DNA of 53,557 bases from the NCBI GenBank assembly GCA_003344405.1, contig NOWV01000171.1, forward strand, positions 1 through 53,557, read 5' to 3'. Below the pieces are notes generated by a model. The model was not told where the DNA came from. It saw only the letters and a list, made by a program, of their open reading frames with translations, and ran no database searches. Numbering within the stretch: the first letter of the stretch is position 1; each line of letters begins with the position of its first letter. Below are positions 1 through 53,557 of this stretch, one piece after another. A program made the translations under genes and the position numbers. This stretch comes from Trichoplax sp. H2. Lineage: Eukaryota.

Positions 1-29
1 GAGTTTAACGTAACGAAGGTTACCTGTAA

Positions 30-378
30 CTTACAATAGGAATTACTCTCTAATTATAAATGTGTTACAGTAAATTTAATGCTGTGCGGTAATGCGCACT
101 GAAATGATTCGGTGAATGGACATGTTGTAGTCTCAATGTGAAAAATTAGTTAGTAGATGTTCTCACCAAGATGATGCGTGAATGTTAGCTGCTGTAGAAG
201 GGTATATAAGCCCGTCAGATAGTTGAATAAAGTAGTTCTCAATTGTCTAGTTGAGTTTAACGTAGAATCAAAGGCGTCTAAATTCTTATGAGATAGTTAA
301 GGGATACTGAATCCCGGAGACTATAGTATTTTAGAGATTTGTTTTACGTTATCTTTGTCACGAAGTTGGTTTGTGACA
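30..378 (+). repeat. Interspersed repeat, copy 1 (about 349 bp). Contains the TATA-like motif gggtatataagcccg followed by ttgaataaag. Lies inside an intron of the glutamate-receptor gene.
   Basis: Aligns end to end at about 88% identity with 20287..20635, with small indels. Both copies stop at ggtttgtgaca. Seen directly in the sequence. Confidence 0.85.
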
Positions 379-843
379 AATATGCAGTAAAACATTATGT
401 AGCGTAGAATAGCCGTTCGTGCATAAAATGTAAAATAAATGTGGGTGGTGGCCGATACGTTAATATTTTACACTTTAGAGATGAAAAACCGATTCATTTC
501 AGAGGCATAAGTATAACAAAGACTTTATGTTGCAGTACTATTTGATGCTTTAATTAAATTAAACTAATTGATGAAATCCAAGTAGTTTTAAATCAATTTA
601 TTTACTAGATTAATTCTAACTTAGCAGCAAAGCGTAATTGTTTATTGATTCTGTCCTAAAATTACTATTTTATGCAACTAGTAATATGCTATTATCGTAT
701 TTCAGCTTATATAACTATACAATACCCCAGCTTTGCGATCCGAAAAGATTTGAAACAATTACTAACCAAATATAGACACTAATGATTATTACGGTCAATG
801 ATAGAAATTTTCTAAATTGATGAGATAAATACTAATATTGCAG

Positions 844-1241
844 TCGTTATTTACTTTCTTGACAGCCGTCGATTCTATTCAAAAACTTGCAACTCAAAAT
901 AAAATAAAGTATGGAACTGTTCAAGGAAGCAGCGTTGACAATTTCTTTCACAAAACTGGTCTTAGTCCTTATTATGAAATGGCTCCGTATATGGCCAATG
1001 TTCCCACTACTCAACAAGGCGTCCAAAAGGCTAAAGAAGGCAATTACGCTTTTCTATGGGACGCAGCTTTGTTAAACTATTATAAGAATATACATTGCGA
1101 TGTTATGACCGTTGGTGGTGAATTCCATAAAGATGGCTACGGACTAGGGCTGAGAAAAGGATCACCCTATACGCAAGAGTTTAGCGTAGCTATTTTAAAA
1201 TTAAGGCAAAATGGTTTCATTGAAAATAGAATAAAAAAATG
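844..1241 (+). CDS. Ionotropic glutamate receptor exon: the S2 ligand-binding lobe after M3 (kainate/AMPA-like). The gene is 5'-truncated by the window edge.
   Basis: Translation ...KYGTVQGSSVDNFFHK...EGNYAFLWDAALLNYYKNIHCDVMTVGGEFHKDGYGLGLRKGSPY...AILKLRQNGFIENRIKKW matches the iGluR S2 consensus (YAFLLES...C...GG...GYG...KGS...L.E.G..L..KW). Acceptor ttgcag at 838-843. An in-frame stop lies upstream at 826-828. Donor TG|GTAAGT is phase 2. Confidence 0.8.
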
Positions 1242-1839
1242 GTAAGTCATTTTATCAGCTATTGTAATTCATTCATTGTAAGATCCTTAGACATATATGA
1301 CGGTCTTAAAAATTCTTCAAATCCATTATTATCATACTTTTAAAACTTATAATGCACCGTATTCACGCTATTGATTGATTTAATTAATAAATAAAATCAT
1401 GAAGAGATCTGAAAATCTTAATGAATAGATACCACAGATAACCAAGTTGTCGGAAAAAAATTGGATTTAATATGTAGTATTATGCTATGAAGTAATACGA
1501 GTACGGTACATCACTGCTAATACACATACCCGTAGAAGGAACGCTCCTGATTATTATATGTAAGAGATACAGCAATATAGCCAAATAGCCACACTCTTAT
1601 ACACGTATAATCTGTTGTCCACAAGTTTCAAGCAAAAAGATTTTCCGGATCAGTTCAAAAATAACTGGATATCATTTATTTCTATCCATTTATTAGTTAC
1701 GCGAGTTATAAATATTCGTAAATACTACTGAGTACTAAGGTCATAATAGAATATATCACATAAGTTAGGCAGCGATTTTATATGATTTAATTTTATAAAG
1801 TTATATTAACACATGCAAATTCCATATATTTTCAATCAG

Positions 1840-2035
1840 GTACGATAAAACTAAGGTTACTTGCATTGGTAACGGTCAGAATAACGAAAAGCTTGCAGAA
1901 TATCAAGAGATTGATATCAGCCACATCTATGGAGTCTTTGTGCTACTTTTATTTGCAACAGGAACTAGCTTTTTGATTCTTTTGATCGAGTGGATAATAG
2001 CTTTATGGCAAAGTATTGATCCTATGGATCCCGAC
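1840..2035 (+). CDS. Ionotropic glutamate receptor exon: the conserved WYDK motif plus transmembrane helix M4.
   Basis: Acceptor caatcag. The first G completes the Trp codon split by the previous exon, giving KW|WYDKTKVTCIGNGQ...HIYGVFVLLLFATGTSFLILLIEWIIALWQS (hydrophobic M4). Donor GAC|GTAAGT is phase 0. Confidence 0.8.
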
Positions 2036-2588
2036 GTAAGTATTAATTGATATGATACAATGTCTTTGATATAATTCTTAAAGTTAGCTCCTTAAAAGAA
2101 CTTGACCATCAAAGTCTATTTATCCGTAACTGTATAACGCAAAGTTCAATTATAATAGGCAAACTAGGTATACATTGCTTTCTCTAGTATGCATATATAA
2201 TATCAACATCATAGATTACTAATATTAAAAAAGTAGTACTGTGGTAGTCGCTACAAATATATTTTCACTCATCATCAGCATCAGAGGCCGATTAAGAAAA
2301 TATTTAATTTACTAATGCTCTTCTAAAACCAAGTCTATTGTACCAAATGAGATTTAATAGCAAAATTACTTACTAGTAAGATTTATTTCCATAATATCAA
2401 TAGTAGAGTTTAAGCTGCTTTTTAGCTGTACTGAAGTATGGTATCTGGAACCTTCAATTTGATATTTATAAAATTTTTAGGCCTTGCAATCCTGACTTAA
2501 ATATATATTAACACTAATATATTTAAATTGCCGTACTAATACTAAAATTAGACATTTTTTCATTTATCACCGCTAAATTTCAATCTAG

Positions 2589-2747
2589 AAACCAAAAACG
2601 TTATTTCAAGCATTAAAATTGATGTTTGCCAAGTTTAAGCTGGCCAGAGAATTAATCAAAAATCCTGATTCTATAGCAGTAAGCTACACAGCTTCAAAAA
2701 GCTCAAAAGTTCCTGATAAAAAGCTAGCATCTCCAATTGAATGTTGA
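2589..2747 (+). CDS. Candidate terminal exon of the glutamate receptor (cytoplasmic tail). Speculative.
   Basis: The first phase-0-compatible acceptor (caatctag|AAA) downstream of M4 opens a 52-aa Ser/Lys-rich ORF, KPKTLFQALKLMFAKFKLARELIKNPDSIAVSYTASKSSKVPDKKLASPIEC*. There is no homology evidence. Confidence 0.3.
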   Translation, partial: KPKTLFQALKLMFAKFKLARELIKNPDSIAVSYTASKSSKVPDKKLASPIEC

Positions 2748-3380
2748 TAACCAAATGATGAAGATGTTTGTTAATCTTTTTATTTCCCAATCTGGAGTAA
2801 AATCATATTGTAAATTCCTGGCGTAAAGTATTTATAATCAGTAACAATTTATAATACCATCCTTATCCAATAATATTGTTAAAGAATAAATGTAACAGTA
2901 ATTTTTAAAGAAAATGTAATATATTTCTTGGAATAAGCGCTAAAAATCGAATCAATTTATCCATGCATAGAATAAATTTAACATTAAGGTCTAAATAAGT
3001 AATAAGTTCTATTTTGCTTTCAAAGGCATTCTTGATGAAATTGAATTTCATGCGTAGGTGTAAATAACAAATAAAATTAATTGAAATATTTATAAATATT
3101 ATTATTATGGTAAGACATTTAGAGCGAAGCTAGATAAGAATAAAATGAGACCGTATCATTTGATAAATTTCACGTTAACGACAATTATCATCGTATTCGT
3201 ATTAGAAATTGATTATGAGACTAACCTTTATTATTAACTTTAGACTTTAAGTTTGAAGTGCAATAAATTTAATTCTTGCAGTGTTGATAAATTTACCGCG
3301 ATTTCTGGTTATACATTTCGCAAAAGCTTTACAATTAAAAGGTATTCAAAATATTAAAGATTTCGTTACTTATAGACCTT

Positions 3381-3406
3381 ATTATATTATATTATATTAT
3401 ATTATA
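3381..3406. repeat. (ATTAT)5 pentanucleotide microsatellite.
   Basis: attatattatattatattatattata is seen directly. Confidence 0.9.
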
Positions 3407-5128
3407 CACGCATTATACTATAGATTAGATCTTATAGATTATAGGTTCTATTAGTTCAGTAATACTAGTACAAAAAATTGCAAAGTATCAAAACATCAAT
3501 ATCTCGCGATGGTACTAGTATCCTAGAGTATTGACCATTATACTATAAAGAATAAGCATACAGTTTATTATTAGTTGCAGTCAGTTCAATTTAATTATGG
3601 TATATAGATAAATAGAATAAGAAACCAGATGGTAACAATTATATTGTCTTGCTCAAAACTTTTATTTTACTATCTTGGCATATCAATAGAATCAGTATAT
3701 CTATCAAATTAAATTTTTTCATCTACTTTTCCAACATAACAATAATAGATAACAAAATAATTGTATAGCTTCAAATAATAAGCTACGATGATAACCAGAC
3801 AACATTATCTGTTAAGTATTTATCGGTTACTACAAATAAGGTTAATAAAATCATCTTTATCCATCTATTGTGTCTAGCATATGAAATTTGTTAAAGAAAT
3901 TGAACAAAATATGGTTATTTAAATATCATCTTTAAACATACACTATATTGTTCTTAAAAGAGGGCAACTGTAACTGATTAAGACAGATTACACAATTCCA
4001 GCTTTAACATAATTTCCTTTCCTTGGATATTTAACAATGTATAGGGATAATATCCTAATTTCCATTTTTCTCGTTGCGGATGTCTTACGTAAATTGTCAA
4101 CTGATGAATTACTGGCACATGATCAATACATTAAGTTTAGCATTTATCCTAAGGTAGTGGAAATAATTATACAATAATACTCTCCAAGTATCGGCTTACA
4201 GTGTAGCATTATGCTAAGTTATTCCAATACAGTCAATTACTTTAATTTATCTTAGGTATGCAAACATCCGATAGTATATTATCAATTATTTTACAATTCA
4301 TATTGTAACGATTAGAAACTATGTTTTCGGATTGGATTTAGCGATAATATCCATGAAATCGAATGTAATTTACATGAATTGCAACTTAATAGCTGAGAGT
4401 ATTTGAATCACTGTTTTGATTATACCTTAATTTCCTAAAACTAAAAGTCAATAGATCAATATTAAATTTTTACTTGATCCATAAATTCTGAAAACAATTG
4501 TTACGCTGATAATAATGACATCATGATATTGAAATTTCAGAAAGGGTTGTAAATAATGCAAATTAAAAAATTTAATGGATTACCGATTGAAAGGCGGCTA
4601 GAATTCAGTATGTCAATGCAGATAACTAAAATTTCTTCAAAATACCTATATTGAAAATCTAAAAATTACCGATTCCGAAGAAAATATAGACATCAATAAT
4701 AGTTACTTGAGTTAAAAGAGTAAACTAATATTAATATACTAACAACAAATATAAAAGATGCAATACAAGTGTAAAAGTAATTTCAATCTTTATGTTAATA
4801 GCCCTCATGAACACGTTCTGCATAATAGTTATTGGTGATTGTAGGCATATGATTCACTAATTATAGTTCCTCCCATTGGTCATAATGAAACTTCTATGAT
4901 AAAATGAAAATGTTGCTAAATGCGTAATGCTATTGTTGATAGACTACCAGTGTCACTTTTTCCTGTGATTGTTTAAGAGTTGCTCTTTAAACTAACCAAT
5001 ACAATAAATATTATACACATTAAGGGCATACAATCATTATCACACATTTTATCTTCAAGAGGTAACATTATTAACAACTTAAATTTCGCCGAATAATTAA
5101 TTAATCGTGGAGACGATATAATTTTGCA

Positions 5129-5331
5129 ATGAATATCACATATCGCACCGGTTTTACTCCGACATTCGCTATGATATCTATAATTATGCAAGCTATTCTT
5201 TCCAGCGTTGGCATTCCAGGGAATGCATTAATTTTTATACATATTGCAAAGAAAGGTTCAAGGCGATTACGAATGAAAGATGTCTTGGTTTTGAATTTAG
5301 CAAGTTCTGATTTCCTTTATTGCTTTTTAAG
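5129..5331 (+). CDS. Orphan class A (rhodopsin-like) GPCR, paralog 1, exon 1. Encodes the N-terminus with an NIT glycosylation sequon, TM1 (GIPGNALIF) and TM2 (LVLNLASSDFLY).
   Basis: ATG at 5129. TM1 GN motif and TM2 LNLAxxD motif are present. Donor TTA AG|GTAAGA is phase 2. Confidence 0.85.
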
Positions 5332-7699
5332 GTAAGAGAAATAATAATTAACTTTTGCTTTATGCATCTCTAAAGATTACCCAAAATTTGTTAATTAACC
5401 CTTCTCACTGTTTTATCAAAGTCATATTGATAGTATAACATGTAGTAAATTTATCAACAAAATCCAAGAGAATATCTCTCTCTGTAAATAAATAAAATCA
5501 GTAAAATCATTAATACCTATAAAGATGTCACATAATTTCTACGATACGAAAAACGACTTAAAAGCACCATTTTGCAATAGATTATACAGTCTTATACTCT
5601 GCAAGTTGCTATTACGTTTGCAACCAATTTGGTATAATTCTATGCTAATAAATTCTAAGCTACTTTAAAGTACTGCATAGGTAACACTATGTCACGGTGA
5701 TAACTCACCGTACCAAATTAGTACATGCTTTGCGGCTACAATGATATTGTAAGCCGAGGAGTACGTAACCAGATATAGATTGTAGACGGTACGATTTAAA
5801 TTGTGATGTGTTAAAGGCATTTATATCTATAGTTGGATTAGCAGTATTCTAAGAGGTGTATAAAAGCTTGTAGATAAAATCTATTTAAACGATTGGACAA
5901 ATTAATAAAAGTTAGTTCTTAGTTCCTAAGGTTAGAAGTATAACGTAAATCGAAGGAGTACGAATTATTGCGAGATCGTAGATTCGATCACAACGTTATC
6001 TTGTCACACGGGAGTTTGTGACACACTAAGCCTTTAAAAGCATCATCCGGGCAATATCCTTTCTAAGATCTATTATGGAAACTACATAATTCTATATTAG
6101 TGGGTATGAAGGAGCGATATTAATAAGCGAAAACAATCAAGTTTTAATCGCAGCATTTACAATTTGTCGAAATTGCATGATAGCTCCATTTACAGCCATA
6201 TTTTAAAGGGTTTTTAAAAATATGAGGTTAATCCTTAAACAACAAATTTCTACTGCAACAGTTATATTTATTTAAATATAATTCACGTTGCAATGTCCTT
6301 ACTAGGCTAAAGTCGTGGGAATAAATAATGAGATATTAATACCCCAGGAGATTTTATATCTAGTATTTATTCAGCAATTAACTATTCAACATTTGATATT
6401 GTAACTTTGGAATGTTGATGGTCTATAATAAATAAAGGAAGTTTACCTCTTATACGTGCTAAGGATTAAGTATTATAATTGCCTATAGCTACAAAATTAA
6501 GCTCTGAATATCGTAATTTTCGCGAGTGTATATGCCGGAGCGCCATTAAGTAAATAACTTTTCTGGCTAAACCTCAAGACGTAACTTTCAACTATTTTTG
6601 AATCCACATCTTCAGGTCCACAATTCCAAGTTAAAAATTTTTCATTACAGTCCTAAATTAGTCATACTACCAGGGATAAAGTGTATTTACTTTATGATAA
6701 ATAAATATCGATAAGTACCGTCGTCATTCTAATCTTTAATATCTTAGACTACTTAGTTGGAAATATCATTCTGTTTATTTTGATTTTAAATAACATTATC
6801 TACTTTAAGTTTTCTTCTTAAAAAGCTTAAATATGCCGATAGAGTTTACAACACAAACAAATACAAATATAAAAATATGTTCTAAATAATATTAGAAGAT
6901 ATTTTCGCAAACTTTAAATTTTACTAAGTTATTGTTCACTATTGAATCGTATAAATAGCAAATTAAAGGAAATGTAAAAATAGAGCCTAATCAATAGCAT
7001 AGCTGAAATTATCAGTACAAATGCATTTATTTATTTATAGGACAACAAAGATAGCTCATTTTTGTTACCATAGTAGCATCTATCATAGATTTACACAAAG
7101 TACAATACTTACCGCATATACCCTATATGATCAGCATTCATCATTATGCTGATTTATTTCTTTGCAGAAAATCTTGTTATACCATCTTCATAAAATGGGG
7201 GAATATCTTATACAGTATTTTCAAAATTTATTTTACATCAGATTTTAGCCTATTCCACATGGAAAATTAAGATATCGGTAGATGCCAAACGATCTCTTAT
7301 TCCCTTAACAAATAAATCATTTGCAGACAGGAGTGAAAGGGATTTTTTTATATAAGATTTACTTTTAGATGATACTAGCAGCAAATCGATACTCTAAAGT
7401 AAAAAGCACAGCGTTTGTTCAGTTAAAACAATTATTTCAAAATAATTCTGTTAGATTTAACCTTCATATTTACCATTTTTATGGATACAAAATTGATATT
7501 TGAATCCTGTAATATCAAGTGTTTGATTTCATCATGATTTCCTAAACAAATAATATACACTGCTTTTACTCAACCATTTAGTCATGAATAAAATTCAATT
7601 TTACTAATTTATTAATTTCACTTTTTTCATATACGGAATTTTTGATGCTCTTCCAATTTATGAATCAAGCTGCTGCATATTTATGCCTGATCTTATCAG

Positions 7700-8630
7700 G
7701 ATAACCATTGGTGATATACCGATCTACACCAAAAATTCTTGGAGGTGTCGATTAGGGAAAGCTGCACCATTATATGCTGGAGTCGTCAATATCTATTCAA
7801 TGGCAGCAATAGCAGTAGCGAGATATGTTGTCGTTGTTCAGCCTAAGAAATCATCATGGATTAAAGATAAAAGAAGTTATTTTATAATCACTTTGATCAT
7901 TTGGGTCATACCATTTGTAATAGTATTGCCACCGGTTATTGGGTTTTGGGGTAAATACACCTACTTTCGTGATATTGGTGTATGCTTTTCCATTTATTTT
8001 ATTACCCAAGATTTGAAGTATAAGTCCTATTTCTTCTTCCTTTCCTCTTTTGGTATAATTATACCGACATTAACTATGATAATGTGTTATACCTCGATAT
8101 ATCTTGCCGTTAGAGAAAGTCGAAGACGCTTGGCTAGGCACTCCAACAACAGTTTTAATCAAGTACATCCTGAAGCTGCCAACGAAAATGGAAATTCTTC
8201 GAAAAAATTAAAGCGCCTGCGAAAATGTAAGCATGGGAAAGGATCATCGCAAATGTTACGAACTTCAGTTAGCAATGACAGTTCTAAAAGTAGCGCAGCA
8301 AGTTCATCTCGATCTCCAGAAGTTAGTAAACAAGAATTAAAACTAACAGCAACCTTGGCTCTTATCTTTATATCCTATTTGGTTACCTACATACCATACA
8401 CAATCTCGATGATTATTAATTTTTTCCTATACCAACCTGAAATTATACAATTACAGTTTGGTTTTCTATTCGTCAGCTACACTGGTAACGCTATCAACCC
8501 AATCATCTTTTACAAGCGCGATAAACGATTCAGGCAACTAGTTCTATCATGCCTTGAATTTTTTATACCAAGAAAGCGTCGTCGACATAATACCGTCATA
8601 CATCGATTTATCGTGGAAAGTAATTTCTAA
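7700..8630 (+). CDS. Orphan class A GPCR, paralog 1, exon 2. Encodes TM3 to the C-terminus: TM3 Cys with an ARY triplet at the DRY position, a long Ser/Lys/Arg-rich ICL3, TM7 NPIIFY, and a helix-8-like KRDKRF.
   Basis: Acceptor ctgatcttatcag|G is phase-matched, giving AG+G=Arg. The 310-codon ORF runs to TAA at 8628-8630. Motifs seen: WRCRLGKAAPLYAGVVNIYSMAAIAVARY and GNAINPIIFYKRDKRF. Confidence 0.85.
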
Positions 8631-11600
8631 ATTTCGCAAATGCAGATAATATTGATCGATCATCATACCTGTTGAATTTTACCATATTTCTATTATGGTG
8701 GCTAAATCCTATAAGAAATGAACAACTACCTGCATACTTCCTTAAGGAATAAAATATACCCTAATTACATTGTAAACATATCTAAGGATAGCGGAACGAG
8801 CAAATGTGTATTAAAACCGCGAAAAGATCGAGAATAGAAACAAGATATCATCAATAACATATTAAATTTAAAATTACCAATAATTCTTTATCATTATTGA
8901 ATTTTAAAGGCAGAATATAAATATATTATAGCCTTTGAAGCCAAATTAAAGGTTTTTTAAATAATTACGAAAGTATTCCAATAGTACTGTATATAATAAG
9001 TTATGTACTTAAACACTTATTTTACAAGTCTTTCAGTAATTTGATATTAGAAAGCTAATGAAATTTGAGTGTAATTATATTAATATATGCCTCTAAAGTG
9101 ATGCTTCTTCGTGGAAGTAATTGTGCTTATTCTATATTTTAGCCGTGTTGGGTACCACACCATGAGGTGATTTTTCTTTGCCATATCTGGCATTATAAGT
9201 AATTTAGAAATTTTTTAAAATATCCTAGCATCCATTTATCCTTTAACACGCGATCGAACTCTCTTAAAATTTAAGCAGTTACGTAAATATTGAATAAATT
9301 TCCTACTAGATTATGATAATTAATAAAATTAATCTAAAAGAAGCACTGCATGATAATTACCGTAAGTTAACATGACATTTTTAATGTACGAAAAAATACC
9401 GTTATTACTACTGAAATTATTGCTTTGCTCTATCGTTGGTCACTAGTTTAAATAAGTAATACCTGAATGATCAGAGATACATATATAAGGTTCCCGTTGG
9501 CATTTAATTTTATTTTTTTCTTACAGTGCTAGTATTATGTATGAAGATATTGGTTCTTGGCTATCTAACCTACCTTCGTATTTTAAAATTGTTAGAACTG
9601 TACATACCTGTGGTATTGCTTGTTTCGATTTTTTCGTTGCAAGGCAATAAAAATATTATCTATTGAGTCTGATATTTGATTTCCTAAGTTGAAATGTTAA
9701 ATCCTTGCTAGAAATACTAGCAATACCATCATAATTTGATGCATAAATATTTGTAACATACATACTAGTAGCCTTAGAAATTCTCTAATTATGCTATTGC
9801 CTTTGTAATAAGTTTGACAAGAGGCCAATAATTATAGATTTTTACAACGTGCTCATTTACACACACTTTTTACGATCAAAATTTTGATACGTGTATTCTA
9901 TAGCATGATTGCAATCATTAAAATTAACTGAGCGATGCAAAAAACATAAAGATGACAAGTGCTCCATCAACTTATCTATCTAGACGTAAAGATACTTATA
10001 AGCATCTTATAATCACCTAAAAATTTCGGATATTTCACCAAAATCGCAAAATTATCATTTGCTGATATGCGTATAAATGTCGAAAAATATTTTTTCTTTG
10101 CAACTCTTTCCACTCGCTAAACTATTTTTTGTTCATTTACGAAGCTGATTATCCCTTTAAATATTTAAATGGGTGTCTTCTAATAATAATATAGCATAAC
10201 TTATTATCACCAGTTATAGCAGCATCTATCTCTTCCAAGAAACACCTATACACTGTAGCACTCGATTCAATATCACACAGTCGTTCAAAGTTTAACTAAT
10301 TGCTTACCAAATAAGTGAAATCATATCTGCTATACATAATTCAAGTTTGACAATGTAATTCAGTAATTACTTCCAAGCTATGCACTTACACGTAAATATG
10401 TAAGTATCAAGTAAACCTTTTTATCTTTTACCAGTGTTCGAGACTGATTGCAAAATTATTAACAATAGAGCAAGCATATCTATAAGTATGTTTATTAAAG
10501 TGTATGATAAGTTTCTTATTCGCTAAATTTGATAGTAAATATGACATGAAATTGCACAGTTACATCCGAGGAGTAGATCTACTTCATCTAGAAACGTAAA
10601 TAATTTAATTTCAAGGCTATAAACGGTTGTCTATAAAGTAACGATTTAATATAATTTAATAAATCATAATCGATCAATGAATCATATCGTTCTTCTATAA
10701 CTTTGCGAGCATCATAACTTATAATATTGTCTCATATTGTTATCAATAGCATTAAATGAATTTTTATATCAACTGTTGAATAATAAAGGTTTAAGCTATT
10801 AATTATTAATGAAGGCTAAGACGATGGAATATACACTATTGTATCGATTTTATCAAAAAAATTTTCCTTTGGAATCCAATTTATTTTATATTCGCAATAT
10901 ACTTAAAATCATAGTAAAGTATCAGCAAAGCTCCGCATGCTTACCAAATAAGATAGTGGTCTATCATTGCGGGAAAACGATAAGAAAACCTACTAATCAT
11001 CAAATCTACTTATATTTCGATGCGATTACCTTACGATGCCAAATTCATAAGAGTATACACGATAATAAGAATTTAAATACATTTCTTAAAAGTATCATAT
11101 AGTCAGTATCTATATGACTTTGATAGAAAAATGTTAGCATACAAAGAAACTAAATCTGGATTTTTAATTTAGCCAAGATGCTGTAAATTGTCAACGATAT
11201 TTCCAGATATCGAAAGCATTCGTAACTCGCTAAATTAATCACTTCAAATTTACAAATCACTTTTTACTCATTTTCATATATATCGTATTAAGATTTCCAG
11301 CGGTAACTTACTCGAGATAAAACTACCGTAAATTATTTATTTGCCCAAAGGTTTTTAAATTTAAGATGTTGAAAAATCTAAATGTAGCAAAGTTAAATCT
11401 ATCTCTTTGTGCATTGTTACTACTACAATATCTTCTCAAACTCTTCTAGTTTTCGCATAAAATTAATAATTTTATTGCAACTTGGAAATGACTTTTTTAA
11501 TATCTTGCAGAGTATTAATAGATGATGTCATATATTAGGAATGCTTTAATATATTTAAAGTAAATCATCTTAGTGACCTTCAGTTACATTACAAAGATGA

Positions 11601-13453
11601 TTAGCATAACTTATAGATACACTTTACTTCCATTTAGCCATGCGAGTATTATCAGTCTATAACGGAACGCTATAGAATTATGATAGTTTAAATAGCTCAA
11701 ATTTTCAAACGTGAAAATTAGCCGATCATCTCCACTACCAATTTTGAATAATTCATTTAAATAAATAAATAAATTACTAAAATATACATTATAATGGGTC
11801 TGTGTAGTCTATATCAAGAGAAATAATTATAGTTGAATCTAAACTACACGAGTCTTGTATAAATAGTTTAAAAATCAATCAAGATATCTTAAGATGACTA
11901 ATCAATTTGCCCCAATTTCTGAGGCATCTTTGTAATAAGATTAAAAAATAAACTGATGACCTTAATACCAATATTTGTAGCCATTATGCAAATGGATAGC
12001 CAATATTATGAAGTAACAACATCTTGTCTATTTAACTTGCCGACTATATGAACTAATTCCTTGTGCGTTAGCCATGGCTTAATTGTAATATAATGCAAGC
12101 TTACTTTTACTCAAACTTGCAAGATTAATATTTACTGGACAAAATGTATTGCCTTGATTTGATCGACAAAAGTTCAATTAAGAATGAGACAGCGCGCAGG
12201 AAGAGTCTGTGATTAATTCAGTACTCTGCCAAAATATGCTTATTGCTAGCTTAACTTGATAGATATAAGCTCCATTTTACTAATGAGATCACCTTTATTC
12301 TGATGAGCATTCAAACTATATCTTTAAATTGATGGACAGAAGATATATTTAAGGATCAGAATATCATTATTGTTTATATATTAATTATCATTAGCTCTAC
12401 AAATTGATGATTTATATTACGTTGTTGATTGAGAGAATATGGCCAACAACAAATAGATGAATTTATCAGATATTAGATTGCTTTTTTCTATTCACGATAA
12501 TTCTCTTTGATCATTGCCTACTTTGTATACAACATTGAACTTACTGAATCGTGCATGCTAACGTTTGCTTCTAGGACTTAATCTGAATAAATCAATATTG
12601 ATTCGATCCTCATTAACATAATTAGCGCTTCTATCATAATTAAATTCTCTGTAGTTTTTATCGTTAGAACATCACTGATACAATGTAAAGTATACTGATT
12701 CCTTGTCTATGTACATGGAACCAATTCAAGTTAAGGCTTGATCTACTTTTTACTGTATTATGAACTTTTTGCTAGTGCTCTAGCTTTCAATCAATTACGC
12801 TGAATTCATTTAAAAGAGAGATTTCCTATTTCTCGCTAGAAACTAGGATTAGATAATGATTTAGCACCTACAAGCAATGTGGAGAAATATTTTAGAGGAT
12901 AATATGATGATCATGAAAAAGATTTTAAATCGTTTTATAATTAATATTGACATTAGGCTTAGTTTCTTTCATGTTACATCAAAAAGGTTACCGCTCGATT
13001 GAAAACTTATAAAGCGGCCGCAACGACAATTTTTATTAATTTTAACATATTTTGCTGGACTGTGAAAGAATTCAAAGAAGGCGCATTTTACATTAAAAAA
13101 TAGAACCTTTTTGGATAATGAACTTTCATTTCACTTGAAATATCCTAGCAGTGTTCCAATTCCATTTCAACGCATTCGATGTTCAATTAGTATTATAGCT
13201 ATTGAAAACCATACGCTGATTCATCCAATCTTTACCTGCAAAGAAACGCCAATAATTGATTTTAATTTATTTTTTGTCATTTCAAGAATTATACGTGCAT
13301 ACTCGTATAGCTATTCTTATAGCTTTGCAATAGTCTTTAAGTTAGTCCATAAAATCGCAGAGCTTTTAGAAATTTACATAACTTATTAACTACGCCCATG
13401 CTTTGGATATCCTCAGTCTTAAGTCAGATAAGTACTAAAAAATTTCATCGAAA

Positions 13454-13680
13454 ATGGATACTTCTTCTATCAATTTCACTACTGCCAACCAATCACAGCC
13501 TATTCTCACTCAAAAATTTACCTTAATAGTGATGGTACTACAAAGTTTTTTGGCTGTTATCGGCATTCCAACTAATATTACAGTCAGCGTCTATCTAATT
13601 TGGCAATGGAATAAAATCAAGCTAAACGATGCACTGATCCTAAATCTAGCACTAGCCGATGGATTATATTGCATACTGAG
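13454..13680 (+). CDS. Orphan class A GPCR, paralog 2, exon 1. Encodes the N-terminus with NFT and NQS sequons, TM1 and TM2 (LILNLALADGLY).
   Basis: ATG at 13454. Donor CTG AG|GTAAGA is phase 2, the same intron position as paralogs 1 and 3. Confidence 0.85.
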
Positions 13681-14811
13681 GTAAGAATTATTTTTCATGT
13701 AATAAGACGGAAAATATTTTCTACTAATTCCCTTTCCATCTCTATTTATCACACTTGTCTAAGTAATAAAAAACTAGAAATCTTCCACTAATTCACTTTT
13801 CATTTCACCTTTATCATATCCCCCCCCTAATTAAGACAAACATTAGTCCATATAAGTTACTTATAATTAATGAGAGCTTCATTGCTTTGAAGATATTCTA
13901 TTGCTATAGAAGTGAATAAACTTAATCTACAGTTTTTCTTTGCTAGTAAATTATTGATTAATTCGTTCCGCTTGCACACCGCATGCACTCAAATAGACAA
14001 AGATAATTTAATGTTATCTTAATACAAAATATACGAAGTATATACCATACAGTACAGCTGTGATATATACCAATCACGAGATTCCAAATTTTAGAAAAAT
14101 AAGGCTTTATTGAATCTTACACAGAGATTAACTACACACAGCTCTACTCTAGCCGGATACTACTTCTAAAGACTTCCAGAATGAACTAACAGAATAATCT
14201 AAAGTTGCATGCTTTTATACTTTCCGTAGCATTCGCAGCTGCAATCCGCAAGGCAACCTTTTACCTTATTTTACACATAGCTAAATTATTCTTAGTAAGA
14301 CTATTCTACTGCGGACCATCATTAATCCAATATGGATACCACTACAGTACTTACGCAGACATTATTCACACCAGCCAAAGTACAATGAATTAATCATATC
14401 CTAATATATGATTTACAGTTCTATTTTTACCTATAGCCTTATTAGTAACTCAATACCTTACTGTATATAGTCATCTGTACTCTTGCATAGAGTCTATACT
14501 ACTACAGTCTATAGTTATAGCTACCAAATATCTCTTAGGATAAATATCTACCGTACATTATACTAAACATGGCTAATAGTCTACAATCACAATACTAGTT
14601 ACATTACAACAGCGCTTGATGCAAATGGGCAATTTTTATCGTTGCACTTACATGTATCCCTCTGAAAAGATACTCTCTAAATTAATTTAAGAATTCTTTA
14701 AACCTTTTATAAGTATATGATAGCAGTTCTCAATATCATGTAAATGTAAATACCTTGTTCTAGTATTTAAATGTTTTAATTTTGGCGCAAATTTTATAAC
14801 TTCATTTATAG

Positions 14812-15700
14812 TTATTTTCTCTTCTTCCCAAATTTAATGAAAATCTATAATGGTCAAATACCCATTTACGATTCAAATACGCTTCTTTGTCGACTTAATA
14901 TGGCAATACCTCTCTATTTCTTTATCAGTAACATTAACAGTATAACATTGATGGCAATTATTCGTTATCTGGTTATTGTAAGACCAAGAAAATTAATGTG
15001 GCTGAAAAAGAAAAGATGGGTCTCTAGTCTTTACGTCCTAAATTGGTGTATACCTCTCATATTTACCTTGCTTCCTTTATTTGGCTATTGGAGTAAATAT
15101 TCTTACTTCTCCACATCTGGCCTTTGTGTTATCATATATAGATTAGACCAAAATAGTAGCAATCAGAGCTACTTTATTTGCTTCCTATTGTGTGTATTAA
15201 TATTACCTATCTTGATAGTTACATTCTGCTATTATAAAATTTATTACACTGTTAAAGCGAGTAAGAAAAAGCTTAGTTGTCATGCAAGTATTGGTAAAGA
15301 TTTGGCTTCGTCGTATTCATCCTTTGCATGGTCTTCCTCGCATAGTCTACAAAGTGTTGCAAATAAATGGAGTAAACGACGAGAGTTAGCATTCACTCAA
15401 ACTTTGTTGATTATCTTTATCGCATTCCAATTATCTTTTCTGCCTTTTACGGTATTATTCTTGTTAACTTACTTACATTCACTAACATTACTTATCCAGT
15501 TTCTTGTTGGTTTCTTCTTACTAAGTTCTGTCGGTAGCGCTATTAATCCAATAATCTATCTCGTACGTAGCAAAAAATTCAATCAAACATCGCCTACTTT
15601 AAAACGAAATATATGTTATTCTGTTAAAGCTGTTCCGATCCTTATTGCCTCTTCTAACTCTCTTTATAATACTGCTAAAGGAAATAAGCTCCATGCATAA
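14812..15700 (+). CDS. Orphan class A GPCR, paralog 2, exon 2 (TM3 to the C-terminus: CRLNMAIPLYF...IRY...NPIIYLVRSKKF).
   Basis: Only one phase-compatible acceptor exists downstream of the in-frame stop at 14777-14779: cttcatttatag|T at 14809-10. It adds about 10 aa to ECL1 relative to the paralogs. ORF runs to 15700. The stop and everything from TM3 on are secure; the acceptor is less so. Confidence 0.7.
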
Positions 15701-18700
15701 TGATTTCATGAATGAACAAAGAAATCTTCGAACCTGTAATTATAATACCAGCATTACTTATTTTTCATAATGTATCGTGATAGCATTTCAAATTGTACAA
15801 TTTTCTCTATATTAATGGAGACATTTATAGAATTAATTTCGATTCTTAACCATTTTTAGCAAATTTAATGGAAATATTAAAATATCCTAATATAGGTTGG
15901 TTATGCATGTAAAAATTTTAGGCCTTTGGAAACAAATGCATTAACGTTGATATAATTTACATTATCACGATATGCTCGATTTTTATAAATTTCATTCAGG
16001 AAATTATTCAACCATATTGCAGTATGGTTATTCCTTGATATGTGTTGTGCTTATATTCTGTTATCACAAATAAGTACCAAATAAATAATGTTCAAGAATT
16101 TTCGAATGAACTTGTATTGATATCTTGCATCGCGGCAGAAGTATCGATATTCCTTTTTGTGGTATAACTAATAGTTCATGGATGATGATTCAATTTCGAA
16201 AGCATGATTTAACTTCGGTATAGGATTATTTATAGATGATTACTAATTAATAGGCAACGACAAAGACGATAACTCTAAAATTAATAAATTCAGTAATAAT
16301 ATGCTGAAGTTTGCAATTTGCAGTTTTAATAGCAGACTCTATCATCCTTGGAGTAAGTTTTACTACACTGTTAAGCTGCTTAGTAAAACTTTTTTTGTAC
16401 ATTACAGTTTTCTTATACACCTTTATTCGCGTTGAAGTAATTAATAATTAGTTAAGTATTATAAACCTATTGCGAATGTTGTGTTAGAAAAGCAATATAT
16501 GGAAAGCATTTGATAGCTTTTAACGTTAAAATCAAATCAAAAATTAAATAAAACAGTCATACTCGATTTATCAGCGTCCATTTTGGTATATAGATATGTT
16601 ACGGTCAATATTCATTATTAGAAATATGTAATTAATTAATAACGGAATAATTACTTTCTGCTTGATTATAAATAAGTACAACTATCAGGATATGAGTAAG
16701 TACTGGTAAACAACTTGAGATTCTATAATCTATTTTGGGATAAACTGACTCAAAAATGATGTGATAGCACTTTAATTTCTTGTCAAGTTTTACTATATTA
16801 CGCAGCTCTTTTACCAAGGGCTGTCATGGACTATCTATATCTATAACTTATCTCAATTTCTTATCAATTTACTGTTTTATAGACTCATGGACTCCGATTT
16901 ATTTAGTGTTACTAGATTATTTACCCTTTGATTATTAATCGCATAGTACTATACTACGTTTGTACTATTAGCTGACCTAGTCCACTCTATTAATAATTCA
17001 TAAATCTAATAAAGCCACCTAGCAAAGGTCTTCAAATTTTCGCATTGGTATTGTTAATATCTCCCACATTTAAATACTTGTACAATCTTACCATCTAACA
17101 TACAAACTCAATCCATTGCAATACAAAAATACGCTATTCTAAGAAGATGTCTCTAAATATTGTTACTTATCTAACTAGCACGTTATCACCATATTATTTC
17201 TATATTCTTTTATTTTATTTTATTATATCAAATTAAATTGAAGAGAATAAACTAAACATTAAATTGATATTATAGGATTTACAACAGTTGTATTACGTTT
17301 TTGAACTTATAGTTGAAAGTTAGACGTTACATATTTTGTATTGCTATGTATTAATTATGTGCACAACGCTTTCTCCAGTATTTTTCATCTCCATAATTTA
17401 ATTATTAGAAAGAGCTCATAAAATGCATGTTCATCACGCTTCTTATAATTATGAATCTTGTATTGCTACAAAATAAGTTTAGTTTGTATTTATAGATAAT
17501 TTGTCACAAGCACTCATTAAATTATTTTGTCTGAAACCAACACAACAACTTCACACTACAGTTTATCCACTGTTGTCAGCAAATTAATAAGGCATTTTAC
17601 TTGAAAACTTAAGTTATCTTCTAGTACTATGAATCTCTTGATAGATTAAGAGTTATTCGCCAAATTAGACTTTCTTATTGACTTGATTAGCTTAAAAAAT
17701 TCGTATATTTTAAGAAATGGTATTTAAAGCAGATTAACAATAATTACATCAATAAATGTACAGAAGTATATTCGAAATTAGCACAGCAGCAATTACACAA
17801 TATAATAGTCCTAAACTTGGATAAGATATTTAGAAGAATGAAAAGGATAATGTAAAGAGTACCTAAAGCGTTGCTTAATTTGTTTTAAGACGAAAAGAAA
17901 ATTAGTTTACATATTCTTCTTATGGACTATTCAAAGGATTCTATATTAAAAGCAGATACCAAGAAGTGTATTTAATTATCAAGATTAAGTGATAACACAG
18001 CCAGGCTAAATTATGTGCCGTACGTATACTCAGGCTTTAAAAATTACTAGATTTGATATCTCTTCAAGGAAGTTGATGAATTGGCTACTTAATTATTAAT
18101 ATTGGTTCAGAGAACCTATCACACAGGACTATCAATAGTATCAAGATAAAGAGATTGATTTTAGTTTTCAAATAAATTAAAAGCAATTAATTATTCTTAT
18201 TGTACTAAATTATTATCTACAAAGTATAAGATATTTTCAATAACATCGTGTATTCGAAAGATATTGTACTTTAAATTAAGTAACCTAAGTTGATTAAATA
18301 TACAGCAGATAGATATACCGTAGTTATGTACCGAGGTGATTTCCTTCTAGAAGAAAAGTTAATATAAATTGAGCTAATTGTCTGTAACAAATTAATTTAG
18401 AATTTTAGTACTAGATCAATTAAACTTGATTTATAATTCACAAGGTGCAGTCAAAAATAATCAGGTATATATCCTTTAAATATATATAATTTAACTAGAA
18501 TGTAAGTTTTGAACTATTCTTTTCCGTCAATAATATCCTTTCATAACTCTAATGCAAGTAGACTGTGAATAAGAAAGGTATAGATTAGTAGAAACAAGGT
18601 TATGGAGACTGATGTATTTGAATTGAAATAATTATTTTAGTCAACAAAAATAATTTAGCAATTATTATCTCAAGTTAGTTCTACAATGATTATCTAAATT

Positions 18701-20286
18701 GAAGAATATTAAAAAAATTTGAATTACGTGATTCAGGGAGATAAAAGTTATAGATTATCTTTTAATGTTAATTGTATCGAATATTTTCACCTTATTAAAG
18801 AATATTCATGATTACTTCTAAAAAGATAATACAATGATCACATTTTATAATAACTAAAGTAGCAACTATTCTGCTTAGCTATTCCTTGCAATTTACCTAA
18901 TCGATGCCAAGATTTATAATCCTATTCTATTAGACAATTAAGTTTGGAAGTTAATCAGTGATTATTTTATTTATAATTAATCTAGCACGTTTCTTTAAAC
19001 TGTCGATTAATAAGGAACGTATTCAATCTATTATATATACAATGACAATATATAACTTACGATACAGATATCTTCCATTGACTAAAGGTTAGAATTTTTT
19101 TCTTTTGGGAAAGATTTCCGTAAACAAATTTTTCTATGAAGTTATGCTACTAATTTAAATGATTCACGATTATTAAATATTGGTAATAGACAACGATCAG
19201 CAGTAAGAAATTAACAAAATAATGGAGATTATTTTATATTTTCTTATAACAACTAGGGTTGCATATCGTGTCTTTCTTAGAAGACTGAGAAGAGTGTTAT
19301 ATAAAATCGTGATATAATTTCCTCCACTTTACCTCAATTGTTGTTAATCAATCGCTAGTTTTATTTATTAATCTTAAGACTCAGCAAATTGTGTATAGCT
19401 GATTTCTTAATAAACAAGAGAATGTTTGACACAAAGCTGCCATTGAAATTGTATGAGTATAACATTCATAAGAGCCTTCTGTTTTTTAATTTAGACATTA
19501 TAAAATAGTAGAAAAATTAAATAATTTATCATAACTTTACCATAAGTCCTATATCAAGATCGTAAATATAGATATATAAATGTACTACACATAGACATAT
19601 ATGTATACAGTCGATATAGTGCAATATGGTATAATTCATTATAGGGGAAGATGTATTATATAAGCTTCATCAATATCGATTAATGAGCTACATATTAAAA
19701 TAAGTTCTTTGTGTAGTGAACACAACCTCAAAATGATCACAGACTAAAGTTACTATTTTAGTGTAGTAATGGGAAATAAAATTTAACTATTTTACAAATA
19801 ATATCACAAGTTCCAGGATGAACTATTAGGAAAGGCGGTGATCATTTGATCTTTGTTATACTGGATAACTGTAACTTCAATATGCTTCTACTGATATACA
19901 ATGACAGATTGCCATTTATTTTCAACTTTAAATGAGTTTAAGAACAGCAATTACGGTAACCACCAAGATCATTCATTAGATGAAAAAAGAGGATAGTATT
20001 CCCCGCTTTCATATTAGCTTGCAAATATTATTCACACTAATCATAATGATACGCTACACACTTACATATACATATTATTGTTTTCGTATTTAACTTTTAT
20101 TATCCATTATAGCGCCATTTTCTACCTAGACAATCAGTAATCTACTACAAAGAATTAGCTCTCCTATAGCTACAAATTGTTAGTTATACACCATTGCGAT
20201 TGAGTGTCACGGTACGAACTACCGTGAAGAAATAGCTATCTAAATTTGGTGAATATAATATAGTGATAATATATTACATCTAGATC

Positions 20287-20635
20287 CTTACAATAGGAAT
20301 TACTCTAATTATAAATGTGTTGCAGTAAATTTAATGATGTGCTGTAATGTGCACTGAAATGATTCTGTGAATGGACATATTGTAGTCCGACTGTGAAAAA
20401 CTAGTTAGTAGATGTTCTCACCTGAGTATTTTTATGAGATGACTTGTGAATGTTAGCTGCTGTAGAAGGGTATATAAGCCCGCCAGATAGTTGAATAAAG
20501 CAGTTCTCAATAGTCTAGTTTAGTTTAACGTAGAATCAAAGGCGTCTAAATTGTTGTGAGTAGGGATACTGAATCCCGGAGAGTAATTTAGAGATTTATT
20601 TCACGTTATCCTTTTCACGAAGCTGGTTTGTGACA
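20287..20635 (+). repeat. Interspersed repeat, copy 2 (about 349 bp), in the intergenic DNA between GPCR paralogs 2 and 3.
   Basis: Same family as 30..378, same orientation, same TATA-like and AATAAA-like motifs. Confidence 0.85.
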
Positions 20636-22627
20636 TTGAGATATTAGAATGTCGCACATAGCTACGTCTACATACAGTAACATATATACATATGCTAAAG
20701 TACGGAGAATTGTAAAAGTGAACCAAGCCAGGCTTTAATATTATCGTAATAATACATAATACCCTCAAATATGATTAATTACCGATGCCACTCATATATT
20801 TTTCTCTTATGAGATCATTAATTAAATATCTTTATGCAGGTTTAGTTCGGTACTATGGCTTGCCTATGCTATAGCTAACGATTACAAGTATGTAATTATT
20901 CCTTAGATTGATTATATTCACATCTCGTCATTTATGATGCATGCGTCGTTATCCGTTTCTACGTCAAATTTAATAATTTATCGATATAAGTTGCCTAGCA
21001 TACATAGTTAACCGAATGTGGTATCATGCAGTTGAGTTGTGTGTCGTAGTTATATAGGCTGATGATCATATATACTCAATTAAGACTTAATGTAATAAAT
21101 AATCCATTGAAATTAGGCGTACTAGAATAGTTAATATTCATCTTATAGTCTTAAATTTTTACTAATAAGGACTATTACAAAGTAATTTGTGTGTTGAGAA
21201 TATAAATTGGTAGTGGCGTAGCTAGGTGTAACCAACGCCAACTTATACATGTTTACCTACAAAGGATTGTTGAATTGCAGTGATCCTAGACTACCTATTC
21301 GTGCACCTATATCTATACGAATATATATGCATGAGTGTATATATCTCCTACTTAATTTAATCTTATCATCCTTACCTAAATATTGATCATGGCCTATATG
21401 CAAATTATAATCTATATAAATCGTTCTATTTGTCATAATAATAATAGCATTAAAGCATTGAACAGCACGAAGACTAGCGTTTCGTGGTTACAATCTTCCC
21501 GTGCCATTATATAACTTAGCTGTTTAATCATTGATATACAATAATCTTCTAGGCTAATAAACATCGAAGATTACTTTTATGCTATAATAATTACCAATAA
21601 ACAATAGAAGGAAATGGAGCTACGGCTTTAAAAATAGCTTATCAATAGGACGGACTAAGATAGATAATTGATATTGTATTGAAGTAACTATTAAGAATAA
21701 AATCTTCATCATGGATTCTATCTTATTTTAAGTTGACGTTTATTGTGGACTAAGATAGCATGATTTCTATTGTAATTGTTCATTTATAGTGAACTCATCC
21801 ATCTTTACCGATTATTCTATTTTTTATCTAATGTTGCCGGGAGCGATAGTAACAATCTTATTATCAACACGATGTATGTTGAATATTTGATTAATGACCT
21901 ACATTGTATGCCAGGTTCAAGTTGACTTCAAGATGTTAAAAATAAAAATATTATTAATCTTGATTATGGAGTATCCACATACGGTATACTAATTGGTGTT
22001 GGCATAAAAAGTGGTAGCGTCCGAAATGAATATTAATATCAGGTGTGAAAGATGAATGGTTCAATGTATGATCACTTTTATGCCAATTACTATGAGTGAC
22101 TAAGCAGTAATTTGAAGATATTAAATTGTAATAAATAAGACAACAGAAGTAATCAGATGGAATATATTCATATGCTTTACTTTAGCAAATGAGGGGTGGC
22201 AATTAAATCAAGGCTATTGTTTCCTTAGACAATTAACCGTCAAGATAATATATAAACACTCGGTTATAATCACGATTTGTTATCATTATCGTTACCCCTT
22301 GATGATGGACAGGCAATCTTTGCCCGTGGTGAGACAGCGATGGTTTTATTTGACTACCGTAAGGTAATGAAAAAAGCGATAAAGGCAATTGCAATATAAT
22401 TTGATTTTCCATCACTGGTAACTATCCTTCCAAAGATTATAAAGTCGTTAGGCGTTGATTTAATCCCCTTTCAAAACTTTAATTACGGAAAACAGAGAGA
22501 AAAAAGTTGGATATTTCTTTACTAGCAGTACCATTGATTATATTTTTCTTAATCCCTTGATAAAAGCGATTCAGTATCAACAAACTAATTAAGCATTTTA
22601 TACAAGTCGGAACAAACAGCCATCATC

Positions 22628-22842
22628 ATGAACGAGACTACCAATGGTAGTTACTTTATTCTGAATGTGAATCGAGATTTTGCTGTCGTATCTATGGTCT
22701 TCCAAACCTTTTTCTTGGTAGTTGGTGTACCAGCAAATGCTTTAGTTTGCTTTTTTACATTTCGCAAAAAAAAGGATATTAAACTAAGTAACATTATTAT
22801 ATCGATGCTAGCAATATCAGATGGTCTCTACACTATTGTCAG
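22628..22842 (+). CDS. Orphan class A GPCR, paralog 3, exon 1. Encodes the N-terminus with NET and NGS sequons, TM1 (GVPANALV) and TM2 (MLAISDGLY).
   Basis: ATG at 22628. Donor GTC AG|GTAAAT is phase 2. Confidence 0.85.
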
Positions 22843-23229
22843 GTAAATAATTAAATTTTTTTATTACTTCAAAGCCGATATTTATATATTTTTTTATAGA
22901 AGTTGTAGAGTCAATTTTTGGAGAGAGATGAAGTTTTATAGTATCGGTCAATTTTAATGATCGGTAATGAGTAACTGGATCTAGACTGGTTTATATTAAA
23001 ATACATTATTTCGCATCTACTAGTAGAAATTTAATAGGACTCACATCTATTATTTTACGAAATCATTACAATTTGATTATCTATTCACTAATGTTTACGT
23101 ATATCTATTTTTCTTTCCTGTATGATGGTTCGATCGATAATTTTTTTCAATTCGATGGTCTACTTCTTTGGTTATACCGGTTATTATATCTGGGGACAGT
23201 TATATCGTTTTCTTTCCTGCTATGTATAG

Positions 23230-24106
23230 AGCTTCTATCGGTCGAACTCCTGTTTATCCCACATCGACAATTAGTTGTCGAATCGAAGTTGGGTTACCTC
23301 TATATTTTGGAATAGTCAATATCTATTGCATGACTGTATTAGCGGTGACAAGATACATCGCTATAGTTACGCCGCAGCGTATGATTACTGTGAGGAGGCG
23401 ACACGGAATCTTGATTATATCACTTTTAACTTGGACTTTACCATTGATTTTTACTCTACCACAAATATTTGGTTATTGGGGTGGTTTTAGTTATACTAAT
23501 GGTCTTGGTATATGCCTCGGCGTTTATCATTATAGCCAAGGATTCTTAACTGGTTCTTACTATATATGCTTAATTTTGTTTGTAGTTCAATTTCCGACTT
23601 TAATTATCGGTTGGTGCTATCATCAAATTTACCTTGAAGTGAAAAGAAGCCGTTTGCGTATTAGCCAATTCCGTTCTAGTACCGAACATGATGATCCATC
23701 CGCTTCTAGCCACTCACGAGGAACTAAGCGAAATATAACTATCTCTGGCAATCAAGGAAATCGTTCTAGTAGAAGGCGGGAACCCGAAAATCGAAAAGCC
23801 GAAATTGCTATCGCTAAAACTTTAGTAATTATTTTTGTTACATTTCAAATTTCATTCATGCCCTATAGTGTAGTATCTTTCTATAATTTCATCAGTCATA
23901 CTTCTTACACAGTCTTACTTCAACTTGGCTTACTGTTTGTGACTTACATTGGTAATGTAGCCAATCCCTACATATTTTTATTTCGTAGTGATAAGTTTCA
24001 AAAATTCTGCAACTGGCGTTTAATGAAATGTTGTCAAAAGGGAAGATTTAACACTAAAGTTAGGCCAGTACGTTTACCTGATACTGAGCTTTCATCACCT
24101 TCATAA
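23230..24106 (+). CDS. Orphan class A GPCR, paralog 3, exon 2 (TM3 to the C-terminus: SCRIEVGLPLYFGIVNIYCMTVLAVTRY ... GNVANPYIFLFRSDKF).
   Basis: Acceptor ttctttcctgctatgtatag|A is phase-matched, giving AG+A=Arg. ORF runs to the stop at 24104-24106. Confidence 0.85.
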
Positions 24107-24689
24107 GAAACTGCTTCTGCCCAATTTTTTTCTTTTATCTGAATGATGTATTTATGATTAACCATTTCATTAAACATTCTTTAAGGTGAATATTAGTATC
24201 TCACTCTATGATGAGGATAATAAGAAAGAATTTTATAAATTTACTTTTTTTTTTCGCATTACAACATTATTCATTCTTATCGTAATCTTTAAATCAGGAA
24301 AACATAGCTGCTGTAATTGGTTATAAATTTGTGATATTAATTCACGTAATAGAAAATATCCAACCAATTATAAGATTCTACATTTCATCGTTTAGAAATT
24401 GCTGAAGAGAATATAATTCATTTTTTATTAGGTGCATAATAATCTTTAACAAACTTCTTCAAATGAGAATGTTGATAATAACTTTACTCTTTAAATTGAC
24501 TCATTTACTTATAATCAATTTACCGCCCCTGTAATTTAGGTGAAGATATCATATTATTTAATTAATTGACGATGCAAAATTATTTACCATTACAAAATGG
24601 TGTAAACAATTTATTTCCTTAAATTTTTCTTAGATTTATTAAATTATTTTGTCAGGTTTGATGGTTGGCCTCCATTGGCCTGAAAACTG

Positions 24690-24722
24690 TACAGTGTACA
24701 CTGTATAGTGTACACTGTATAG
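24690..24722. repeat. Perfect 16-bp palindrome TACAGTGTACACTGTA, followed by a tandem-duplicated 14-mer AGTGTACACTGTAT x2. Preceded by TGGCC-TCCAT-TGGCC.
   Basis: Seen directly. Self-complementary. Lies about 0.6 kb downstream of the GPCR3 stop. Confidence 0.8.
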
Positions 24723-27700
24723 TTTGTAACGAGTATATATGCAGTTATTAAGCATATATATGATTATAGCCGGCAAAATAGTATATCAATACGCAAGTAC
24801 TGTAATTTCGGTATACTTACTGTGCATAAGAATACACAGGTATAATTAAATATAATTATTAAATATCGATTAAAATATCGCATTATAAACTACTATATAA
24901 ATCTTTAACTTATGGATTGATATTTCAGCATTGATCTGAAGATATGTGCGAGTATATTGCCCTATCCCATGGTTAAGAAACAATTTTTATTTGCTTCGTT
25001 ATCATCTTTCCTTCAACCAATTTTAAAACTCCAAAATAAAAGTTAATACAAAATATGCCGGAAGGAATTGTAAAATTGACTATCACTATCTCTATTTGAG
25101 CTCGTATTTTACACTTAGTTATAACGGTAAAAATAACAGCTATCGTATTAAAAAATTGTAATTTAGTATCACGGTATATCTTAACCATTTCATTTTTATT
25201 AATCGTTATTGAGGGCCTAATTAATCGTTTAAGTCTGCCTTTACTTAGATAAATTGTAACAATGATGCAAGTTAATAGTAGCTGTAAATTATAAATACGG
25301 GGAAGTCAATGGTATCAAAATAGTTTAAGATTAGGAATGTTATCCTATATCAAGCCAGTCAGTACGATAGCCCCTGTATTCGTCTAAACTAGAAAAGATT
25401 AGACAAACGTTGCTCTACATCCTTCTGTAAACGTCGTCAATATGTCTAGTTCCATGATTTCCTAGTTTTCTAGTGATTTTGTGAACTGATTAAAAAATGA
25501 AATCACCAACTGTCGATTCTAGAAACCTGAATTGTAATCAAATTTGTAAACTGTTTAAGAATAAAATGCGGACTGGTCTCTCGAAAAAAAATTAAATTAT
25601 TTATGGTGATGTGTATGATTGAATAACAGTTATTAAGCTTTTTACAGACAATACAGTAACTACGTTCTAGAGCAAAAAGATAATAAGGTGGTTCATTGGC
25701 GCTTATTTACTATTTATTGGTAACAGCTACGTAAAAATCAAGATAATTAATTTTTAACAAAAATTTCGAAGACTATGATAATAAAAACATTCGTGATGGT
25801 TTTCCTTATGCAAGACAATTGAGTACTACAGATTTTGTAATTCTAAAATAGTCATTTGTGTAGATTGAACCTTAATTATTGTAGCAATGTCTTGAACTGT
25901 CGATGTACTATTTTATATTTTATCTACTTTTTGTTACTTCGTACTAATGTAGTTGAAATATGAAATGGAATAAAATATTTATATATATTTATCACCTCCT
26001 GTGGGATAGAATAATTATGCTTCATAACCAGAAAATTTTATGTATATCAGATATTTATAAGCCTTCGGCTTGTCACAAAATTAGAACAGATTAAAATTTC
26101 AAGAAAAAAATTGAGAACTTTTCAAACCGCTTTGTCTAATATATACTCTGATTACATACTATGTAAGTGCTATAGAAATCACAGATATAAAGTTCTCACC
26201 AGGTAACAGTATGTTTTCATATAATTACAACGCACCAAGTACAAATCAAGATGTCTAGATTTCTAGTTTTACTGCCTATTAAATCTATTTGTTTACTAAT
26301 TATCTTTCTTAACTTATATTAAAAGAGAGTAACCCACAAATTATTCTAGTCCTATCACGGTTGAGCAATAATTAACTTATTCTTTTGCGTGAGGAAATTG
26401 GCCAATATGATTAATAAACGATTATATCATCTTTTATCAACGGAGGTCGTTTACGATATCCTATAGAACATCATTTTGTTTTCATTAAAGTATTAAATCA
26501 TTCCAGCTATCAATTGATATGAATTTAAATACTTTTGCTATGATTTCCTTAATTTTTTAATTTCTTACATATCATATGACGCTTTTTGTGTAAAGCAGAA
26601 AACTATAATTAAATAATGCGTGCAATCGAAGTCAACACACAGAAAATTGGCATTAATGATACATTAGTTATCAAAAATATGAAGAAGATAAATAGGTAGC
26701 AATCAGTTGACGATAAAGTCAATTTGAATTTCCATTATTAATTTTGTCGAAGATCTGTGAAAATTTTACGGCATTAAAGATAGATACAATATACTCATTT
26801 CTAACCCTTTTTCGAGCTTACCAGCAGTAGAAATATATGTCAGTGTTCCTTATATTGAGTAAAGATTCTATAGTAATTCGTATTAACTGCAAATCAATTT
26901 GTCAAGCACCATAGTTTATCGGTTATAGTCAAGCTAAGTCTTTACTATCTACTATTTTTGCAACTATTCCATGTATTCATTAAAAAGTAAGGTTATACCA
27001 AATTTAATGATATTTACTACTTATTGATTCGATTTTATATTTTTAATCATGGCATAAGCTCTGTTTTTTCGGAAAAGTTATCATACATACAATTAGATAG
27101 TGCATACAATCACTATAGTTCTTAGATTATCAATGTCAGTTAATTAAGACTACAGCTCTACAAATAAATATATTCAGTATTGTCTTACGTTAAAGATGAT
27201 GGTGAGTCACCATAACTGATGCTATGATTGTAAATACCAAGTTAAAAAAAAATCTATGCTAAATTTAACGAATAGCTTATCATTTGCTTTTTTAAAGTAT
27301 AGTCTGTGATAAAACTTGGCAATTTCAATGATTTGGCAGCATAATTGTTAAAAATTAGCGTAAATTGCCTTAAGAAAAAAATCTGTCGCATTTGTTTGTC
27401 AAGGCAACAGAAAGCTTTCTTAGTTTATTACAGAATATTTGATAGCGTTATCATACGAAAATAGTGTATTAGCTTGCACGATATTATCAGATGACAGTAA
27501 AGACACTAGAATAATAGTACTCAAAATATTAAATTTATTTAGACATCAAGTACAATAGTAACAAGGTTTTTTCCCCTTATACCATACAACGCGAATGGTA
27601 TTTACATATAGTAAGTCATCATTAATGAAAAAATATACAATTAGTCACGATATTGGTAAAAGTAATTAAGATACAATGTATTACTATAGAATAACATGTT

Positions 27701-30700
27701 AGATACTAGATTGCCCTAAGGCATAGTACAGACCTTTTATATATATCACTATACATTGATGAAAGTCATTATATTATTCATACCTATATCAATGTAACAC
27801 GTCATCAGTTTACGGGAATATGCGATTGAAACCGATAAATTGAAGCAATATTGTTACAATCAACTATATATTAATAAGCTAGCTAACTATATTGTATGGT
27901 GTTTCACGTTGTACATTATCAATATTGTATGATTAAACTGAAATTGTTTATCTCTTTTTATGCTAATCATTAGCTTAGATTAAGCTTTGACAAAAATAAA
28001 GAAAGTATACCACCATTGTCTCTGGTTTGATTCCGCTTTTATCAGCATAATAATGACAGAAACCCGCTCATACTAATTTCTATAGGAAATAAGGACTATG
28101 TTCTGGAGACTAATTATATTATTTTTTAAAATTAAATATGCTACCTAAATTACTATCATTCATTTCTGTACCGTGTAATAGCATTTCAGAGCAACAGAAC
28201 ATATAAACTGTGGCCGGTCCTGATAGTTATTATGGAGCTCGATCCATGTTTTGTGGTAATTTAAAATAATATTGACGTCTGACGAATTCAGCTAAATTAT
28301 TAATTTATTTATGTTTAGCCTAAATCGCAAAGCCTTAATTGCTATATTGATAGTTAGAGGAAGTATAGTAAATATCGATATGGTGGATGCCAAATATTTG
28401 CCGGTGCTGTCTTCGAGAAGTGTTAAGTAACTGATTTGATAATTAATATTAATTAATAAATTTTAACAGTGCTTAATAGCACCTATTTACGCTATAAATA
28501 TTAATATTGATAAAGGTTATAAAATTTAATAGCTCATAGTAAACTGTATTATCTCGAGAAAAATAAGCTCCAGCGCCTGTGTGTACTGTGCAATAATGTA
28601 TATAGTCATAAAAATTATATTAAGAGCTGGATATCGTTTTTTTAGATAGAGTTTCAATTATGTTGTAGTAGAGTACACTATAATAATTCGTAATCTGATT
28701 CAATAAAGACATTAACCGTAAACGCTATCATTTATCTCTTACGAACAGTAAACACTTGAATAAATTTGTTTCCGTCACTGCAGGTCTCTTCTACTTAAAC
28801 GGAGATCAACTAAGAGTAGGTAGTAAAGTTTTGCTACGATCAAGCAGACTGTTTCGCGGCAATAGTTAAAGTAGTAATTTAAATTATAGATTTAAATGTA
28901 AACATACGAAAGTAACGGTATACCGGTGCCTTCATGCCTGAATTAAAATATTTAGCACTGTGGTAAAAACAGTCTCAACTCCAGTTATCCTTTTAAATTA
29001 CTGTACTTACTATCGTTTAAAGCTGGAAGCTTTTAGTATCTGGGCTAATACGTATAGTTTGCACATAATGAAGGGCTAACAAAATCGGATAGGATAATAC
29101 CTTTTGTGATAAGTAGCGTAATTAAATCGATATATGAGTCAAAGATCTCAAATGCATATACTGAACTTTATTTATTTTGGCAAGTAGTACTTAATTATAT
29201 TACCATGAAACTCAGTAGACTTTAGGTTACGTTTACCCTTCCGCAAACAATATATACGTACAATTGCACTCGAAATGGTATTGCTGATTACATGCATTTG
29301 GAGATATCTTGATTTTTGAGATTAATATTTTAATTTAGTTAACTGAATGAACTAACTTCGCCATATTGATAACGCTACACTATTTATGGTAATTAAATTA
29401 AAGTTAATTTATTCTAATACTTTACATTTAGAGTGCGGGTGTAAAATGAAATAAGACCAGCTATGGAATTGTATTTTTAATCAAAATGGTAGACTTTATT
29501 TTGTATAAAAATGATTTTATCCATAGAAATTTAGTAAGAATAGTAAGTAAAACATCATGCTACCTGTATCATTTTTGCCTACGCTTGCATAAAACATGGG
29601 CACCTCTATTACTGATTTTAACACTAAAACATCCTTATACTGTACTATATGCTTTTGCAGCTTACTCTTTTACAGTATAAGCACGGTAGCTATATCATCA
29701 TACCTACGTGAAGCGACCTAGTCAAACCCTAATGTAATTATGTTACACTGCCAATTACTCAATATCACTCATTGCGCACGTAGCTATTATAGGTTGCAAG
29801 TTTTCTTCAAATATGTACTCCGCCACTGCTATGTCTGCAACGATGGAAATGCTATTTATTAATAAAGGCTCAGTGATAAGGCGTTTTCAAACTCTTTAAA
29901 TGACGCTTATTATTTTTGTTAATACTTCACTTCATTAATTAGACTTTGTTTCGTCTAGCTATACTTATCTACCTTTTATTATCTATTTAAGACTTATTAA
30001 TAACTAGCCGAAAAGACAAGCTCAGCTGTGTAAGTAATATAATTTATGCCTGATATATATAACTTTTATCCCTTACGTTATTTTAGTAATGCCATCGTAT
30101 ATACAATCATATTTTGCAGATTAAGTAGCACAGTCTAGCCAAATCTACTACCGTACGATCTATTTCTAACCAATGCTAACAATTAAAGTTTTACAGGAAA
30201 TTCTTCACAATGTCAAATCACTAGATTTAGCCCACCGTATTAATATCTAAAATGTCATCGTAAATCGGTCACAAAAGGGTTGCACCGCGTACTATCAATA
30301 TTATCTCAGAATAGATACTAGCACAATCTTACAATCAACTCGCAACCTGAACTATTTTCCTAAAATGTTTAATTCTATCTTAAGCTAATTTGGGGAGCGC
30401 ACTATTGACCCATTTATAAACGAGTCTACAAGTATACAGAACGTATTTACCATTAATGGAGTTAGAGTTATAGCGATAAGGATAGGACTTCGTTTTAAAC
30501 CAATATTGTTACTTTTCTTCGACAAATAATTTGCAAGATTCGATACAAGCGTGGTATATTAGCAGATAATTCCTAGCGTCTGAATTTTTACTTTTAACTT
30601 AGCAAATCTACTACTTTGGATAATAAGGATTGGAATTATCCTTCTTATGCTACCTTCCATGCTGATATTATGACACTTTTGCGCCTTTTTATCTTTTGCA

Positions 30701-31267
30701 GGTAAACTTTTAATCAAGGTTGATAAGTTAACTTCAGCTAATTACTAAAGCTATAGTTATAACTACCGCTATTTCCCATTTAAAATATTTTTAACCTTGG
30801 TGTGCGTAAAATGAACGTATATTCACGCTTACAATATGTAGTAAACATGGCTAAATTTCGGCGTTACCAGTAAATTGATCTCAGTAATGATTATAAACTT
30901 TCACGAATATAAAGGCACTTGAATGCCAGCCTTCTTTAATAATTACAAAAATAACTGTACATTTCAGTGTTAAAGACAAGAAATAATATGAAAGTTATGA
31001 TTTAAGGATTTGCGTATAGGATACAGTTGAATAAGGTAGGCAAGGCAATAATATAAGACAAATAATGATTAATTCAGTGTAATAGCATGCGAAGTAGTAA
31101 ATTGTAAGAAACTGGCAATGCCTCTACATTACAGTACTTTACTTCTATGCAACCAGTTACGTTTATATTCACAGAACTCTGTCCTATAGTATACTAAAGT
31201 TACAATTTATTCCGATATGTCTATAGCGTAGTTGCCGTAGTAAAGCAGTATCGCGGAGTCCAAAGGT

Positions 31268-31273
31268 TTTATT
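31268..31273 (-). promoter_or_regulatory. AATAAA polyadenylation signal about 30 nt downstream of the SBP stop codon.
   Basis: tttatt on the + strand at 31268-31273, which is AATAAA on the - strand. The position is appropriate for the SBP 3' end. Confidence 0.4.
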
Positions 31274-31302
31274 TAAGGTATCTTGAAGTATCAGTACAGT
31301 CT

Positions 31303-31462
31303 TTAAATCCATATATCCGACGTACAATCTCCGCCTGGATATCGAACCTCATGAGCTAGCGCAGGACCATCTGGCTCTTTACCAAAATCCACACAAAGGT
31401 TCGAAAGTGTTAATCCACCTTTTTCAGTATTAACGTCGATTTGTAGCAAAACCGATCCAGTT
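31303..31462 (-). CDS. SELENBP1: SBP terminal exon 11 ([53 protein letters not shown]).
   Basis: Acceptor ttttctag. Matches the human C-terminus ...[29 protein letters not shown]. Summed CDS is 1419 nt, 472 aa, identical in length to human SELENBP1. All exon phases are consistent. Confidence 0.9.
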
Positions 31463-31633
31463 CTAGAAAATGAGGTTATAGAAAATTTAAGATTGTACAT
31501 ATTCTAATATGATTTAATGGATACGCTACATTAGTATCTAGCTATAAACTTATGAAATAACACTATTGTGTCGGATAACACGAGTAGATTTGTGACCTTC
31601 ACAAAGGGGAATATTTCGGTACTTAGTACATAC

Positions 31634-31845
31634 TTTAATAAATTTGGATAAAACTGTTTATCCCAAGGACTAAATAGTGATGTGGTAACGAACAGACGTT
31701 TGCCATCTAAACTTAGTTGTAACATTTGAGGGGCTCCATCAATGTTTCGGTTATTAAGGATAAGTGGATCAGGTTGTTCTTCAAGCTCGGAGTCTTGGAT
31801 TACCTTGACCGGCCCTGTCTTTACAATACTTCCACCAAGGAAGAT
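31634..31845 (-). CDS. SELENBP1: SBP exon 10 ([70 protein letters not shown]).
   Basis: Acceptor tcttaaag. Matches human [69 protein letters not shown]. Donor AA|GTATGT is phase 2. Confidence 0.9.
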
Positions 31846-32308
31846 CTTTAAGATAGTAAAATGAAAAAATTAGTTTCAAATTTATAAAAGAGAAGCTAGC
31901 ACAAGTTAGATGAAACATGAAGTTATACGAGCGCATTTCGTCATCTTTGTTTTACTAAAAGTAAATGGTTTTGCTGTGATTCGAATAACTTGGGTAAAAG
32001 TATTAAATATAATGGATCACGTTATTGCTAGAGCTGGTGTATACTATACCAGCATTTTATATTCTGCCTTCGCTATCTTCGAAGATATTTATTTTTATGC
32101 TGTATACTAATCTAATAATGCTAGTATTTAAAAAGAATTTGAGATTAAATCTAATTTATTTGTCACTGCCTTTCACGAAGACATATAGTTACTTCGTTTA
32201 GTGGTATTGAACTGCGTTTTGCGCTAAACGATCAACTAAAAACTGGCATTATATACGAATTATGTCATACGAGTACGTGTATATGTGTTGGTAATCGTCC
32301 TATCATAC

Positions 32309-32430
32309 CTGTCCGACGAGTCTTGGGTTAGCCCTATCAGTTATGTCGTACTGTCTTATATCACCATGTAACCAGTTCGAAAAATACAAATATCGATCGT
32401 CCAAAGACAGAATAATATCGGTTATAAGAC
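32309..32430 (-). CDS. SELENBP1: SBP exon 9 ([40 protein letters not shown]).
   Basis: Acceptor atattag. Matches human [40 protein letters not shown]. Donor CAG|GTATGA. Confidence 0.9.
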
Positions 32431-32507
32431 CTAATATGATTTTATAGGATAAGATTCAAATTTTAAGAATAAAGTAATTATCAAATAGTGATAGCGTAAC
32501 ATCGTAC

Positions 32508-32586
32508 CTGGCATTTCGGGTAGGACCCATCCTTCTACTTTTTTTGGAGGTACCTGAATTGCTTTATGAGCGGCCCAATCTCCTTT
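32508..32586 (-). CDS. SELENBP1: SBP exon 8 ([27 protein letters not shown]).
   Basis: Acceptor ctatag. Matches human [27 protein letters not shown]. Donor G|GTACGA is phase 1. Confidence 0.88.
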
Positions 32587-32677
32587 CTATAGATTTACAT
32601 TTTATAGTAATTGTTTAAATTTTCAAAACGAAGTTTGGAGCAGAAACAAATATTAAATACATGACCTAGAAGTTTAC

Positions 32678-32859
32678 CTCCGTTTTATAAAATCTAAATA
32701 TAGCGCTACTCAGAGCACATCCCACGTATCCTTGAGTTTCATTGGGATCATGTAAGAAACGAATTTCTAGTGGTGTTATTCCTTCGTTCCCAAGGCGGAT
32801 TACCTGCTGTAGGGTATGATCTTCCCAATTGTAAACGTTGAGACTGCTACCATATTTAC
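32678..32859 (-). CDS. SELENBP1: SBP exon 7 ([60 protein letters not shown]).
   Basis: Acceptor tttttaag. Matches human [59 protein letters not shown]. Donor GAG|GTAAAC. Confidence 0.9.
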
Positions 32860-33037
32860 CTTAAAAATAATTATTCAGTTTTCATATCACTAGTGTATCT
32901 GATGTAATAATTAATATTTAATATACAGTGATAGAACTCTTATAGAATGCCGGAATACATTCATCAGTAGCCTACAAATGGCTAATTATTTGTGGTTATT
33001 ATATATTTTATGAGTTGAATTTTCAACACTAGCTTAC

Positions 33038-33220
33038 CATTCTGTACATCTTCCATGCTAAATCCAGCACTTAGTGCATTTGGTTCTCCCCATTCAGTGC
33101 TTATCATGACGTTATGGCGAGGTTGATACCAATAATCATATCCAAATTCGGCATTATTGCCTTCCTTTTCCCAATTGCCTGTAACCTCAAATGTCTTGCC
33201 ATTTATGAGTACAAATCCGC
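33038..33220 (-). CDS. SELENBP1: SBP exon 6 ([61 protein letters not shown]).
   Basis: Acceptor ctgagcacag. Matches human GFVLLDGETFEVKGTWE...[36 protein letters not shown]. Donor G|GTAAGC is phase 1. Confidence 0.9.
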
Positions 33221-33319
33221 CTGTGCTCAGTAAAGGATAACTAGTATTAAGATAAGTATCATGGTATAAACATGAACGTGACAATATAGGGTTAAAATCG
33301 ATAATAAATAACTATTCAC

Positions 33320-33440
33320 CCTTTTTTTCCCCATTTGAGTCTCCTAAACAGCTAATCATTATATTTCCATCGGCTAGGCAATGGCTGGTATGAGGAAAGC
33401 TTAGATCAGTCTTTGAGGAAATTTCTTCCGGCTCAACCAC
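33320..33440 (-). CDS. SELENBP1: SBP exon 5 (VVEPEEISSKTDLSFPHTSHCLADGNIMISCLGDSNGEKKG).
   Basis: Acceptor ttttactag. Matches human [42 protein letters not shown]. Donor G|GTGAAT is phase 1. Confidence 0.88.
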
Positions 33441-33621
33441 CTAGTAAAACAATAGCAAATGCATAATTACTTTATTGTTTTATCTACCTACGCCAATAAA
33501 TCAAATTATGCAGTAGTTGTTCAATACTATATATTAATGTAAGTATAAGAAAGCAATACGTGAGTGAATAGACCGATTCCAACTGTATTTTAATAAAGCG
33601 AATTAATTAAATAATATTTAC

Positions 33622-33736
33622 TTTGAAGATTCTTGGAGCTTTAGGGTCTGTTTTAACATCAATAACATATACTCTACTGGATTTCAGACTGGGTAATATC
33701 AGTTTATTACGTTCTTTAGTCGAATCTCCAAAGCAG
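33622..33736 (-). CDS. SELENBP1: SBP exon 4 ([38 protein letters not shown]).
   Basis: Acceptor cattatatag. Matches human [38 protein letters not shown]. Donor AAA|GTAAAT. Confidence 0.88.
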
Positions 33737-34057
33737 CTATATAATGAAAAATGTTAAGTGTTGTTAAATCAAATAGCCAACTGCAATTAAAGAATCTTAA
33801 AAATTATTAAATCAATTTGCAAAAACGAAACAATTATAGCATCCTATTACAACACCGAACCATTTCATAATATATATTAATTACACTATTAATTTAGAAA
33901 ATTTAAATGTCTTATGCAGATCATGATATATTCTGGCTAATTATTCTGATCAGTGTAAGGCAAGAGACCATGATAGCTGAGAAACTATTAGGATTATTGT
34001 TTAGTTTGTATATCACGCGTTGTTTTGTTCATTATAAAGCTTATAATTAATAAGCAC

Positions 34058-34076
34058 CTGCTACAAGTATTCCAGC
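34058..34076 (-). CDS. SELENBP1: SBP exon 3: a 19-bp micro-exon encoding (G)WNTCS(S).
   Basis: tttctttag|GCTGGAATACTTGTAGCAG|gtgctt. Phases 1 to 2. It restores the exact human motif HHSGWNTCSSCFGDS between exons 2 and 4. Without it, exons 2 and 4 are out of phase. Confidence 0.8.
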
Positions 34077-34834
34077 CTAAAGAAATGATTATAGTTAACG
34101 AACTAATTAGCAAACCAAGAGCATATCAACATTTTAAAGTAGACAATACATTTAGAAGATCATAGAGCTAGAATCTAACACTTACAATAACTTATTTTAA
34201 GCATGCTACAAAAAACAGTACCAGATTATAGTTACGTAAAATAGAGTAATGTAGATACCTCCTGCTCACGATTTAGATTTTGCTTTAAAGTTAAACTTCA
34301 ATCGGCGTTATTATTATCGAATTTACAGAAGATATTATGTTCTAACGGTAATTTTGCTTTCGTTTAAATTGAAAATATGTATGCGAAAAAGTATACGACT
34401 AGTAAGCTTTTTCCAGTCAACTGTCTACAACTATTGACATTTTTATTATTTTAACATACTATGGTCTACGTTGCTACGTATCTCACTCAATTTCTACTTG
34501 GAAGTTATCATACTGCAGTGATACCTATCTTTTTATGTATGCACTAAAAATGATATGGTTATTCACTATATCTAAGAGTATATTTAAAAAAAGTACGCCG
34601 ATATAGTAAAACTGACCATATTGTACTTAGGACTAAACTACTTTTAATTTATAGAAAATCTTTATAGTAAATTCAAGACTATTTAGTCATTATACTGTAA
34701 GTATAATATTTAATTGATCATAGTATATCGAATAGTATTGATTGATGTTCTTTAATAATGATTAATTATTATTTGGAGAACTACACGCAATTCATTTAGT
34801 TACTTAGCATAGGTAGTAAAGAATACAAATTTAC

Positions 34835-34886
34835 CTGAATGATGGATTTCGTCTCCAATGTGAAGCATAGACAACCGGTGAATGAC
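34835..34886 (-). CDS. SELENBP1: SBP exon 2 (VIHRLSMLHIGDEIHHSG).
   Basis: Acceptor ttttag. Matches human VIHRLPMPNLKDELHHSG. Donor CAG|GTAAAT is phase 1. Confidence 0.88.
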
Positions 34887-35274
34887 CTAAAACATTCATT
34901 AACAGTAAATTAAAATAGTTGAAAAACTTGTTTTAAAATGCAGGATTAGTTACTTACGCATTTAATATTTTTACGATACGATTTAAAGATTAATTACTAT
35001 TTGTTCCTCATATCACTACTTTGATATACATTATTTATCAAATAAAATATGACAGTCGTATATAATAATAAGCTTGATTCTGGGTAATTTGGCGTGGTGG
35101 TGTACTATATAACTGTAACGTATATCGAATAATATTAGTTTACAGTCCTTAATCTAGAATACAACTTTTAAGCTTTGGAAGAATTGATAAAAATCGATTG
35201 CAAAGTATGAACCATATAATGCAGTATTTGTTAGTTTGTAGTAGTGGAAAACGTGTCTTATTGATGGAACATAC

Positions 35275-35448
35275 TTGACCATAGGTCTCTGATTCCAAGT
35301 CAACGTCAACAGTTGCTAGATAATCTGGCTTCTTAACATCAGTATTATTATAAATGCAAGGTATATATAGTAATTTCTCTCTAGGACCTTTCATAGCATC
35401 GATTGGTGTTAAGTATCCCGGACCGCAGCTAGAGCAAGCTATAGGCAT
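35275..35448 (-). CDS. SELENBP1: Selenium-binding protein (SBP56/SELENBP1 family; methanethiol-oxidase family), coding exon 1.
   Basis: ATG at 35448-35446. The 58 codons [58 protein letters not shown] align with human SELENBP1 ([37 protein letters not shown]...[18 protein letters not shown]). Donor CAA|GTATGT. Confidence 0.88.
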
Positions 35449-38400
35449 ATTTAAATGGATTAATGATAGTTAGATCATACCATGAGAACAAATTTAATAT
35501 TGTAGTAATGATCAATCTCTGCGTATAACAGATTAAAAATTTAATATCACATCAATAGATTTCCTTCTTATGTACACTTCTTAATTACTTAAGTCAGCTG
35601 TTGAAGTCTAGTAAAATCTTTATTATATTCTTATAATGAGTAAAACTAAGAATGGATCGAAATTGGATCAACGACAGATAATTTTAGCAATTTACTTTGA
35701 CATTTAAAGCATCCAAGTAAATTTATAATTATACATGCGCATATAAAAAATGAAGAATGCCAGCTGTAGGTTAACCTACTTTATGATACATTCATCTATT
35801 TCTTCTTGCTATATATCAGTTCATAGCCTTTACTTGAATCGATATAAAAGTAGATACGCGTGCTAATACTTACGATTTATCAGTGACATTCTATATCATA
35901 AATCACAAGCTTTGTGTAAAATTGATGAATGCTAAAATATGGACTACTGAAATATGACTGAAGTTTTTCATAGTCCGTAGCTTACGATCATTGCTTATAA
36001 ATAATTATATTGAATCTTAAACACCATCTTATTTTAATAGTATTTGTCGCATTATATAAATATAAAAATACGAGAATACTTTGAAATCTTACCCATTTGT
36101 AGATTGAGAGCTAAGATCAATTGATAATGATTCTTCTAGTAAAAATTGATAAATTAGATCCTGTTTGAATAAAGAAAGTTATTTCATTAAAGCTTATATA
36201 TTGTTGTTAAATATCTATATATTATAACGATTTAATTTCAACTTATTAATTCTAGGTTATATTTAAAAGCGAAATGGATTGTATCTATCGATTTATTTAA
36301 ATTTTTGACCACTCAACAACTTCTTATATGTTTAAAATGATATTTCTATAAGCGGAAATTTATTAAAAGTTTGCTTCTGAGACCCCATGATGGTGCCATG
36401 AGGGCGGAAACTTATATCTACTACCCAAACATTCTACAATCTGTTCATGACATGATTAGATGTAAATTTTTTTGAGAAAAGGTCTAAGAATAGCTAGTTA
36501 ACACACATACGTGGTTTATTTCTTCAACGAGGACTCGAAAAGCGTGTGAAAATTCAATCGTGAAACGTACTAAAATCTAGGGTGATAAACGGATGGATAG
36601 CTTAAAGTGAGGAATGAAGAATAGGAAACTGTTGCCCAATTTAATGAATGATTTAAATTAGCTGCTTTTATTTGATAGCAACCAATTTGCAATATGCTTT
36701 AATTGATAAAAGTATCATGAATTTATAATAATCATCATTCCATTTCATTGTTACGACGACTATTACAATCATGGGCTAGATTGTATTTCGCTTATACTTA
36801 TAATTAATTAAACAACGTCGGCTAACCAGCTAGGGGTAAAATACAGTAAATCAAAAATTAGTCAAGATCAACAGAGCATATAAAGAACTATTAAAGTATA
36901 GAGTAAGGACACCTAATAGAGCATTGTACTATCTGCATATTTGTGATCTGATGCAACGGTGCTTTTGTCTCTTTCAATTTTTGAACGTGTAGCAGCATGG
37001 AGGAGCATTGTCTGTCAATCTCCACCCCCTTCCTAATAAATATCTGAAGAGCGGCATGCAGAGTGAAGGAGAATTATCGCAGCCTTTAAGATAAATTAAT
37101 AGTCCAATACTAGCAGATTTTCATTCATGGCCACTATCAAGTATTTGATAGTCGTGCCAAAAGTAGTTAAACTAGAGGCGTACAAGTATCCAAATTACGC
37201 TACCGATATATTGCATAGAAGATTAACAGTGTTGCATTTATATCAAATGTATACCTATAAACTGGGTGAAAGACACTTATACCATATGCTACTATAAAAG
37301 CACAATTGATACAGGAATCATAGAACTGTACAAATATGAAGTAGAAATGTGTAATTGATTAATTTCAAAGTTCCTTTCATTATTAATGAATTATGTAAGA
37401 TGCTCGAGGTCTAAATTTGATTACTATCAGAACTACATTACAGCTTGATGACTTGTATGTTGCAAAGTAGCCTGTCTACTTTGCCCGTAGTAGAAATGTT
37501 ACGGCAGTTTCCAGAATTAAAAAGTAATTCTAGGTATAATCTTGACTATGAACTGCAACTATAAATTGAATCTAAAATCATTTTAGGTTAAACCGGTATC
37601 TAATTATCTAAATTCAAAGTTATAATAATTATATATAAATTATTATTTTATTCTATATTGAGTTCTGTCTCTGTACATGCATGTGAGTTAATTGCTACAT
37701 CCAACTTACCTTACGCGTACGCCAGGCGAAAATGTTGCTCTACTTTCAAAACCCTGTGCTATTATACCTTAAGATAGTAATTGGGTATGGCTTCAAATCT
37801 TGGAATGATCACTTTAAATCGTGATGATGCATTATATGTGCAGTTTACTATGACCGGCATGTGCTAACATGTGATTAGCATAGTAAAATATGATGATGTT
37901 GTAAAGACTAAGCAAATTTATGAAGTTCCTATATGATATTATCATCTTTAACTGCCCATGACAATGCAAAATTTTAAATTTGCATCTCATTATAAATGCT
38001 ATTCTTTGTCAAACAATGCTCGTAGTACATGCCATTTTTAGTGCCTTCTTTTTATTGATGAGGGTTATTGGAGCTTTCCTCCTAGAACTCTGTTCAGGTG
38101 ATCATAATTCTGTGTCTAACAGAGATGCTACCGATAAAACGTGACAAACTCGACTTTGCTAACTATGAATCACCATGTTAATTCTTGTTATTGATTCCTA
38201 TAAAACTCCTCACTTTTCTGTGTTAATATTTGCACGGAAGTTGTTATATATTTGAGAGAAATGCAGCAACGAGTAGGCAATGCCTTCGCACAATAAGAGC
38301 ATATCAAAAAAGTATAATATCAACTACAATACGCTATAGACGTAACCAGATAGATTTTATGCATGCAAAACATCTCAACTTTCGATCGAGAATGCCAACT

Positions 38401-41008
38401 AATGACAGTATGGTGTTGATTTTATTTCCCGTTCCGTTATATATAGTATGCCCTCTGACCACTAGCAACAACAGTACATTCTTAAGGGATGAGATGACTG
38501 GAAAATCATGAAGAAAAAGTAATCCTTCACTTGCAATACAATTTCCACTAATTTTGCATCATCATGTTCTCATATACCATCTATTACAGTCATTAATATT
38601 AAACAGAACAAGATTTACTAAAGCCAGTTTTATTGAATTCTGTATTGATACAATAGCTTGTCTTAAGTCCAACAACGACCCAATTTATTTATTTAATCTA
38701 GACAAATTTAGTAAATAAGTTGATACGCAATCAAAATTTTATTTACAGTACAGTTAGTAAAATGAATAAATAAGGTTGAAGAATCCAGTATGATACCGGA
38801 ATTTAATCTTACAAACCCGTAACTTTGTCTTCATACCGACTAAACTATAGTCATCGAAATAGAATTGCAATGGCTAATGCAAGTGTTTACTTATTTAGGT
38901 CATCAACTACCTTGGAATCCTTTCTGACTTTAGGTTGGGATCTACAGTATTAAATAGACTAAGTATATATATGACATATACATTTCAAAAAGGGGTCCTG
39001 ACAACTAAAAAGCTGGAAGCTACTGTGCTATATTATACGTTTAGATTGAGGATCATTTTATTATTGCCATTCATCATTTGACCTTTGGACGAGTAGCAGT
39101 AATATAAAAGATATTGCATGTGCAACAGTTCACAGTAGCCTTGAGGCCTTAACTTAACAATTATGGTACCATTTACAATATCGTCAGTCTTAATTTACCC
39201 TTTTAGATTCTACAGTAAAAATATCGTTATACAATAAAATTGATAATTTTTAAGAGATACTAACTAATTTTCGTTGAAAAGATTTGAAAATTTATTTGTT
39301 AACCTAAGCATAGCTTCTATTTGATACTACAGTGATAGATGGCAATATTTTATTCATGCATACGTAACATGTACATTTTTATGTACTATGGAAGGTCTGT
39401 CATTATAATCTATTGCTTACCAGTCATAGAAGTTTTAATATTGTAGCAACTATATGTATATCTTAAGGTTTACAAAGATTAAAGCATTTACTACTTTTGT
39501 GCAGTATCTTCATTTCCAGTACCGGTACTTCTTGCAAATCACAATTTACAAGGGCAATTTGACACTACCGATAATTAGCTATTACTTATTTAAAAATTAA
39601 GAGCAATGCGATTACTGTCTGACGGATTCTTTACTTAAACGTAATCCTTTGATTCAATGCATGCAAGCCATGTTTTTATTAATTACCACAGTTACCGCAC
39701 CCTATCGTTTCTATTGACATAAACGTTTAGTAATGCTGTAGAATCCATAAGTACAATATACAATATTCATGACAATAAGTTAACAGGTTGCAAGATTAAG
39801 GCGATATCCCTGTAGAGTAGAGTGCAACAGTTCCATTTTGTACTCAGTTGTTTCGCTTTATATGGTTCCTTTACTACAGCGTATTATTCATTATTGTTGT
39901 TTGAAAAGACTTACTGGTAGAATTTCAAGAAATAATTAATTTTTGATATATTCTAACGGCGAAAAGTTATTATTCGGTAAATCGTTACTCTCAGTGAGTA
40001 AATGCAGTTTCAAAAGTTTCGTTGACTTTGACGAAACACTGTACTTTATCTAGTTAACTGTCACCAGTATATTTACATAACAGTGTGGATATCAGTTATG
40101 TAGTTGTCTATGTAGTATAGATACGCTGTGTATCATACTTATATGCCTATATTTCATTTGCTAGGATTATTATAGAATGTACTAAAGAGTGGGTATCAGA
40201 TTGATCAATCGCAAAATAATCTATGGATAAAATTCTTGAAGACAAATTATTGTAATACATAAAACTACGATAATATCGGCTACCTTGGGCTGACAGCAAT
40301 AAAGATTTCGAATACTTAAACTCTGTAAGAGTATTAAAGCTGCATTCAGTAAGAGTGTATAATAGCTAAATATTAAATTTATTTCATTCAGAATTTAAAG
40401 GAGTACAGTGAAACAGATCAAGCACATAGCAATATAATTTTTACATCCATTGAATTCGAAAAATTCTAGAAGCCTTGGCCACTTCTGCGCTATCAGCAAA
40501 GTCTGGCAAGATTTGATATTTAAAACTATCCTGTTTGTTTTTTCTAACATGAAACTTATATATTTACAGTCTAAACAATGAGTAAGCTATATATATAAGA
40601 CACATATAAAACTGCCTATAAGGATTCAAGATAGACAAGTTATACTACACCATTGAAGGAAGATAAATAGATCAATGCGATAAATGTACAGCATAGTATT
40701 TAAACAATTGACCAAATGCGGTCAAGTCGTTTGCGATTTCTACAGTATTAAGTAAAAAGCTGGGATTGAAATAAAGCATCTTTAATAATACTGCAAGAGG
40801 GATAATTTATGTTTAACATTTGATAATGTACTTCTGTATGAAAATCCCGACAAATAACGACTTACGGAAGAATTGATACAGGTGACATATACTATGAGTC
40901 TTTCGAACCTTTCTTTTTACTCGATTTTTTCAGATTATGATAATTTGGAAGAATTTTAATTAAATACCCCAGCTGGTCATCTTGTTTCTAATGAGTTTGA
41001 GGTTATTA

Positions 41009-41229
41009 TTATACGATCATTGATTGGGTAACACGTCTTATGGAATATGAAATCAGGTCTGATAACACAAAATAGTCGAAACTTACTGAAGGCGTCTCGT
41101 TATGTTGTTTTTGATGACATTCATCACCATATACTATCGTATTCTCAGGTATTGTTTCATTGGCACTTAGTTGACAGTGAGCTCCAATTATGCAGTTGTT
41201 TGTAATTTTCGTATCTCTACCAACGATAG
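41009..41229 (-). CDS. DCTN6: Dynactin subunit 6 (p27) terminal exon (AIVGRDTKITNNCIIGAHCQLSANETIPENTIVYGDECHQKQHNETPS...*).
   Basis: Acceptor atcatcatag. Matches human [47 protein letters not shown] (left-handed beta-helix hexapeptide repeats). TAA stop at 41009-41011. Confidence 0.8.
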
Positions 41230-41463
41230 CTATGATGATTATGCAAAGACGAAGTAGCAATACAATTATGAAAGAATATTGTCTGCCTTTTACATCATAA
41301 CATTGACTATTGAACAGTTTAATATACAGATTGGTTGGCTAAATATTGGCAAAGAAAAATGTTAGTATTTATAAGCGGTAAGCTGTTTGATTATATGTAA
41401 TCAAGGAATTGGTCCCACTTGGAATGAAATGCTAGTACTGAACATATATTTGTTGAGTTATAC

Positions 41464-41511
41464 CTTTGGCTTCGAATGTGTTGCTATTACCAATCTGCTT
41501 AGATTCAATTC
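41464..41511 (-). CDS. DCTN6: DCTN6 exon (R-IESKQIGNSNTFEAK-G).
   Basis: ttttattatacag|GAATTG...CCAAAG|gtataac. Phases 1 to 1. Matches human SQAMKMGDNNVIESKAYVG. Confidence 0.7.
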
Positions 41512-41661
41512 CTGTATAATAAAAGGGTGGTTAAGGGTATAAAAGTATCTAAATCACTACCTTTCAATCGCCTATCACACCGCTTGATACAATTGACTAG
41601 CAATGAAGCAGTTTTACATACAGTACAGACTATAATCAATTACAGTATGTTCAAAGGATAC

Positions 41662-41759
41662 GACATCCAACTTCGAAAACATTGTAGTCTCCGATATGCA
41701 TGGGAACTGGTTCCGGTTTGTCTTTATCCTTCTTTTTTTTTTCATCTTCGGTTAAAAAA
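41662..41759 (-). CDS. DCTN6: DCTN6 exon (S-FLTEDEKKKKDKDKPEPVPMHIGDYNVFEVGC). Contains an A10 run that encodes a poly-Lys insertion.
   Basis: Acceptor gtatgttgcag. Matches human [23 protein letters not shown]. The donor assigned, C|GTATCC (phase 1), is a weak GT. An in-frame TGA follows if the exon is unspliced. Confidence 0.7.
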
Positions 41760-41873
41760 CTGCAACATACGAGTACGTACGTATAAGCACGAATTTCATA
41801 AACAACCCTACGATATATAGGAGTAGGAGTAGCTGATGTACAGTATTTCCTGCATAGTCTATCCAAAACTAAC

Positions 41874-41979
41874 CTATTGTGAATATAAGCTTGCTCTTCA
41901 ATAATATTGTTTTCTCCTATATGGATGGGTCCAGCTTTGGCCATAATAAAAGCTCTAGGGTGAACAACCGTGTTGGCAC
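41874..41979 (-). CDS. DCTN6: DCTN6 exon (G-ANTVVHPRAFIMAKAGPIHIGENNIIEEQAYIHN).
   Basis: Acceptor ttttttttattag. Matches human [34 protein letters not shown]. Donor AG|GTTAGT is phase 2. Confidence 0.85.
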
Positions 41980-42210
41980 CTAATAAAAAAAAAGAAGCTA
42001 GTTCACTTTACCGTTGACAACTGTGTTATTTCGAATATCGTATGATTGGAAAATTGGCTGCCATGATGGGCACTACCGTCTTGAAGTGTATATCCGAGGG
42101 ACATACTAGTACGCTATGCTTGTATCAAGGTAAAGGATTATTTCATTTCTACATCATTCCGTAATAAGGAAATTTCGATATCATTTTATGTCTATCATAG
42201 GATGGCTTAC

Positions 42211-42275
42211 CGATATAGATCTCTCCTTTTAGTTCAGCTTGCTGGCAGACTATTGCACCAGGGGCAATTTTGATT
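42211..42275 (-). CDS. DCTN6: DCTN6 exon (IKIAPGAIVCQQAELKGEIYIG). This is the first conserved coding exon. There is no in-frame ATG here, so the start codon must lie in an upstream exon.
   Basis: Matches human [22 protein letters not shown]. Donor G|GTAAGC is phase 1. The inferred phase-2 acceptor is aatgaaag|A at 42276-77. The open frame upstream contains no ATG; the ORF tool's start at 42343 is TTG. Confidence 0.7.
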
Positions 42276-42789
42276 CTTTCATTGACAAAATTATAATAAT
42301 CAATAAGGATACAAGACGTTCGTTGTCTACCGATGTAATCCAAACGGCTAAAAGAAGCCGTAAAACTAGTTTTAAGGTATATGTGAGCTATACAGTGAAA
42401 TTGAGTAGCTTGATATCATTGAACTATTGTCACCAACATCAATCCATGATCAAAAATACTCGTATGATGGCATTATCATGTCTGCTGCAGACAGTCAAGA
42501 TTTGCCCTTTGCCATGCCATATATAGCTTAATGAAGAGGTACAGTAATTTGTGCGTGTAACATCGATCCTATTTATAAATTCAATAGCGAGGTAGAATCA
42601 AGTGCATAGGGAGATCATTTCGCCTTACTGTGATCTTGAAGACATCCTTGACTTTAAAGCATTAGCAGCCTGTTTGGTAGTGAAATGAAGTCTAGTCGTC
42701 CGGTGATGGATTAATGAATAATAATAAAGGAAAATTAACGCTATGCCACTCTAATAAATTCCCTAATTAATAATGATGTGGAAAAGCGT

Positions 42790-43560
42790 TATGGCTAAGC
42801 AATGCTGGTGTTGGAGGTCCGGTCTTGACTAGATACAGTACCGTACTGAGTCGACTCCACTGTTGTGTACAGTACTGTACTGTAGGGGCGGAATGCCATG
42901 TCCAAATGGACGTCTACTGTAGCAAACAGACAGACGGATGTACGTATTTTGTTGACATACCGGAAATGGTTAATACGGTCAATAGGGGCTTTTTCAACGC
43001 CAATGTTTTCTTCCATAATTTCTTGCCGCGCTTGGCTGTCTGTAGTACAGGTAATAACAACATCCATTTCTTTTCTGCAAATTGACCGCAGTTACAAAGC
43101 AGCCATTGTCTTTTTCTGCGCCGTTTAGTCTCTCCTCTTTGATTCTCTACCGCCATAGTCGTGATTTTCTTCTACTCAAAACATAGTCAAAAGTCGTACT
43201 GTGCGTAGGTTTTCCAGTCGGCATGACTCATACAGTACTGTCTACTGTAAACAAGCGAGTACAGTACATTGTACTGTGGCTGAAGAGGTCCGAGATCGGT
43301 CCATACCGGACTTGACTGCGCTACAGTGTACAGTGTACAGTATGCTGTACTGTAAGTTGGATTGAGGGTGTTTACCAGTACTGTAGTTGAGCACGCTTGC
43401 CATTGCTTGTTAACTATAGATCATAAAGGTACTGAACCGAACCGGACCGGACTCAGGTCTAGTTGGAAGATTATCAATTGGGCTGGGCAGGGAGAAAGCA
43501 ACAGCCCGCTGGCTTACTTTACCTACTTCTACTCGTATACGAAAAGCATTCTTGATTGGA
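42790..43560. promoter_or_regulatory. GC/CpG-enriched island (about 45-53% GC against a background of about 30%). Putative bidirectional promoter between divergent DCTN6 (-) and ADAM10 (+). Carries at least 8 ACAGTAC/GTACTGT palindromic motifs.
   Basis: CCGG and GCGC dinucleotide clusters. ORFs of 76-90 aa on both strands in four frames, as expected where stop codons are depleted. Motif instances at 42834-48, 42867-80, 43231-41, 43257-79, 43322-54 and 43376-86. The ADAM10 ATG follows at 43629. Confidence 0.5.
42961..43067 (-). CDS. Candidate 5' coding exon of DCTN6, or an independent small ORF (MDVVITCTTDSQARQEIMEENIGVEKAPIDRINHF). Speculative.
   Basis: ATG at 43067-43065 inside the GC/CpG-rich island. 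It ends with a strong donor, CG|GTATGT, in phase 2, exactly the phase the 42275 acceptor needs. No homology support. An alternative 20-nt start exon, ATGATAATGCCATCATACGA|gtattt at 42460-42479, is also phase 2. Confidence 0.25.
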
Positions 43561-43628
43561 AGGGTAGAATTCATTAAATTGGAAAAAATTATTCCTCCTT
43601 GTCATCTTCCTGTGCACATTGGTTGCCA

Positions 43629-43689
43629 ATGATGGAGAGCAAGCCGATAATTTTCATTTTAGCTATCGTTTGTATTGGATTTTCGCAAG
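43629..43689 (+). CDS. ADAM10: ADAM10/Kuzbanian-type metalloprotease exon 1: start codon plus signal peptide (MMESKPIIFILAIVCIGFSQ).
   Basis: ATG at 43629. Hydrophobic signal peptide. Donor CAA G|GTAATG is phase 1. The first ATG downstream of the GC island. Confidence 0.7.
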
Positions 43690-44234
43690 GTAATGTTCGC
43701 TTGCACCATTTCATCTTGTCTCGTTGACGCTGGTATCAACGCTAATTAGAATTCTAATCGTTGAGGAACGAATTGAATGAATGTTGTTATTACACCATAA
43801 TCAGCAATTGTCAATCGGGATGATAGCTATCACAGTAATAGTTATCCATGTACAGGCGAAACCAACATCAATTAGTCATGAGATATTTTCTTAACTGATC
43901 TGAATACCATGGTGACCAAAAGAATCGAAAGGGGCTAAATATGGGCCTTCTCCTTTGACAACCCCCCTCTTTCCACACGTATACGACGTGATATTGATCG
44001 TCCCCATTCATGAATTCAATATGGATACTTATCGTCTGCAAGAGTCGAACGAAAATCCCTCACGCTCATCGTACTTCTTCTGCTTGTTGACTGAGTAGAG
44101 AGTATTTCACAGTATTCGTACTTTTAGACGTATAATTTGGATAGGTTACTATGCGTACGTAAACGCTAATAGCGCATGGGCGTGCACTGCAATTACTTAG
44201 CAGATAGATCCATCTTTGTTGCAATATGAACTTC

Positions 44235-44564
44235 TATCCTATTGCTCTACCCTGAAAGGATGCTATCGATCTGTTAGAGTACAATCATTTTTTCCTTTGA
44301 TTGAATTCGAACGTGATAGAAACCTCTCAATAATGCCATCATCATATCTTACCATTGCCTACCCTGAAAGGATGCTATCGATCTGTTAGAGTACAATCAT
44401 TTTTTCCTTTGATTGGATTCGAACATGATAGAAACCTCTCAATAATGCCATCATCATTTCTTACCATTGCCTACCCTGAAAGGATGCTATCGATCTTTTA
44501 GTGTACAATAATTCAAACGTGATATAAACCTCTCAATAATGTCATCATCATTTCTTACCATTGC
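44235..44564. repeat. Tandem repeat (minisatellite), 112-bp unit, about 3 copies. The third copy carries an internal deletion of about 19 bp. Lies in ADAM10 intron 1.
   Basis: Unit ctaccctgaaaggatgctatcgatctgttagagtacaatcattttttcctttgattgaattcgaacgtgatagaaacctctcaataatgccatcatcatatcttaccattgc starts at 44247, 44359 and 44471, with a few substitutions. Confidence 0.85.
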
Positions 44565-45118
44565 CTTTGATTTTACGTACATTCATTCGCAATCGGAGGG
44601 TTAGTGGCATGATGACTCGCAGTGCTTGTTTATTCGTAACGCCTGATCCTAATTGCTTAACGAATTGATGCAGAAAGTAATGTTGTAAGACAAAGAAATA
44701 ACTTGTGTGAAAAACCTGATCTAAATCATCGACTTCATGCTGTTTATTGGGTGTCGCCGCGACCATCCATATCATTTTTACCCAGAAATTGTTGAGGCTT
44801 CAACTCCTATTTATACAGTATAGTATAAACTGTAGTGGTTCTATTTTTATTGGTAGCCGCTGAGGCTTGAACTGAACATAGGAATAGCAAGATTTCTCAT
44901 ACAGTAAATAATAAATAAATAATATCCTGAAGTGAAATGAATCAGTTTATATAAAAACCTCACGTCATCATCAGAAATTACCCAGGAGAGAAAGAAGTTA
45001 CTGTATTGTTGGCTGCTTTAACCTAGAGTGATACATTAACAGATTGATATGTTGTAACTGGAATCATGTGTATTTGTAACATTGAATATACTACAGTAAT
45101 AATTTTTACGTTTTGTAG

Positions 45119-45257
45119 GTTTCCAATCTTTGAGTAAACATATCGGCCGCTATGAAACGCTAGTTTATGACAACGAAGAAATTAATAGACGTCACCAAGA
45201 AGTAAAAAAACATAACGTTAAAATGGCGTTATCGCTAGCGTTCACCGCTTACAAACG
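45119..45257 (+). CDS. ADAM10: ADAM10 exon 2 (prodomain: FQSLSKHIGRYETLVYDNEEINRRHQEVKKHNVKMALSLAFTAYK).
   Basis: Acceptor ttttgtag. Matches human [29 protein letters not shown]. Donor CG|GTAATT is phase 2. Confidence 0.8.
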
Positions 45258-45466
45258 GTAATTTAATAGCTAGTTGTTTAAAATTGATTCTGTTCTTAAG
45301 ATTCAGCGATTGCACGTTAAATAGAGGTTTTATTTCATTAACTGAATCAGCTTTGTAGTTTAGATGGTCTGATCGTTGTTATTATCTACCGTATTTATTC
45401 TCTATATATCTGCTGCTCAGTACCAACTGAATTGATAACTTACTGAGCTATTTCTAACTGTGGCAG

Positions 45467-45588
45467 GCATTTCCATCTTCATCTTGTGAGGGATACAGAA
45501 ACTTTCACGCCTGATTTCACTGCTGTTGATGAAACACATCAAAGAATTGATTATGACTTAGCCAAGGTATATCGAGGATACTTAAAGG
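45467..45588 (+). CDS. ADAM10: ADAM10 exon 3 (RHFHLHLVRDTETFTPDFTAVDETHQRIDYDLAKVYRGYLKG).
   Basis: Acceptor ctgtggcag. Matches human [41 protein letters not shown]. Donor G|GTAAGT is phase 1. Confidence 0.85.
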
Positions 45589-45914
45589 GTAAGTTAAAAT
45601 AAGCTTACGTATATTATTGGTTTCGCCGTTATTTGTTATGTTTGTTTGAAATCGCATTAATAATAATCCCAATTTTCACGGGGATGAGTACTAGTTTTAT
45701 TTTGTACCATAAAGACTATACTGTATGTATTACGTAGTCTGATCTAGAAGGGAATTAACTGCTCATGTACTGCATGTGCAAGCGGTAGCAATGGCTACTT
45801 CATTTCCTTAGAGTGTGTCATTTTTGTTATATTGGTATTTGGTATTACAGTATAAAACATCAGATAATAATGAATAAATCTCAGGGTATACATTGTAACA
45901 TATTTTGTTCGTAG

Positions 45915-46080
45915 GTGAAAAGAATTCTGCTGTATACGGAGTTCTAAATAATGGCGTTTTTTATGGCAAAATCTACCACAATGACGAAGAATATTATCTC
46001 GATCCTGCTGAGCATTACTTTAAGAAAGTGCCTTTCCATTCAGTTATATACAAGGGAAGCGACATACACTATAAGCATCA
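45915..46080 (+). CDS. ADAM10: ADAM10 exon 4 (EKNSAVYGVLNNGVFYGKIYHNDEEYYLDPAEHYFKKVPFHSVIYKGSDIHYKHQ).
   Basis: Acceptor ttgttcgtag. PFHSVIY is identical to human ADAM10. Donor CA|GTAAGT is phase 2. Confidence 0.85.
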
Positions 46081-46179
46081 GTAAGTTTTTCATCGACGTT
46101 TTACAGTATAAAATATTCTTTTGAAGAATTACAGTTACTAACCATGTTTTTCATTTCGACTCGCCTAACAACTAAACAG

Positions 46180-46432
46180 AGGTGGAAATGCCACATGTGG
46201 GCATAATAATTGGCGCTTAGTTCATCCGGATTATCAATTATGGCATCATGGCATCATGTCTAAAAGTAGCAGAACTGAGTCCATTTCAGCATCATCCGCT
46301 AATAGGAAGAAACGAAATGTGCTCAATTCTAATGCAGATTCTTGTCAAATTCAAATGGATGCCGATCCTTACTTTACGCAACAATATGGAGGGAGAATAC
46401 AAGCTGTTGATAGATTGGTACTGCATGCTCAG
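46180..46432 (+). CDS. ADAM10: ADAM10 exon 5: end of the prodomain with a cysteine-switch-like GGNATCGHNN, the furin site RKKR, and the start of the catalytic domain.
   Basis: Acceptor aactaaacag|A is phase-matched. Translation ...SANRKKRNVLNSNADSCQIQMDADPYFTQQYGGRIQAVDRLVLHAQ matches human [46 protein letters not shown]. Donor CAG|GTATTA. Confidence 0.8.
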
Positions 46433-46533
46433 GTATTAAATAACCGTGAAATGAATTTCACATGTAAATATTTTGCGTCTGTGCAATTTATGACTGTTCT
46501 GCATAGGTAAATAAGACTTTTCACTTGCATTAG

Positions 46534-46684
46534 GCTGCAGATTTAATGTATAGAAGAACAGATCTTGACGGTGACGGGGTGACTGATAATGCAAGGATTA
46601 AAGTCAAGAAAATGCGAATATATACGACTGTCGATAAAAACAATGTCTTGCACAATAATAATCTTGGAGTCAATGCTTTGTTAA
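46534..46684 (+). CDS. ADAM10: ADAM10 exon 6 (AADLMYRRTDLDGDGVTDNARIKVKKMRIYTTVDKNNVLHNNNLGVNALL).
   Basis: Acceptor cttgcattag. Matches human [40 protein letters not shown]. Donor A|GTATGT is phase 1. Confidence 0.8.
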
Positions 46685-46844
46685 GTATGTATAAAGTTAT
46701 TTTATTCAAGAGTAATTATAATTTATTTATGCTTACAGTTACGACCTAAAATTTGAAAAAATTTCTTTCCTAATACAGTAGTCGCCATTATTATTGTGCA
46801 CTTTACTATGTTGCTTGTTAAGCCAATTTTTTTTTGTATTTCAG

Positions 46845-47095
46845 AGCTCTACTCGCAAAATAATTACAATGAATTCTGTACCAGCTTTCTATTTACCTAT
46901 CGCACTTTCCAAAATGGAGTACTAGGATTGGCCTATATTGGGTCAATTTGTAATATCTACGCTTTTACTGCCGCCAATACCCAACAAAGCACAAATTGTG
47001 GATTAGTAACAACACAAAATTCTGGTGAAGCAGTTCCACTTCGTGCTTCTGAAGTTACTTTCGCTCATGAATTGGGACATAATTTCGGTGCCCAG
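46845..47095 (+). CDS. ADAM10: ADAM10 exon 7: catalytic domain including the zinc-binding site HELGHNFGAQ.
   Basis: Acceptor tttttttgtatttcag. Translation ...NEFCTSFLFTYRTFQNGVLGLAYIGS...EVTFAHELGHNFGAQ matches human [25 protein letters not shown]...HITFAHEVGHNFGSP. Donor CAG|GTACGG. Confidence 0.9.
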
Positions 47096-47332
47096 GTACG
47101 GAACTTGAAATGGATAGATCCTACAAATTTTCTATTGATAGCAAGCTAGTAATTAGTTTGCTATCATGGTATAACACAGATCCAACTATAACTAGTACAA
47201 CGACAACATAACGTTGTAATAAATGTTCGATTATACCCGTTTATTGCATTCCTAACTTCTACATTGTACTGTATTATTAACTACAGCTGCTTTTAGTGCT
47301 ATAAAAATCTTATTGTGTGAATTTTTCTTTAG

Positions 47333-47507
47333 CATGATAACACCTATACAACCCAAAAATCATGCTATCCTGGTGGTCTGGATGGAAACTATATTATGTA
47401 TGCATATGCTACTACTGGTAACTTAAAGAATAACAACTTTTTTTCCAGCTGTAGCAGAACTGCCATGACTAATGTTTTACGTGTAAAGGCTGCCTCATGT
47501 TTCAAGG
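47333..47507 (+). CDS. ADAM10: ADAM10 exon 8 (HDNTYTTQKSCYPGGLDGNYIMYAYATTGNLKNNNFFSSCSRTAMTNVLRVKAASCFK).
   Basis: Acceptor tttttctttag. Completes HExxHxxGxxHD. NGNYIMYA and NNN-FS-CS are diagnostic of ADAM10 rather than ADAM17. Donor G|GTTAGT is phase 1. Confidence 0.9.
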
Positions 47508-47651
47508 GTTAGTATAATGGTTTTTTTGTACTTTATAATTTTAGTTTACATTGCACTTTAACGAAGCGATATAATCACACCGTATCAGCCAGACTCGTAC
47601 AATTGTACGTGGATATTTGTATGTATTCCTAAAAATATTTTTACTATGCAG

Positions 47652-47793
47652 CTAGTACTGCGTCAATTTGCGGTAATGGCATTGTTGAAACTGGCGAAGA
47701 TTGCGACTGTGGTGCTCACTGTGATATTGACAAATGCTGTAACCCGGCTGGTAGTACAAATCAATGCAAATACGCAACTAACGCTCAGTGCAG
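47652..47793 (+). CDS. ADAM10: ADAM10 exon 9 (disintegrin domain: ASTASICGNGIVETGEDCDCGAHCDIDKCCNPAGSTNQCKYATNAQC).
   Basis: Acceptor ttactatgcag. Matches human [45 protein letters not shown]. Donor AG|GTTAGT is phase 2. Confidence 0.9.
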
Positions 47794-47873
47794 GTTAGTA
47801 AACCTATTTTGAATATTGACATTACTCTACTAAAGTTATAATCTTTACGCTGACATGCTGTTAATTTTAATAG

Positions 47874-48063
47874 CATCTCCAACGGTCCGTGCTGTAACAA
47901 TGCTACTTGTCAAATTAGACCTGCGTCTGACAGTTTCGTTTGCCGTACTGAAACAGATTGCGCTAGCATCTCTCGTTGCAGTGGATCTGTAAACTGTCCT
48001 GCTCCAACAAATAAACCAGATAGAACTAGATGTAACAAAAATCAAAAGCTCTGTTCCAATGGG
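47874..48063 (+). CDS. ADAM10: ADAM10 exon 10 (SISNGPCCNNATCQIRPASDSFVCRTETDCASISRCSGSVNCPAPTNKPDRTRCNKNQKLCSNG).
   Basis: Acceptor ttaattttaatag. Matches human [64 protein letters not shown]. Donor GGG|GTAAGA. Confidence 0.9.
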
Positions 48064-48172
48064 GTAAGAAATTGTTTATGCATCCATGACAAATACAACT
48101 TTTTAGAATGGTATTTGTCGCGATTAAATAAATTGTAATTTATAATTGTTATTACTCCTCTTGTTATTGTAG

Positions 48173-48664
48173 GAGTGCACTTTATCTCTTTGTGAGTTGC
48201 AAAACATGGCAGAATGTAAATGCTCTAGTTCAAGTGAAGCGTGTCATCTCTGTTGTCAATCAAAATCTGGTGGAACTTGCATATCCACTTATACAATGAC
48301 TACTCTTTTCAATAAAACTAATGTCCCGCCTGGTACCTCTTGTGCTAATATGACTGGATACTGTGACATCTTTAGCAATTGCCGGCAAGTCAACGAAGCT
48401 GGACCTCTATCTACGTTATTGAATATAACAACTCAACAAGTTTTGGATTGGGCTGCAAGGAATTGGTGGATTATATTATTAGTTTGCTGTTCGGTAGTGC
48501 TCGGTTTTGCGATATTTATTCGCTTTGTAGCACCATTGATACCATCTGATAACCCAGGACGCATAGAACCTATTGCATGCGGCTGCTGTGGCTGCAGTAA
48601 TCAGAGAAAGAAAAAGAATCCAGTGGCAATAGCTGACGACAACATTAATGACCAAAGAGTATAA
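48173..48664 (+). CDS. ADAM10: ADAM10 terminal exon: Cys-rich region, TM helix (WWIILLVCCSVVLGFAIFIRFVA) and a short 41-aa cytoplasmic tail.
   Basis: Acceptor ttgttattgtag. ECTLSLCELQNMAECKCSSSSEACHLCCQSK...SCANMTGYCDIFSNCRQVNEAGPL...NWWIILL... matches human [24 protein letters not shown]...[24 protein letters not shown]...AHWWAVLLMGIALIML. TAA at 48662-48664. Total CDS is 2142 nt, 713 aa. All phases are consistent. Confidence 0.9.
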   Translation, partial: ECTLSLCELQNMAECKCSSSSEACHLCCQSKSGGTCISTYTMTTLFNKTNVPPGTSCANMTGYCDIFSNCRQVNEAGPLSTLLNITTQQVLDWAARNWWIILLVCCSVVLGFAIFIRFVAPLIPSDNPGRIEPIACGCCGCSNQRKKKNPVAIADDNINDQRV

Positions 48665-49519
48665 AGTTTCGTAATATATTTATAATGCTATATTTAGGTG
48701 CATGAAAGTTTCAGGGTTTACGATCATGCAGCAAATGCATTTGTTCGCTTATTTGGATAAGGTATACTATAATCATTTATAACTAAGTAATATTATTGAT
48801 GTTTGTTTGTGCACTTCATAATGTGCACGCTATAGAACTCACGTGTACGTAAAACCTAATTTTATACAGCTGTGAATATATATTATTAATCGCAGATAAA
48901 GACTTGATTGAAATCATTTAAATAAGACGTAATTAGGTTTTTATATTAAATTTATGGTCGACTCTTTGCCAACTCTGTAAAGCTGCATTTACATTATAGC
49001 GATATAGATTAATGCCAAGAATTTACTAGAATTGGTATAAATCTTGCATAATATTGGATCGCAACTATTTTACACTGTGGACTTGAAGACTTTGGGCATT
49101 ACATTTTAATGGAGTTAGCAAATGTTCCAGTTATATCTGTAGACATATTCTACGTGCACTTTCTCAAAGTTTCATTACTGCATGTTCTTCGTTGTATTTT
49201 CGTATGATATTTATATAGGCAAGCCCAAGTCAACGTATGCTAATACACATTTATACTATGCCATCACTCGTTATCCTTATTTTTGTCAATGTATTGTTAG
49301 TGTTTTTGTAACTAAATTTCGTAATTTTAATTAATTCATCATTGATGACATACTTCAATAAATTGACTAAAAATTCATACGAACGTGGAAGGCCAAATAT
49401 TTTGTTTATGTCGGGGCGAAAGACTGATAACATTTATTTAGATAAGATATTAGCCAGTGTGGTTATAATTATTTGTTGAATAGCTGTATACTTTAAATCA
49501 ATTATTTATTAACTGTACA

Positions 49520-49610
49520 CTAGTTTTTTTGAAGAGAGTCGAAATGTAATCGCATCATATATTCAAAATCCCTGTAACTGACTCTGCCATCTTCATCAAA
49601 ATCGATATTC
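49520..49610 (-). CDS. Calcineurin-B-like EF-hand protein, terminal exon (NIDFDEDGRVSYRDFEYMMRLHFDSLQKN*). This is the C-terminal EF-hand loop.
   Basis: DFDEDGRVSYRDF fits the 12-residue EF-hand loop (DxDxDGxVxxxD+F). It aligns to calcineurin B ...INADKDGDGRISFEEF.... Acceptor ctttgacccttatgaaactag|G is phase 2. TAG at 49520-22. Confidence 0.5.
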
Positions 49611-49807
49611 CTAGTTTCATAAGGGTCAAAGAATACATCAGTATTGTATAAGGATATTTATGATTATGACTAGTGAATACAGTGATATAATAATTATTGT
49701 TAACGACAGCAGATTTACTTGTAATTTTATTATTATTATTGGCTTCCAAGATATCTACATATATATGGGCCGATACTCAATTTATTATGTTACTACGTTC
49801 ATTTCAC

Positions 49808-49944
49808 CTAAAAATGGACGTTACGGTTGCCTTGGAAATCCTTGGAGCCACTTCATCGAAGACCGACATGAGATCGCTAAGTGTCAGAAACCCTCGACCT
49901 ATGGTACAGAATAAATGTATATAAGTCATAAACTCTTGGCTTAT
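49808..49944 (-). CDS. Calcineurin-B-like protein, penultimate exon (ISQEFMTYIHLFCTIGRGFLTLSDLMSVFDEVAPRISKATVTSIF-R). The 5' boundary is uncertain.
   Basis: Donor TTTTTAG|GTGAAA is phase 2, which matches the terminal exon. ...ISKATVTSIFRNIDFDEDG aligns with calcineurin B QIVDKTIINADKDGDG. The phase-0 acceptor gttaag at 49945-46 was chosen to match the upstream exon. An alternative acceptor, ccatag at 49899-900 (phase 1), would give exon 49808..49898. Confidence 0.3.
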
Positions 49945-50695
49945 CTTAACGTATATAGCTACGTCTGTTATTACTTCTAAATTAATTTACTTAATAAAAA
50001 TTGTTATCCACAATAGACATATGAACATCCTTCACGGAGAAGTTTGCCTTCTCTATTCAATATTGATGTAGCAACATCATGCATCATATTGACGAACTGT
50101 AATTGTATATCTAGGGAAGTTCATAAATGTGAGTTGGCTCTTCAGTTTACATTCGATAAGCTACGGTATCAATAAATTCTAGTTGAAAGCGGAACACTGT
50201 AAAATTTAATACTCGTATATATTCATGAGGCTAAAAACTAACTAACTATATGTACTTACAGTGGGCGTCAAATGACATAAAAATATCCTTAATTTTTTCG
50301 TTGATATTGTACTCTTGCAATTTTGTAATAAGTAAGTCTTCACAAGCACTGAGTGAAATTCCTGATTAAGAAAGTAGATAAATTTATTGGTACCCCGTCG
50401 TTGAAATGTTAATTTATTAAATAAATTGATATCTACAAGGCGGGAAAGTTACCGTTAAAATTAAATTCGGGCGATAATAACTTTTCTAGTTCTCCCTAAT
50501 ATGGGTAAATTTGAGAAGAGATTACAATAGTAAATTGAACGACGGACTGTTTGCTGATGGAACTTGAGCAAACAAACCGTTATATTTATATTATTCAAGG
50601 CCACATTAAATCTTATTACAAGCTAAAGCTGATTACCATTTTAAATCGGAAAACGCATTTTGCGTATAAAAAGTCAGTTATATCATTTATCTTAC

Positions 50696-50791
50696 TTTAT
50701 TGGATTTATATCCCAAGATCGCAACCATAGCGACTTGAAGGTCATCGATGGAAAGGTAACCCTTTTTATCGGCATCGCATTGAGAAATAAT
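50696..50791 (-). CDS. Calcineurin-B-like protein exon encoding an EF-hand (IISQCDADKKGYLSIDDLQVAMVAILGYKSNK).
   Basis: ctttaatgcag|ATT...AATAAA|GTAAGA. Phases 0 to 0. Aligns with calcineurin B [29 protein letters not shown]. Confidence 0.5.
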
Positions 50792-51543
50792 CTGCATTAA
50801 AGATTCATTAATTCGTAAGGGTATGTCGTAGCGATAAGTCAACTGGTTACAAAATGAAGGAGTAATTTATAATCATGCACAGCACAGTAATAGTCTCGTC
50901 GATACGTAGCAGCAGACTAGAATCGATTAGATTGATGATGCAACTGGTGCACAGCACGTAAGATATGAGTAGACTTTCGGTACAATATGAAACTATAAAA
51001 TTATACAGATTAACAAACCCTTATGATGAAGGCAAAATGCTAAGGTACAGGTCTGCCATTAAGATACGATGTACGCGTATGCGAGTATTTTATCCTTAGT
51101 GCTACTACTATACACTAGTGATTCAGGAAGTACATTCTGCCTAGTAAAGTACAGTGTAAATACTGGCTTAGTAGGTGATACGGCGAATATAATCTACCGT
51201 CATCGATTTGGCAACTAAGAAAATCAACTCACAATGTCTAACCTTGTTGTAGCAGTACAGCATCATTATTTAATGTAATCCTGCATAGAGTAACGCATAA
51301 TATAATTCTGTACTTTATTGCACGTCGGTAGTGATGACTGAAAATAATCCCTAGTGTAGGTGAGTTGTATTATTCAATCACAGTAATGATTCAATGATAT
51401 GATATACATTTTATATTATACAGTTTGGTTTAAATTTCTTAATTTCATCAAAGATGCGTTCATCTTCCATCCTTATTTAATTCATATAATACACTGATTA
51501 ATAGTCCTTAACATCATCGAAGATATTGATGAGTTCATCTTAC

Positions 51544-51641
51544 ATCCTTAATTCTTCGCTTATCGCTATGCAGTTCGTTAAGTTGATCTTCTTGGTCAAT
51601 TTCTCGGACAGCAGTCATACTGTAATTGCCAATCAATCTCA
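51544..51641 (-). CDS. Candidate upstream exon of the same EF-hand gene (RLIGNYSMTAVREIDQEDQLNELHSDKRRIKD).
   Basis: ttatttgcag|TG...AAGGAT|GTAAGA. Phases 1 to 0, compatible with the exon at 50791. ...DKRRIKD|IISQCDADKKGY parallels calcineurin B [17 protein letters not shown]. Homology is weak. Confidence 0.35.
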
Positions 51642-53557
51642 CTGCAAATAATAATTTAATAACTACCGCATAATCTTAAACTTCAAATCCCATAATAAGA
51701 TACAAAAAATACTGGTCGGTTCTAATCAGATTCTACTGCTTTTTATTGCACTTGATGATTCTCATTGACTTCAATGATTTGCCTCTGCAGTAATCTACAG
51801 TAAGTTGAAGAACCTCAGGCAGAAGATGTACTATGAATCTGTGATCACTATTTCAAATTTAAATTTAGTAAATGAACTTAAACTTAATATGTTCTCTCCC
51901 TATTTACTGTTAATTTACTGCTCGTCGTCAGGTGAAAGAAGTACTGAAAGTTTACTCAGCGCTGATAGAAAATAATAATATGTACGGCAGCCGGATGACA
52001 TTGGCTAGAGGCCACTGCAGCCAGACACTATGCTAAAGTATAGCACTGTGCATCGCATACTGTACCGTGGAGGGAGTGGTGTAAAGTACTGAGTCAACAG
52101 TACAGGTATAGTGTTTTAGTTATCTAGTAGTCCATATCGAAAGCTTTAGATCGTGCGAAACAGAGGTTATTATTATACTGTATATTTAAAATTTCTGGTT
52201 AAAAACCCGTTAACTCTATTTAGCTGTTGGATTAGTAGTGAAATAGAGCATACATATATATATATGTTACGGCCATTCCTAAGAGTGATTTTGTTCTTGA
52301 GATATATACTGTACTACATACACAATGTATATACGTACTATCGCGTTAATATGGTCTGATATTTTAACTAAGATTAATCAGGTAAAGTGTATATATTATA
52401 CGCTCACAGAGAAATCATTTTAACGTTATAGAAGATGATAACATTTAATATCCACTACTGAAACCAACAGAAAGCGGTTATTTACGATTGTAATCATGTA
52501 ATACATCTGAAGGACTGTTTCAGCAAAGAGTTTAATGCAAAATGAACGGGGTACATAGGATCGCCCACTGAGTATATAGTAAATAGTAAATAATTCATAA
52601 GAAGAGTTAGCCATAATTTTTAGCTCCCATGCTTTTTACCCGTATTAGAAATTTCATAGAATTTCGGTACCAAGACTTGGAATTTTACTATAATTCATTC
52701 GAATTAGAATTAGTTCCACAGATAATCCTAGCTCGTACCTTTACTTAAACTTACACATGAGGATGGACATGACTAGTGAAGATCATTTTTTATTCTGCAT
52801 CATTACCAAGATTACAAATCCATGATCTTTATACAATTATGCAATAAGTAACGTCGTCACCGTCTTCGATAAAAACATGAACACTTGTATCAACTTTCAT
52901 TGTAATTTCAAACTTAAAATATTAACCGATTGTCCATGTTAATAGTTATGATATTTTAGTATAAACTTTACAATCATTTGTGCAAGAAATCAATTATAAT
53001 AATATATATATATATATTACTTCAACGGATTATACCGGACATGTTCAACCAAAGTTTTTAACTATACCATGCTTACATTTACATAGCTAGAATATGGCGA
53101 TTTTTGTATTCTATACAAATATATTACTGTTTAGTTTCGGAGGCATTGAAATAACCAATAAAATGATTCAGTGCATTTCTAAACATAAAATGTGTGTAGT
53201 ATGTATGTATTATGATTAGCTACATAATAAGATAACGATGAAAAAGCTTCTTAGTCATAAAGAAGCATGTAAGTGTTGCTGTGTCAGCTAGGTGTTGCAA
53301 GGATACAAATACATGTCTGTAAGACACTCAATGCCTTAATGTTACAAAGTACAGTACTGCGCTGAGTCTATCTATACATATAAGTACAGTATATACAAGC
53401 TAGAAGTAAGAAAAAATCCGTTGAATACTACGAATGTAATATCGCGACGTAAATAAAATCTTCTTATCCAGAAAATTAATCAAAAATGCCTTGAGATTTA
53501 AATAAATATTTGTAGCCAAAAAATCATAGAATAATGATATTACAATTTTTAAATCCT

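Follow-up and report, generated by a model that had tools for sequence, protein, structure and literature searches.

Three receptor genes at the locus

The window, that is, the whole 53 557-nucleotide stretch of the Trichoplax sp. H2 genome that was analysed, carries on the + strand three genes (hereafter G1, G2 and G3), each with two exons, its own ATG, its own stop codon, all seven transmembrane (TM) segments and N-terminal N-x-S/T sequons. The initial annotation had placed three separate class A GPCR genes with such sequons here, and this layout holds, each gene being a complete 7TM unit. Exon 1 of G1 (5129..5331), the ORF of which starts with the first ATG after a stop codon, encodes the N-terminus with an N-I-T sequon, TM1, ICL1 and the start of TM2 through D2.50 to ...LYCFL, and ends with the AG of a split Ser codon followed by the donor GTAAGA; it is paralogous to exon 1 of G2 and G3 as detected by tblastn. 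The phase 2, GT...AG intron of G1 (5332..7669, 2338 nt) contains no ORF of at least 60 amino acids. Exon 2 (7670..8630) encodes the remainder of TM2 (S-CCIFMPDL...), ECL1, TM3-TM7, helix 8 and the C-tail up to the stop codon, for a protein of 387 amino acids.

In G2 (371 amino acids), exon 1 (13454..13680) encompasses N-F-T and N-Q-S sequons, TM1 and the LNLALAD motif of TM2, with the donor AG|GTAAGA; it is followed by a phase 2 intron of 1131 nt (13681..14811) and by exon 2 (14812..15700), which runs from S-YFLFFPNL... through TM3-TM7, with IRY and NPIIY, to the stop codon. The 373-amino acid protein G3 is encoded by exon 1 (22628..22842; N-E-T and N-G-S sequons, TM1, SMLAISD of TM2, donor AG|GTAAAT) and exon 2 (23200..24106; S-YIVFFPAM..., TM3-TM7, TRY, NPYIF, stop codon), which are separated by a phase 2 intron of only 357 nt (22843..23199). 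A tblastn search for further copies of these genes in the window detected none.

A shared ancient intron and correction of the gene models

The two-exon structure with a common phase 2 intron, as proposed in the initial annotation, is borne out by the donor sites, AG|GTAAG in G1 and G2 and AG|GTAAA in G3, which occupy the identical aligned codon. The acceptors, however, had to be revised in two of the three genes: the acceptor shared across the family lies 30 nt (10 codons) upstream of those originally chosen, so that exon 2 begins at 7670 rather than 7700 in G1 and at 23200 rather than 23230 in G3. The intron therefore lies inside TM2, not just after it as had been thought, and splits an AGY serine codon about seven residues past D2.50. 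The resulting junctions, as predicted from homology and conservation, are ...LYCFL|S-CCIFMPDL in G1, ...LYCIL|S-YFLFFPNL in G2 and ...LYTIV|S-YIVFFPAM in G3. The same phase and position are found in the paralogues TRIADDRAFT_60377 and TRIADDRAFT_59294 and in the orthologues of G2 and G3 described below: this is one ancient phase 2 intron.

Among these genes, G3 is already in RefSeq, and G1 and G2 are known solely as truncated H2 models. G3 corresponds to TRIADDRAFT_52295 (XP_002108133.1), with 97% identity, the difference consisting of a 10-amino acid gap and one residue (N for D) in the otherwise matching exon 1; in the JGI/RefSeq model, exon 2 begins at an acceptor 30 nt further downstream, at the cost of 10 residues of TM2. 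The exon 2 ORF of G1 is 100% identical to the H2 model P0009 (315 amino acids, ‘moody'), and part of G2 exon 2, with a 100% identical ORF, is the 266-amino acid model RDD38565.1 (‘Melanopsin-B'); RDD38566.1 is also among the H2 models of these loci. In H2, both G1 and G2 are modelled only in part, with exon 1 and hence TM1-TM2 missing, and the naming is inconsistent, the automated name of G3 being ‘Somatostatin receptor type 4'. In the H1 strain, G2 is intact at its locus yet uncalled in the annotation, and the search for an H1 protein matching G1 returned none. The main practical gain is the correction of gene models, the three genes being real but ordinary. Trichoplax sp. H2 is reported to encode 923 GPCRs, largely placozoan-specific expansions (PMC10580291), and for an animal with about 900 such receptors, three diverged orphans are nothing out of the ordinary.

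Class A architecture with unusual microswitches

All three proteins produce significant, full-length matches to the Pfam profile 7tm_1 (PF00001), in agreement with the initial assignment: the E-values are 3.4e-33, 1e-30 and 1.6e-34, and the scores 115.7, 107.5 and 120.0 bits, for G1, G2 and G3, respectively, compared with the gathering cut-off of 30.5 bits, with the alignments spanning positions 1/2-260 of 260. The class A hallmarks N1.50, D2.50, the C3.25-ECL2 cysteine pair, R3.50-Y3.51, W4.50, P5.50, Y5.58, E6.30, P6.50 and N7.49-P7.50 are present throughout. The acidic residue at 3.49 and the tryptophan at 6.48 are frequent in class A but not obligatory. Both are replaced here: the alignment of microswitch residues contains ARY, IRY and TRY at the DRY position, as originally reported, and Y, F and F at 6.48 instead of the W of CWxP, the TM6 motif being [FY]xxx[FY]xP[FY] rather than the strict FxxxFxPY that had been proposed along with the loss of W. 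Similarly, the LNLAxxD motif of TM2 that was attributed to all three proteins applies to G1 and G2 but not to G3 (SMLAISD), and the third intracellular loop, described as very long, is only moderately so (81, 50 and 60 residues between Y5.58 and E6.30). The TM7 motif conforms to the predicted NP(I/Y)I(F/Y), namely, NPIIF, NPIIY and NPYIF, so that position 7.53 is F in G1 and G3. The proline at 3.32, common to G1-G3 and TRIADDRAFT_60377, is invariant in the family alignment; across eight family members, E273 (6.30), P293 (6.50) and the entire PLY triplet at 3.32-3.34 do not vary.

The AlphaFold2 model of G3, which is of moderate confidence (pLDDT 63.6), includes helices at residues 3-45, 53-84, 96-128, 139-161, 187-234, 266-304 and 306-334 and helix 8 at 336-352, with TM2 helical through 53-84, a β-hairpin in ECL2 and a disordered segment at 230-270 (ICL3); the corresponding helices of G1 and G2 are predicted from the alignment. 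A Foldseek search with this model retrieved class A receptors exclusively, with the mu-opioid receptor and SSTR1 at the top.

Age, constraint and dispersal of the family

The three proteins share only 30-35% identity. G2 and G3 each have a full-length, two-exon orthologue (371 and 375 amino acids) in a divergent relative, on contigs L004 and L002, respectively, and because these orthologues are 72-74% identical to their counterparts and contain the same intron, with dS saturated, the duplications that gave rise to G1-G3 are old, as had been surmised from the low identity. The dN/dS values against these orthologues, 0.096 for G2 and 0.101 for G3, cover these two genes, no G1 orthologue having been found in the searched sequence collections. 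The suggestion that the array is a local lineage-specific expansion fared worse, given that it is not self-contained: G3 is closer to TRIADDRAFT_60377, which is located on another scaffold (47% identity, 93% neighbor-joining (NJ) bootstrap), than to its two neighbours in the array, and the exclusive G1+G2+G3 clade has 0% bootstrap.

Relationships to other receptors

In a search of 1.84 billion representative sequences with the family profile, the top ranks were taken by placozoan paralogues (142-227 bits), followed by receptors of Ptychodera, Acanthaster, Plakobranchus, Branchiostoma and Drosophila/Anopheles (115-131 bits) that contain NRY in place of DRY and are named alpha-adrenergic-like, moody or GPR84-like; the best match with a solved structure was SSTR2, at 89 bits. 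Among the 132 best matches taken as non-placozoan, 80 have N at 3.49, including 32 with Y/F6.48 as well, and 12 are opsins with K7.43. Profile-profile comparison with hhalign yielded scores of 283 for GPR84-like receptors, 277 for moody, 275 for opsins, 234 for the Trichoplax melatonin clade and 153 for the SSTR group, the lowest, with 206-305 for every other group tried, all these values being biased upward because the groups for comparison had been assembled from the sequences that the family itself matched best. The family appears to be largely placozoan and, as judged from sequence similarity, its nearest outside relatives are the NRY-type (moody/GPR84-like) receptors and opsins. Melatonin receptors are of the NRY type, too. 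This affinity makes the initial statement that there is no obvious match to amine or peptide receptors more specific.

One reading, which appears rather unlikely, would make G1-G3 the co-orthologues, in placozoans, of the moody/Tre1/GPR84-like receptors of bilaterians; as such, they would be Gi/o-coupled and control epithelial junctions or cell polarity. The top NRY matches, the ‘moody' label of G1 in H2, a BLAST-based survey reporting moody homologues in Placozoa (PMC8540695), and the shared ECL2 pattern ‘GxWGx[FY]x[FY]...C', E6.30, Y/F6.48, Y7.43 and NPIIY all point in this direction; against it, G1-G3 lack the asparagine of NRY, the family (itself a weak clade, with 39-49% bootstrap) is separated from the moody clade in the NJ tree, albeit with weak support, the hhalign score of opsins is about the same as that of moody, and the single intron of the amphioxus GPR84-like gene interrupts the NRY codon rather than TM2. 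The high opsin score, the presence of rhodopsins (squid, 3e-23; bovine, 5e-15) near the top of the matches with solved structures, the opsin-5-like proteins that lead the named non-placozoan word-index matches of G2, and the labels ‘Melanopsin-B' and ‘Rhodopsin, GQ-coupled' in the H2 annotation could suggest ‘placopsin'-like chemosensory descendants or sisters of opsins that lost, or never had, the retinal lysine. Such an origin is improbable. Position 7.43 is Y, S and Y, compared with K in the opsin matches of the same alignment, and because of the absence of K7.43, on which the initial annotation had likewise relied, strict opsins are excluded. The published placopsins (Feuda et al. 2012), XP_002113363 and XP_002112437/8, which lack the retinal lysine, were rejected as well: they are different accessions (G3 being XP_002108133.1), the placopsins Tadh171/172/173 score only 90, 48 and 45 bits against the family profile and form separate NJ clades, and a 2025 preprint re-interprets placopsins as monoamine-type receptors.

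It also seems quite unlikely that G1-G3 are somatostatin/opioid/galanin-type peptide receptors, as the H2 name of G3 would have it. The best solved-structure matches are SSTR4 and SSTR2 in the single-sequence and profile searches, the top Foldseek matches and the predicted ECL2 hairpin of G3 agree with such an assignment, and placozoans are reported to signal with many small peptides (PMC10580291); nevertheless, the SSTR group falls far below moody, GPR84-like receptors and opsins in the hhalign comparison and was rejected as nearest, and SSTR2 falls below the NRY receptors in the profile search. Moreover, three traits are typical of the alpha group rather than the gamma group, namely, the invariant E6.30, the ‘P..G.W' end of TM4 and the long ICL3. 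Solved structures are a biased sample, and the somatostatin/opioid match is due to this sampling rather than to orthology. Classical biogenic-amine receptors are excluded because D3.32 is absent, its place being taken by proline. In Trichoplax, the receptors of the melatonin clade, the ligands of which are tryptamine, tyramine and phenethylamine, lack D3.49 (FRY/IRY/CRY) and, by sequence reading, D3.32, so the absence of the latter does not exclude amine ligands; furthermore, the H2 annotation labels one paralogue of the extended family ‘Melatonin receptor type 1C'. Nonetheless, there is little probability that G1-G3 are trace-amine/monoamine receptors of this kind. Clustering with the melatonin-receptor-related monoamine receptors Tadh153/165/168/170 was rejected, given 46-72 bits against the family profile and a separate NJ clade, and none of the G1-G3 motifs was found in the searched supplements of the respective study, including the complete list of the 56 screened receptors, so that G1-G3 lie outside the tested monoamine set; in the same study, N at 3.49 is noted for melatonin receptors (bioRxiv 10.1101/2025.04.18.649542). 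Finally, it is hardly credible that there is a pseudogene, or more than one, among the three units, or that one long gene uses them all as exons: the gaps in the H1 and H2 annotations of G1 and G2 and the missing G1 orthologue could be taken as hints, but the ORFs are uninterrupted, the GT-AG sites canonical, every key class A residue is in place, G2 and G3 have dN/dS values of about 0.1, and every unit encodes a whole 7TM protein, from a start codon to a stop codon of its own. Very probably, then, these are three independent, functional class A GPCR genes that belong to a small subfamily apparently largely confined to placozoans.

Predicted signalling and ligand

In these three receptors, a diffusible ligand would bind in a TM pocket whose lining would consist of P3.32-L-Y3.34 (invariant in the family), the ECL2 hairpin, the aromatic residues at 6.48/6.51 and Y7.43, and binding would break the R3.50-E6.30 lock and activate a heterotrimeric G protein, with the Ser/Thr/Lys/Arg-rich ICL3 and C-tail presumably serving kinase/arrestin regulation. 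The loss of D3.49 and W6.48 could result in altered, possibly constitutive, signalling instead of classical agonist gating. As to the ligand class, we infer nearly even chances for a small non-peptide molecule and a short peptide, with any other ligand being much less probable; the former is slightly favoured because the receptors most closely related to G1-G3 either are orphans or have small ligands of a lipophilic or aromatic nature.

The subfamily, which would comprise G1-G3, TRIADDRAFT_60377, TRIADDRAFT_59294 and H2 paralogues, is marked by the phase 2 intron in TM2 and the invariant P3.32-L-Y pocket. A more ambitious proposition, and a distinctly unlikely one, is that this subfamily is the placozoan counterpart of the moody/Tre1/GPR84-like receptors or else a sister of the opsin lineage, in which case the strongly conserved pocket would imply a single class of small ligands for the whole subfamily. 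If so, de-orphanising the subfamily would provide the first handle on the ligands of moody-type receptors or on a pre-opsin receptor state.

Comparison with known receptor systems

Somatostatin/opioid receptors come first in the PDB sequence comparison as well as in Foldseek, at about 20-25% identity. With Tadh153/165/168/170, the three receptors share the organism, class A membership, the lack of D3.49, and comparable length and architecture. In the profile-profile comparison, opsins resemble the family about as closely as moody does; E6.30, the ‘P..G.W' end of TM4 and an ECL2 hairpin are common to both, and the lack of the retinal lysine is shared by placopsins and G1-G3; the differences are Y/S/Y at 7.43 and the change of DRY to [AIT]RY. 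With the moody/Tre1/GPR84-like receptors, the common features are the absence of Asp3.49, Y/F6.48, E6.30, Y7.43, a long ICL3 and a short N-terminus. Tre1 contains the NRY and NPIIY motifs (PMC5584160), and the NPIIY-type TM7, combined with Y/F6.48, recurs here as NPIIY in G2, NPIIF in G1 and NPYIF in G3. Unlike those receptors, G1-G3 have A/I/T at 3.49 and the invariant P-L-Y at 3.32-3.34, and their phase 2 intron in TM2 has no equivalent in the amphioxus GPR84-like gene, the one relative that was checked.

Three complete class A receptor genes in tandem

The plus-strand units at window positions 5129-5331 and 7670-8630 (G1), 13454-13680 and 14812-15700 (G2), and 22628-22842 and 23200-24106 (G3) each consist of a short 5' ORF that runs up to AG/GTAAG or AG/GTAAA, followed by a long 3' ORF, as is apparent from both the ORF listing and direct reading. 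The spliced proteins (387, 371 and 373 amino acids for G1, G2 and G3, respectively) match Pfam 7tm_1 across the full length of the profile, with E-values of 3.4e-33, 1e-30 and 1.6e-34, and a tblastn search of the window with the three proteins detects no further copies beyond these six exons. Each unit begins with the first ATG after an upstream stop, contains a complete 7TM core and ends with its own stop codon, with intergenic gaps of 4.8 kb and 6.9 kb.

The pairwise identity among the paralogs is low (30-35%), in agreement with the initial annotation, as are the N-x-S/T sequons at the N-terminus of all three proteins, the ARY, IRY and TRY variants of the DRY motif in G1, G2 and G3, respectively, and the corresponding TM7 motifs NPIIF, NPIIY and NPYIF. 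Several other features differ from their initial description. D2.50 is present in all three proteins but the LNLAxxD context is confined to G1 and G2, with SMLAISD in G3; the TM6 motif is [FY]xxx[FY]xP[FY] rather than FxxxFxPY, with Y, F and F in position 6.48; and the third intracellular loop (ICL3) is indeed rich in S/T and K/R but only moderately long, with 81, 50 and 60 residues between Y5.58 and E6.30, not ‘very long'. Position 7.43 is occupied by Y, S and Y, so that the opsin lysine is missing, as previously claimed, and proline in position 3.32 of all three proteins implies the absence of the amine counter-ion. The original observation holds, well outside what chance could produce, and its interpretation is essentially right, although the splice sites have to be corrected by 10 codons and the family can be placed more precisely.

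A shared intron inside TM2

The donors of the three genes are all in phase 2 and map to the identical aligned codon, with introns of 2338 nt (G1), 1131 nt (G2) and 357 nt (G3). The acceptors initially assigned to G1 and G3 have to be moved: the only acceptor common to every member compared, namely, G1-G3, TRIADDRAFT_60377, TRIADDRAFT_59294 and the orthologs of G2 and G3, is located 30 nt upstream. The JGI/RefSeq model of G3 uses the same downstream acceptor as the initial annotation. Splicing to the upstream AG rebuilds, in every case, an AGY serine codon that is followed by a conserved peptide, namely, S-CCIFMPDL in G1, S-YFLFFPNL in G2, S-YIVFFPAM in G3, S-YCFIFPDM and S-ATGVLRV in TRIADDRAFT_60377 and TRIADDRAFT_59294, respectively, both as annotated, and S-YIFFFPSM and S-SALFFPNL in the orthologs of G3 and G2 from Logan contigs L002 and L004. 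An in-frame downstream AG is apparently absent from the equivalent site of G2 and TRIADDRAFT_60377. Within the 30-nt stretch, four of the seven codons that differ between G3 and its ortholog are changed synonymously, which fits the expectation for coding sequence.

In the AF2 model of G3, the segment encoded by these 30 nt belongs to the TM2 helix (residues 53-84), which otherwise would end six residues past D2.50. The shared acceptor together with the extent of this helix places the intron inside TM2 and not just after it, where it had been put originally. The distant paralog TRIADDRAFT_59294 carries this intron as well, which makes it an ancient trait common to the entire subfamily.

Conservation, orthologs and public gene models

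Window positions 12630-34108 are 98.8% identical to T. adhaerens H1 DS985241.1:8786802-8808280, with the compared H1 segment starting at window position 12630. The H1 ortholog of G2 is intact in this scaffold region (L001 825-3068), with 99.7% identity of the exon 2 protein. Intact two-exon orthologs of G2 (371 aa, 74% identity) and G3 (375 aa, 72%) are also present in Logan contigs from another, divergent sample. The Nei-Gojobori dN/dS values against these orthologs are 0.096 for G2 and 0.101 for G3, with dS saturated at ∼1.8-2.0. This comparison shows that both genes are under strong purifying selection and that duplication is older than the split from the lineage of the divergent orthologs. 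For G1, neither protein search detected an ortholog with more than 36% identity, and an exact look-up of its H2 exon 2 protein retrieved no contig; all key class A residues are retained in this protein.

The public models of these genes are incomplete. The exon 2 ORFs of G1 and G2 are 100% identical to Trichoplax sp. H2 proteins, but the respective models lack TM1-TM2: G1 is represented only by an H2 exon 2 model of 315 aa named ‘moody', and G2 only by an H2 fragment of 266 aa named ‘Melanopsin-B'. Protein searches detected no H1 counterpart of G1 or G2, and the G2 locus was left uncalled in the 2008 H1 annotation despite its intact sequence. G3 corresponds to XP_002108133.1 (TRIADDRAFT_52295) and is 97.32% identical to H2 RDD38566.1 and 97.05% identical to the H1 protein; the remaining difference is a 10-residue gap, with both public models, at 363 aa, missing the 10 TM2 residues. 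Together, the H1 and H2 matches make it almost certain that the window comes from Trichoplax sp. H2. A full-text search of the literature returned no mention of TRIADDRAFT_52295. The automated names of the H2 subfamily members, ‘moody', ‘Melanopsin-B', ‘Somatostatin receptor type 4', ‘Rhodopsin, GQ-coupled', ‘GPR45' and ‘Melatonin receptor type 1C', are best-hit artefacts that are mutually inconsistent within one apparently placozoan subfamily. The practical value of the present correction is modest, and GPCR biology as known is unchanged, but full-length ORFs are now available for three Trichoplax receptors, and such ORFs are needed for cloning in de-orphanization screens.

Other features of the window

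The window is AT-rich (26-40% G+C), with G+C content reaching 0.40 at positions 42001-44000 over a background of 0.26-0.35. An ORF at 838-1245 (plus strand) corresponds to the S2 lobe of the ionotropic glutamate receptor (iGluR) ligand-binding domain (best PDB matches GluK4 and GluD2, E = 1e-21), without a Pfam match at E<=0.01, and probably represents a single exon of an iGluR gene that lies upstream of the three receptor genes. The gene for the 56-kDa selenium-binding protein SBP56 occupies ∼31300-35450 on the minus strand (exons including 32982-33284 and 35149-35448; Pfam E-values of 5e-24 and 9e-19) and is annotated at the matching place in T. adhaerens H1. Two exons of an ADAM10-like metalloprotease, at 46796-47149 and 48197-48664 (plus strand), were also identified; one encodes a Reprolysin_2 domain with the HELGHNFGA motif, whereas an ADAM10 cysteine-rich domain and, after it, a TM segment are encoded by the other. 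A dispersed repeat of ∼350 bp is found at 30-378 and at ∼20285-20638, between G2 and G3, the two copies being 88% identical; it was detected as a second blastn match of L001 7656-8009. Scans of the whole window for tRNA genes and for Rfam families at the gathering threshold yielded none.

Affinity of the family within class A

The best matches among solved structures are a mixed set, 65-89 bits, that includes SSTR2, SSTR4, squid and bovine rhodopsin, M3, CCK-A, 5-HT and opioid receptors, and a Foldseek search with the AF2 model retrieves a generic class A fold and nothing more specific. A profile built from eight family members was compared with 1.84 billion representative sequences, with 22 matches below 1e-30. 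After the query sequences, these searches recover Trichoplax paralogs at 142-227 bits, under the names ‘GPR45', ‘moody', ‘Rhodopsin GQ-coupled' and ‘Melatonin receptor 1C', and then bilaterian proteins at 115-131 bits (‘alpha-1B-like' of Ptychodera, ‘alpha-2C-like' of Acanthaster, ‘moody' of Plakobranchus, ‘GPR84-like' of Branchiostoma, and ‘moody' of Drosophila and Anopheles). Among the 132 top matches that were taken as non-placozoan, partly checked by name, so that a few placozoan sequences may remain, position 3.49 is N in 80, D in 20 and E in 5; Y or F occupies 6.48 in 45, E or D occupies 6.30 in 102, and 12 are opsins with K7.43. The top non-placozoan matches share with G1-G3 the motif GxWGx[FY]x[FY]...C in the second extracellular loop (ECL2).

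The hhalign scores against the family can be read only as a ranking because the groups were chosen among the family's own matches; the far placozoan paralogs (305) are followed by GPR84-like proteins (283, with the alignment covering TM1-5 only), moody (277), opsins (275), the NRY/W6.48 group (239), the Trichoplax melatonin clade (234), the placopsin 171/172 group (223), the Tadh173/amine group (206) and SSTR (153). In a neighbor-joining tree of 129 sequences and 269 columns, G1-G3 group with Trichoplax paralogs and two representatives (P0083 and P0098), in a clade separate from the moody, opsin, melatonin-clade and amine groups. Bootstrap values are 93% for G3 with TRIADDRAFT_60377, 71% when the H2 ‘GPR45' paralog is added, 39-49% for the whole family and 0% for an exclusive clade of G1, G2 and G3. 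The family belongs to the opsin/melatonin/moody neighborhood of class A, with NRY-type orphans and opsins as its likely nearest relatives outside and with paralogs dispersed beyond the array; the subfamily is probably placozoan-specific. The published ‘placopsins' are XP_002113363 and XP_002112437/8, and identification of G1-G3 with these is ruled out by the accession numbers (G3 is XP_002108133.1) and the scores.

Putative ligands and signaling

The microswitches of G-protein coupling, R3.50, Y5.58, E6.30 and NP7.50, are invariant across eight members of the family that otherwise are 32-47% identical, and so are, in the same eight proteins, the pocket-facing P3.32-L-Y3.34, the W/Y/G/C residues of ECL2, Q185, and S191-Y192 at the top of TM5. 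Such a conserved pocket suggests that the paralogs recognize chemically related ligands. An agonist bound in the TM pocket would release the R3.50-E6.30 lock, resulting in G protein activation, and the S/T-rich ICL3 and C-tail could be targets of regulatory phosphorylation. The loss of D3.49 might increase basal activity, a point also made for placozoan receptors in a preprint (10.1101/2025.04.18.649542).

Five of 56 Trichoplax receptors have been de-orphanized as receptors for tryptamine, tyramine or phenethylamine (10.1101/2025.04.18.649542). A search of the supplements of this preprint with 12 motifs and accessions that represent G1-G3 and TRIADDRAFT_60377 gave no match, in the complete list of 56 receptors and in the part of the trees covered, and the subfamily lies outside the 56 receptors of that monoamine screen. 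The family profile aligns with the de-orphanized receptors at only 45-90 bits. In our alignment of their sequences, the de-orphanized receptors of the melatonin clade likewise lack D3.32, so that, despite the absence of this residue, small aromatic amines may be ligands of G1-G3. As the putative ligand, a small molecule, hydrophobic or aromatic, is slightly favored over a short peptide.

Comparison with known receptor families

The amphioxus ‘GPR84-like' gene (3001-5613 in the Branchiostoma floridae CM022886.1 region), one of the top non-placozoan matches, contains only one intron, in phase 2, which interrupts the Arg codon of NRY, whereas the Trichoplax genes have theirs in TM2; given this different location, the intron lends no support as a shared character. 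Class A expansions specific to placozoans have been described before (PMC10580291), and Najle et al. report 923 GPCRs in Trichoplax sp. H2, largely in such expansions (PMC10580291), against which a tandem trio of orphan receptors is unremarkable. G1-G3 are an ordinary case of this placozoan class A expansion, to which they add three new, poorly annotated members.

What the first reader, a model, noticed from the sequence alone, without database searches (positions are those of the whole stretch)
24690..24722. The same palindrome family recurs in other non-coding sites, including a perfect 16-bp palindrome and composite GTAC(A/C)GTACTG...GAGTC elements
TACAGTGTACACTGTA at 24690-24705 is perfectly self-complementary and is followed by a 14-mer tandem duplication. 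Related inverted motifs are found at 44811-44837 (TATACAGTATAGTATAAACTGTAGTGG, itself flanked by the 12-mer direct repeats gaggcttcaact and gaggcttgaact), 52056-52106 and 53348-53368. Three sites share the longer composite GTAC[AC]GTACTG(N0-2)GAGTC: 42837-52, 52084-96 and 53352-68. That suggests a short dispersed element such as a MITE-like hairpin, a small-RNA precursor or a recombination hotspot, and not chance occurrence.
Basis: seen in the sequence. Interest (0 to 1): 0.5.

Follow-up and report, generated by a model that had tools for sequence, protein, structure and literature searches.

The report
Placozoan ACAGT/TACNGTA regulatory motif arrays
The palindromes are real, non-random clusters of a short self-complementary DNA word (ACAGT / TACNGTA) in a Trichoplax genome, most likely docking sites for a regulatory or chromatin-organising protein and not a mobile hairpin element, and the word itself has already been reported for this animal.

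Summary
The window is nuclear DNA of the placozoan Trichoplax sp. H2. The 16-bp perfect palindrome and the 14-bp tandem duplication at 24690-24721 are exactly as described. The underlying word is strongly over-represented: TACNGTA occurs 64 times against 17 expected.

Four dense ACNGT arrays exist where about 0.01-0.14 are expected. One is the finding itself. The other three lie within 550 bp of the divergent interval between the dynactin-6 and ADAM10 genes.

Flanks carry no conserved sequence, no target-site duplications and no long terminal inverted repeats. Only the 24690 site folds better than shuffled sequence. Its long hairpin is partly due to a duplication that T. adhaerens H1 lacks; H1 has one 14-mer and a 28-bp palindrome.

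A relaxed form, GTACTG-N0-5-AGTC, matches 6 times against 0.18 expected.

A 2026 paper reports 'repeating motifs ACGG and ACAGT' as insulation-associated in T. adhaerens. A 2025 paper reports a motif at placozoan promoter hubs.

Best reading: arrays of a protein-binding motif at promoter or architectural elements, expanded locally by slippage. The MITE, small-RNA and recombination-hotspot readings get no support here. Mostly a rediscovery; moderate-to-low interest.

The parts
24684..24725 (.). 42-bp imperfect palindrome, also readable as five 7-bp units (TGTAYAS)x5. It is the finding's own site. It lies 580 bp 3' of the GPCR3 stop codon (24106), in a 7.2-kb convergent intergenic interval.
   Evidence: Fold gives a 19-bp stem and 4-nt loop, -27.9 kcal/mol, z = -6.2. 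TRF reports period 7 x 5.1 copies. No gene is annotated between GPCR3 and SBP56 in T. adhaerens H1.
24690..24705 (.). Perfect 16-bp palindrome TACAGTGTACACTGTA, conserved in H1 and H2.
24694..24721 (+). Tandem duplication of the 14-mer GTGTACACTGTATA. It is present in Trichoplax sp. H2 only; T. adhaerens H1 has one copy, giving the 28-bp palindrome AAACTGTACAGTGT|ACACTGTATAGTTT.
   Evidence: H1/H2 alignment shows a clean 14-bp gap. TRF reports period 14, 2.7 copies, 95% matches.
42827..42884 (.). Array A: GACTAGATACAGTACCGTACTGAGTC ... TACAGTACTGTACTGTA. It has six ACNGT words, two GACT/AGTC-flanked composites (42827-42841 on the minus strand, 42843-42852 on the plus strand) and a (TGTAC)x3.8 run at 42866-42884. 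It mixes ACAGT with ACCGT.
   Evidence: identical in H1
42915..42921 (.). Isolated TACTGTA next to array A.
43224..43277 (.). Array B: TGACTCA (AP-1-like heptamer, 43224-43230) directly followed by TACAGTACTGTCTACTGTA ... GTACAGTACATTGTACTGT. It has five ACNGT words.
   Evidence: identical in H1
43322..43385 (.). Array C: (TACAGTG)x2.9, then TATGCTGTACTGTA, plus a further TACTGTA at 43379-43385.
   Evidence: identical in H1
42273..45226 (.). Divergent intergenic interval between the H1 gene models for dynactin subunit 6 (minus strand, window about 40891-42273) and ADAM10 (plus strand, from about 45226). It holds arrays A-C and the weak 44814 site.
   Evidence: Gene calls on L001 and L003, mapped by blastn at 99% identity.
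42961..43016 (-). Putative first coding exon of dynactin-6 (MEENIGVEKAPIDRINHFR, then a GTATGT donor). This is an inference only. The ATG further upstream at 43067 is put out of frame by an H1/H2 1-bp indel.
   Evidence: ORF and donor read; indel seen; the H1 model lacks a start exon.
43633..43689 (+). Putative first exon of ADAM10 (signal peptide MESKPIIFILAIVCIGFSQ, then a GTAATG donor). This is an inference. The H1 model P0002 lacks a signal peptide and about 70 N-terminal residues.
52045..52106 (.). Weaker cluster D: ACTGT ... TACTGTACCGT ... GTACTGAGTCA ... ACAGTACAGG. It includes GTACTGAGTC (52086-52095) and TGAGTCA (52090-52096). It lies about 1.2 kb upstream of the 5' end of the annotated EF-hand gene (minus strand).
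   Evidence: identical in H1; gene call
53350..53391 (.). Composite E: TACAGTACTGCGCTGAGTC plus TACAGTA at 53385. H1 has T instead of C at 53357, which breaks GTACTG there.
44814..44834 (.). Weak inverted pair TACAGTA-N-ACTGTA. It contains only two words and is not significant on its own.
   Evidence: (z = -1.9)

Best explanation
The palindromes are local arrays of one short, self-complementary DNA word in the Trichoplax genome. The core is ACWGT, best written TAC-N-GTA or as (GTACN)n and (TGTACAG)n runs. It is often flanked by GACT/AGTC (GACT-N0-5-CAGTAC).

I think these arrays act at the DNA level as multi-site docking platforms for an unidentified sequence-specific protein, probably a dimer. 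They would act at promoter-proximal or architectural elements: the promoter hubs, loop anchors and insulation points described for placozoans.

Long palindromes and hairpin potential are side-effects. A self-complementary word repeated head-to-tail is also an inverted repeat, and replication slippage adds or removes units.

Shown: the over-representation; the clustering; the position in a divergent intergenic interval; the lack of transposon anatomy; the H1/H2 copy-number change; and the match of the word to a published insulation-associated motif.

Inferred: protein binding; the promoter or architectural role of these particular arrays; and the idea that the ACGG-type and ACAGT-type motifs are variants of one site.
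For: 1. Identity of the genome. The GPCR at 7683-8630 is 100% identical to a Trichoplax sp. H2 protein. The window is 98.8-99.0% identical to T. adhaerens scaffold DS985241.1.

2. Word statistics. ACAGT is the top 5-mer (191 vs 101.7). ACTGTA is the top 6-mer (103 vs 35.6). TACAGTA occurs 51 times vs 12.5. All four TACNGTA variants are enriched: A 31 vs 6.2, T 20 vs 6.3, C 8 vs 2.4, G 5 vs 2.4.

3. Clustering. Four arrays of at least 4 words are seen, against 0.01 expected or 0.14 expected.

4. Position. Three of the four arrays sit within 550 bp (42835-43385), in the divergent interval between the dynactin-6 and ADAM10 models. This is the most GC-rich part of the window. The three GPCR genes and SBP56 have no array near their starts.

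5. Literature on the word. [quoted passage not shown] It attributes the ACGG motif to the transposon-borne motif of Kim et al.

6. Literature on placozoan promoters. Kim et al. 2025 (PMC12221973) find a motif at loop anchors and housekeeping 'GP1' promoters of four placozoans, including Trichoplax sp. H2. Peptidergic cell-type genes (GP3) lack these chromatin features. Najle et al. 2023 (PMC10580291) place placozoan regulatory elements mostly at promoters and first introns.

7. Mixed arrays. The arrays here mix both published words (TACAGTACCGTACTG at 42834, ACTGTACCGT at 52059).

8. Preserved word, not preserved period. Unit periods of 5, 7 and 14 bp all keep the same core word.

9. Composite. 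GTACTG-N0-5-AGTC occurs 6 times vs 0.18 expected. GAGTC/GACTC lies within 14 bp of GTACNGT 5 times vs 0.97 expected, p = 0.003.
Against: - No chromatin, transcription-start or binding data could be consulted, so function is inferred from position and from two papers.
- The logo of the Kim et al. motif appears only in a figure and could not be compared.
- The finding's own site at 24690 is not at any annotated promoter. It lies between two convergent 3' ends.
- ACWGT is also about 1.6-fold enriched inside coding exons (3.1 per kb, vs 3.7 per kb outside and about 1.9 expected). Part of the global excess is therefore compositional, or comes from splice-site words (TACAG|, |GTAAGT).
- H1/H2 divergence of about 1% is too low to show constraint. 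One array word is broken in H1 at 53357.
- Only one motif-rich promoter is in the sample.
Confidence: 0.55

Rival explanations
1. Neutral micro- or minisatellite-like sequence. A word favoured by the genome's composition is amplified locally by replication slippage. The palindromes have no function.
For: TRF detects short-period tandem structure at three of the arrays. The 24690 array differs between H1 and H2 by exactly one 14-bp unit, i.e. two heptads. The word is also enriched in coding sequence.
Against: Slippage explains expansion within one site. It does not explain the recurrence of the same word at different periods (5, 7, 14 bp). It does not explain three separate arrays concentrated in one divergent intergenic interval. 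It does not explain the associated GACT flank. It does not explain the published effect of the ACAGT repeat in models of Micro-C maps.
Confidence: 0.2
2. Remnants of Mutator-type DNA transposons or MITEs whose terminal inverted repeats carry the motif, inserted preferentially at promoters.
For: Kim et al. 2025 report that GP1 promoters often hold Mutator insertions whose TIR contains the loop-anchor motif. Short inverted motif pairs exist here: 43231-43252 with 43333-43354 (22 nt, 82% complementary) and 42834-42848 with 42870-42884.
Against: No 9-11 bp target-site duplication flanks these pairs (read). There is no conserved sequence beyond the core word. No inverted repeat of 24 nt or more carries the motif anywhere in the window. 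No array of repeated ACGG is present. The Mutator calls in that paper come from an automated structural pipeline (EDTA is cited). My inference is that this pipeline could score inverted motif arrays as TIRs.
Confidence: 0.12
3. RNA-level element: a hairpin-derived small-RNA precursor, or a run of UGUA sites acting in 3'-end processing of the upstream GPCR transcript.
For: 24684-24725 folds into a 19-bp hairpin, z = -6.2. The site carries five UGUA and lies 580 nt after a stop codon. ATTAAA occurs at 24638 and at 24845-24869.
Against: Six other sites fold no better than shuffles. There is no Rfam family match. The motif occurs equally on both strands and in a divergent promoter interval. The H1 orthologue has only a 28-bp palindrome. 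From my own knowledge, not tested here: placozoans are reported to lack canonical microRNAs. ATTAAA is frequent in this AT-rich DNA.
Confidence: 0.06

Closest known systems
'Repeating ACAGT' (and ACGG) motifs found for Trichoplax adhaerens by the Chimaera network trained on Micro-C maps (Nucleic Acids Res 2026, PMC12817080; preprint 10.1101/2024.11.14.623548)
   Same: Same genus. The same 5-mer is the most over-represented 5-mer in this window. It has the same repeating arrangement. ACCGT/ACGGT words are interleaved in the same arrays.
   Different: The paper gives the motif in one sentence and a figure, as a predictor of insulation. It does not describe individual loci, the palindromic TACNGTA reading, the GACT flank or the H1/H2 copy-number change. 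Insulation at the loci in this window was not tested.
Loop-anchor / GP1-promoter motif of placozoan 3D promoter hubs, carried in Mutator TIRs (Kim et al., Nature 2025, PMC12221973)
   Same: A placozoan-specific short motif concentrated at promoters of housekeeping-type genes and reported to be conserved in Trichoplax sp. H2. Here the arrays sit between dynactin-6 and ADAM10 and are absent from the GPCR genes.
   Different: The motif sequence could not be read because it appears only in a figure. According to PMC12817080 it corresponds to the ACGG-type word, not ACAGT. No Mutator anatomy is present here.
Clustered short promoter/insulator motifs of Drosophila (M1BP 'Motif 1', BEAF-32 CGATA clusters)
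   Same: Short words, clustered in both orientations at housekeeping promoters and domain borders. PMC12817080 reports that inserting the M1BP motif has a strong effect in the T. adhaerens model because it shares a 4-nt pattern.
   Different: Different sequence and lineage. This is an analogy only, and no orthologous binding protein is implied.
MITEs / Mutator-derived miniature elements
   Same: Short inverted repeats dispersed in non-coding DNA.
   Different: No TSD, no conserved termini or internal sequence, and no discrete element boundaries.

Membership tests
Placozoan 'repeating ACAGT' insulation-associated motif (PMC12817080) | Repeated ACAGT units in Trichoplax DNA | tested here: met
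   ACAGT occurs 191 times vs 101.7 expected. Four arrays of 4-6 ACNGT words are present. TRF periods are 5 and 7.
Placozoan 'repeating ACAGT' insulation-associated motif (PMC12817080) | Association with insulation in Micro-C contact maps | not testable with these tools
   No contact-map data are available here. The H1 coordinates for a check are DS985241.1 about 8,798,855 (24690 site) and about 8,817,002-8,817,521 (arrays A-C), derived.
Kim et al. loop-anchor / GP1-promoter motif | Located at promoters of broadly expressed genes that form hubs | tested here: inconclusive
   Three arrays lie in the dynactin-6/ADAM10 divergent interval. There are no ATAC, H3K4me3 or loop data. The 24690 array is not at an annotated promoter.
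Kim et al. loop-anchor / GP1-promoter motif | Sequence matches the published motif logo | not testable with these tools
   The logo appears only in Fig. 3d. None of the words occurs in the text, and Supplementary Data 1 is not held.
Kim et al. loop-anchor / GP1-promoter motif | Embedded in the terminal inverted repeat of a Mutator element | tested here: not met
   No long TIR pair carries the motif. No TSD flanks the short inverted pairs. No ACGG-repeat array is present.
MITE | Terminal inverted repeats bounding a discrete element, with flanking target-site duplication | tested here: not met
   The 12-mer 'direct repeats' at 44794 and 44862 are chance-level: 122 such pairs in the window and 46 in random sequence. 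The 56 bp between them has no TIR (read).
MITE | Multiple copies with conserved sequence beyond the termini | tested here: not met
   Information content of the flanks of 103 sites is about 0. Five composite sites align only over about 25 bp.
Hairpin small-RNA precursor | Stable stem-loop clearly better than shuffled sequence at the member sites | tested here: not met
   Only 24676-24730 qualifies (z = -6.2). The other six sites give z from -1.9 to +1.0. There are no Rfam hits.
Hairpin small-RNA precursor | Small RNAs mapping to the arms | not testable with these tools
   No expression data are available.
Micro/minisatellite | Head-to-tail units with copy-number variation between close relatives | tested here: met
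   TRF rows at 24686-24723, 42866-42884 and 43322-43341. There is a 14-bp unit difference between H1 and H2. This describes the form of the arrays; it does not explain their recurrence.

The most novel reading that the evidence does not exclude
TAC-N-GTA arrays, with their GACT flank, are the recognition platform of a still unidentified placozoan-specific architectural protein that builds promoter hubs and insulation points. On this reading the published 'ACGG' (transposon) and 'ACAGT' motifs are two faces of the same palindromic site. The 'Mutator TIR' association would be secondary: either a by-product of structural TE callers reading inverted motif arrays as TIRs, or an old domestication. 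The isolated 24690 palindrome would then be a distal anchor or insulator between two convergent genes.
Probability: 0.3. Interest if true: 0.65.

Novelty: new member of a known kind. Interest (0 to 1): 0.33.

Why it matters
Placozoans have thousands of chromatin loops and promoter hubs in a 100-Mb genome without CTCF-type loop anchoring. The factor and the exact DNA code behind them are unknown (Kim et al. 2025).

If the arrays seen here are that code, four things follow from this window:
- the core is a 7-bp palindrome that tolerates any central base;
- it is used in runs with 5- or 7-bp periods;
- it often carries a GACT flank;
- its copy number changes between sibling species.

These points give concrete probes for pull-down or DAP-seq experiments and a simple scanning rule for the four placozoan genomes.

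If the arrays are only slippage-prone low-complexity DNA, the finding is of little consequence.

Tried and rejected
- Bacterial-style annotation: 0 tRNAs, 0 Rfam families and only 4 long ORFs. This showed the window is eukaryotic and was otherwise uninformative.
- Exact-protein look-ups for the H2 GPCR products failed. H1 loci were reached through ADAM10, SBP56 and a cluster member instead.
- No deeper placozoan (Hoilungia, Cladtertia) genomic DNA could be reached. The next-best ADAM10 hit was a 39%-identical cnidarian protein. Conservation could therefore only be judged at about 1% divergence, which is too shallow.
- A literature search on raw sequence words was useless, returning 9,493 hits. 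The Kim et al. text and held supplements do not spell out the motif. Najle et al. 2023 does not mention the words.
- AP-1-type heptamers (TGASTCA) are not enriched overall: 3 vs 2.6 and 3 vs 2.7. I therefore do not claim a bZIP site, only the GACT/AGTC adjacency.
- A 640-bp H1/H2 indel beginning with an ACAGT cluster looked like a possible polymorphic element. It has no TIRs and only 5-bp microhomology (ATAGC), so it was rejected as a transposon.
- The loose cluster at 14399-14523 lies inside the GPCR2 intron. It does not pass the array criterion.
- Resemblances to miR-101/miR-144 5' sequences and to the bacterial LexA box (CTGT-N8-ACAG) come from memory only. They were set aside as coincidences of a short word.

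Full report
**What the window is**

The window has 30% G+C, almost no long ORFs, no tRNAs and no Rfam families.
- A single-exon GPCR ORF at 7683-8630 is 100% identical to 'G-protein coupled receptor moody [Trichoplax sp. H2]'.
- Three loci from the T. adhaerens H1 scaffold DS985241.1 were fetched. They align to the window at 98.8-99.0% identity.
- The window is therefore placozoan nuclear DNA.

The gene map below comes from the H1 gene calls, tblastn and ORF reading.

| Gene | Strand | Window coordinates |
|---|---|---|
| Ionotropic glutamate receptor | + | left end of the window |
| GPCR1 (2 exons) | + | second exon 7683-8630 |
| GPCR2 (2 exons) | + | second exon 14837-15700 |
| GPCR3 (2 exons) | + | second exon 23168-24106 |
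| Selenium-binding protein / methanethiol oxidase (SBP56) | - | 31306-35448 |
| Dynactin subunit 6 | - | H1 model 40891-42273 |
| ADAM10 | + | H1 model about 45226-48664 |
| EF-hand protein | - | about 49517-50866 |

**Checking the observation**

The 16-bp perfect palindrome at 24690-24705 and the tandem 14-mer at 24694-24721 are exactly as stated.
- The structure is larger than described: 24684-24725 is a 42-bp inverted repeat with 19-nt arms.
- The site at 44811 starts one base later than stated.
- Its flanking 12-mers are chance-level. The window holds 122 such pairs within 100 bp, and random sequence holds 46.
- The composite pattern as written has no literal match.
- The relaxed form GTACTG-N0-5-AGTC has six matches against 0.18 expected. 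The matches are at 2236, 42827(-), 42843, 43225(-), 52086 and 53354.

**Is it more than chance?**

Yes.
- Against a dinucleotide model, ACAGT is the most over-represented 5-mer, ACTGTA the top 6-mer (103 vs 35.6), TACAGTA the top 7-mer (51 vs 12.5) and GTACTGTA the top 8-mer (17 vs 1.9).
- Read as the 7-bp palindrome TAC-N-GTA, all four central bases are enriched. The total is 64 against 17.1 +/- 3.8.
- Arrays of at least four ACNGT words with gaps of 20 bp or less occur four times: 24686-24718, 42835-42883, 43232-43277 and 43323-43353.
- Markov shuffles give 0.01 such arrays. Random placement at the observed word density gives 0.14, and none of 20,000 trials reach four.
- One caveat: the word is also mildly enriched inside exons. 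Some single hits are splice-site words such as TACAG| and |GTAAGT. Only the arrays, not every occurrence, call for a specific explanation.

**Anatomy**

- Aligning 103 sites shows no information outside TACAGT(A).
- Five composite sites align only over about 25 bp, giving (T/A)GACT(C/A)-N0-5-CAGTAC-N-GTAC.
- TRF describes the arrays as short-period repeats that keep the same core: (TGTACAG)x5.1 at 24688-24723, (TGTAC)x3.8 at 42866-42884 and (TACAGTG)x2.9 at 43322-43341.
- Because the core is self-complementary, head-to-tail repetition automatically produces inverted repeats.
- Only the 24690 site folds better than shuffled sequence (z = -6.2). The six other sites give z from -1.9 to +1.0.
- No inverted repeat of 24 nt or more in the window carries the motif.
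- The short inverted pairs in the hot region have no target-site duplications.

**Where the arrays lie**

- Three of the four arrays, plus two single sites, fall within 550 bp (42835-43385).
- This stretch lies in the divergent interval between the H1 models for dynactin-6 and ADAM10. It is the most G+C-rich part of the window.
- I infer a signal-peptide exon for ADAM10 at 43633-43689. The H1 model lacks one.
- I infer a first dynactin-6 exon at 43016-42961. The ATG further upstream is frameshifted between H1 and H2.
- If those inferences hold, the arrays sit about 215-400 bp upstream of both start codons and in the first dynactin-6 intron.
- The GPCR genes and SBP56 have no array near their 5' ends.
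- The finding's own site is different. It lies 580 bp beyond the GPCR3 stop codon, in a 7.2-kb interval between two convergent genes, with no gene model in H1.
- The sites at 52045-52106 and 53350-53391 are weaker. They lie 1.2-2.6 kb upstream of the EF-hand gene.

**Comparison with T. adhaerens H1**

- Arrays A-C and the 52-kb site are identical in H1.
- At 24690, H1 has a single copy of the 14-mer. This gives the 28-bp palindrome AAACTGTACAGTGT|ACACTGTATAGTTT. The duplication, or the loss of a copy, is a recent slippage-type event.
- At 53357, H1 has T for C, which breaks one GTACTG.
- At about 1% divergence these data cannot show selective constraint.

**Literature**

- Kim et al. 2025 (PMC12221973) describe thousands of loops and promoter hubs in placozoans. 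An enriched motif sits at loop anchors and at 'GP1' housekeeping promoters. It is shared by four species including Trichoplax sp. H2 and is contained in the TIRs of a Mutator family. Cell-type-specific peptidergic genes lack these features.
- The motif sequence in that paper is only in a figure. The TE annotation cites the EDTA pipeline.
[quoted passage not shown] - Najle et al. 2023 place placozoan regulatory elements mainly at promoters and first introns.

**Interpretation**

The best-supported reading is that the arrays are DNA-level multi-site binding platforms for an unknown, probably dimeric, protein. They would act at promoter-proximal or architectural elements, with slippage changing the number of units.
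- Supporting it: the preserved core across different repeat periods, the concentration in a divergent housekeeping-type interval, the associated GACT flank, the interleaving of ACAGT with ACCGT (the reverse complement of ACGGT), and the two papers.
- Against it: there are no functional data for these loci, the 24690 site has a non-promoter position, and there is a general compositional excess of the word.
- I put this reading at about 0.55.

| Rival | Confidence |
|---|---|
| Neutral slippage-prone low-complexity DNA | 0.20 |
| Mutator/MITE remnants | 0.12 |
| RNA-level hairpin or UGUA element | 0.06 |

**Verdict**

The feature is a new set of instances of a motif class already reported for Trichoplax, so interest is moderate to low. 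The added value is fourfold:
- the palindromic TAC-N-GTA formulation that unites both published words;
- the GACT composite;
- the H1/H2 unit polymorphism;
- the absence of transposon anatomy at these loci.

Noticed in passing
window 44241-44564: A 112-bp unit is repeated in tandem: 2.4 copies at 95% identity, plus a degenerate third copy. It lies in the interval upstream of, or within the first intron of, ADAM10, and is also present in T. adhaerens H1.
   Followed up: partly
window 10190/10191 (L002 12508-13147): T. adhaerens H1 carries 640 bp that Trichoplax sp. H2 lacks. The segment is bounded by 5-bp microhomology (ATAGC), has no terminal inverted repeats, and is rich in ACAGT/ACTGT words. 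It looks like a microhomology-mediated deletion or insertion and not a transposon.
   Followed up: partly
window 5105-5332, 13439-13681, 22628-22843: Each of the three tandem GPCR paralogues has an upstream exon encoding TM1-TM2. The public models for GPCR1 in both H1 and H2 (315 aa) start inside the second exon and so appear N-terminally truncated. GPCR2 has no model at all in the H1 calls.
   Followed up: no
window-wide, e.g. 43147, 42073, 30148: A second word, CGGTAG/CTACCG, is over-represented (21 vs 6.5; ACTACCG 10 vs 2.1). It occurs as scattered single sites without conserved flanks. Its meaning is unknown.
   Followed up: partly
window 42815-42825, 43288-43313, 43437-43457: GTCCGGT/ACCGGAC words (ACCGGAC 6 vs 0.8 expected) cluster in the same divergent interval as the arrays, twice directly before TTGACT...TACAGT, and as GAACCGAACCGGACCGGACTC. 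They may form part of a larger composite promoter module.
   Followed up: no
window 43049 (L001 about 7828): A 1-bp indel plus a substitution between H1 and H2 falls inside the minus-strand ORF that starts at 43067. That ATG is therefore unlikely to be a conserved start codon. The H1 dynactin-6 model has no start exon.
   Followed up: partly
window 24665-24680: TTGGC-CTCCA-TTGGC(C) lies immediately upstream of the 24684 palindrome. It is a direct repeat of TTGGC containing ATTGG (reverse CCAAT). It might be a neighbouring factor site.
   Followed up: no
window 43633-43689 vs P0002: The T. adhaerens ADAM10 model (TRIADDRAFT_52298, 658 aa) lacks a signal peptide and about 70 N-terminal residues. 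A signal-peptide-like exon with a good splice donor lies about 1.6 kb upstream of the start of that model.
   Followed up: partly

Follow-up and report, generated by a model that had tools for sequence, protein, structure and literature searches.

A 19-nt coding micro-exon in the Trichoplax SELENBP1 gene and its probable origin by intron gain

The SELENBP1 gene of Trichoplax sp. H2 contains a coding micro-exon of 19 nt, located at 34076-34058 on the minus strand, which is real and is essential for the reading frame of the gene. The DNA analysed here is a stretch of 53,557 nt (contig NOWV01000171.1, positions 1 to 53,557), referred to throughout as the window. We consider it highly probable that three elements hold jointly: that the 19 nt form a constitutive coding exon, the third of 11, of a single-copy SELENBP1 orthologue; that this exon arose through an intron gain in placozoans; and that glycine at residue 57 of the encoded protein is neutral variation.

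A scan for stop-free segments, after which peptide fragments were located, yielded an 11-exon gene on the minus strand in which all ten introns are GT-AG. Exon 1 (35448-35275, 174 nt) extends from the ATG to Q58; it carries the Cys5-x-x-Cys8 pair at 35436-35425 and the Gly57 codon, GGT, at 35280-35278. Exon 2 (34886-34835, 52 nt) encodes V59 through H73, H74 and S75 and supplies the first base of G76. It is followed by intron 2 (34077-34834), which at 758 nt (gtaaat...tttag) exceeds every other intron of the gene in length and lies in the context TCAG/GC. The micro-exon is entered in phase 1 and left in phase 2, and is separated by intron 3 (33737-34057, 321 nt, gtgctt...tatag, placed at AGCAG/) from exon 4 (33736-33622, 115 nt), the first base of which finishes Ser82 and the first full codon of which is Cys83. 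The remaining exons, all on the same strand, are exon 5 (33440-33320, 121 nt), exon 6 (33220-33038, 183 nt), exon 7 (32859-32678, 182 nt), exon 8 (32586-32508, 79 nt), exon 9 (32430-32309, 122 nt), exon 10 (31845-31634, 212 nt) and exon 11 (31462-31303, 160 nt including the TAA stop). The joined coding sequence comprises 1416 nt plus TAA and encodes 472 amino acids, among them HHSGWNTCSSCFGDS.

Read on the minus strand, the micro-exon region consists of tcatttctttag followed by GCTGGAATACTTGTAGCAG and then by gtgcttatta, and the 19 exon bases are 34076-34058. They encode bases 2 and 3 of Gly76, the residues Trp77, Asn78, Thr79, Cys80 and Ser81, and bases 1 and 2 of Ser82. The original prediction had placed an exon GCTGGAATACTTGTAGCAG between tttctttag and gtgctt at 34058-34076, had held that this exon is needed to close the frame, and had noted that its inclusion restores the motif HHSGWNTCSSCFGDS and gives a total of 472 aa, as in human SELENBP1; we found all of this to be exactly as claimed. 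The C80-x-x-C83 (CSSC) pair is likewise retained, divided between the micro-exon and exon 4. One coordinate required correction: the upstream junction had been given as 34886/34076, but exon 2 begins at 34886, and the correct junction is 34835^34076.

When exon 3 was left out by conceptual joining of exon 2 to exon 4, the frame shifted and a stop was reached 15 codons on. Between the exon 2 donor and the exon 4 acceptor (1098 nt), the frame could be restored by 24 stop-free AG...GT segments, each 4-100 nt long, and only one of them, 34076-34058, gives the family motif GWNTCSS. The pattern WN[TA]CS occurs once in the six frames of the 53.6-kb window, compared with 0.02 occurrences expected in shuffled sequences. 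Thus, chance is not a credible explanation of the match. No substitution occurs at G76, W77, N78, C80, S81 or S82 in any of 121 close homologues. The exon also has the attributes by which coding micro-exons are recognised: it is internal, falls below a length of about 30 nt, is flanked by AG and GT and keeps the frame, with all 472 codons open. At the acceptor there is a short tract of pyrimidines (tcatttctttag), and gTTAAc, whose branch A would lie at -19, is a plausible branch site.

The micro-exon would supply W77-S82 of the invariant HHSGWNTCSSC, including Cys80, immediately after the activity-essential His73 and His74. As its length is not divisible by 3, exon 3 has to be present in any functional mRNA; skipping would truncate the product at about 90 residues, which points to constitutive inclusion. 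Each of the flanking introns (758 and 321 nt, among the longer ones in the gene) may be recognised separately by intron definition, as is expected for a short-intron genome, so that the small size of the exon would present no obstacle.

We compared intron positions by threading 10 orthologues exactly onto their genomic loci, allowing GT/GC-AG introns in any phase and expressing each position as Trichoplax residue:phase. The comparison covers 11 sequences from 10 genera: Trichoplax, Amphimedon, Corticium, Halichondria, Stylophora, starfish, amphioxus, vole, Lingula and Owenia. Eight of the ten Trichoplax introns proved to be common across Metazoa. Seven of them (58:0, 120:0, 161:1, 222:1, 282:0, 349:0 and 420:2) are present in all nine other animals, and the eighth, 309:1, in seven of nine, being absent from Halichondria and Lingula. 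The two introns that flank the micro-exon are distributed differently from these and from each other. Intron 82:2 is found at the identical nucleotide (AGCAG/) in Trichoplax, Amphimedon, Corticium, Halichondria and Stylophora; it is absent from starfish, amphioxus, vole, Lingula and Owenia, in which a single exon of 186 nt equals the sum of the three Trichoplax exons (52 + 19 + 115). Intron 76:1 occurs in Trichoplax alone among the 11 sequences from 10 genera.

The four sponge and coral genes (Amphimedon, Corticium, Halichondria and Stylophora) therefore resemble that of Trichoplax in having intron 82:2 and the 115-nt exon that follows it, but have one exon of 71 nt where Trichoplax has 52 nt, an intron and 19 nt. 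The 71 nt equal 52 + 19 exactly, and there is no indel in the protein alignment. They further differ in having a phase-1 intron near the N-terminus, which Trichoplax lacks. The mammalian gene, represented here by vole, has eight intron positions in common with Trichoplax; its one 186-nt exon in place of the 52, 19 and 115 nt of Trichoplax means that it has no micro-exon, and it has extra introns at the N-terminal positions 2:1 and 21:1 and at 380:0. Two side observations arise from the same comparison. Exon 1 of Trichoplax is without the N-terminal phase-1 intron (residues 2-9) found in all nine of the other orthologues, and a single gene thus combines an intron loss with a probable gain at 76:1. 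Intron 82:2, absent from all five bilaterians sampled, is a candidate for loss on the bilaterian stem.

By parsimony over these 10 genera, a sample with neither a ctenophore nor a non-metazoan outgroup, intron 76:1 was probably gained rather than retained. With sponges as outgroup, its distribution calls for one gain as against at least two losses. The micro-exon probably originated when a phase-1 intron inserted cleanly at CAG/G into an ancestral 71-nt exon in the placozoan lineage; the point of insertion would have lain 19 nt upstream of the much older phase-2 intron 82:2, leaving an exon of 19 nt, and bilaterians would later have lost intron 82:2. The TCAG/GC setting of intron 76:1 resembles a proto-splice site. 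We lean, with some reserve, towards a placozoan-specific clean insertion into the most conserved motif of an ancient enzyme gene, which would have produced a micro-exon that is obligatory, its skipping causing a frameshift.

A different history, in which intron 76:1 and the micro-exon are ancestral to animals and were lost in sponges and again in cnidarians and bilaterians while placozoans kept them, is in our judgement unlikely, although it deserves serious consideration. Intron loss is generally commoner than gain in animals, and the Trichoplax gene keeps nine old intron positions, including the 82:2 that bilaterians have lost. On the other hand, 76:1 is absent from all three sponges (which represent two classes), from the coral and from all five bilaterians, so that at least two independent and exact losses would be needed where one gain suffices; nor is Trichoplax simply retentive, as it has lost the N-terminal phase-1 intron. 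No non-animal eukaryotic outgroup was recognised among ten 50%-cluster representatives; those with a name or an accession are prokaryotic, metagenomic, nematode or sea urchin.

No trace of the insertion mechanism was found. A blastn search of introns 1, 2, 3 and 9 against the 53-kb window returned no copies of intron 2, only chance matches of at most 29 nt. Intron 2 has no terminal inverted repeats (13 of 40 positions match), and no target-site duplication was found beyond the splice consensus. A transposon or 'introner' origin of intron 2 is thus unsupported, there being no copies or inverted repeats within the 53-kb window. Two tandem repeats near the introns are trivial and low-scoring. An RNA gene hosted by the introns was rejected as well, as there is no Rfam family or tRNA there: Rfam gave no gathering-level match anywhere in the window, nor any at E<=1 within 33600-35500, and no tRNAs were found in the window.

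The encoded protein is, by homology, a member of the SBP56/SELENBP1 family and hence a predicted methanethiol oxidase. Its residues 7-472 match positions 2-453 of the 453-position Pfam profile SBP56 (PF05694) with E 1.4e-216 and 720 bits, against a cut-off of 34. In a phmmer search, a comparison of sequences only, residues 12-470 match chain A of PDB entry 2ECE, from Sulfolobus tokodaii (E 1e-99), the structure which served as template for a seven-bladed beta-propeller model of SELENBP1 (PMC10362175). Human SELENBP1 (NP_003935.2) is also 472 aa long and is 66% identical over 472 aa, with one offsetting pair of single-residue gaps, and the common intron positions support orthology with the animal SELENBP1 genes. 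Among the homologues, two 'methanethiol oxidase' isoforms of the frog Pseudophryne corroboree, of 799 and 671 aa, greatly exceed 472 aa in length and score higher than true orthologues; here the gene model has probably fused tandem duplicates.

In the human enzyme and in SEMO-1 of C. elegans, methanethiol oxidase activity depends on each of six His, Asp and Glu residues, which have been connected with copper binding (PMC10362175). Trichoplax keeps all six: H73, H74, H137, H140, D189 and E252 (Trichoplax position 253), each conserved in 119-121 of 121 close homologues. The cysteines C5-x-x-C8 (in MPIACSSC), C80, C83 and C141 are also present. Human and Trichoplax proteins thus have in common C5, C8, H73, H74, C80, C83, H137, H140, C141, D189 and E252, and differ at residue 57, which is Cys in the former and Gly in the latter. 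No feature known to be important for methanethiol oxidase activity or selenium binding appears to be missing from the Trichoplax protein. SEMO-1 of C. elegans and MtoX of Hyphomicrobium, which belong to the same family, have been shown experimentally to be copper-dependent methanethiol oxidases, whereas the Trichoplax assignment is made from sequence.

Residue 57 of the Trichoplax protein is Gly, within ETYGQVIHR, and human NP_003935.2 has Cys57. The alignment bears out the substitution noted in the original prediction. A sequencing error behind the Gly codon is excluded, since the independent assemblies of Trichoplax H1 (GCA_000150275.1) and H2 agree; Gly57 is found also in two demosponges. 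The accompanying claim, that Cys57 is the selenium-binding cysteine, is outdated. Cys57 as selenium site was a modelling prediction, and many orthologues do not have this cysteine (Philipp et al. 2023, PMC10362175). In recombinant human protein, the C57S substitution left both selenium binding and methanethiol oxidase activity unchanged, while C5S/C8S lowered selenium binding, which depends mainly on Cys5 and Cys8 (PMC10362175).

An alignment of orthologues had been proposed as a way to weigh the conservation of Cys57 against that of the CxxC pair. In our MAFFT alignment of the 121 closest homologues, position 57 is Cys in 58, Ser in 55, Gly in six, Arg in one and Thr in one; the position is variable. 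A broader set, made up of those of the 150 best 50%-identity cluster representatives that are at least 300 aa long, gave Gly in 15, Cys in 13 and Ser in 11 of the aligned sequences. The Gly57 carriers among the close homologues are two Trichoplax proteins, the demosponges Amphimedon and Dysidea and two assembled sequences; Ser57 carriers include vole, marsupials, amphibians, sharks, amphioxus, corals and an annelid.

Together with the human mutagenesis, these distributions suggest that Gly57 is ordinary, presumably neutral variation at a non-catalytic position that would not take part in selenium binding. We think it very improbable that Gly57 instead marks a functional change, whether a loss of selenium binding or a less stable protein. 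Such a change could be argued from the human C57G mutant, the residue of which Trichoplax carries naturally: in HCT116 cells, human SBP1 C57G has an altered half-life, a changed response to selenite and gives weaker protection against it (PMC4661901). Against this, human C57S binds selenium and oxidises methanethiol as the wild type does (PMC10362175), the selenium-binding Cys5 and Cys8 are both present in Trichoplax, and Cys57 is absent from roughly half of the close homologues, among them those of a rodent, marsupials, amphibians, sharks, corals and sponges. As column 57 is so variable, the effect of C57G on human SBP1 is probably specific to the context of the human protein. The C57G state engineered in the human protein is one that occurs naturally in placozoans and demosponges.

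A check of the existing annotation for a frameshift or a truncated model had also been proposed. We found neither. An exact-sequence look-up showed the 472-aa model to be identical at every residue to GenBank RDD38560.1, 'Selenium-binding protein 1-A'; this is the same gene, and there is no difference between the two. The T. adhaerens protein XP_002108865.1 (TRIADDRAFT_19817, UniProt B3RMA7, 'Methanethiol oxidase') is also 472 aa long, has 99% identity and belongs to the same cluster, and both it and RDD38560.1 already have the micro-exon. Threading of the H1 protein onto its own locus returned the same 11 exons (174, 52, 19, 115 nt and so on). The H1 and H2 loci are 98.9% identical in DNA over 10 kb, and the seven exonic bases that differ all lie outside the micro-exon (H1 locus 4371-4389); with a divergence of only about 1%, this identity is uninformative as a test of constraint. 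The micro-exon is thus present in public gene models, and the H2 gene set was built by Maker with Trinity/Cufflinks RNA-seq transcripts as evidence (PMC6057997).

That the 19-nt match is not spliced in at all, the locus being a decaying pseudogene or exon 2 being joined to exon 4 in a different way, we regard as scarcely conceivable: the donor that follows the micro-exon, gtgctt, departs further from the consensus than any other donor of the gene, the spliced 44-mer across exons 2, 3 and 4 had no exact match in metagenome or metatranscriptome contigs and the protein cluster of the gene product contains no assembled-transcript member, but none of the 11 exons is interrupted by a stop or frameshift, all functional residues are retained, any other join removes or replaces the invariant motif, the same product came from two annotation efforts, one of which was given RNA-seq transcripts, and eight of the ten intron positions agree with those of orthologues.

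Several other features were observed in the window. Three tandem paralogous genes of rhodopsin-family GPCRs lie on the plus strand at 7608-8627, 14780-15697 and 23141-24103 (PF00001, E 1e-27 to 5e-29); each consists of one long stop-free stretch of 306-340 codons, and together they look like a tandem array that has expanded locally, upstream of the SBP gene. Exons resembling those of an ADAM10-like metalloprotease are located at 46757-47146 and 48173-48661 (+), one of them with a Reprolysin_2 match (E 3e-19) and the zinc motif HELGHNFGA, the other with an ADAM10 cysteine-rich domain (E 2e-14). The stop-free segment 41654-42007 (-) has a weak Hexapep match (E 4e-4, below the Pfam cut-off) and is possibly an exon of a dynactin p25/p27-like gene. 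GC content peaks in the 42-44 kb bin, at 0.40 compared with about 0.30 elsewhere in the window. A stop-free stretch of 138 codons at 829-1242 (+) resembles, by eye, the ligand-binding region of an ionotropic glutamate receptor, and returned no Pfam matches at E<=0.01.

The neuronal micro-exons of bilaterians, which Irimia and colleagues are said to have described in 2014, are reportedly 3-27 nt long, dependent on SRRM4, mostly multiples of 3 in length, alternatively included and involved in the modulation of surface loops. Like them, the Trichoplax exon is internal, very short and bounded by canonical splice sites. It differs in that its 19 nt shift the frame if skipped and encode an invariant core motif, and for these two reasons the Trichoplax micro-exon would have to be constitutive.

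Much of what is described here is already known. The gene, its product and, implicitly, the micro-exon are in GenBank for two Trichoplax lineages, and published work already describes Cys57 as poorly conserved and rejects it as the selenium-binding site. The new element is the comparison of intron positions, a small but clean data point, in which 82:2 is found in sponges, coral and placozoans and 76:1 is confined to Trichoplax. The analysis also shows that a split-codon micro-exon can be recovered correctly by a model reading raw sequence. The table of intron positions bears on the study of intron gain and of the origin of micro-exons. If our reading is true, the gene would be a dated case of intron gain giving rise to a micro-exon, and intron 76:1 could be used as a rare genomic change to order the placozoan lineages Trichoplax, Hoilungia, Cladtertia and Polyplacotoma.

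Follow-up and report, generated by a model that had tools for sequence, protein, structure and literature searches.

In Drosophila, BEAF-32 (CGATA clusters) and M1BP (Motif 1) act through clusters of short motifs at housekeeping promoters, often those of divergent gene pairs, where promoter activity and insulation are coupled. We know of no architectural protein for the thousands of promoter-to-promoter loops of placozoans. In Trichoplax adhaerens, the Chimaera model (PMC12817080; Nucleic Acids Res 2026) associates a 'repeating ACAGT' motif with insulation: the motif drove the predicted insulation in Micro-C maps, as confirmed by in-silico insertion, and insulation is predicted at gene starts. 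The motif was obtained by neural-network interpretation of contact maps, not by biochemistry, and could mark promoters without causing insulation. The T. adhaerens predictions of this model also respond to in-silico insertion of the M1BP motif, because of a shared 4-nt pattern (PMC12817080). A T. adhaerens Micro-C data set is publicly available (GSE260572).

A second placozoan motif was reported by Kim et al. (PMC12221973; Nature 2025). According to that article, approximately one third of T. adhaerens genes belong to promoter–promoter loop hubs, and about 3,000 housekeeping 'GP1' promoters with ATAC and H3K4me3 peaks, including those of intracellular trafficking genes, form motif-bearing loop hubs in placozoans. 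The article describes an enriched anchor motif that forms part of Mutator terminal inverted repeats and is conserved at orthologous promoters of four placozoans, and raises targeted integration of Mutator into active promoters as an alternative. The Chimaera study refers to the motif of Kim et al. as a transposon-borne ACGG repeat (PMC12817080). Najle et al. (PMC10580291; Cell 2023) locate most placozoan regulatory elements at promoters or in first introns.

Here we describe a dense array of ACAGT cores between and within the 5' ends of the divergent genes DCTN6 and ADAM10 of Trichoplax sp. H2. As repeated ACAGT is already in print, the DCTN6/ADAM10 array belongs to a motif class that has been published but not characterised; all that is new is a well-resolved further instance and an extended consensus. 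The value of the locus lies in its anatomy and testability, not in discovery.

The divergent DCTN6/ADAM10 promoter

The array was found in a stretch of 53,557 nucleotides, hereafter the window. Proteins encoded in the window are identical to the Trichoplax sp. H2 models, and H2-type protein variants are present, so that the window stands for an H2-like haplotype or assembly. Alignment with the H1 reference scaffold DS985241.1, where the locus lies at about 8.817 Mb, shows 98.99% DNA identity.

The earlier note on this DNA, made from the sequence without database searches, had named the two genes correctly. DCTN6 occupies the minus strand at 40.9–43.0 kb, as identified by tblastn and homologues. 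The peptide DSQARQEIMEENIGVEKAPIDRINHFR is contained in the Trichoplax sp. H2 DCTN6 model RDD38562.1, which places the 5' exon of the gene at 43039–42961 (minus strand), with a start codon at 43016–43014 (MEENIGVEKAPIDRINHFR) and the splice donor CCG/gtatgt. The first coding exon (43016–42961, minus strand) is followed by an intron 1 of 613 nt (42960–42348, minus strand). A 1-bp indel relative to H1 at position 43049, just upstream of the exon, suggests that the DCTN6 sequence upstream of 43039 is non-coding. A scan of metagenome contigs for orthologous loci returned no DCTN6 relatives. On the plus strand, ADAM10 exon 1 (43629–43689) encodes MMESKPIIFILAIVCIGFSQ, a signal peptide, and ends in the donor AAG/gtaatg. 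The gene model assembled from 43629–47500 matches T. adhaerens TRIADDRAFT_52298 (ADAM10 endopeptidase) at 100% over their common part and coincides residue for residue with positions 1–439 of the H2 ADAM10 model RDD38558.1, which begins MMESKPII; its product carries Reprolysin and ADAM10_Cys-rich domains. The first exons of both genes are thus backed by H2 gene models, while the H1 models of both are 5'-truncated.

The two start codons (43016 on the minus strand and 43629 on the plus strand) stand 613 bp apart, well inside the 1 kb between divergent 5' ends that is used to recognise bidirectional promoters and is scored here on start codons. This arrangement supports the earlier suggestion that the interval is a promoter shared by the divergent pair, with putative transcription start positions. 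Both genes are presumably of the housekeeping or broadly expressed kind; DCTN6 is a dynactin subunit, and its function therefore fits the GP1 housekeeping class.

The putative shared promoter of DCTN6 (minus strand) and ADAM10 (plus strand) coincides with a GC-rich island at 42790–43560, annotated without strand, which encloses the first coding exon of DCTN6. Its mean GC content is 45%, and its best 100-bp bin reaches 51%, against a window average of about 31%. The island has a CpG observed/expected ratio of 0.82, the window as a whole one of 0.94. The interval had previously been described as a GC/CpG island reaching about 50% GC; it is indeed GC-rich, but the mean is lower and the CpG-island label does not hold. 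Since the background lacks CpG depletion, the island is a GC-rich region rather than a CpG island of the vertebrate type, and the vertebrate definition (GC above 50% over at least 200 bp, with high relative CpG) fails on a single 100-bp bin at 51%. GC-box-like, ETS-like, CCAAT-like and YY1-like strings can be picked out by eye in the sequence between DCTN6 and ADAM10. Non-coding RNA genes were considered and rejected: Rfam and tRNA searches find no Rfam family or tRNA in the island, and the sole Rfam match is a sub-threshold mir-1 at 40125–40201, outside it.

Anatomy and recurrence of the motif array

The island contains 17 copies of ACAGT/ACTGT within about 550 bp. The longer string ACAGTAC/GTACTGT occurs 11 times in 42790–43560, as against 15 occurrences in all the rest of the window (52.8 kb), and TACAGTA/TACTGTA occurs 11 times inside the island and 40 times outside. 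As the null model we used 2000 dinucleotide-preserving shuffles of the 771-bp island. TACWGTA is observed 11 times against a mean of 0.29 (maximum 4), and ACWGT 17 times against 3.5 expected; none of the 2000 shuffles reaches either count. Any other 771-bp segment of the 53.5 kb has at most five TACWGTA copies. Outside the island the 7-mer is weakly enriched if at all, with 40 copies against 25–35 expected under Markov models. The motif array is non-random. The earlier claim of a motif density far beyond expectation is thereby borne out, and, within the available DNA, the motif is not equally frequent elsewhere. The individual strings on which that claim was built are likewise present: GTACAGTACTGTAC at 42867–42880, ACAGTACTGT at 43232–43241, ACAGTACCGTACTG at 42835–42848 and TACAGTGTACAGTGTACAGTATGCTGTACTGTA at 43322–43354.

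The 17 cores fall into two clusters, both annotated without strand. Cluster 1 (42834–42922), with six ACWGT cores among which are TACAGTACCGTACTG and, in 5-bp phase, TACAGTACTGTACTGTAG, lies in DCTN6 intron 1, 40–126 nt past the exon-1 donor. Cluster 2 (43196–43386) holds eleven, among them ACAGTACTGT, TACAGTACATTGTACTGT, (TACAGTG)x2-TACAGTA and TACTGTAG, with the two orientations interleaved, and lies between the two start codons. The island had been described as sitting exactly between the start regions of the two genes; of its motif clusters, this is true of cluster 2 but not of the intronic cluster 1. The two-cluster layout matches the location of placozoan regulatory elements at promoters and first introns (PMC10580291).

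Alignment of the 17 sites gives the consensus [C/G]-T-ACAGT-A-C, that is, [C/G]TACAGTAC. Compared with 198 background sites, T is found at position -1 in 13 of 17 sites (51% of background), A at +1 in 14 (41%) and C at +2 in 11 (19%). The flanks are constrained beyond the ACAGT core. Apart from the central base, TAC-W-GTA reads the same on both strands, a symmetry that fits a dimeric DNA-binding protein. Adjacent units often follow each other in a 5-bp (TACAGTACTGTACTGTA) or 7-bp (TACAGTGTACAGTGTACAGTA) phase, and the spacings among the 17 ACAGT/ACTGT copies include 5, 5, 5, 7, 7 and 7 bp. Tandem Repeats Finder nevertheless reports only two micro-arrays of 19–20 bp each, at 42866–42884 (period 5) and 43322–43341 (period 7); the majority of motif copies are dispersed.

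A second sequence accompanies the cores. The GGAGGTCCGGTCTTGACT element (GGTCCGG...CTTGACT or ACCGGAC), annotated without strand at 42813–42830, has a related direct copy, GAGGTCCGAGATCGGTCCATACCGGACTTGACT, at 43285–43317 and a related inverted copy, GTACTGAACCGAACCGGACCGGACTCAGGTCTAG, at 43429–43462. Every copy of this type adjoins an ACAGT run. The string ACCGGAC/GTCCGGT occurs six times in 58.7 kb, and five of the six occurrences are located at 42698–43446.

The Trichoplax sequence sampled for recurrence amounts to about 80 kb and covers two or three promoters. A search for GPCR paralogues as further Trichoplax loci gave one new locus, L002, on scaffold DS985255.1. Upstream of the HAUS1 start codon in this locus (L002 2330–3100), TACWGTA is found 5 times against 0.34 expected, CTACAGT 6 times against 0.19 and ACWGT 9 times against 2.5, with 0 of 1000 shuffles reaching the observed count in each case. 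The HAUS1 copies are isolated, non-tandem and 60–120 bp apart. Upstream of an EF-hand gene, at 51.9–52.35 kb of the window, there is a weaker cluster that includes ACGGTACAGTA and a CCAAT box; the motif is missing from the AT-rich DNA that precedes a selenium-binding-protein gene. In this small sample, the motif accompanies certain promoters and is absent from others. Compared with the other repeats in the 80 kb, the island shows similarity of motif length only.

The H1 reference matches the window at every one of the 17 cores, and the arrays are free of indels, against 19 gaps elsewhere in the alignment. This alignment spans 18.3 kb and contains 151 difference events (0.82%). Its least diverged 1.5-kb interval is 42170–43685, which encloses the island and has 3 differences against a mean of 12, placing it in the lowest 0.1%; the 771-bp island alone has 3 differences against 6.3 expected, which is not significant. 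The divergence between H1 and the window is too low to prove constraint on the motif copies themselves.

A proposed binding platform and its alternatives

The reading that we favour, and consider somewhat probable, is that the TACWGTAC array is a multivalent platform to which a promoter or architectural factor binds, with a link to the insulation and promoter hubs of placozoans. The island would then be a nucleosome-free promoter common to the divergently transcribed DCTN6 and ADAM10, and the TACWGTAC units—17 ACWGT cores spread over the intergenic core and DCTN6 intron 1—would be multivalent binding sites. As the unit is near-palindromic, the factor probably binds as a dimer. Dense occupancy of the array would keep the promoter open, and may create local insulation or promoter-to-promoter contacts of the kind that Micro-C shows at placozoan housekeeping promoters. 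Protein binding, its dimeric mode and its effects on transcription and three-dimensional contacts are inferred here. The earlier note had offered a dimeric factor array or a hairpin as options. The first is favoured by the non-random near-palindromic array, its recurrence at HAUS1 and the published link between ACAGT and insulation; the second is not upheld (z = -1.8 and -2.1, see below).

The alternative that survives best, though we regard it as unlikely, is that the motifs are functionless transposon scars accumulated passively in open promoter chromatin, either as chained excision footprints of Tc1/mariner elements or as eroded Mutator-like terminal inverted repeats. The Tc1/mariner footprint has the form TA-C(A/T)G-TA, and cycles of insertion and excision that reuse the newly formed TA would yield TACAGTACTGTACTGTA. 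TACAGTA and TACTGTA are the published canonical excision footprints of Sleeping Beauty. The island contains 11 exact copies of TA-C(A/T)G-TA, and 42868–42884 reads TA-CAG-TA-CTG-TA-CTG-TA, as three chained footprints would. The Mutator variant recalls the integration into active promoters considered by Kim et al. (PMC12221973), and L002 carries a pair of ACGG-type inverted termini about 1.6 kb upstream of HAUS1. However, the 80 kb surveyed, a small fraction of the genome, contains no element that has extended inverted repeats and is bounded by TACAGT...ACTGTA, and the window has no ACGG-type terminus. Within the island there are no ACGG/CCGT clusters and no match to a terminus of the type found in L002, and one composite, ACGGTACTGTA, is present at 42834–42844; nor is there any sign of a Mutator insertion in the promoter, the inverted repeats of the island being the motif itself and nothing else. 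Random footprints should be mainly singletons, whereas isolated TACWGTA is barely enriched outside promoters (40 against 25–35). The bases beyond the footprint (C or G at -2, C at +2) are also constrained; TACCGTA, TACAGTG and similar variants do not have the canonical footprint sequence; and the arrays do not differ in copy number or sequence between the two haplotypes.

The next alternative, which we hold to be doubtful, explains the ACAGT copies on both strands as an initiator array, a set of dispersed bidirectional transcription starts rather than sites for a separate factor. The arthropod initiator is TCAGTY with the core CA(+1)GT, and ACAGT contains this core; CAGT fits four of the six positions of the Drosophila consensus. 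The interleaved orientations of cluster 2 agree with such an arrangement, as does a TACAGTG that precedes the HAUS1 start codon by about 26 nt, where it would plausibly give a short leader. By contrast, cluster 1 lies within DCTN6 intron 1, and starts in cluster 2 would add three upstream ATGs (43156, 43105 and 43065) to the DCTN6 leader. The constrained flanks—T-A before the C and A-C after the T—mismatch the consensus, and the orientations are not sorted toward the respective genes.

Transposon scars and the binding platform can also be combined, although we would place little confidence in the result. The arrays may be docking sites of a placozoan-specific architectural protein comparable to CTCF or BEAF-32 and distinct from the Mutator-borne ACGG system, having originated as chained Tc1-like TA-C(A/T)G-TA footprints in open promoter chromatin and been co-opted later. 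Were this true, transposon scars, and not transposon sequences, would have seeded a code for three-dimensional genome organisation.

It is very improbable that the array is neutral simple-sequence DNA, a decayed microsatellite of 5- or 7-bp period, (GTACW)n or (TACAGTG)n, located in a promoter by chance. The two micro-arrays reported by Tandem Repeats Finder (42866–42884 and 43322–43341) would be its remnants, and a similar array of 14-bp period occurs at 24686–24723 in DNA that does not look like a promoter. The tandem parts, however, account for only about 40 of the approximately 280 bp of the clusters, the other copies being dispersed among unrelated spacers; no length polymorphism is seen between the haplotypes despite the 19 gaps elsewhere in the alignment; and the copies upstream of HAUS1 are isolated and non-tandem. 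Least probable is a hairpin or cruciform element that marks the promoter by DNA structure instead of protein recognition of the sequence: the units are self-complementary and several inverted-repeat pairs of 15–22 nt exist, but the two clusters, folded separately as single-strand DNA against 200 dinucleotide shuffles, are only marginally more stable than the shuffles (z = -1.81 and -2.07, with 12/200 and 7/200 shuffles folding equally well), the perfect palindromes are 10–14 bp long without a loop, and the complementarity of the arrays follows trivially from the repetition of a palindromic unit.

Candidate factor families were compared with the motif unit by their consensus sequences, and none of those considered appears to fit. 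The steroid-receptor site ACAnnnTGT has the wrong spacing, and Trichoplax is not known to have a steroid-type receptor. The DMRT site ACAWTGT has a different core, and OVO (ACNGTTA), MEF2 and Myb do not fit. Neither does the plant SBP domain, which binds GTAC and is not known from animals. As a bait for a factor search the locus is a clean one: compact, well delimited, haplotype-invariant and without the transposon repeats that complicate the analysis of other anchors. It equally offers a clean test case for the dependence of insulation, looping or bidirectional transcription on the motif.

Comparison with described systems

The DCTN6/ADAM10 promoter can be placed among several described systems. 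It resembles the bidirectional CpG-island promoters of vertebrates in that divergent start codons less than 1 kb apart have a GC-rich interval in common, and departs from them in the lack of a CpG-depletion contrast (0.82 against 0.94) and a GC content of only 45%. With the footprints of Tc1/mariner elements such as Sleeping Beauty it shares the identical 7-mers TACAGTA/TACTGTA; unlike scars of that origin, the copies described here have no parent element nearby, have constrained flanks, cluster at promoters and are not enriched as singletons. The Drosophila BEAF-32 and M1BP systems offer a functional analogy only: in both cases short-motif clusters are found at divergent promoters of the housekeeping type, but the sequences differ and placozoans are not known to have an orthologous factor.

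The two placozoan systems are more directly comparable. The GP1 anchors of Kim et al. (PMC12221973) are similar in combining a dense motif with a placozoan housekeeping-type promoter, here that of a trafficking gene. If their motif is the ACGG repeat, as stated in PMC12817080, the island would differ from them, since it has neither an ACGG array nor a Mutator-like terminus, and no target-site duplication. The insulation-associated motif of PMC12817080 comes from the same organism and has the same repeated ACAGT core, present here in 17 copies against 3.5 expected. That study devotes one sentence and a logo to it, without a locus, an extended consensus or a factor, whereas the DCTN6/ADAM10 island resolves the near-palindrome [C/G]TACAGTAC, its 5- and 7-bp phase and its placement in a defined bidirectional promoter and first intron.

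Haplotype and gene models of the DCTN6–ADAM10 locus

The window is not identical to the H1 reference (T. adhaerens). Positions 35219-53557 align to the reference locus (DS985241.1:8809390-8832828) with 98.99% identity, comprising 132 mismatches and 19 gaps over 18.3 kb, and the encoded proteins are of the Trichoplax sp. H2 type: the DCTN6 peptide reads GYLIKILP in the window versus GFLIKILP in H1, and one of the GPCRs matches the H2 'moody' model at 100% identity. The divergence of about 1% from H1, together with the H2-type proteins, therefore marks the window as an H2-like haplotype or assembly. Most local differences from H1 fall within a 112-bp tandem repeat (44241-44513; 2.4 copies, 95% matches) in intron 1 of ADAM10.

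For the gene models of the two divergent genes, the relevant stretches are 42347-42209, 43039-42961 and 43629-45260 in the window, and 5673-7055 and 10001-13439 of the H1 locus. The first exon is absent from both JGI models of H1, DCTN6 (TRIADDRAFT_18676, 176 aa, labelled 'partial') and ADAM10 (TRIADDRAFT_52298, 658 aa). In H2, the 307-aa DCTN6 model gains a further exon upstream, drawn from within ADAM10 intron 1 on the minus strand (44775-44560), and this addition is probably spurious. Just past the 3' end of DCTN6 lies an Rfam mir-1 match (40125-40201, plus strand), which is sub-threshold, scoring 24.1 bits where the gathering score is 45.6 (E = 0.15), and probably due to chance.

Rhodopsin-type GPCR paralogues

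Three rhodopsin-type GPCR paralogues are encoded on the plus strand at 7608-8627, 13439-15697 and 22589-24103, each of which appears to consist of a small upstream exon and a single large exon. They share 32-34% pairwise identity, and the database search recovered very few relatives.

Motif copies within and beyond the promoter island

The two-unit form of the island motif, TACWGTACWG, recurs as isolated copies (window 14048, 38744, 41619 and 53350; 4817 and 5422 in a second Trichoplax locus, on scaffold DS985255.1) at about one per 7-10 kb, whereas base composition predicts roughly 0.6 in 80 kb. The composite ACGGTACWGTA occurs twice (window 42834 and 52058) against an expectation of ~0.04. 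In AT-rich surroundings with no obvious promoter island, some 600 bp downstream of a GPCR gene, lies a second small ACTGT array (24686-24723), ACTGTATAGTGTAC, with a period of 14 and 2.7 copies.

Another element, ACCGGAC/GTCCGGT, has six copies in 58.7 kb, five of which lie inside or adjoining the island (42698-43447; the sixth at 53034), and one stretch is the 5-bp-phased run AACCGAACCGGACCGGAC. It may be the site of a second factor.

Satellite and ACGG-rich termini in the HAUS1 locus

The DS985255.1 locus also contains a 126-bp satellite (15372-15760) that reaches into an assembly gap and carries GTTACTGTACTGTAAC in each unit. Upstream of HAUS1, a 3-kb stretch that is GC-rich and carries no annotation includes two ACGG-rich termini, CCGTTCTCCGTCCGTCCCTGG (3922-3943) and CAGGGACGGGCAAAACTGG (3996-4014), which face each other across an AT-rich 52-bp spacer. 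These termini may represent the ends of the Mutator-like elements that carry the 'ACGG' motif reported at placozoan loop anchors (PMC12817080).
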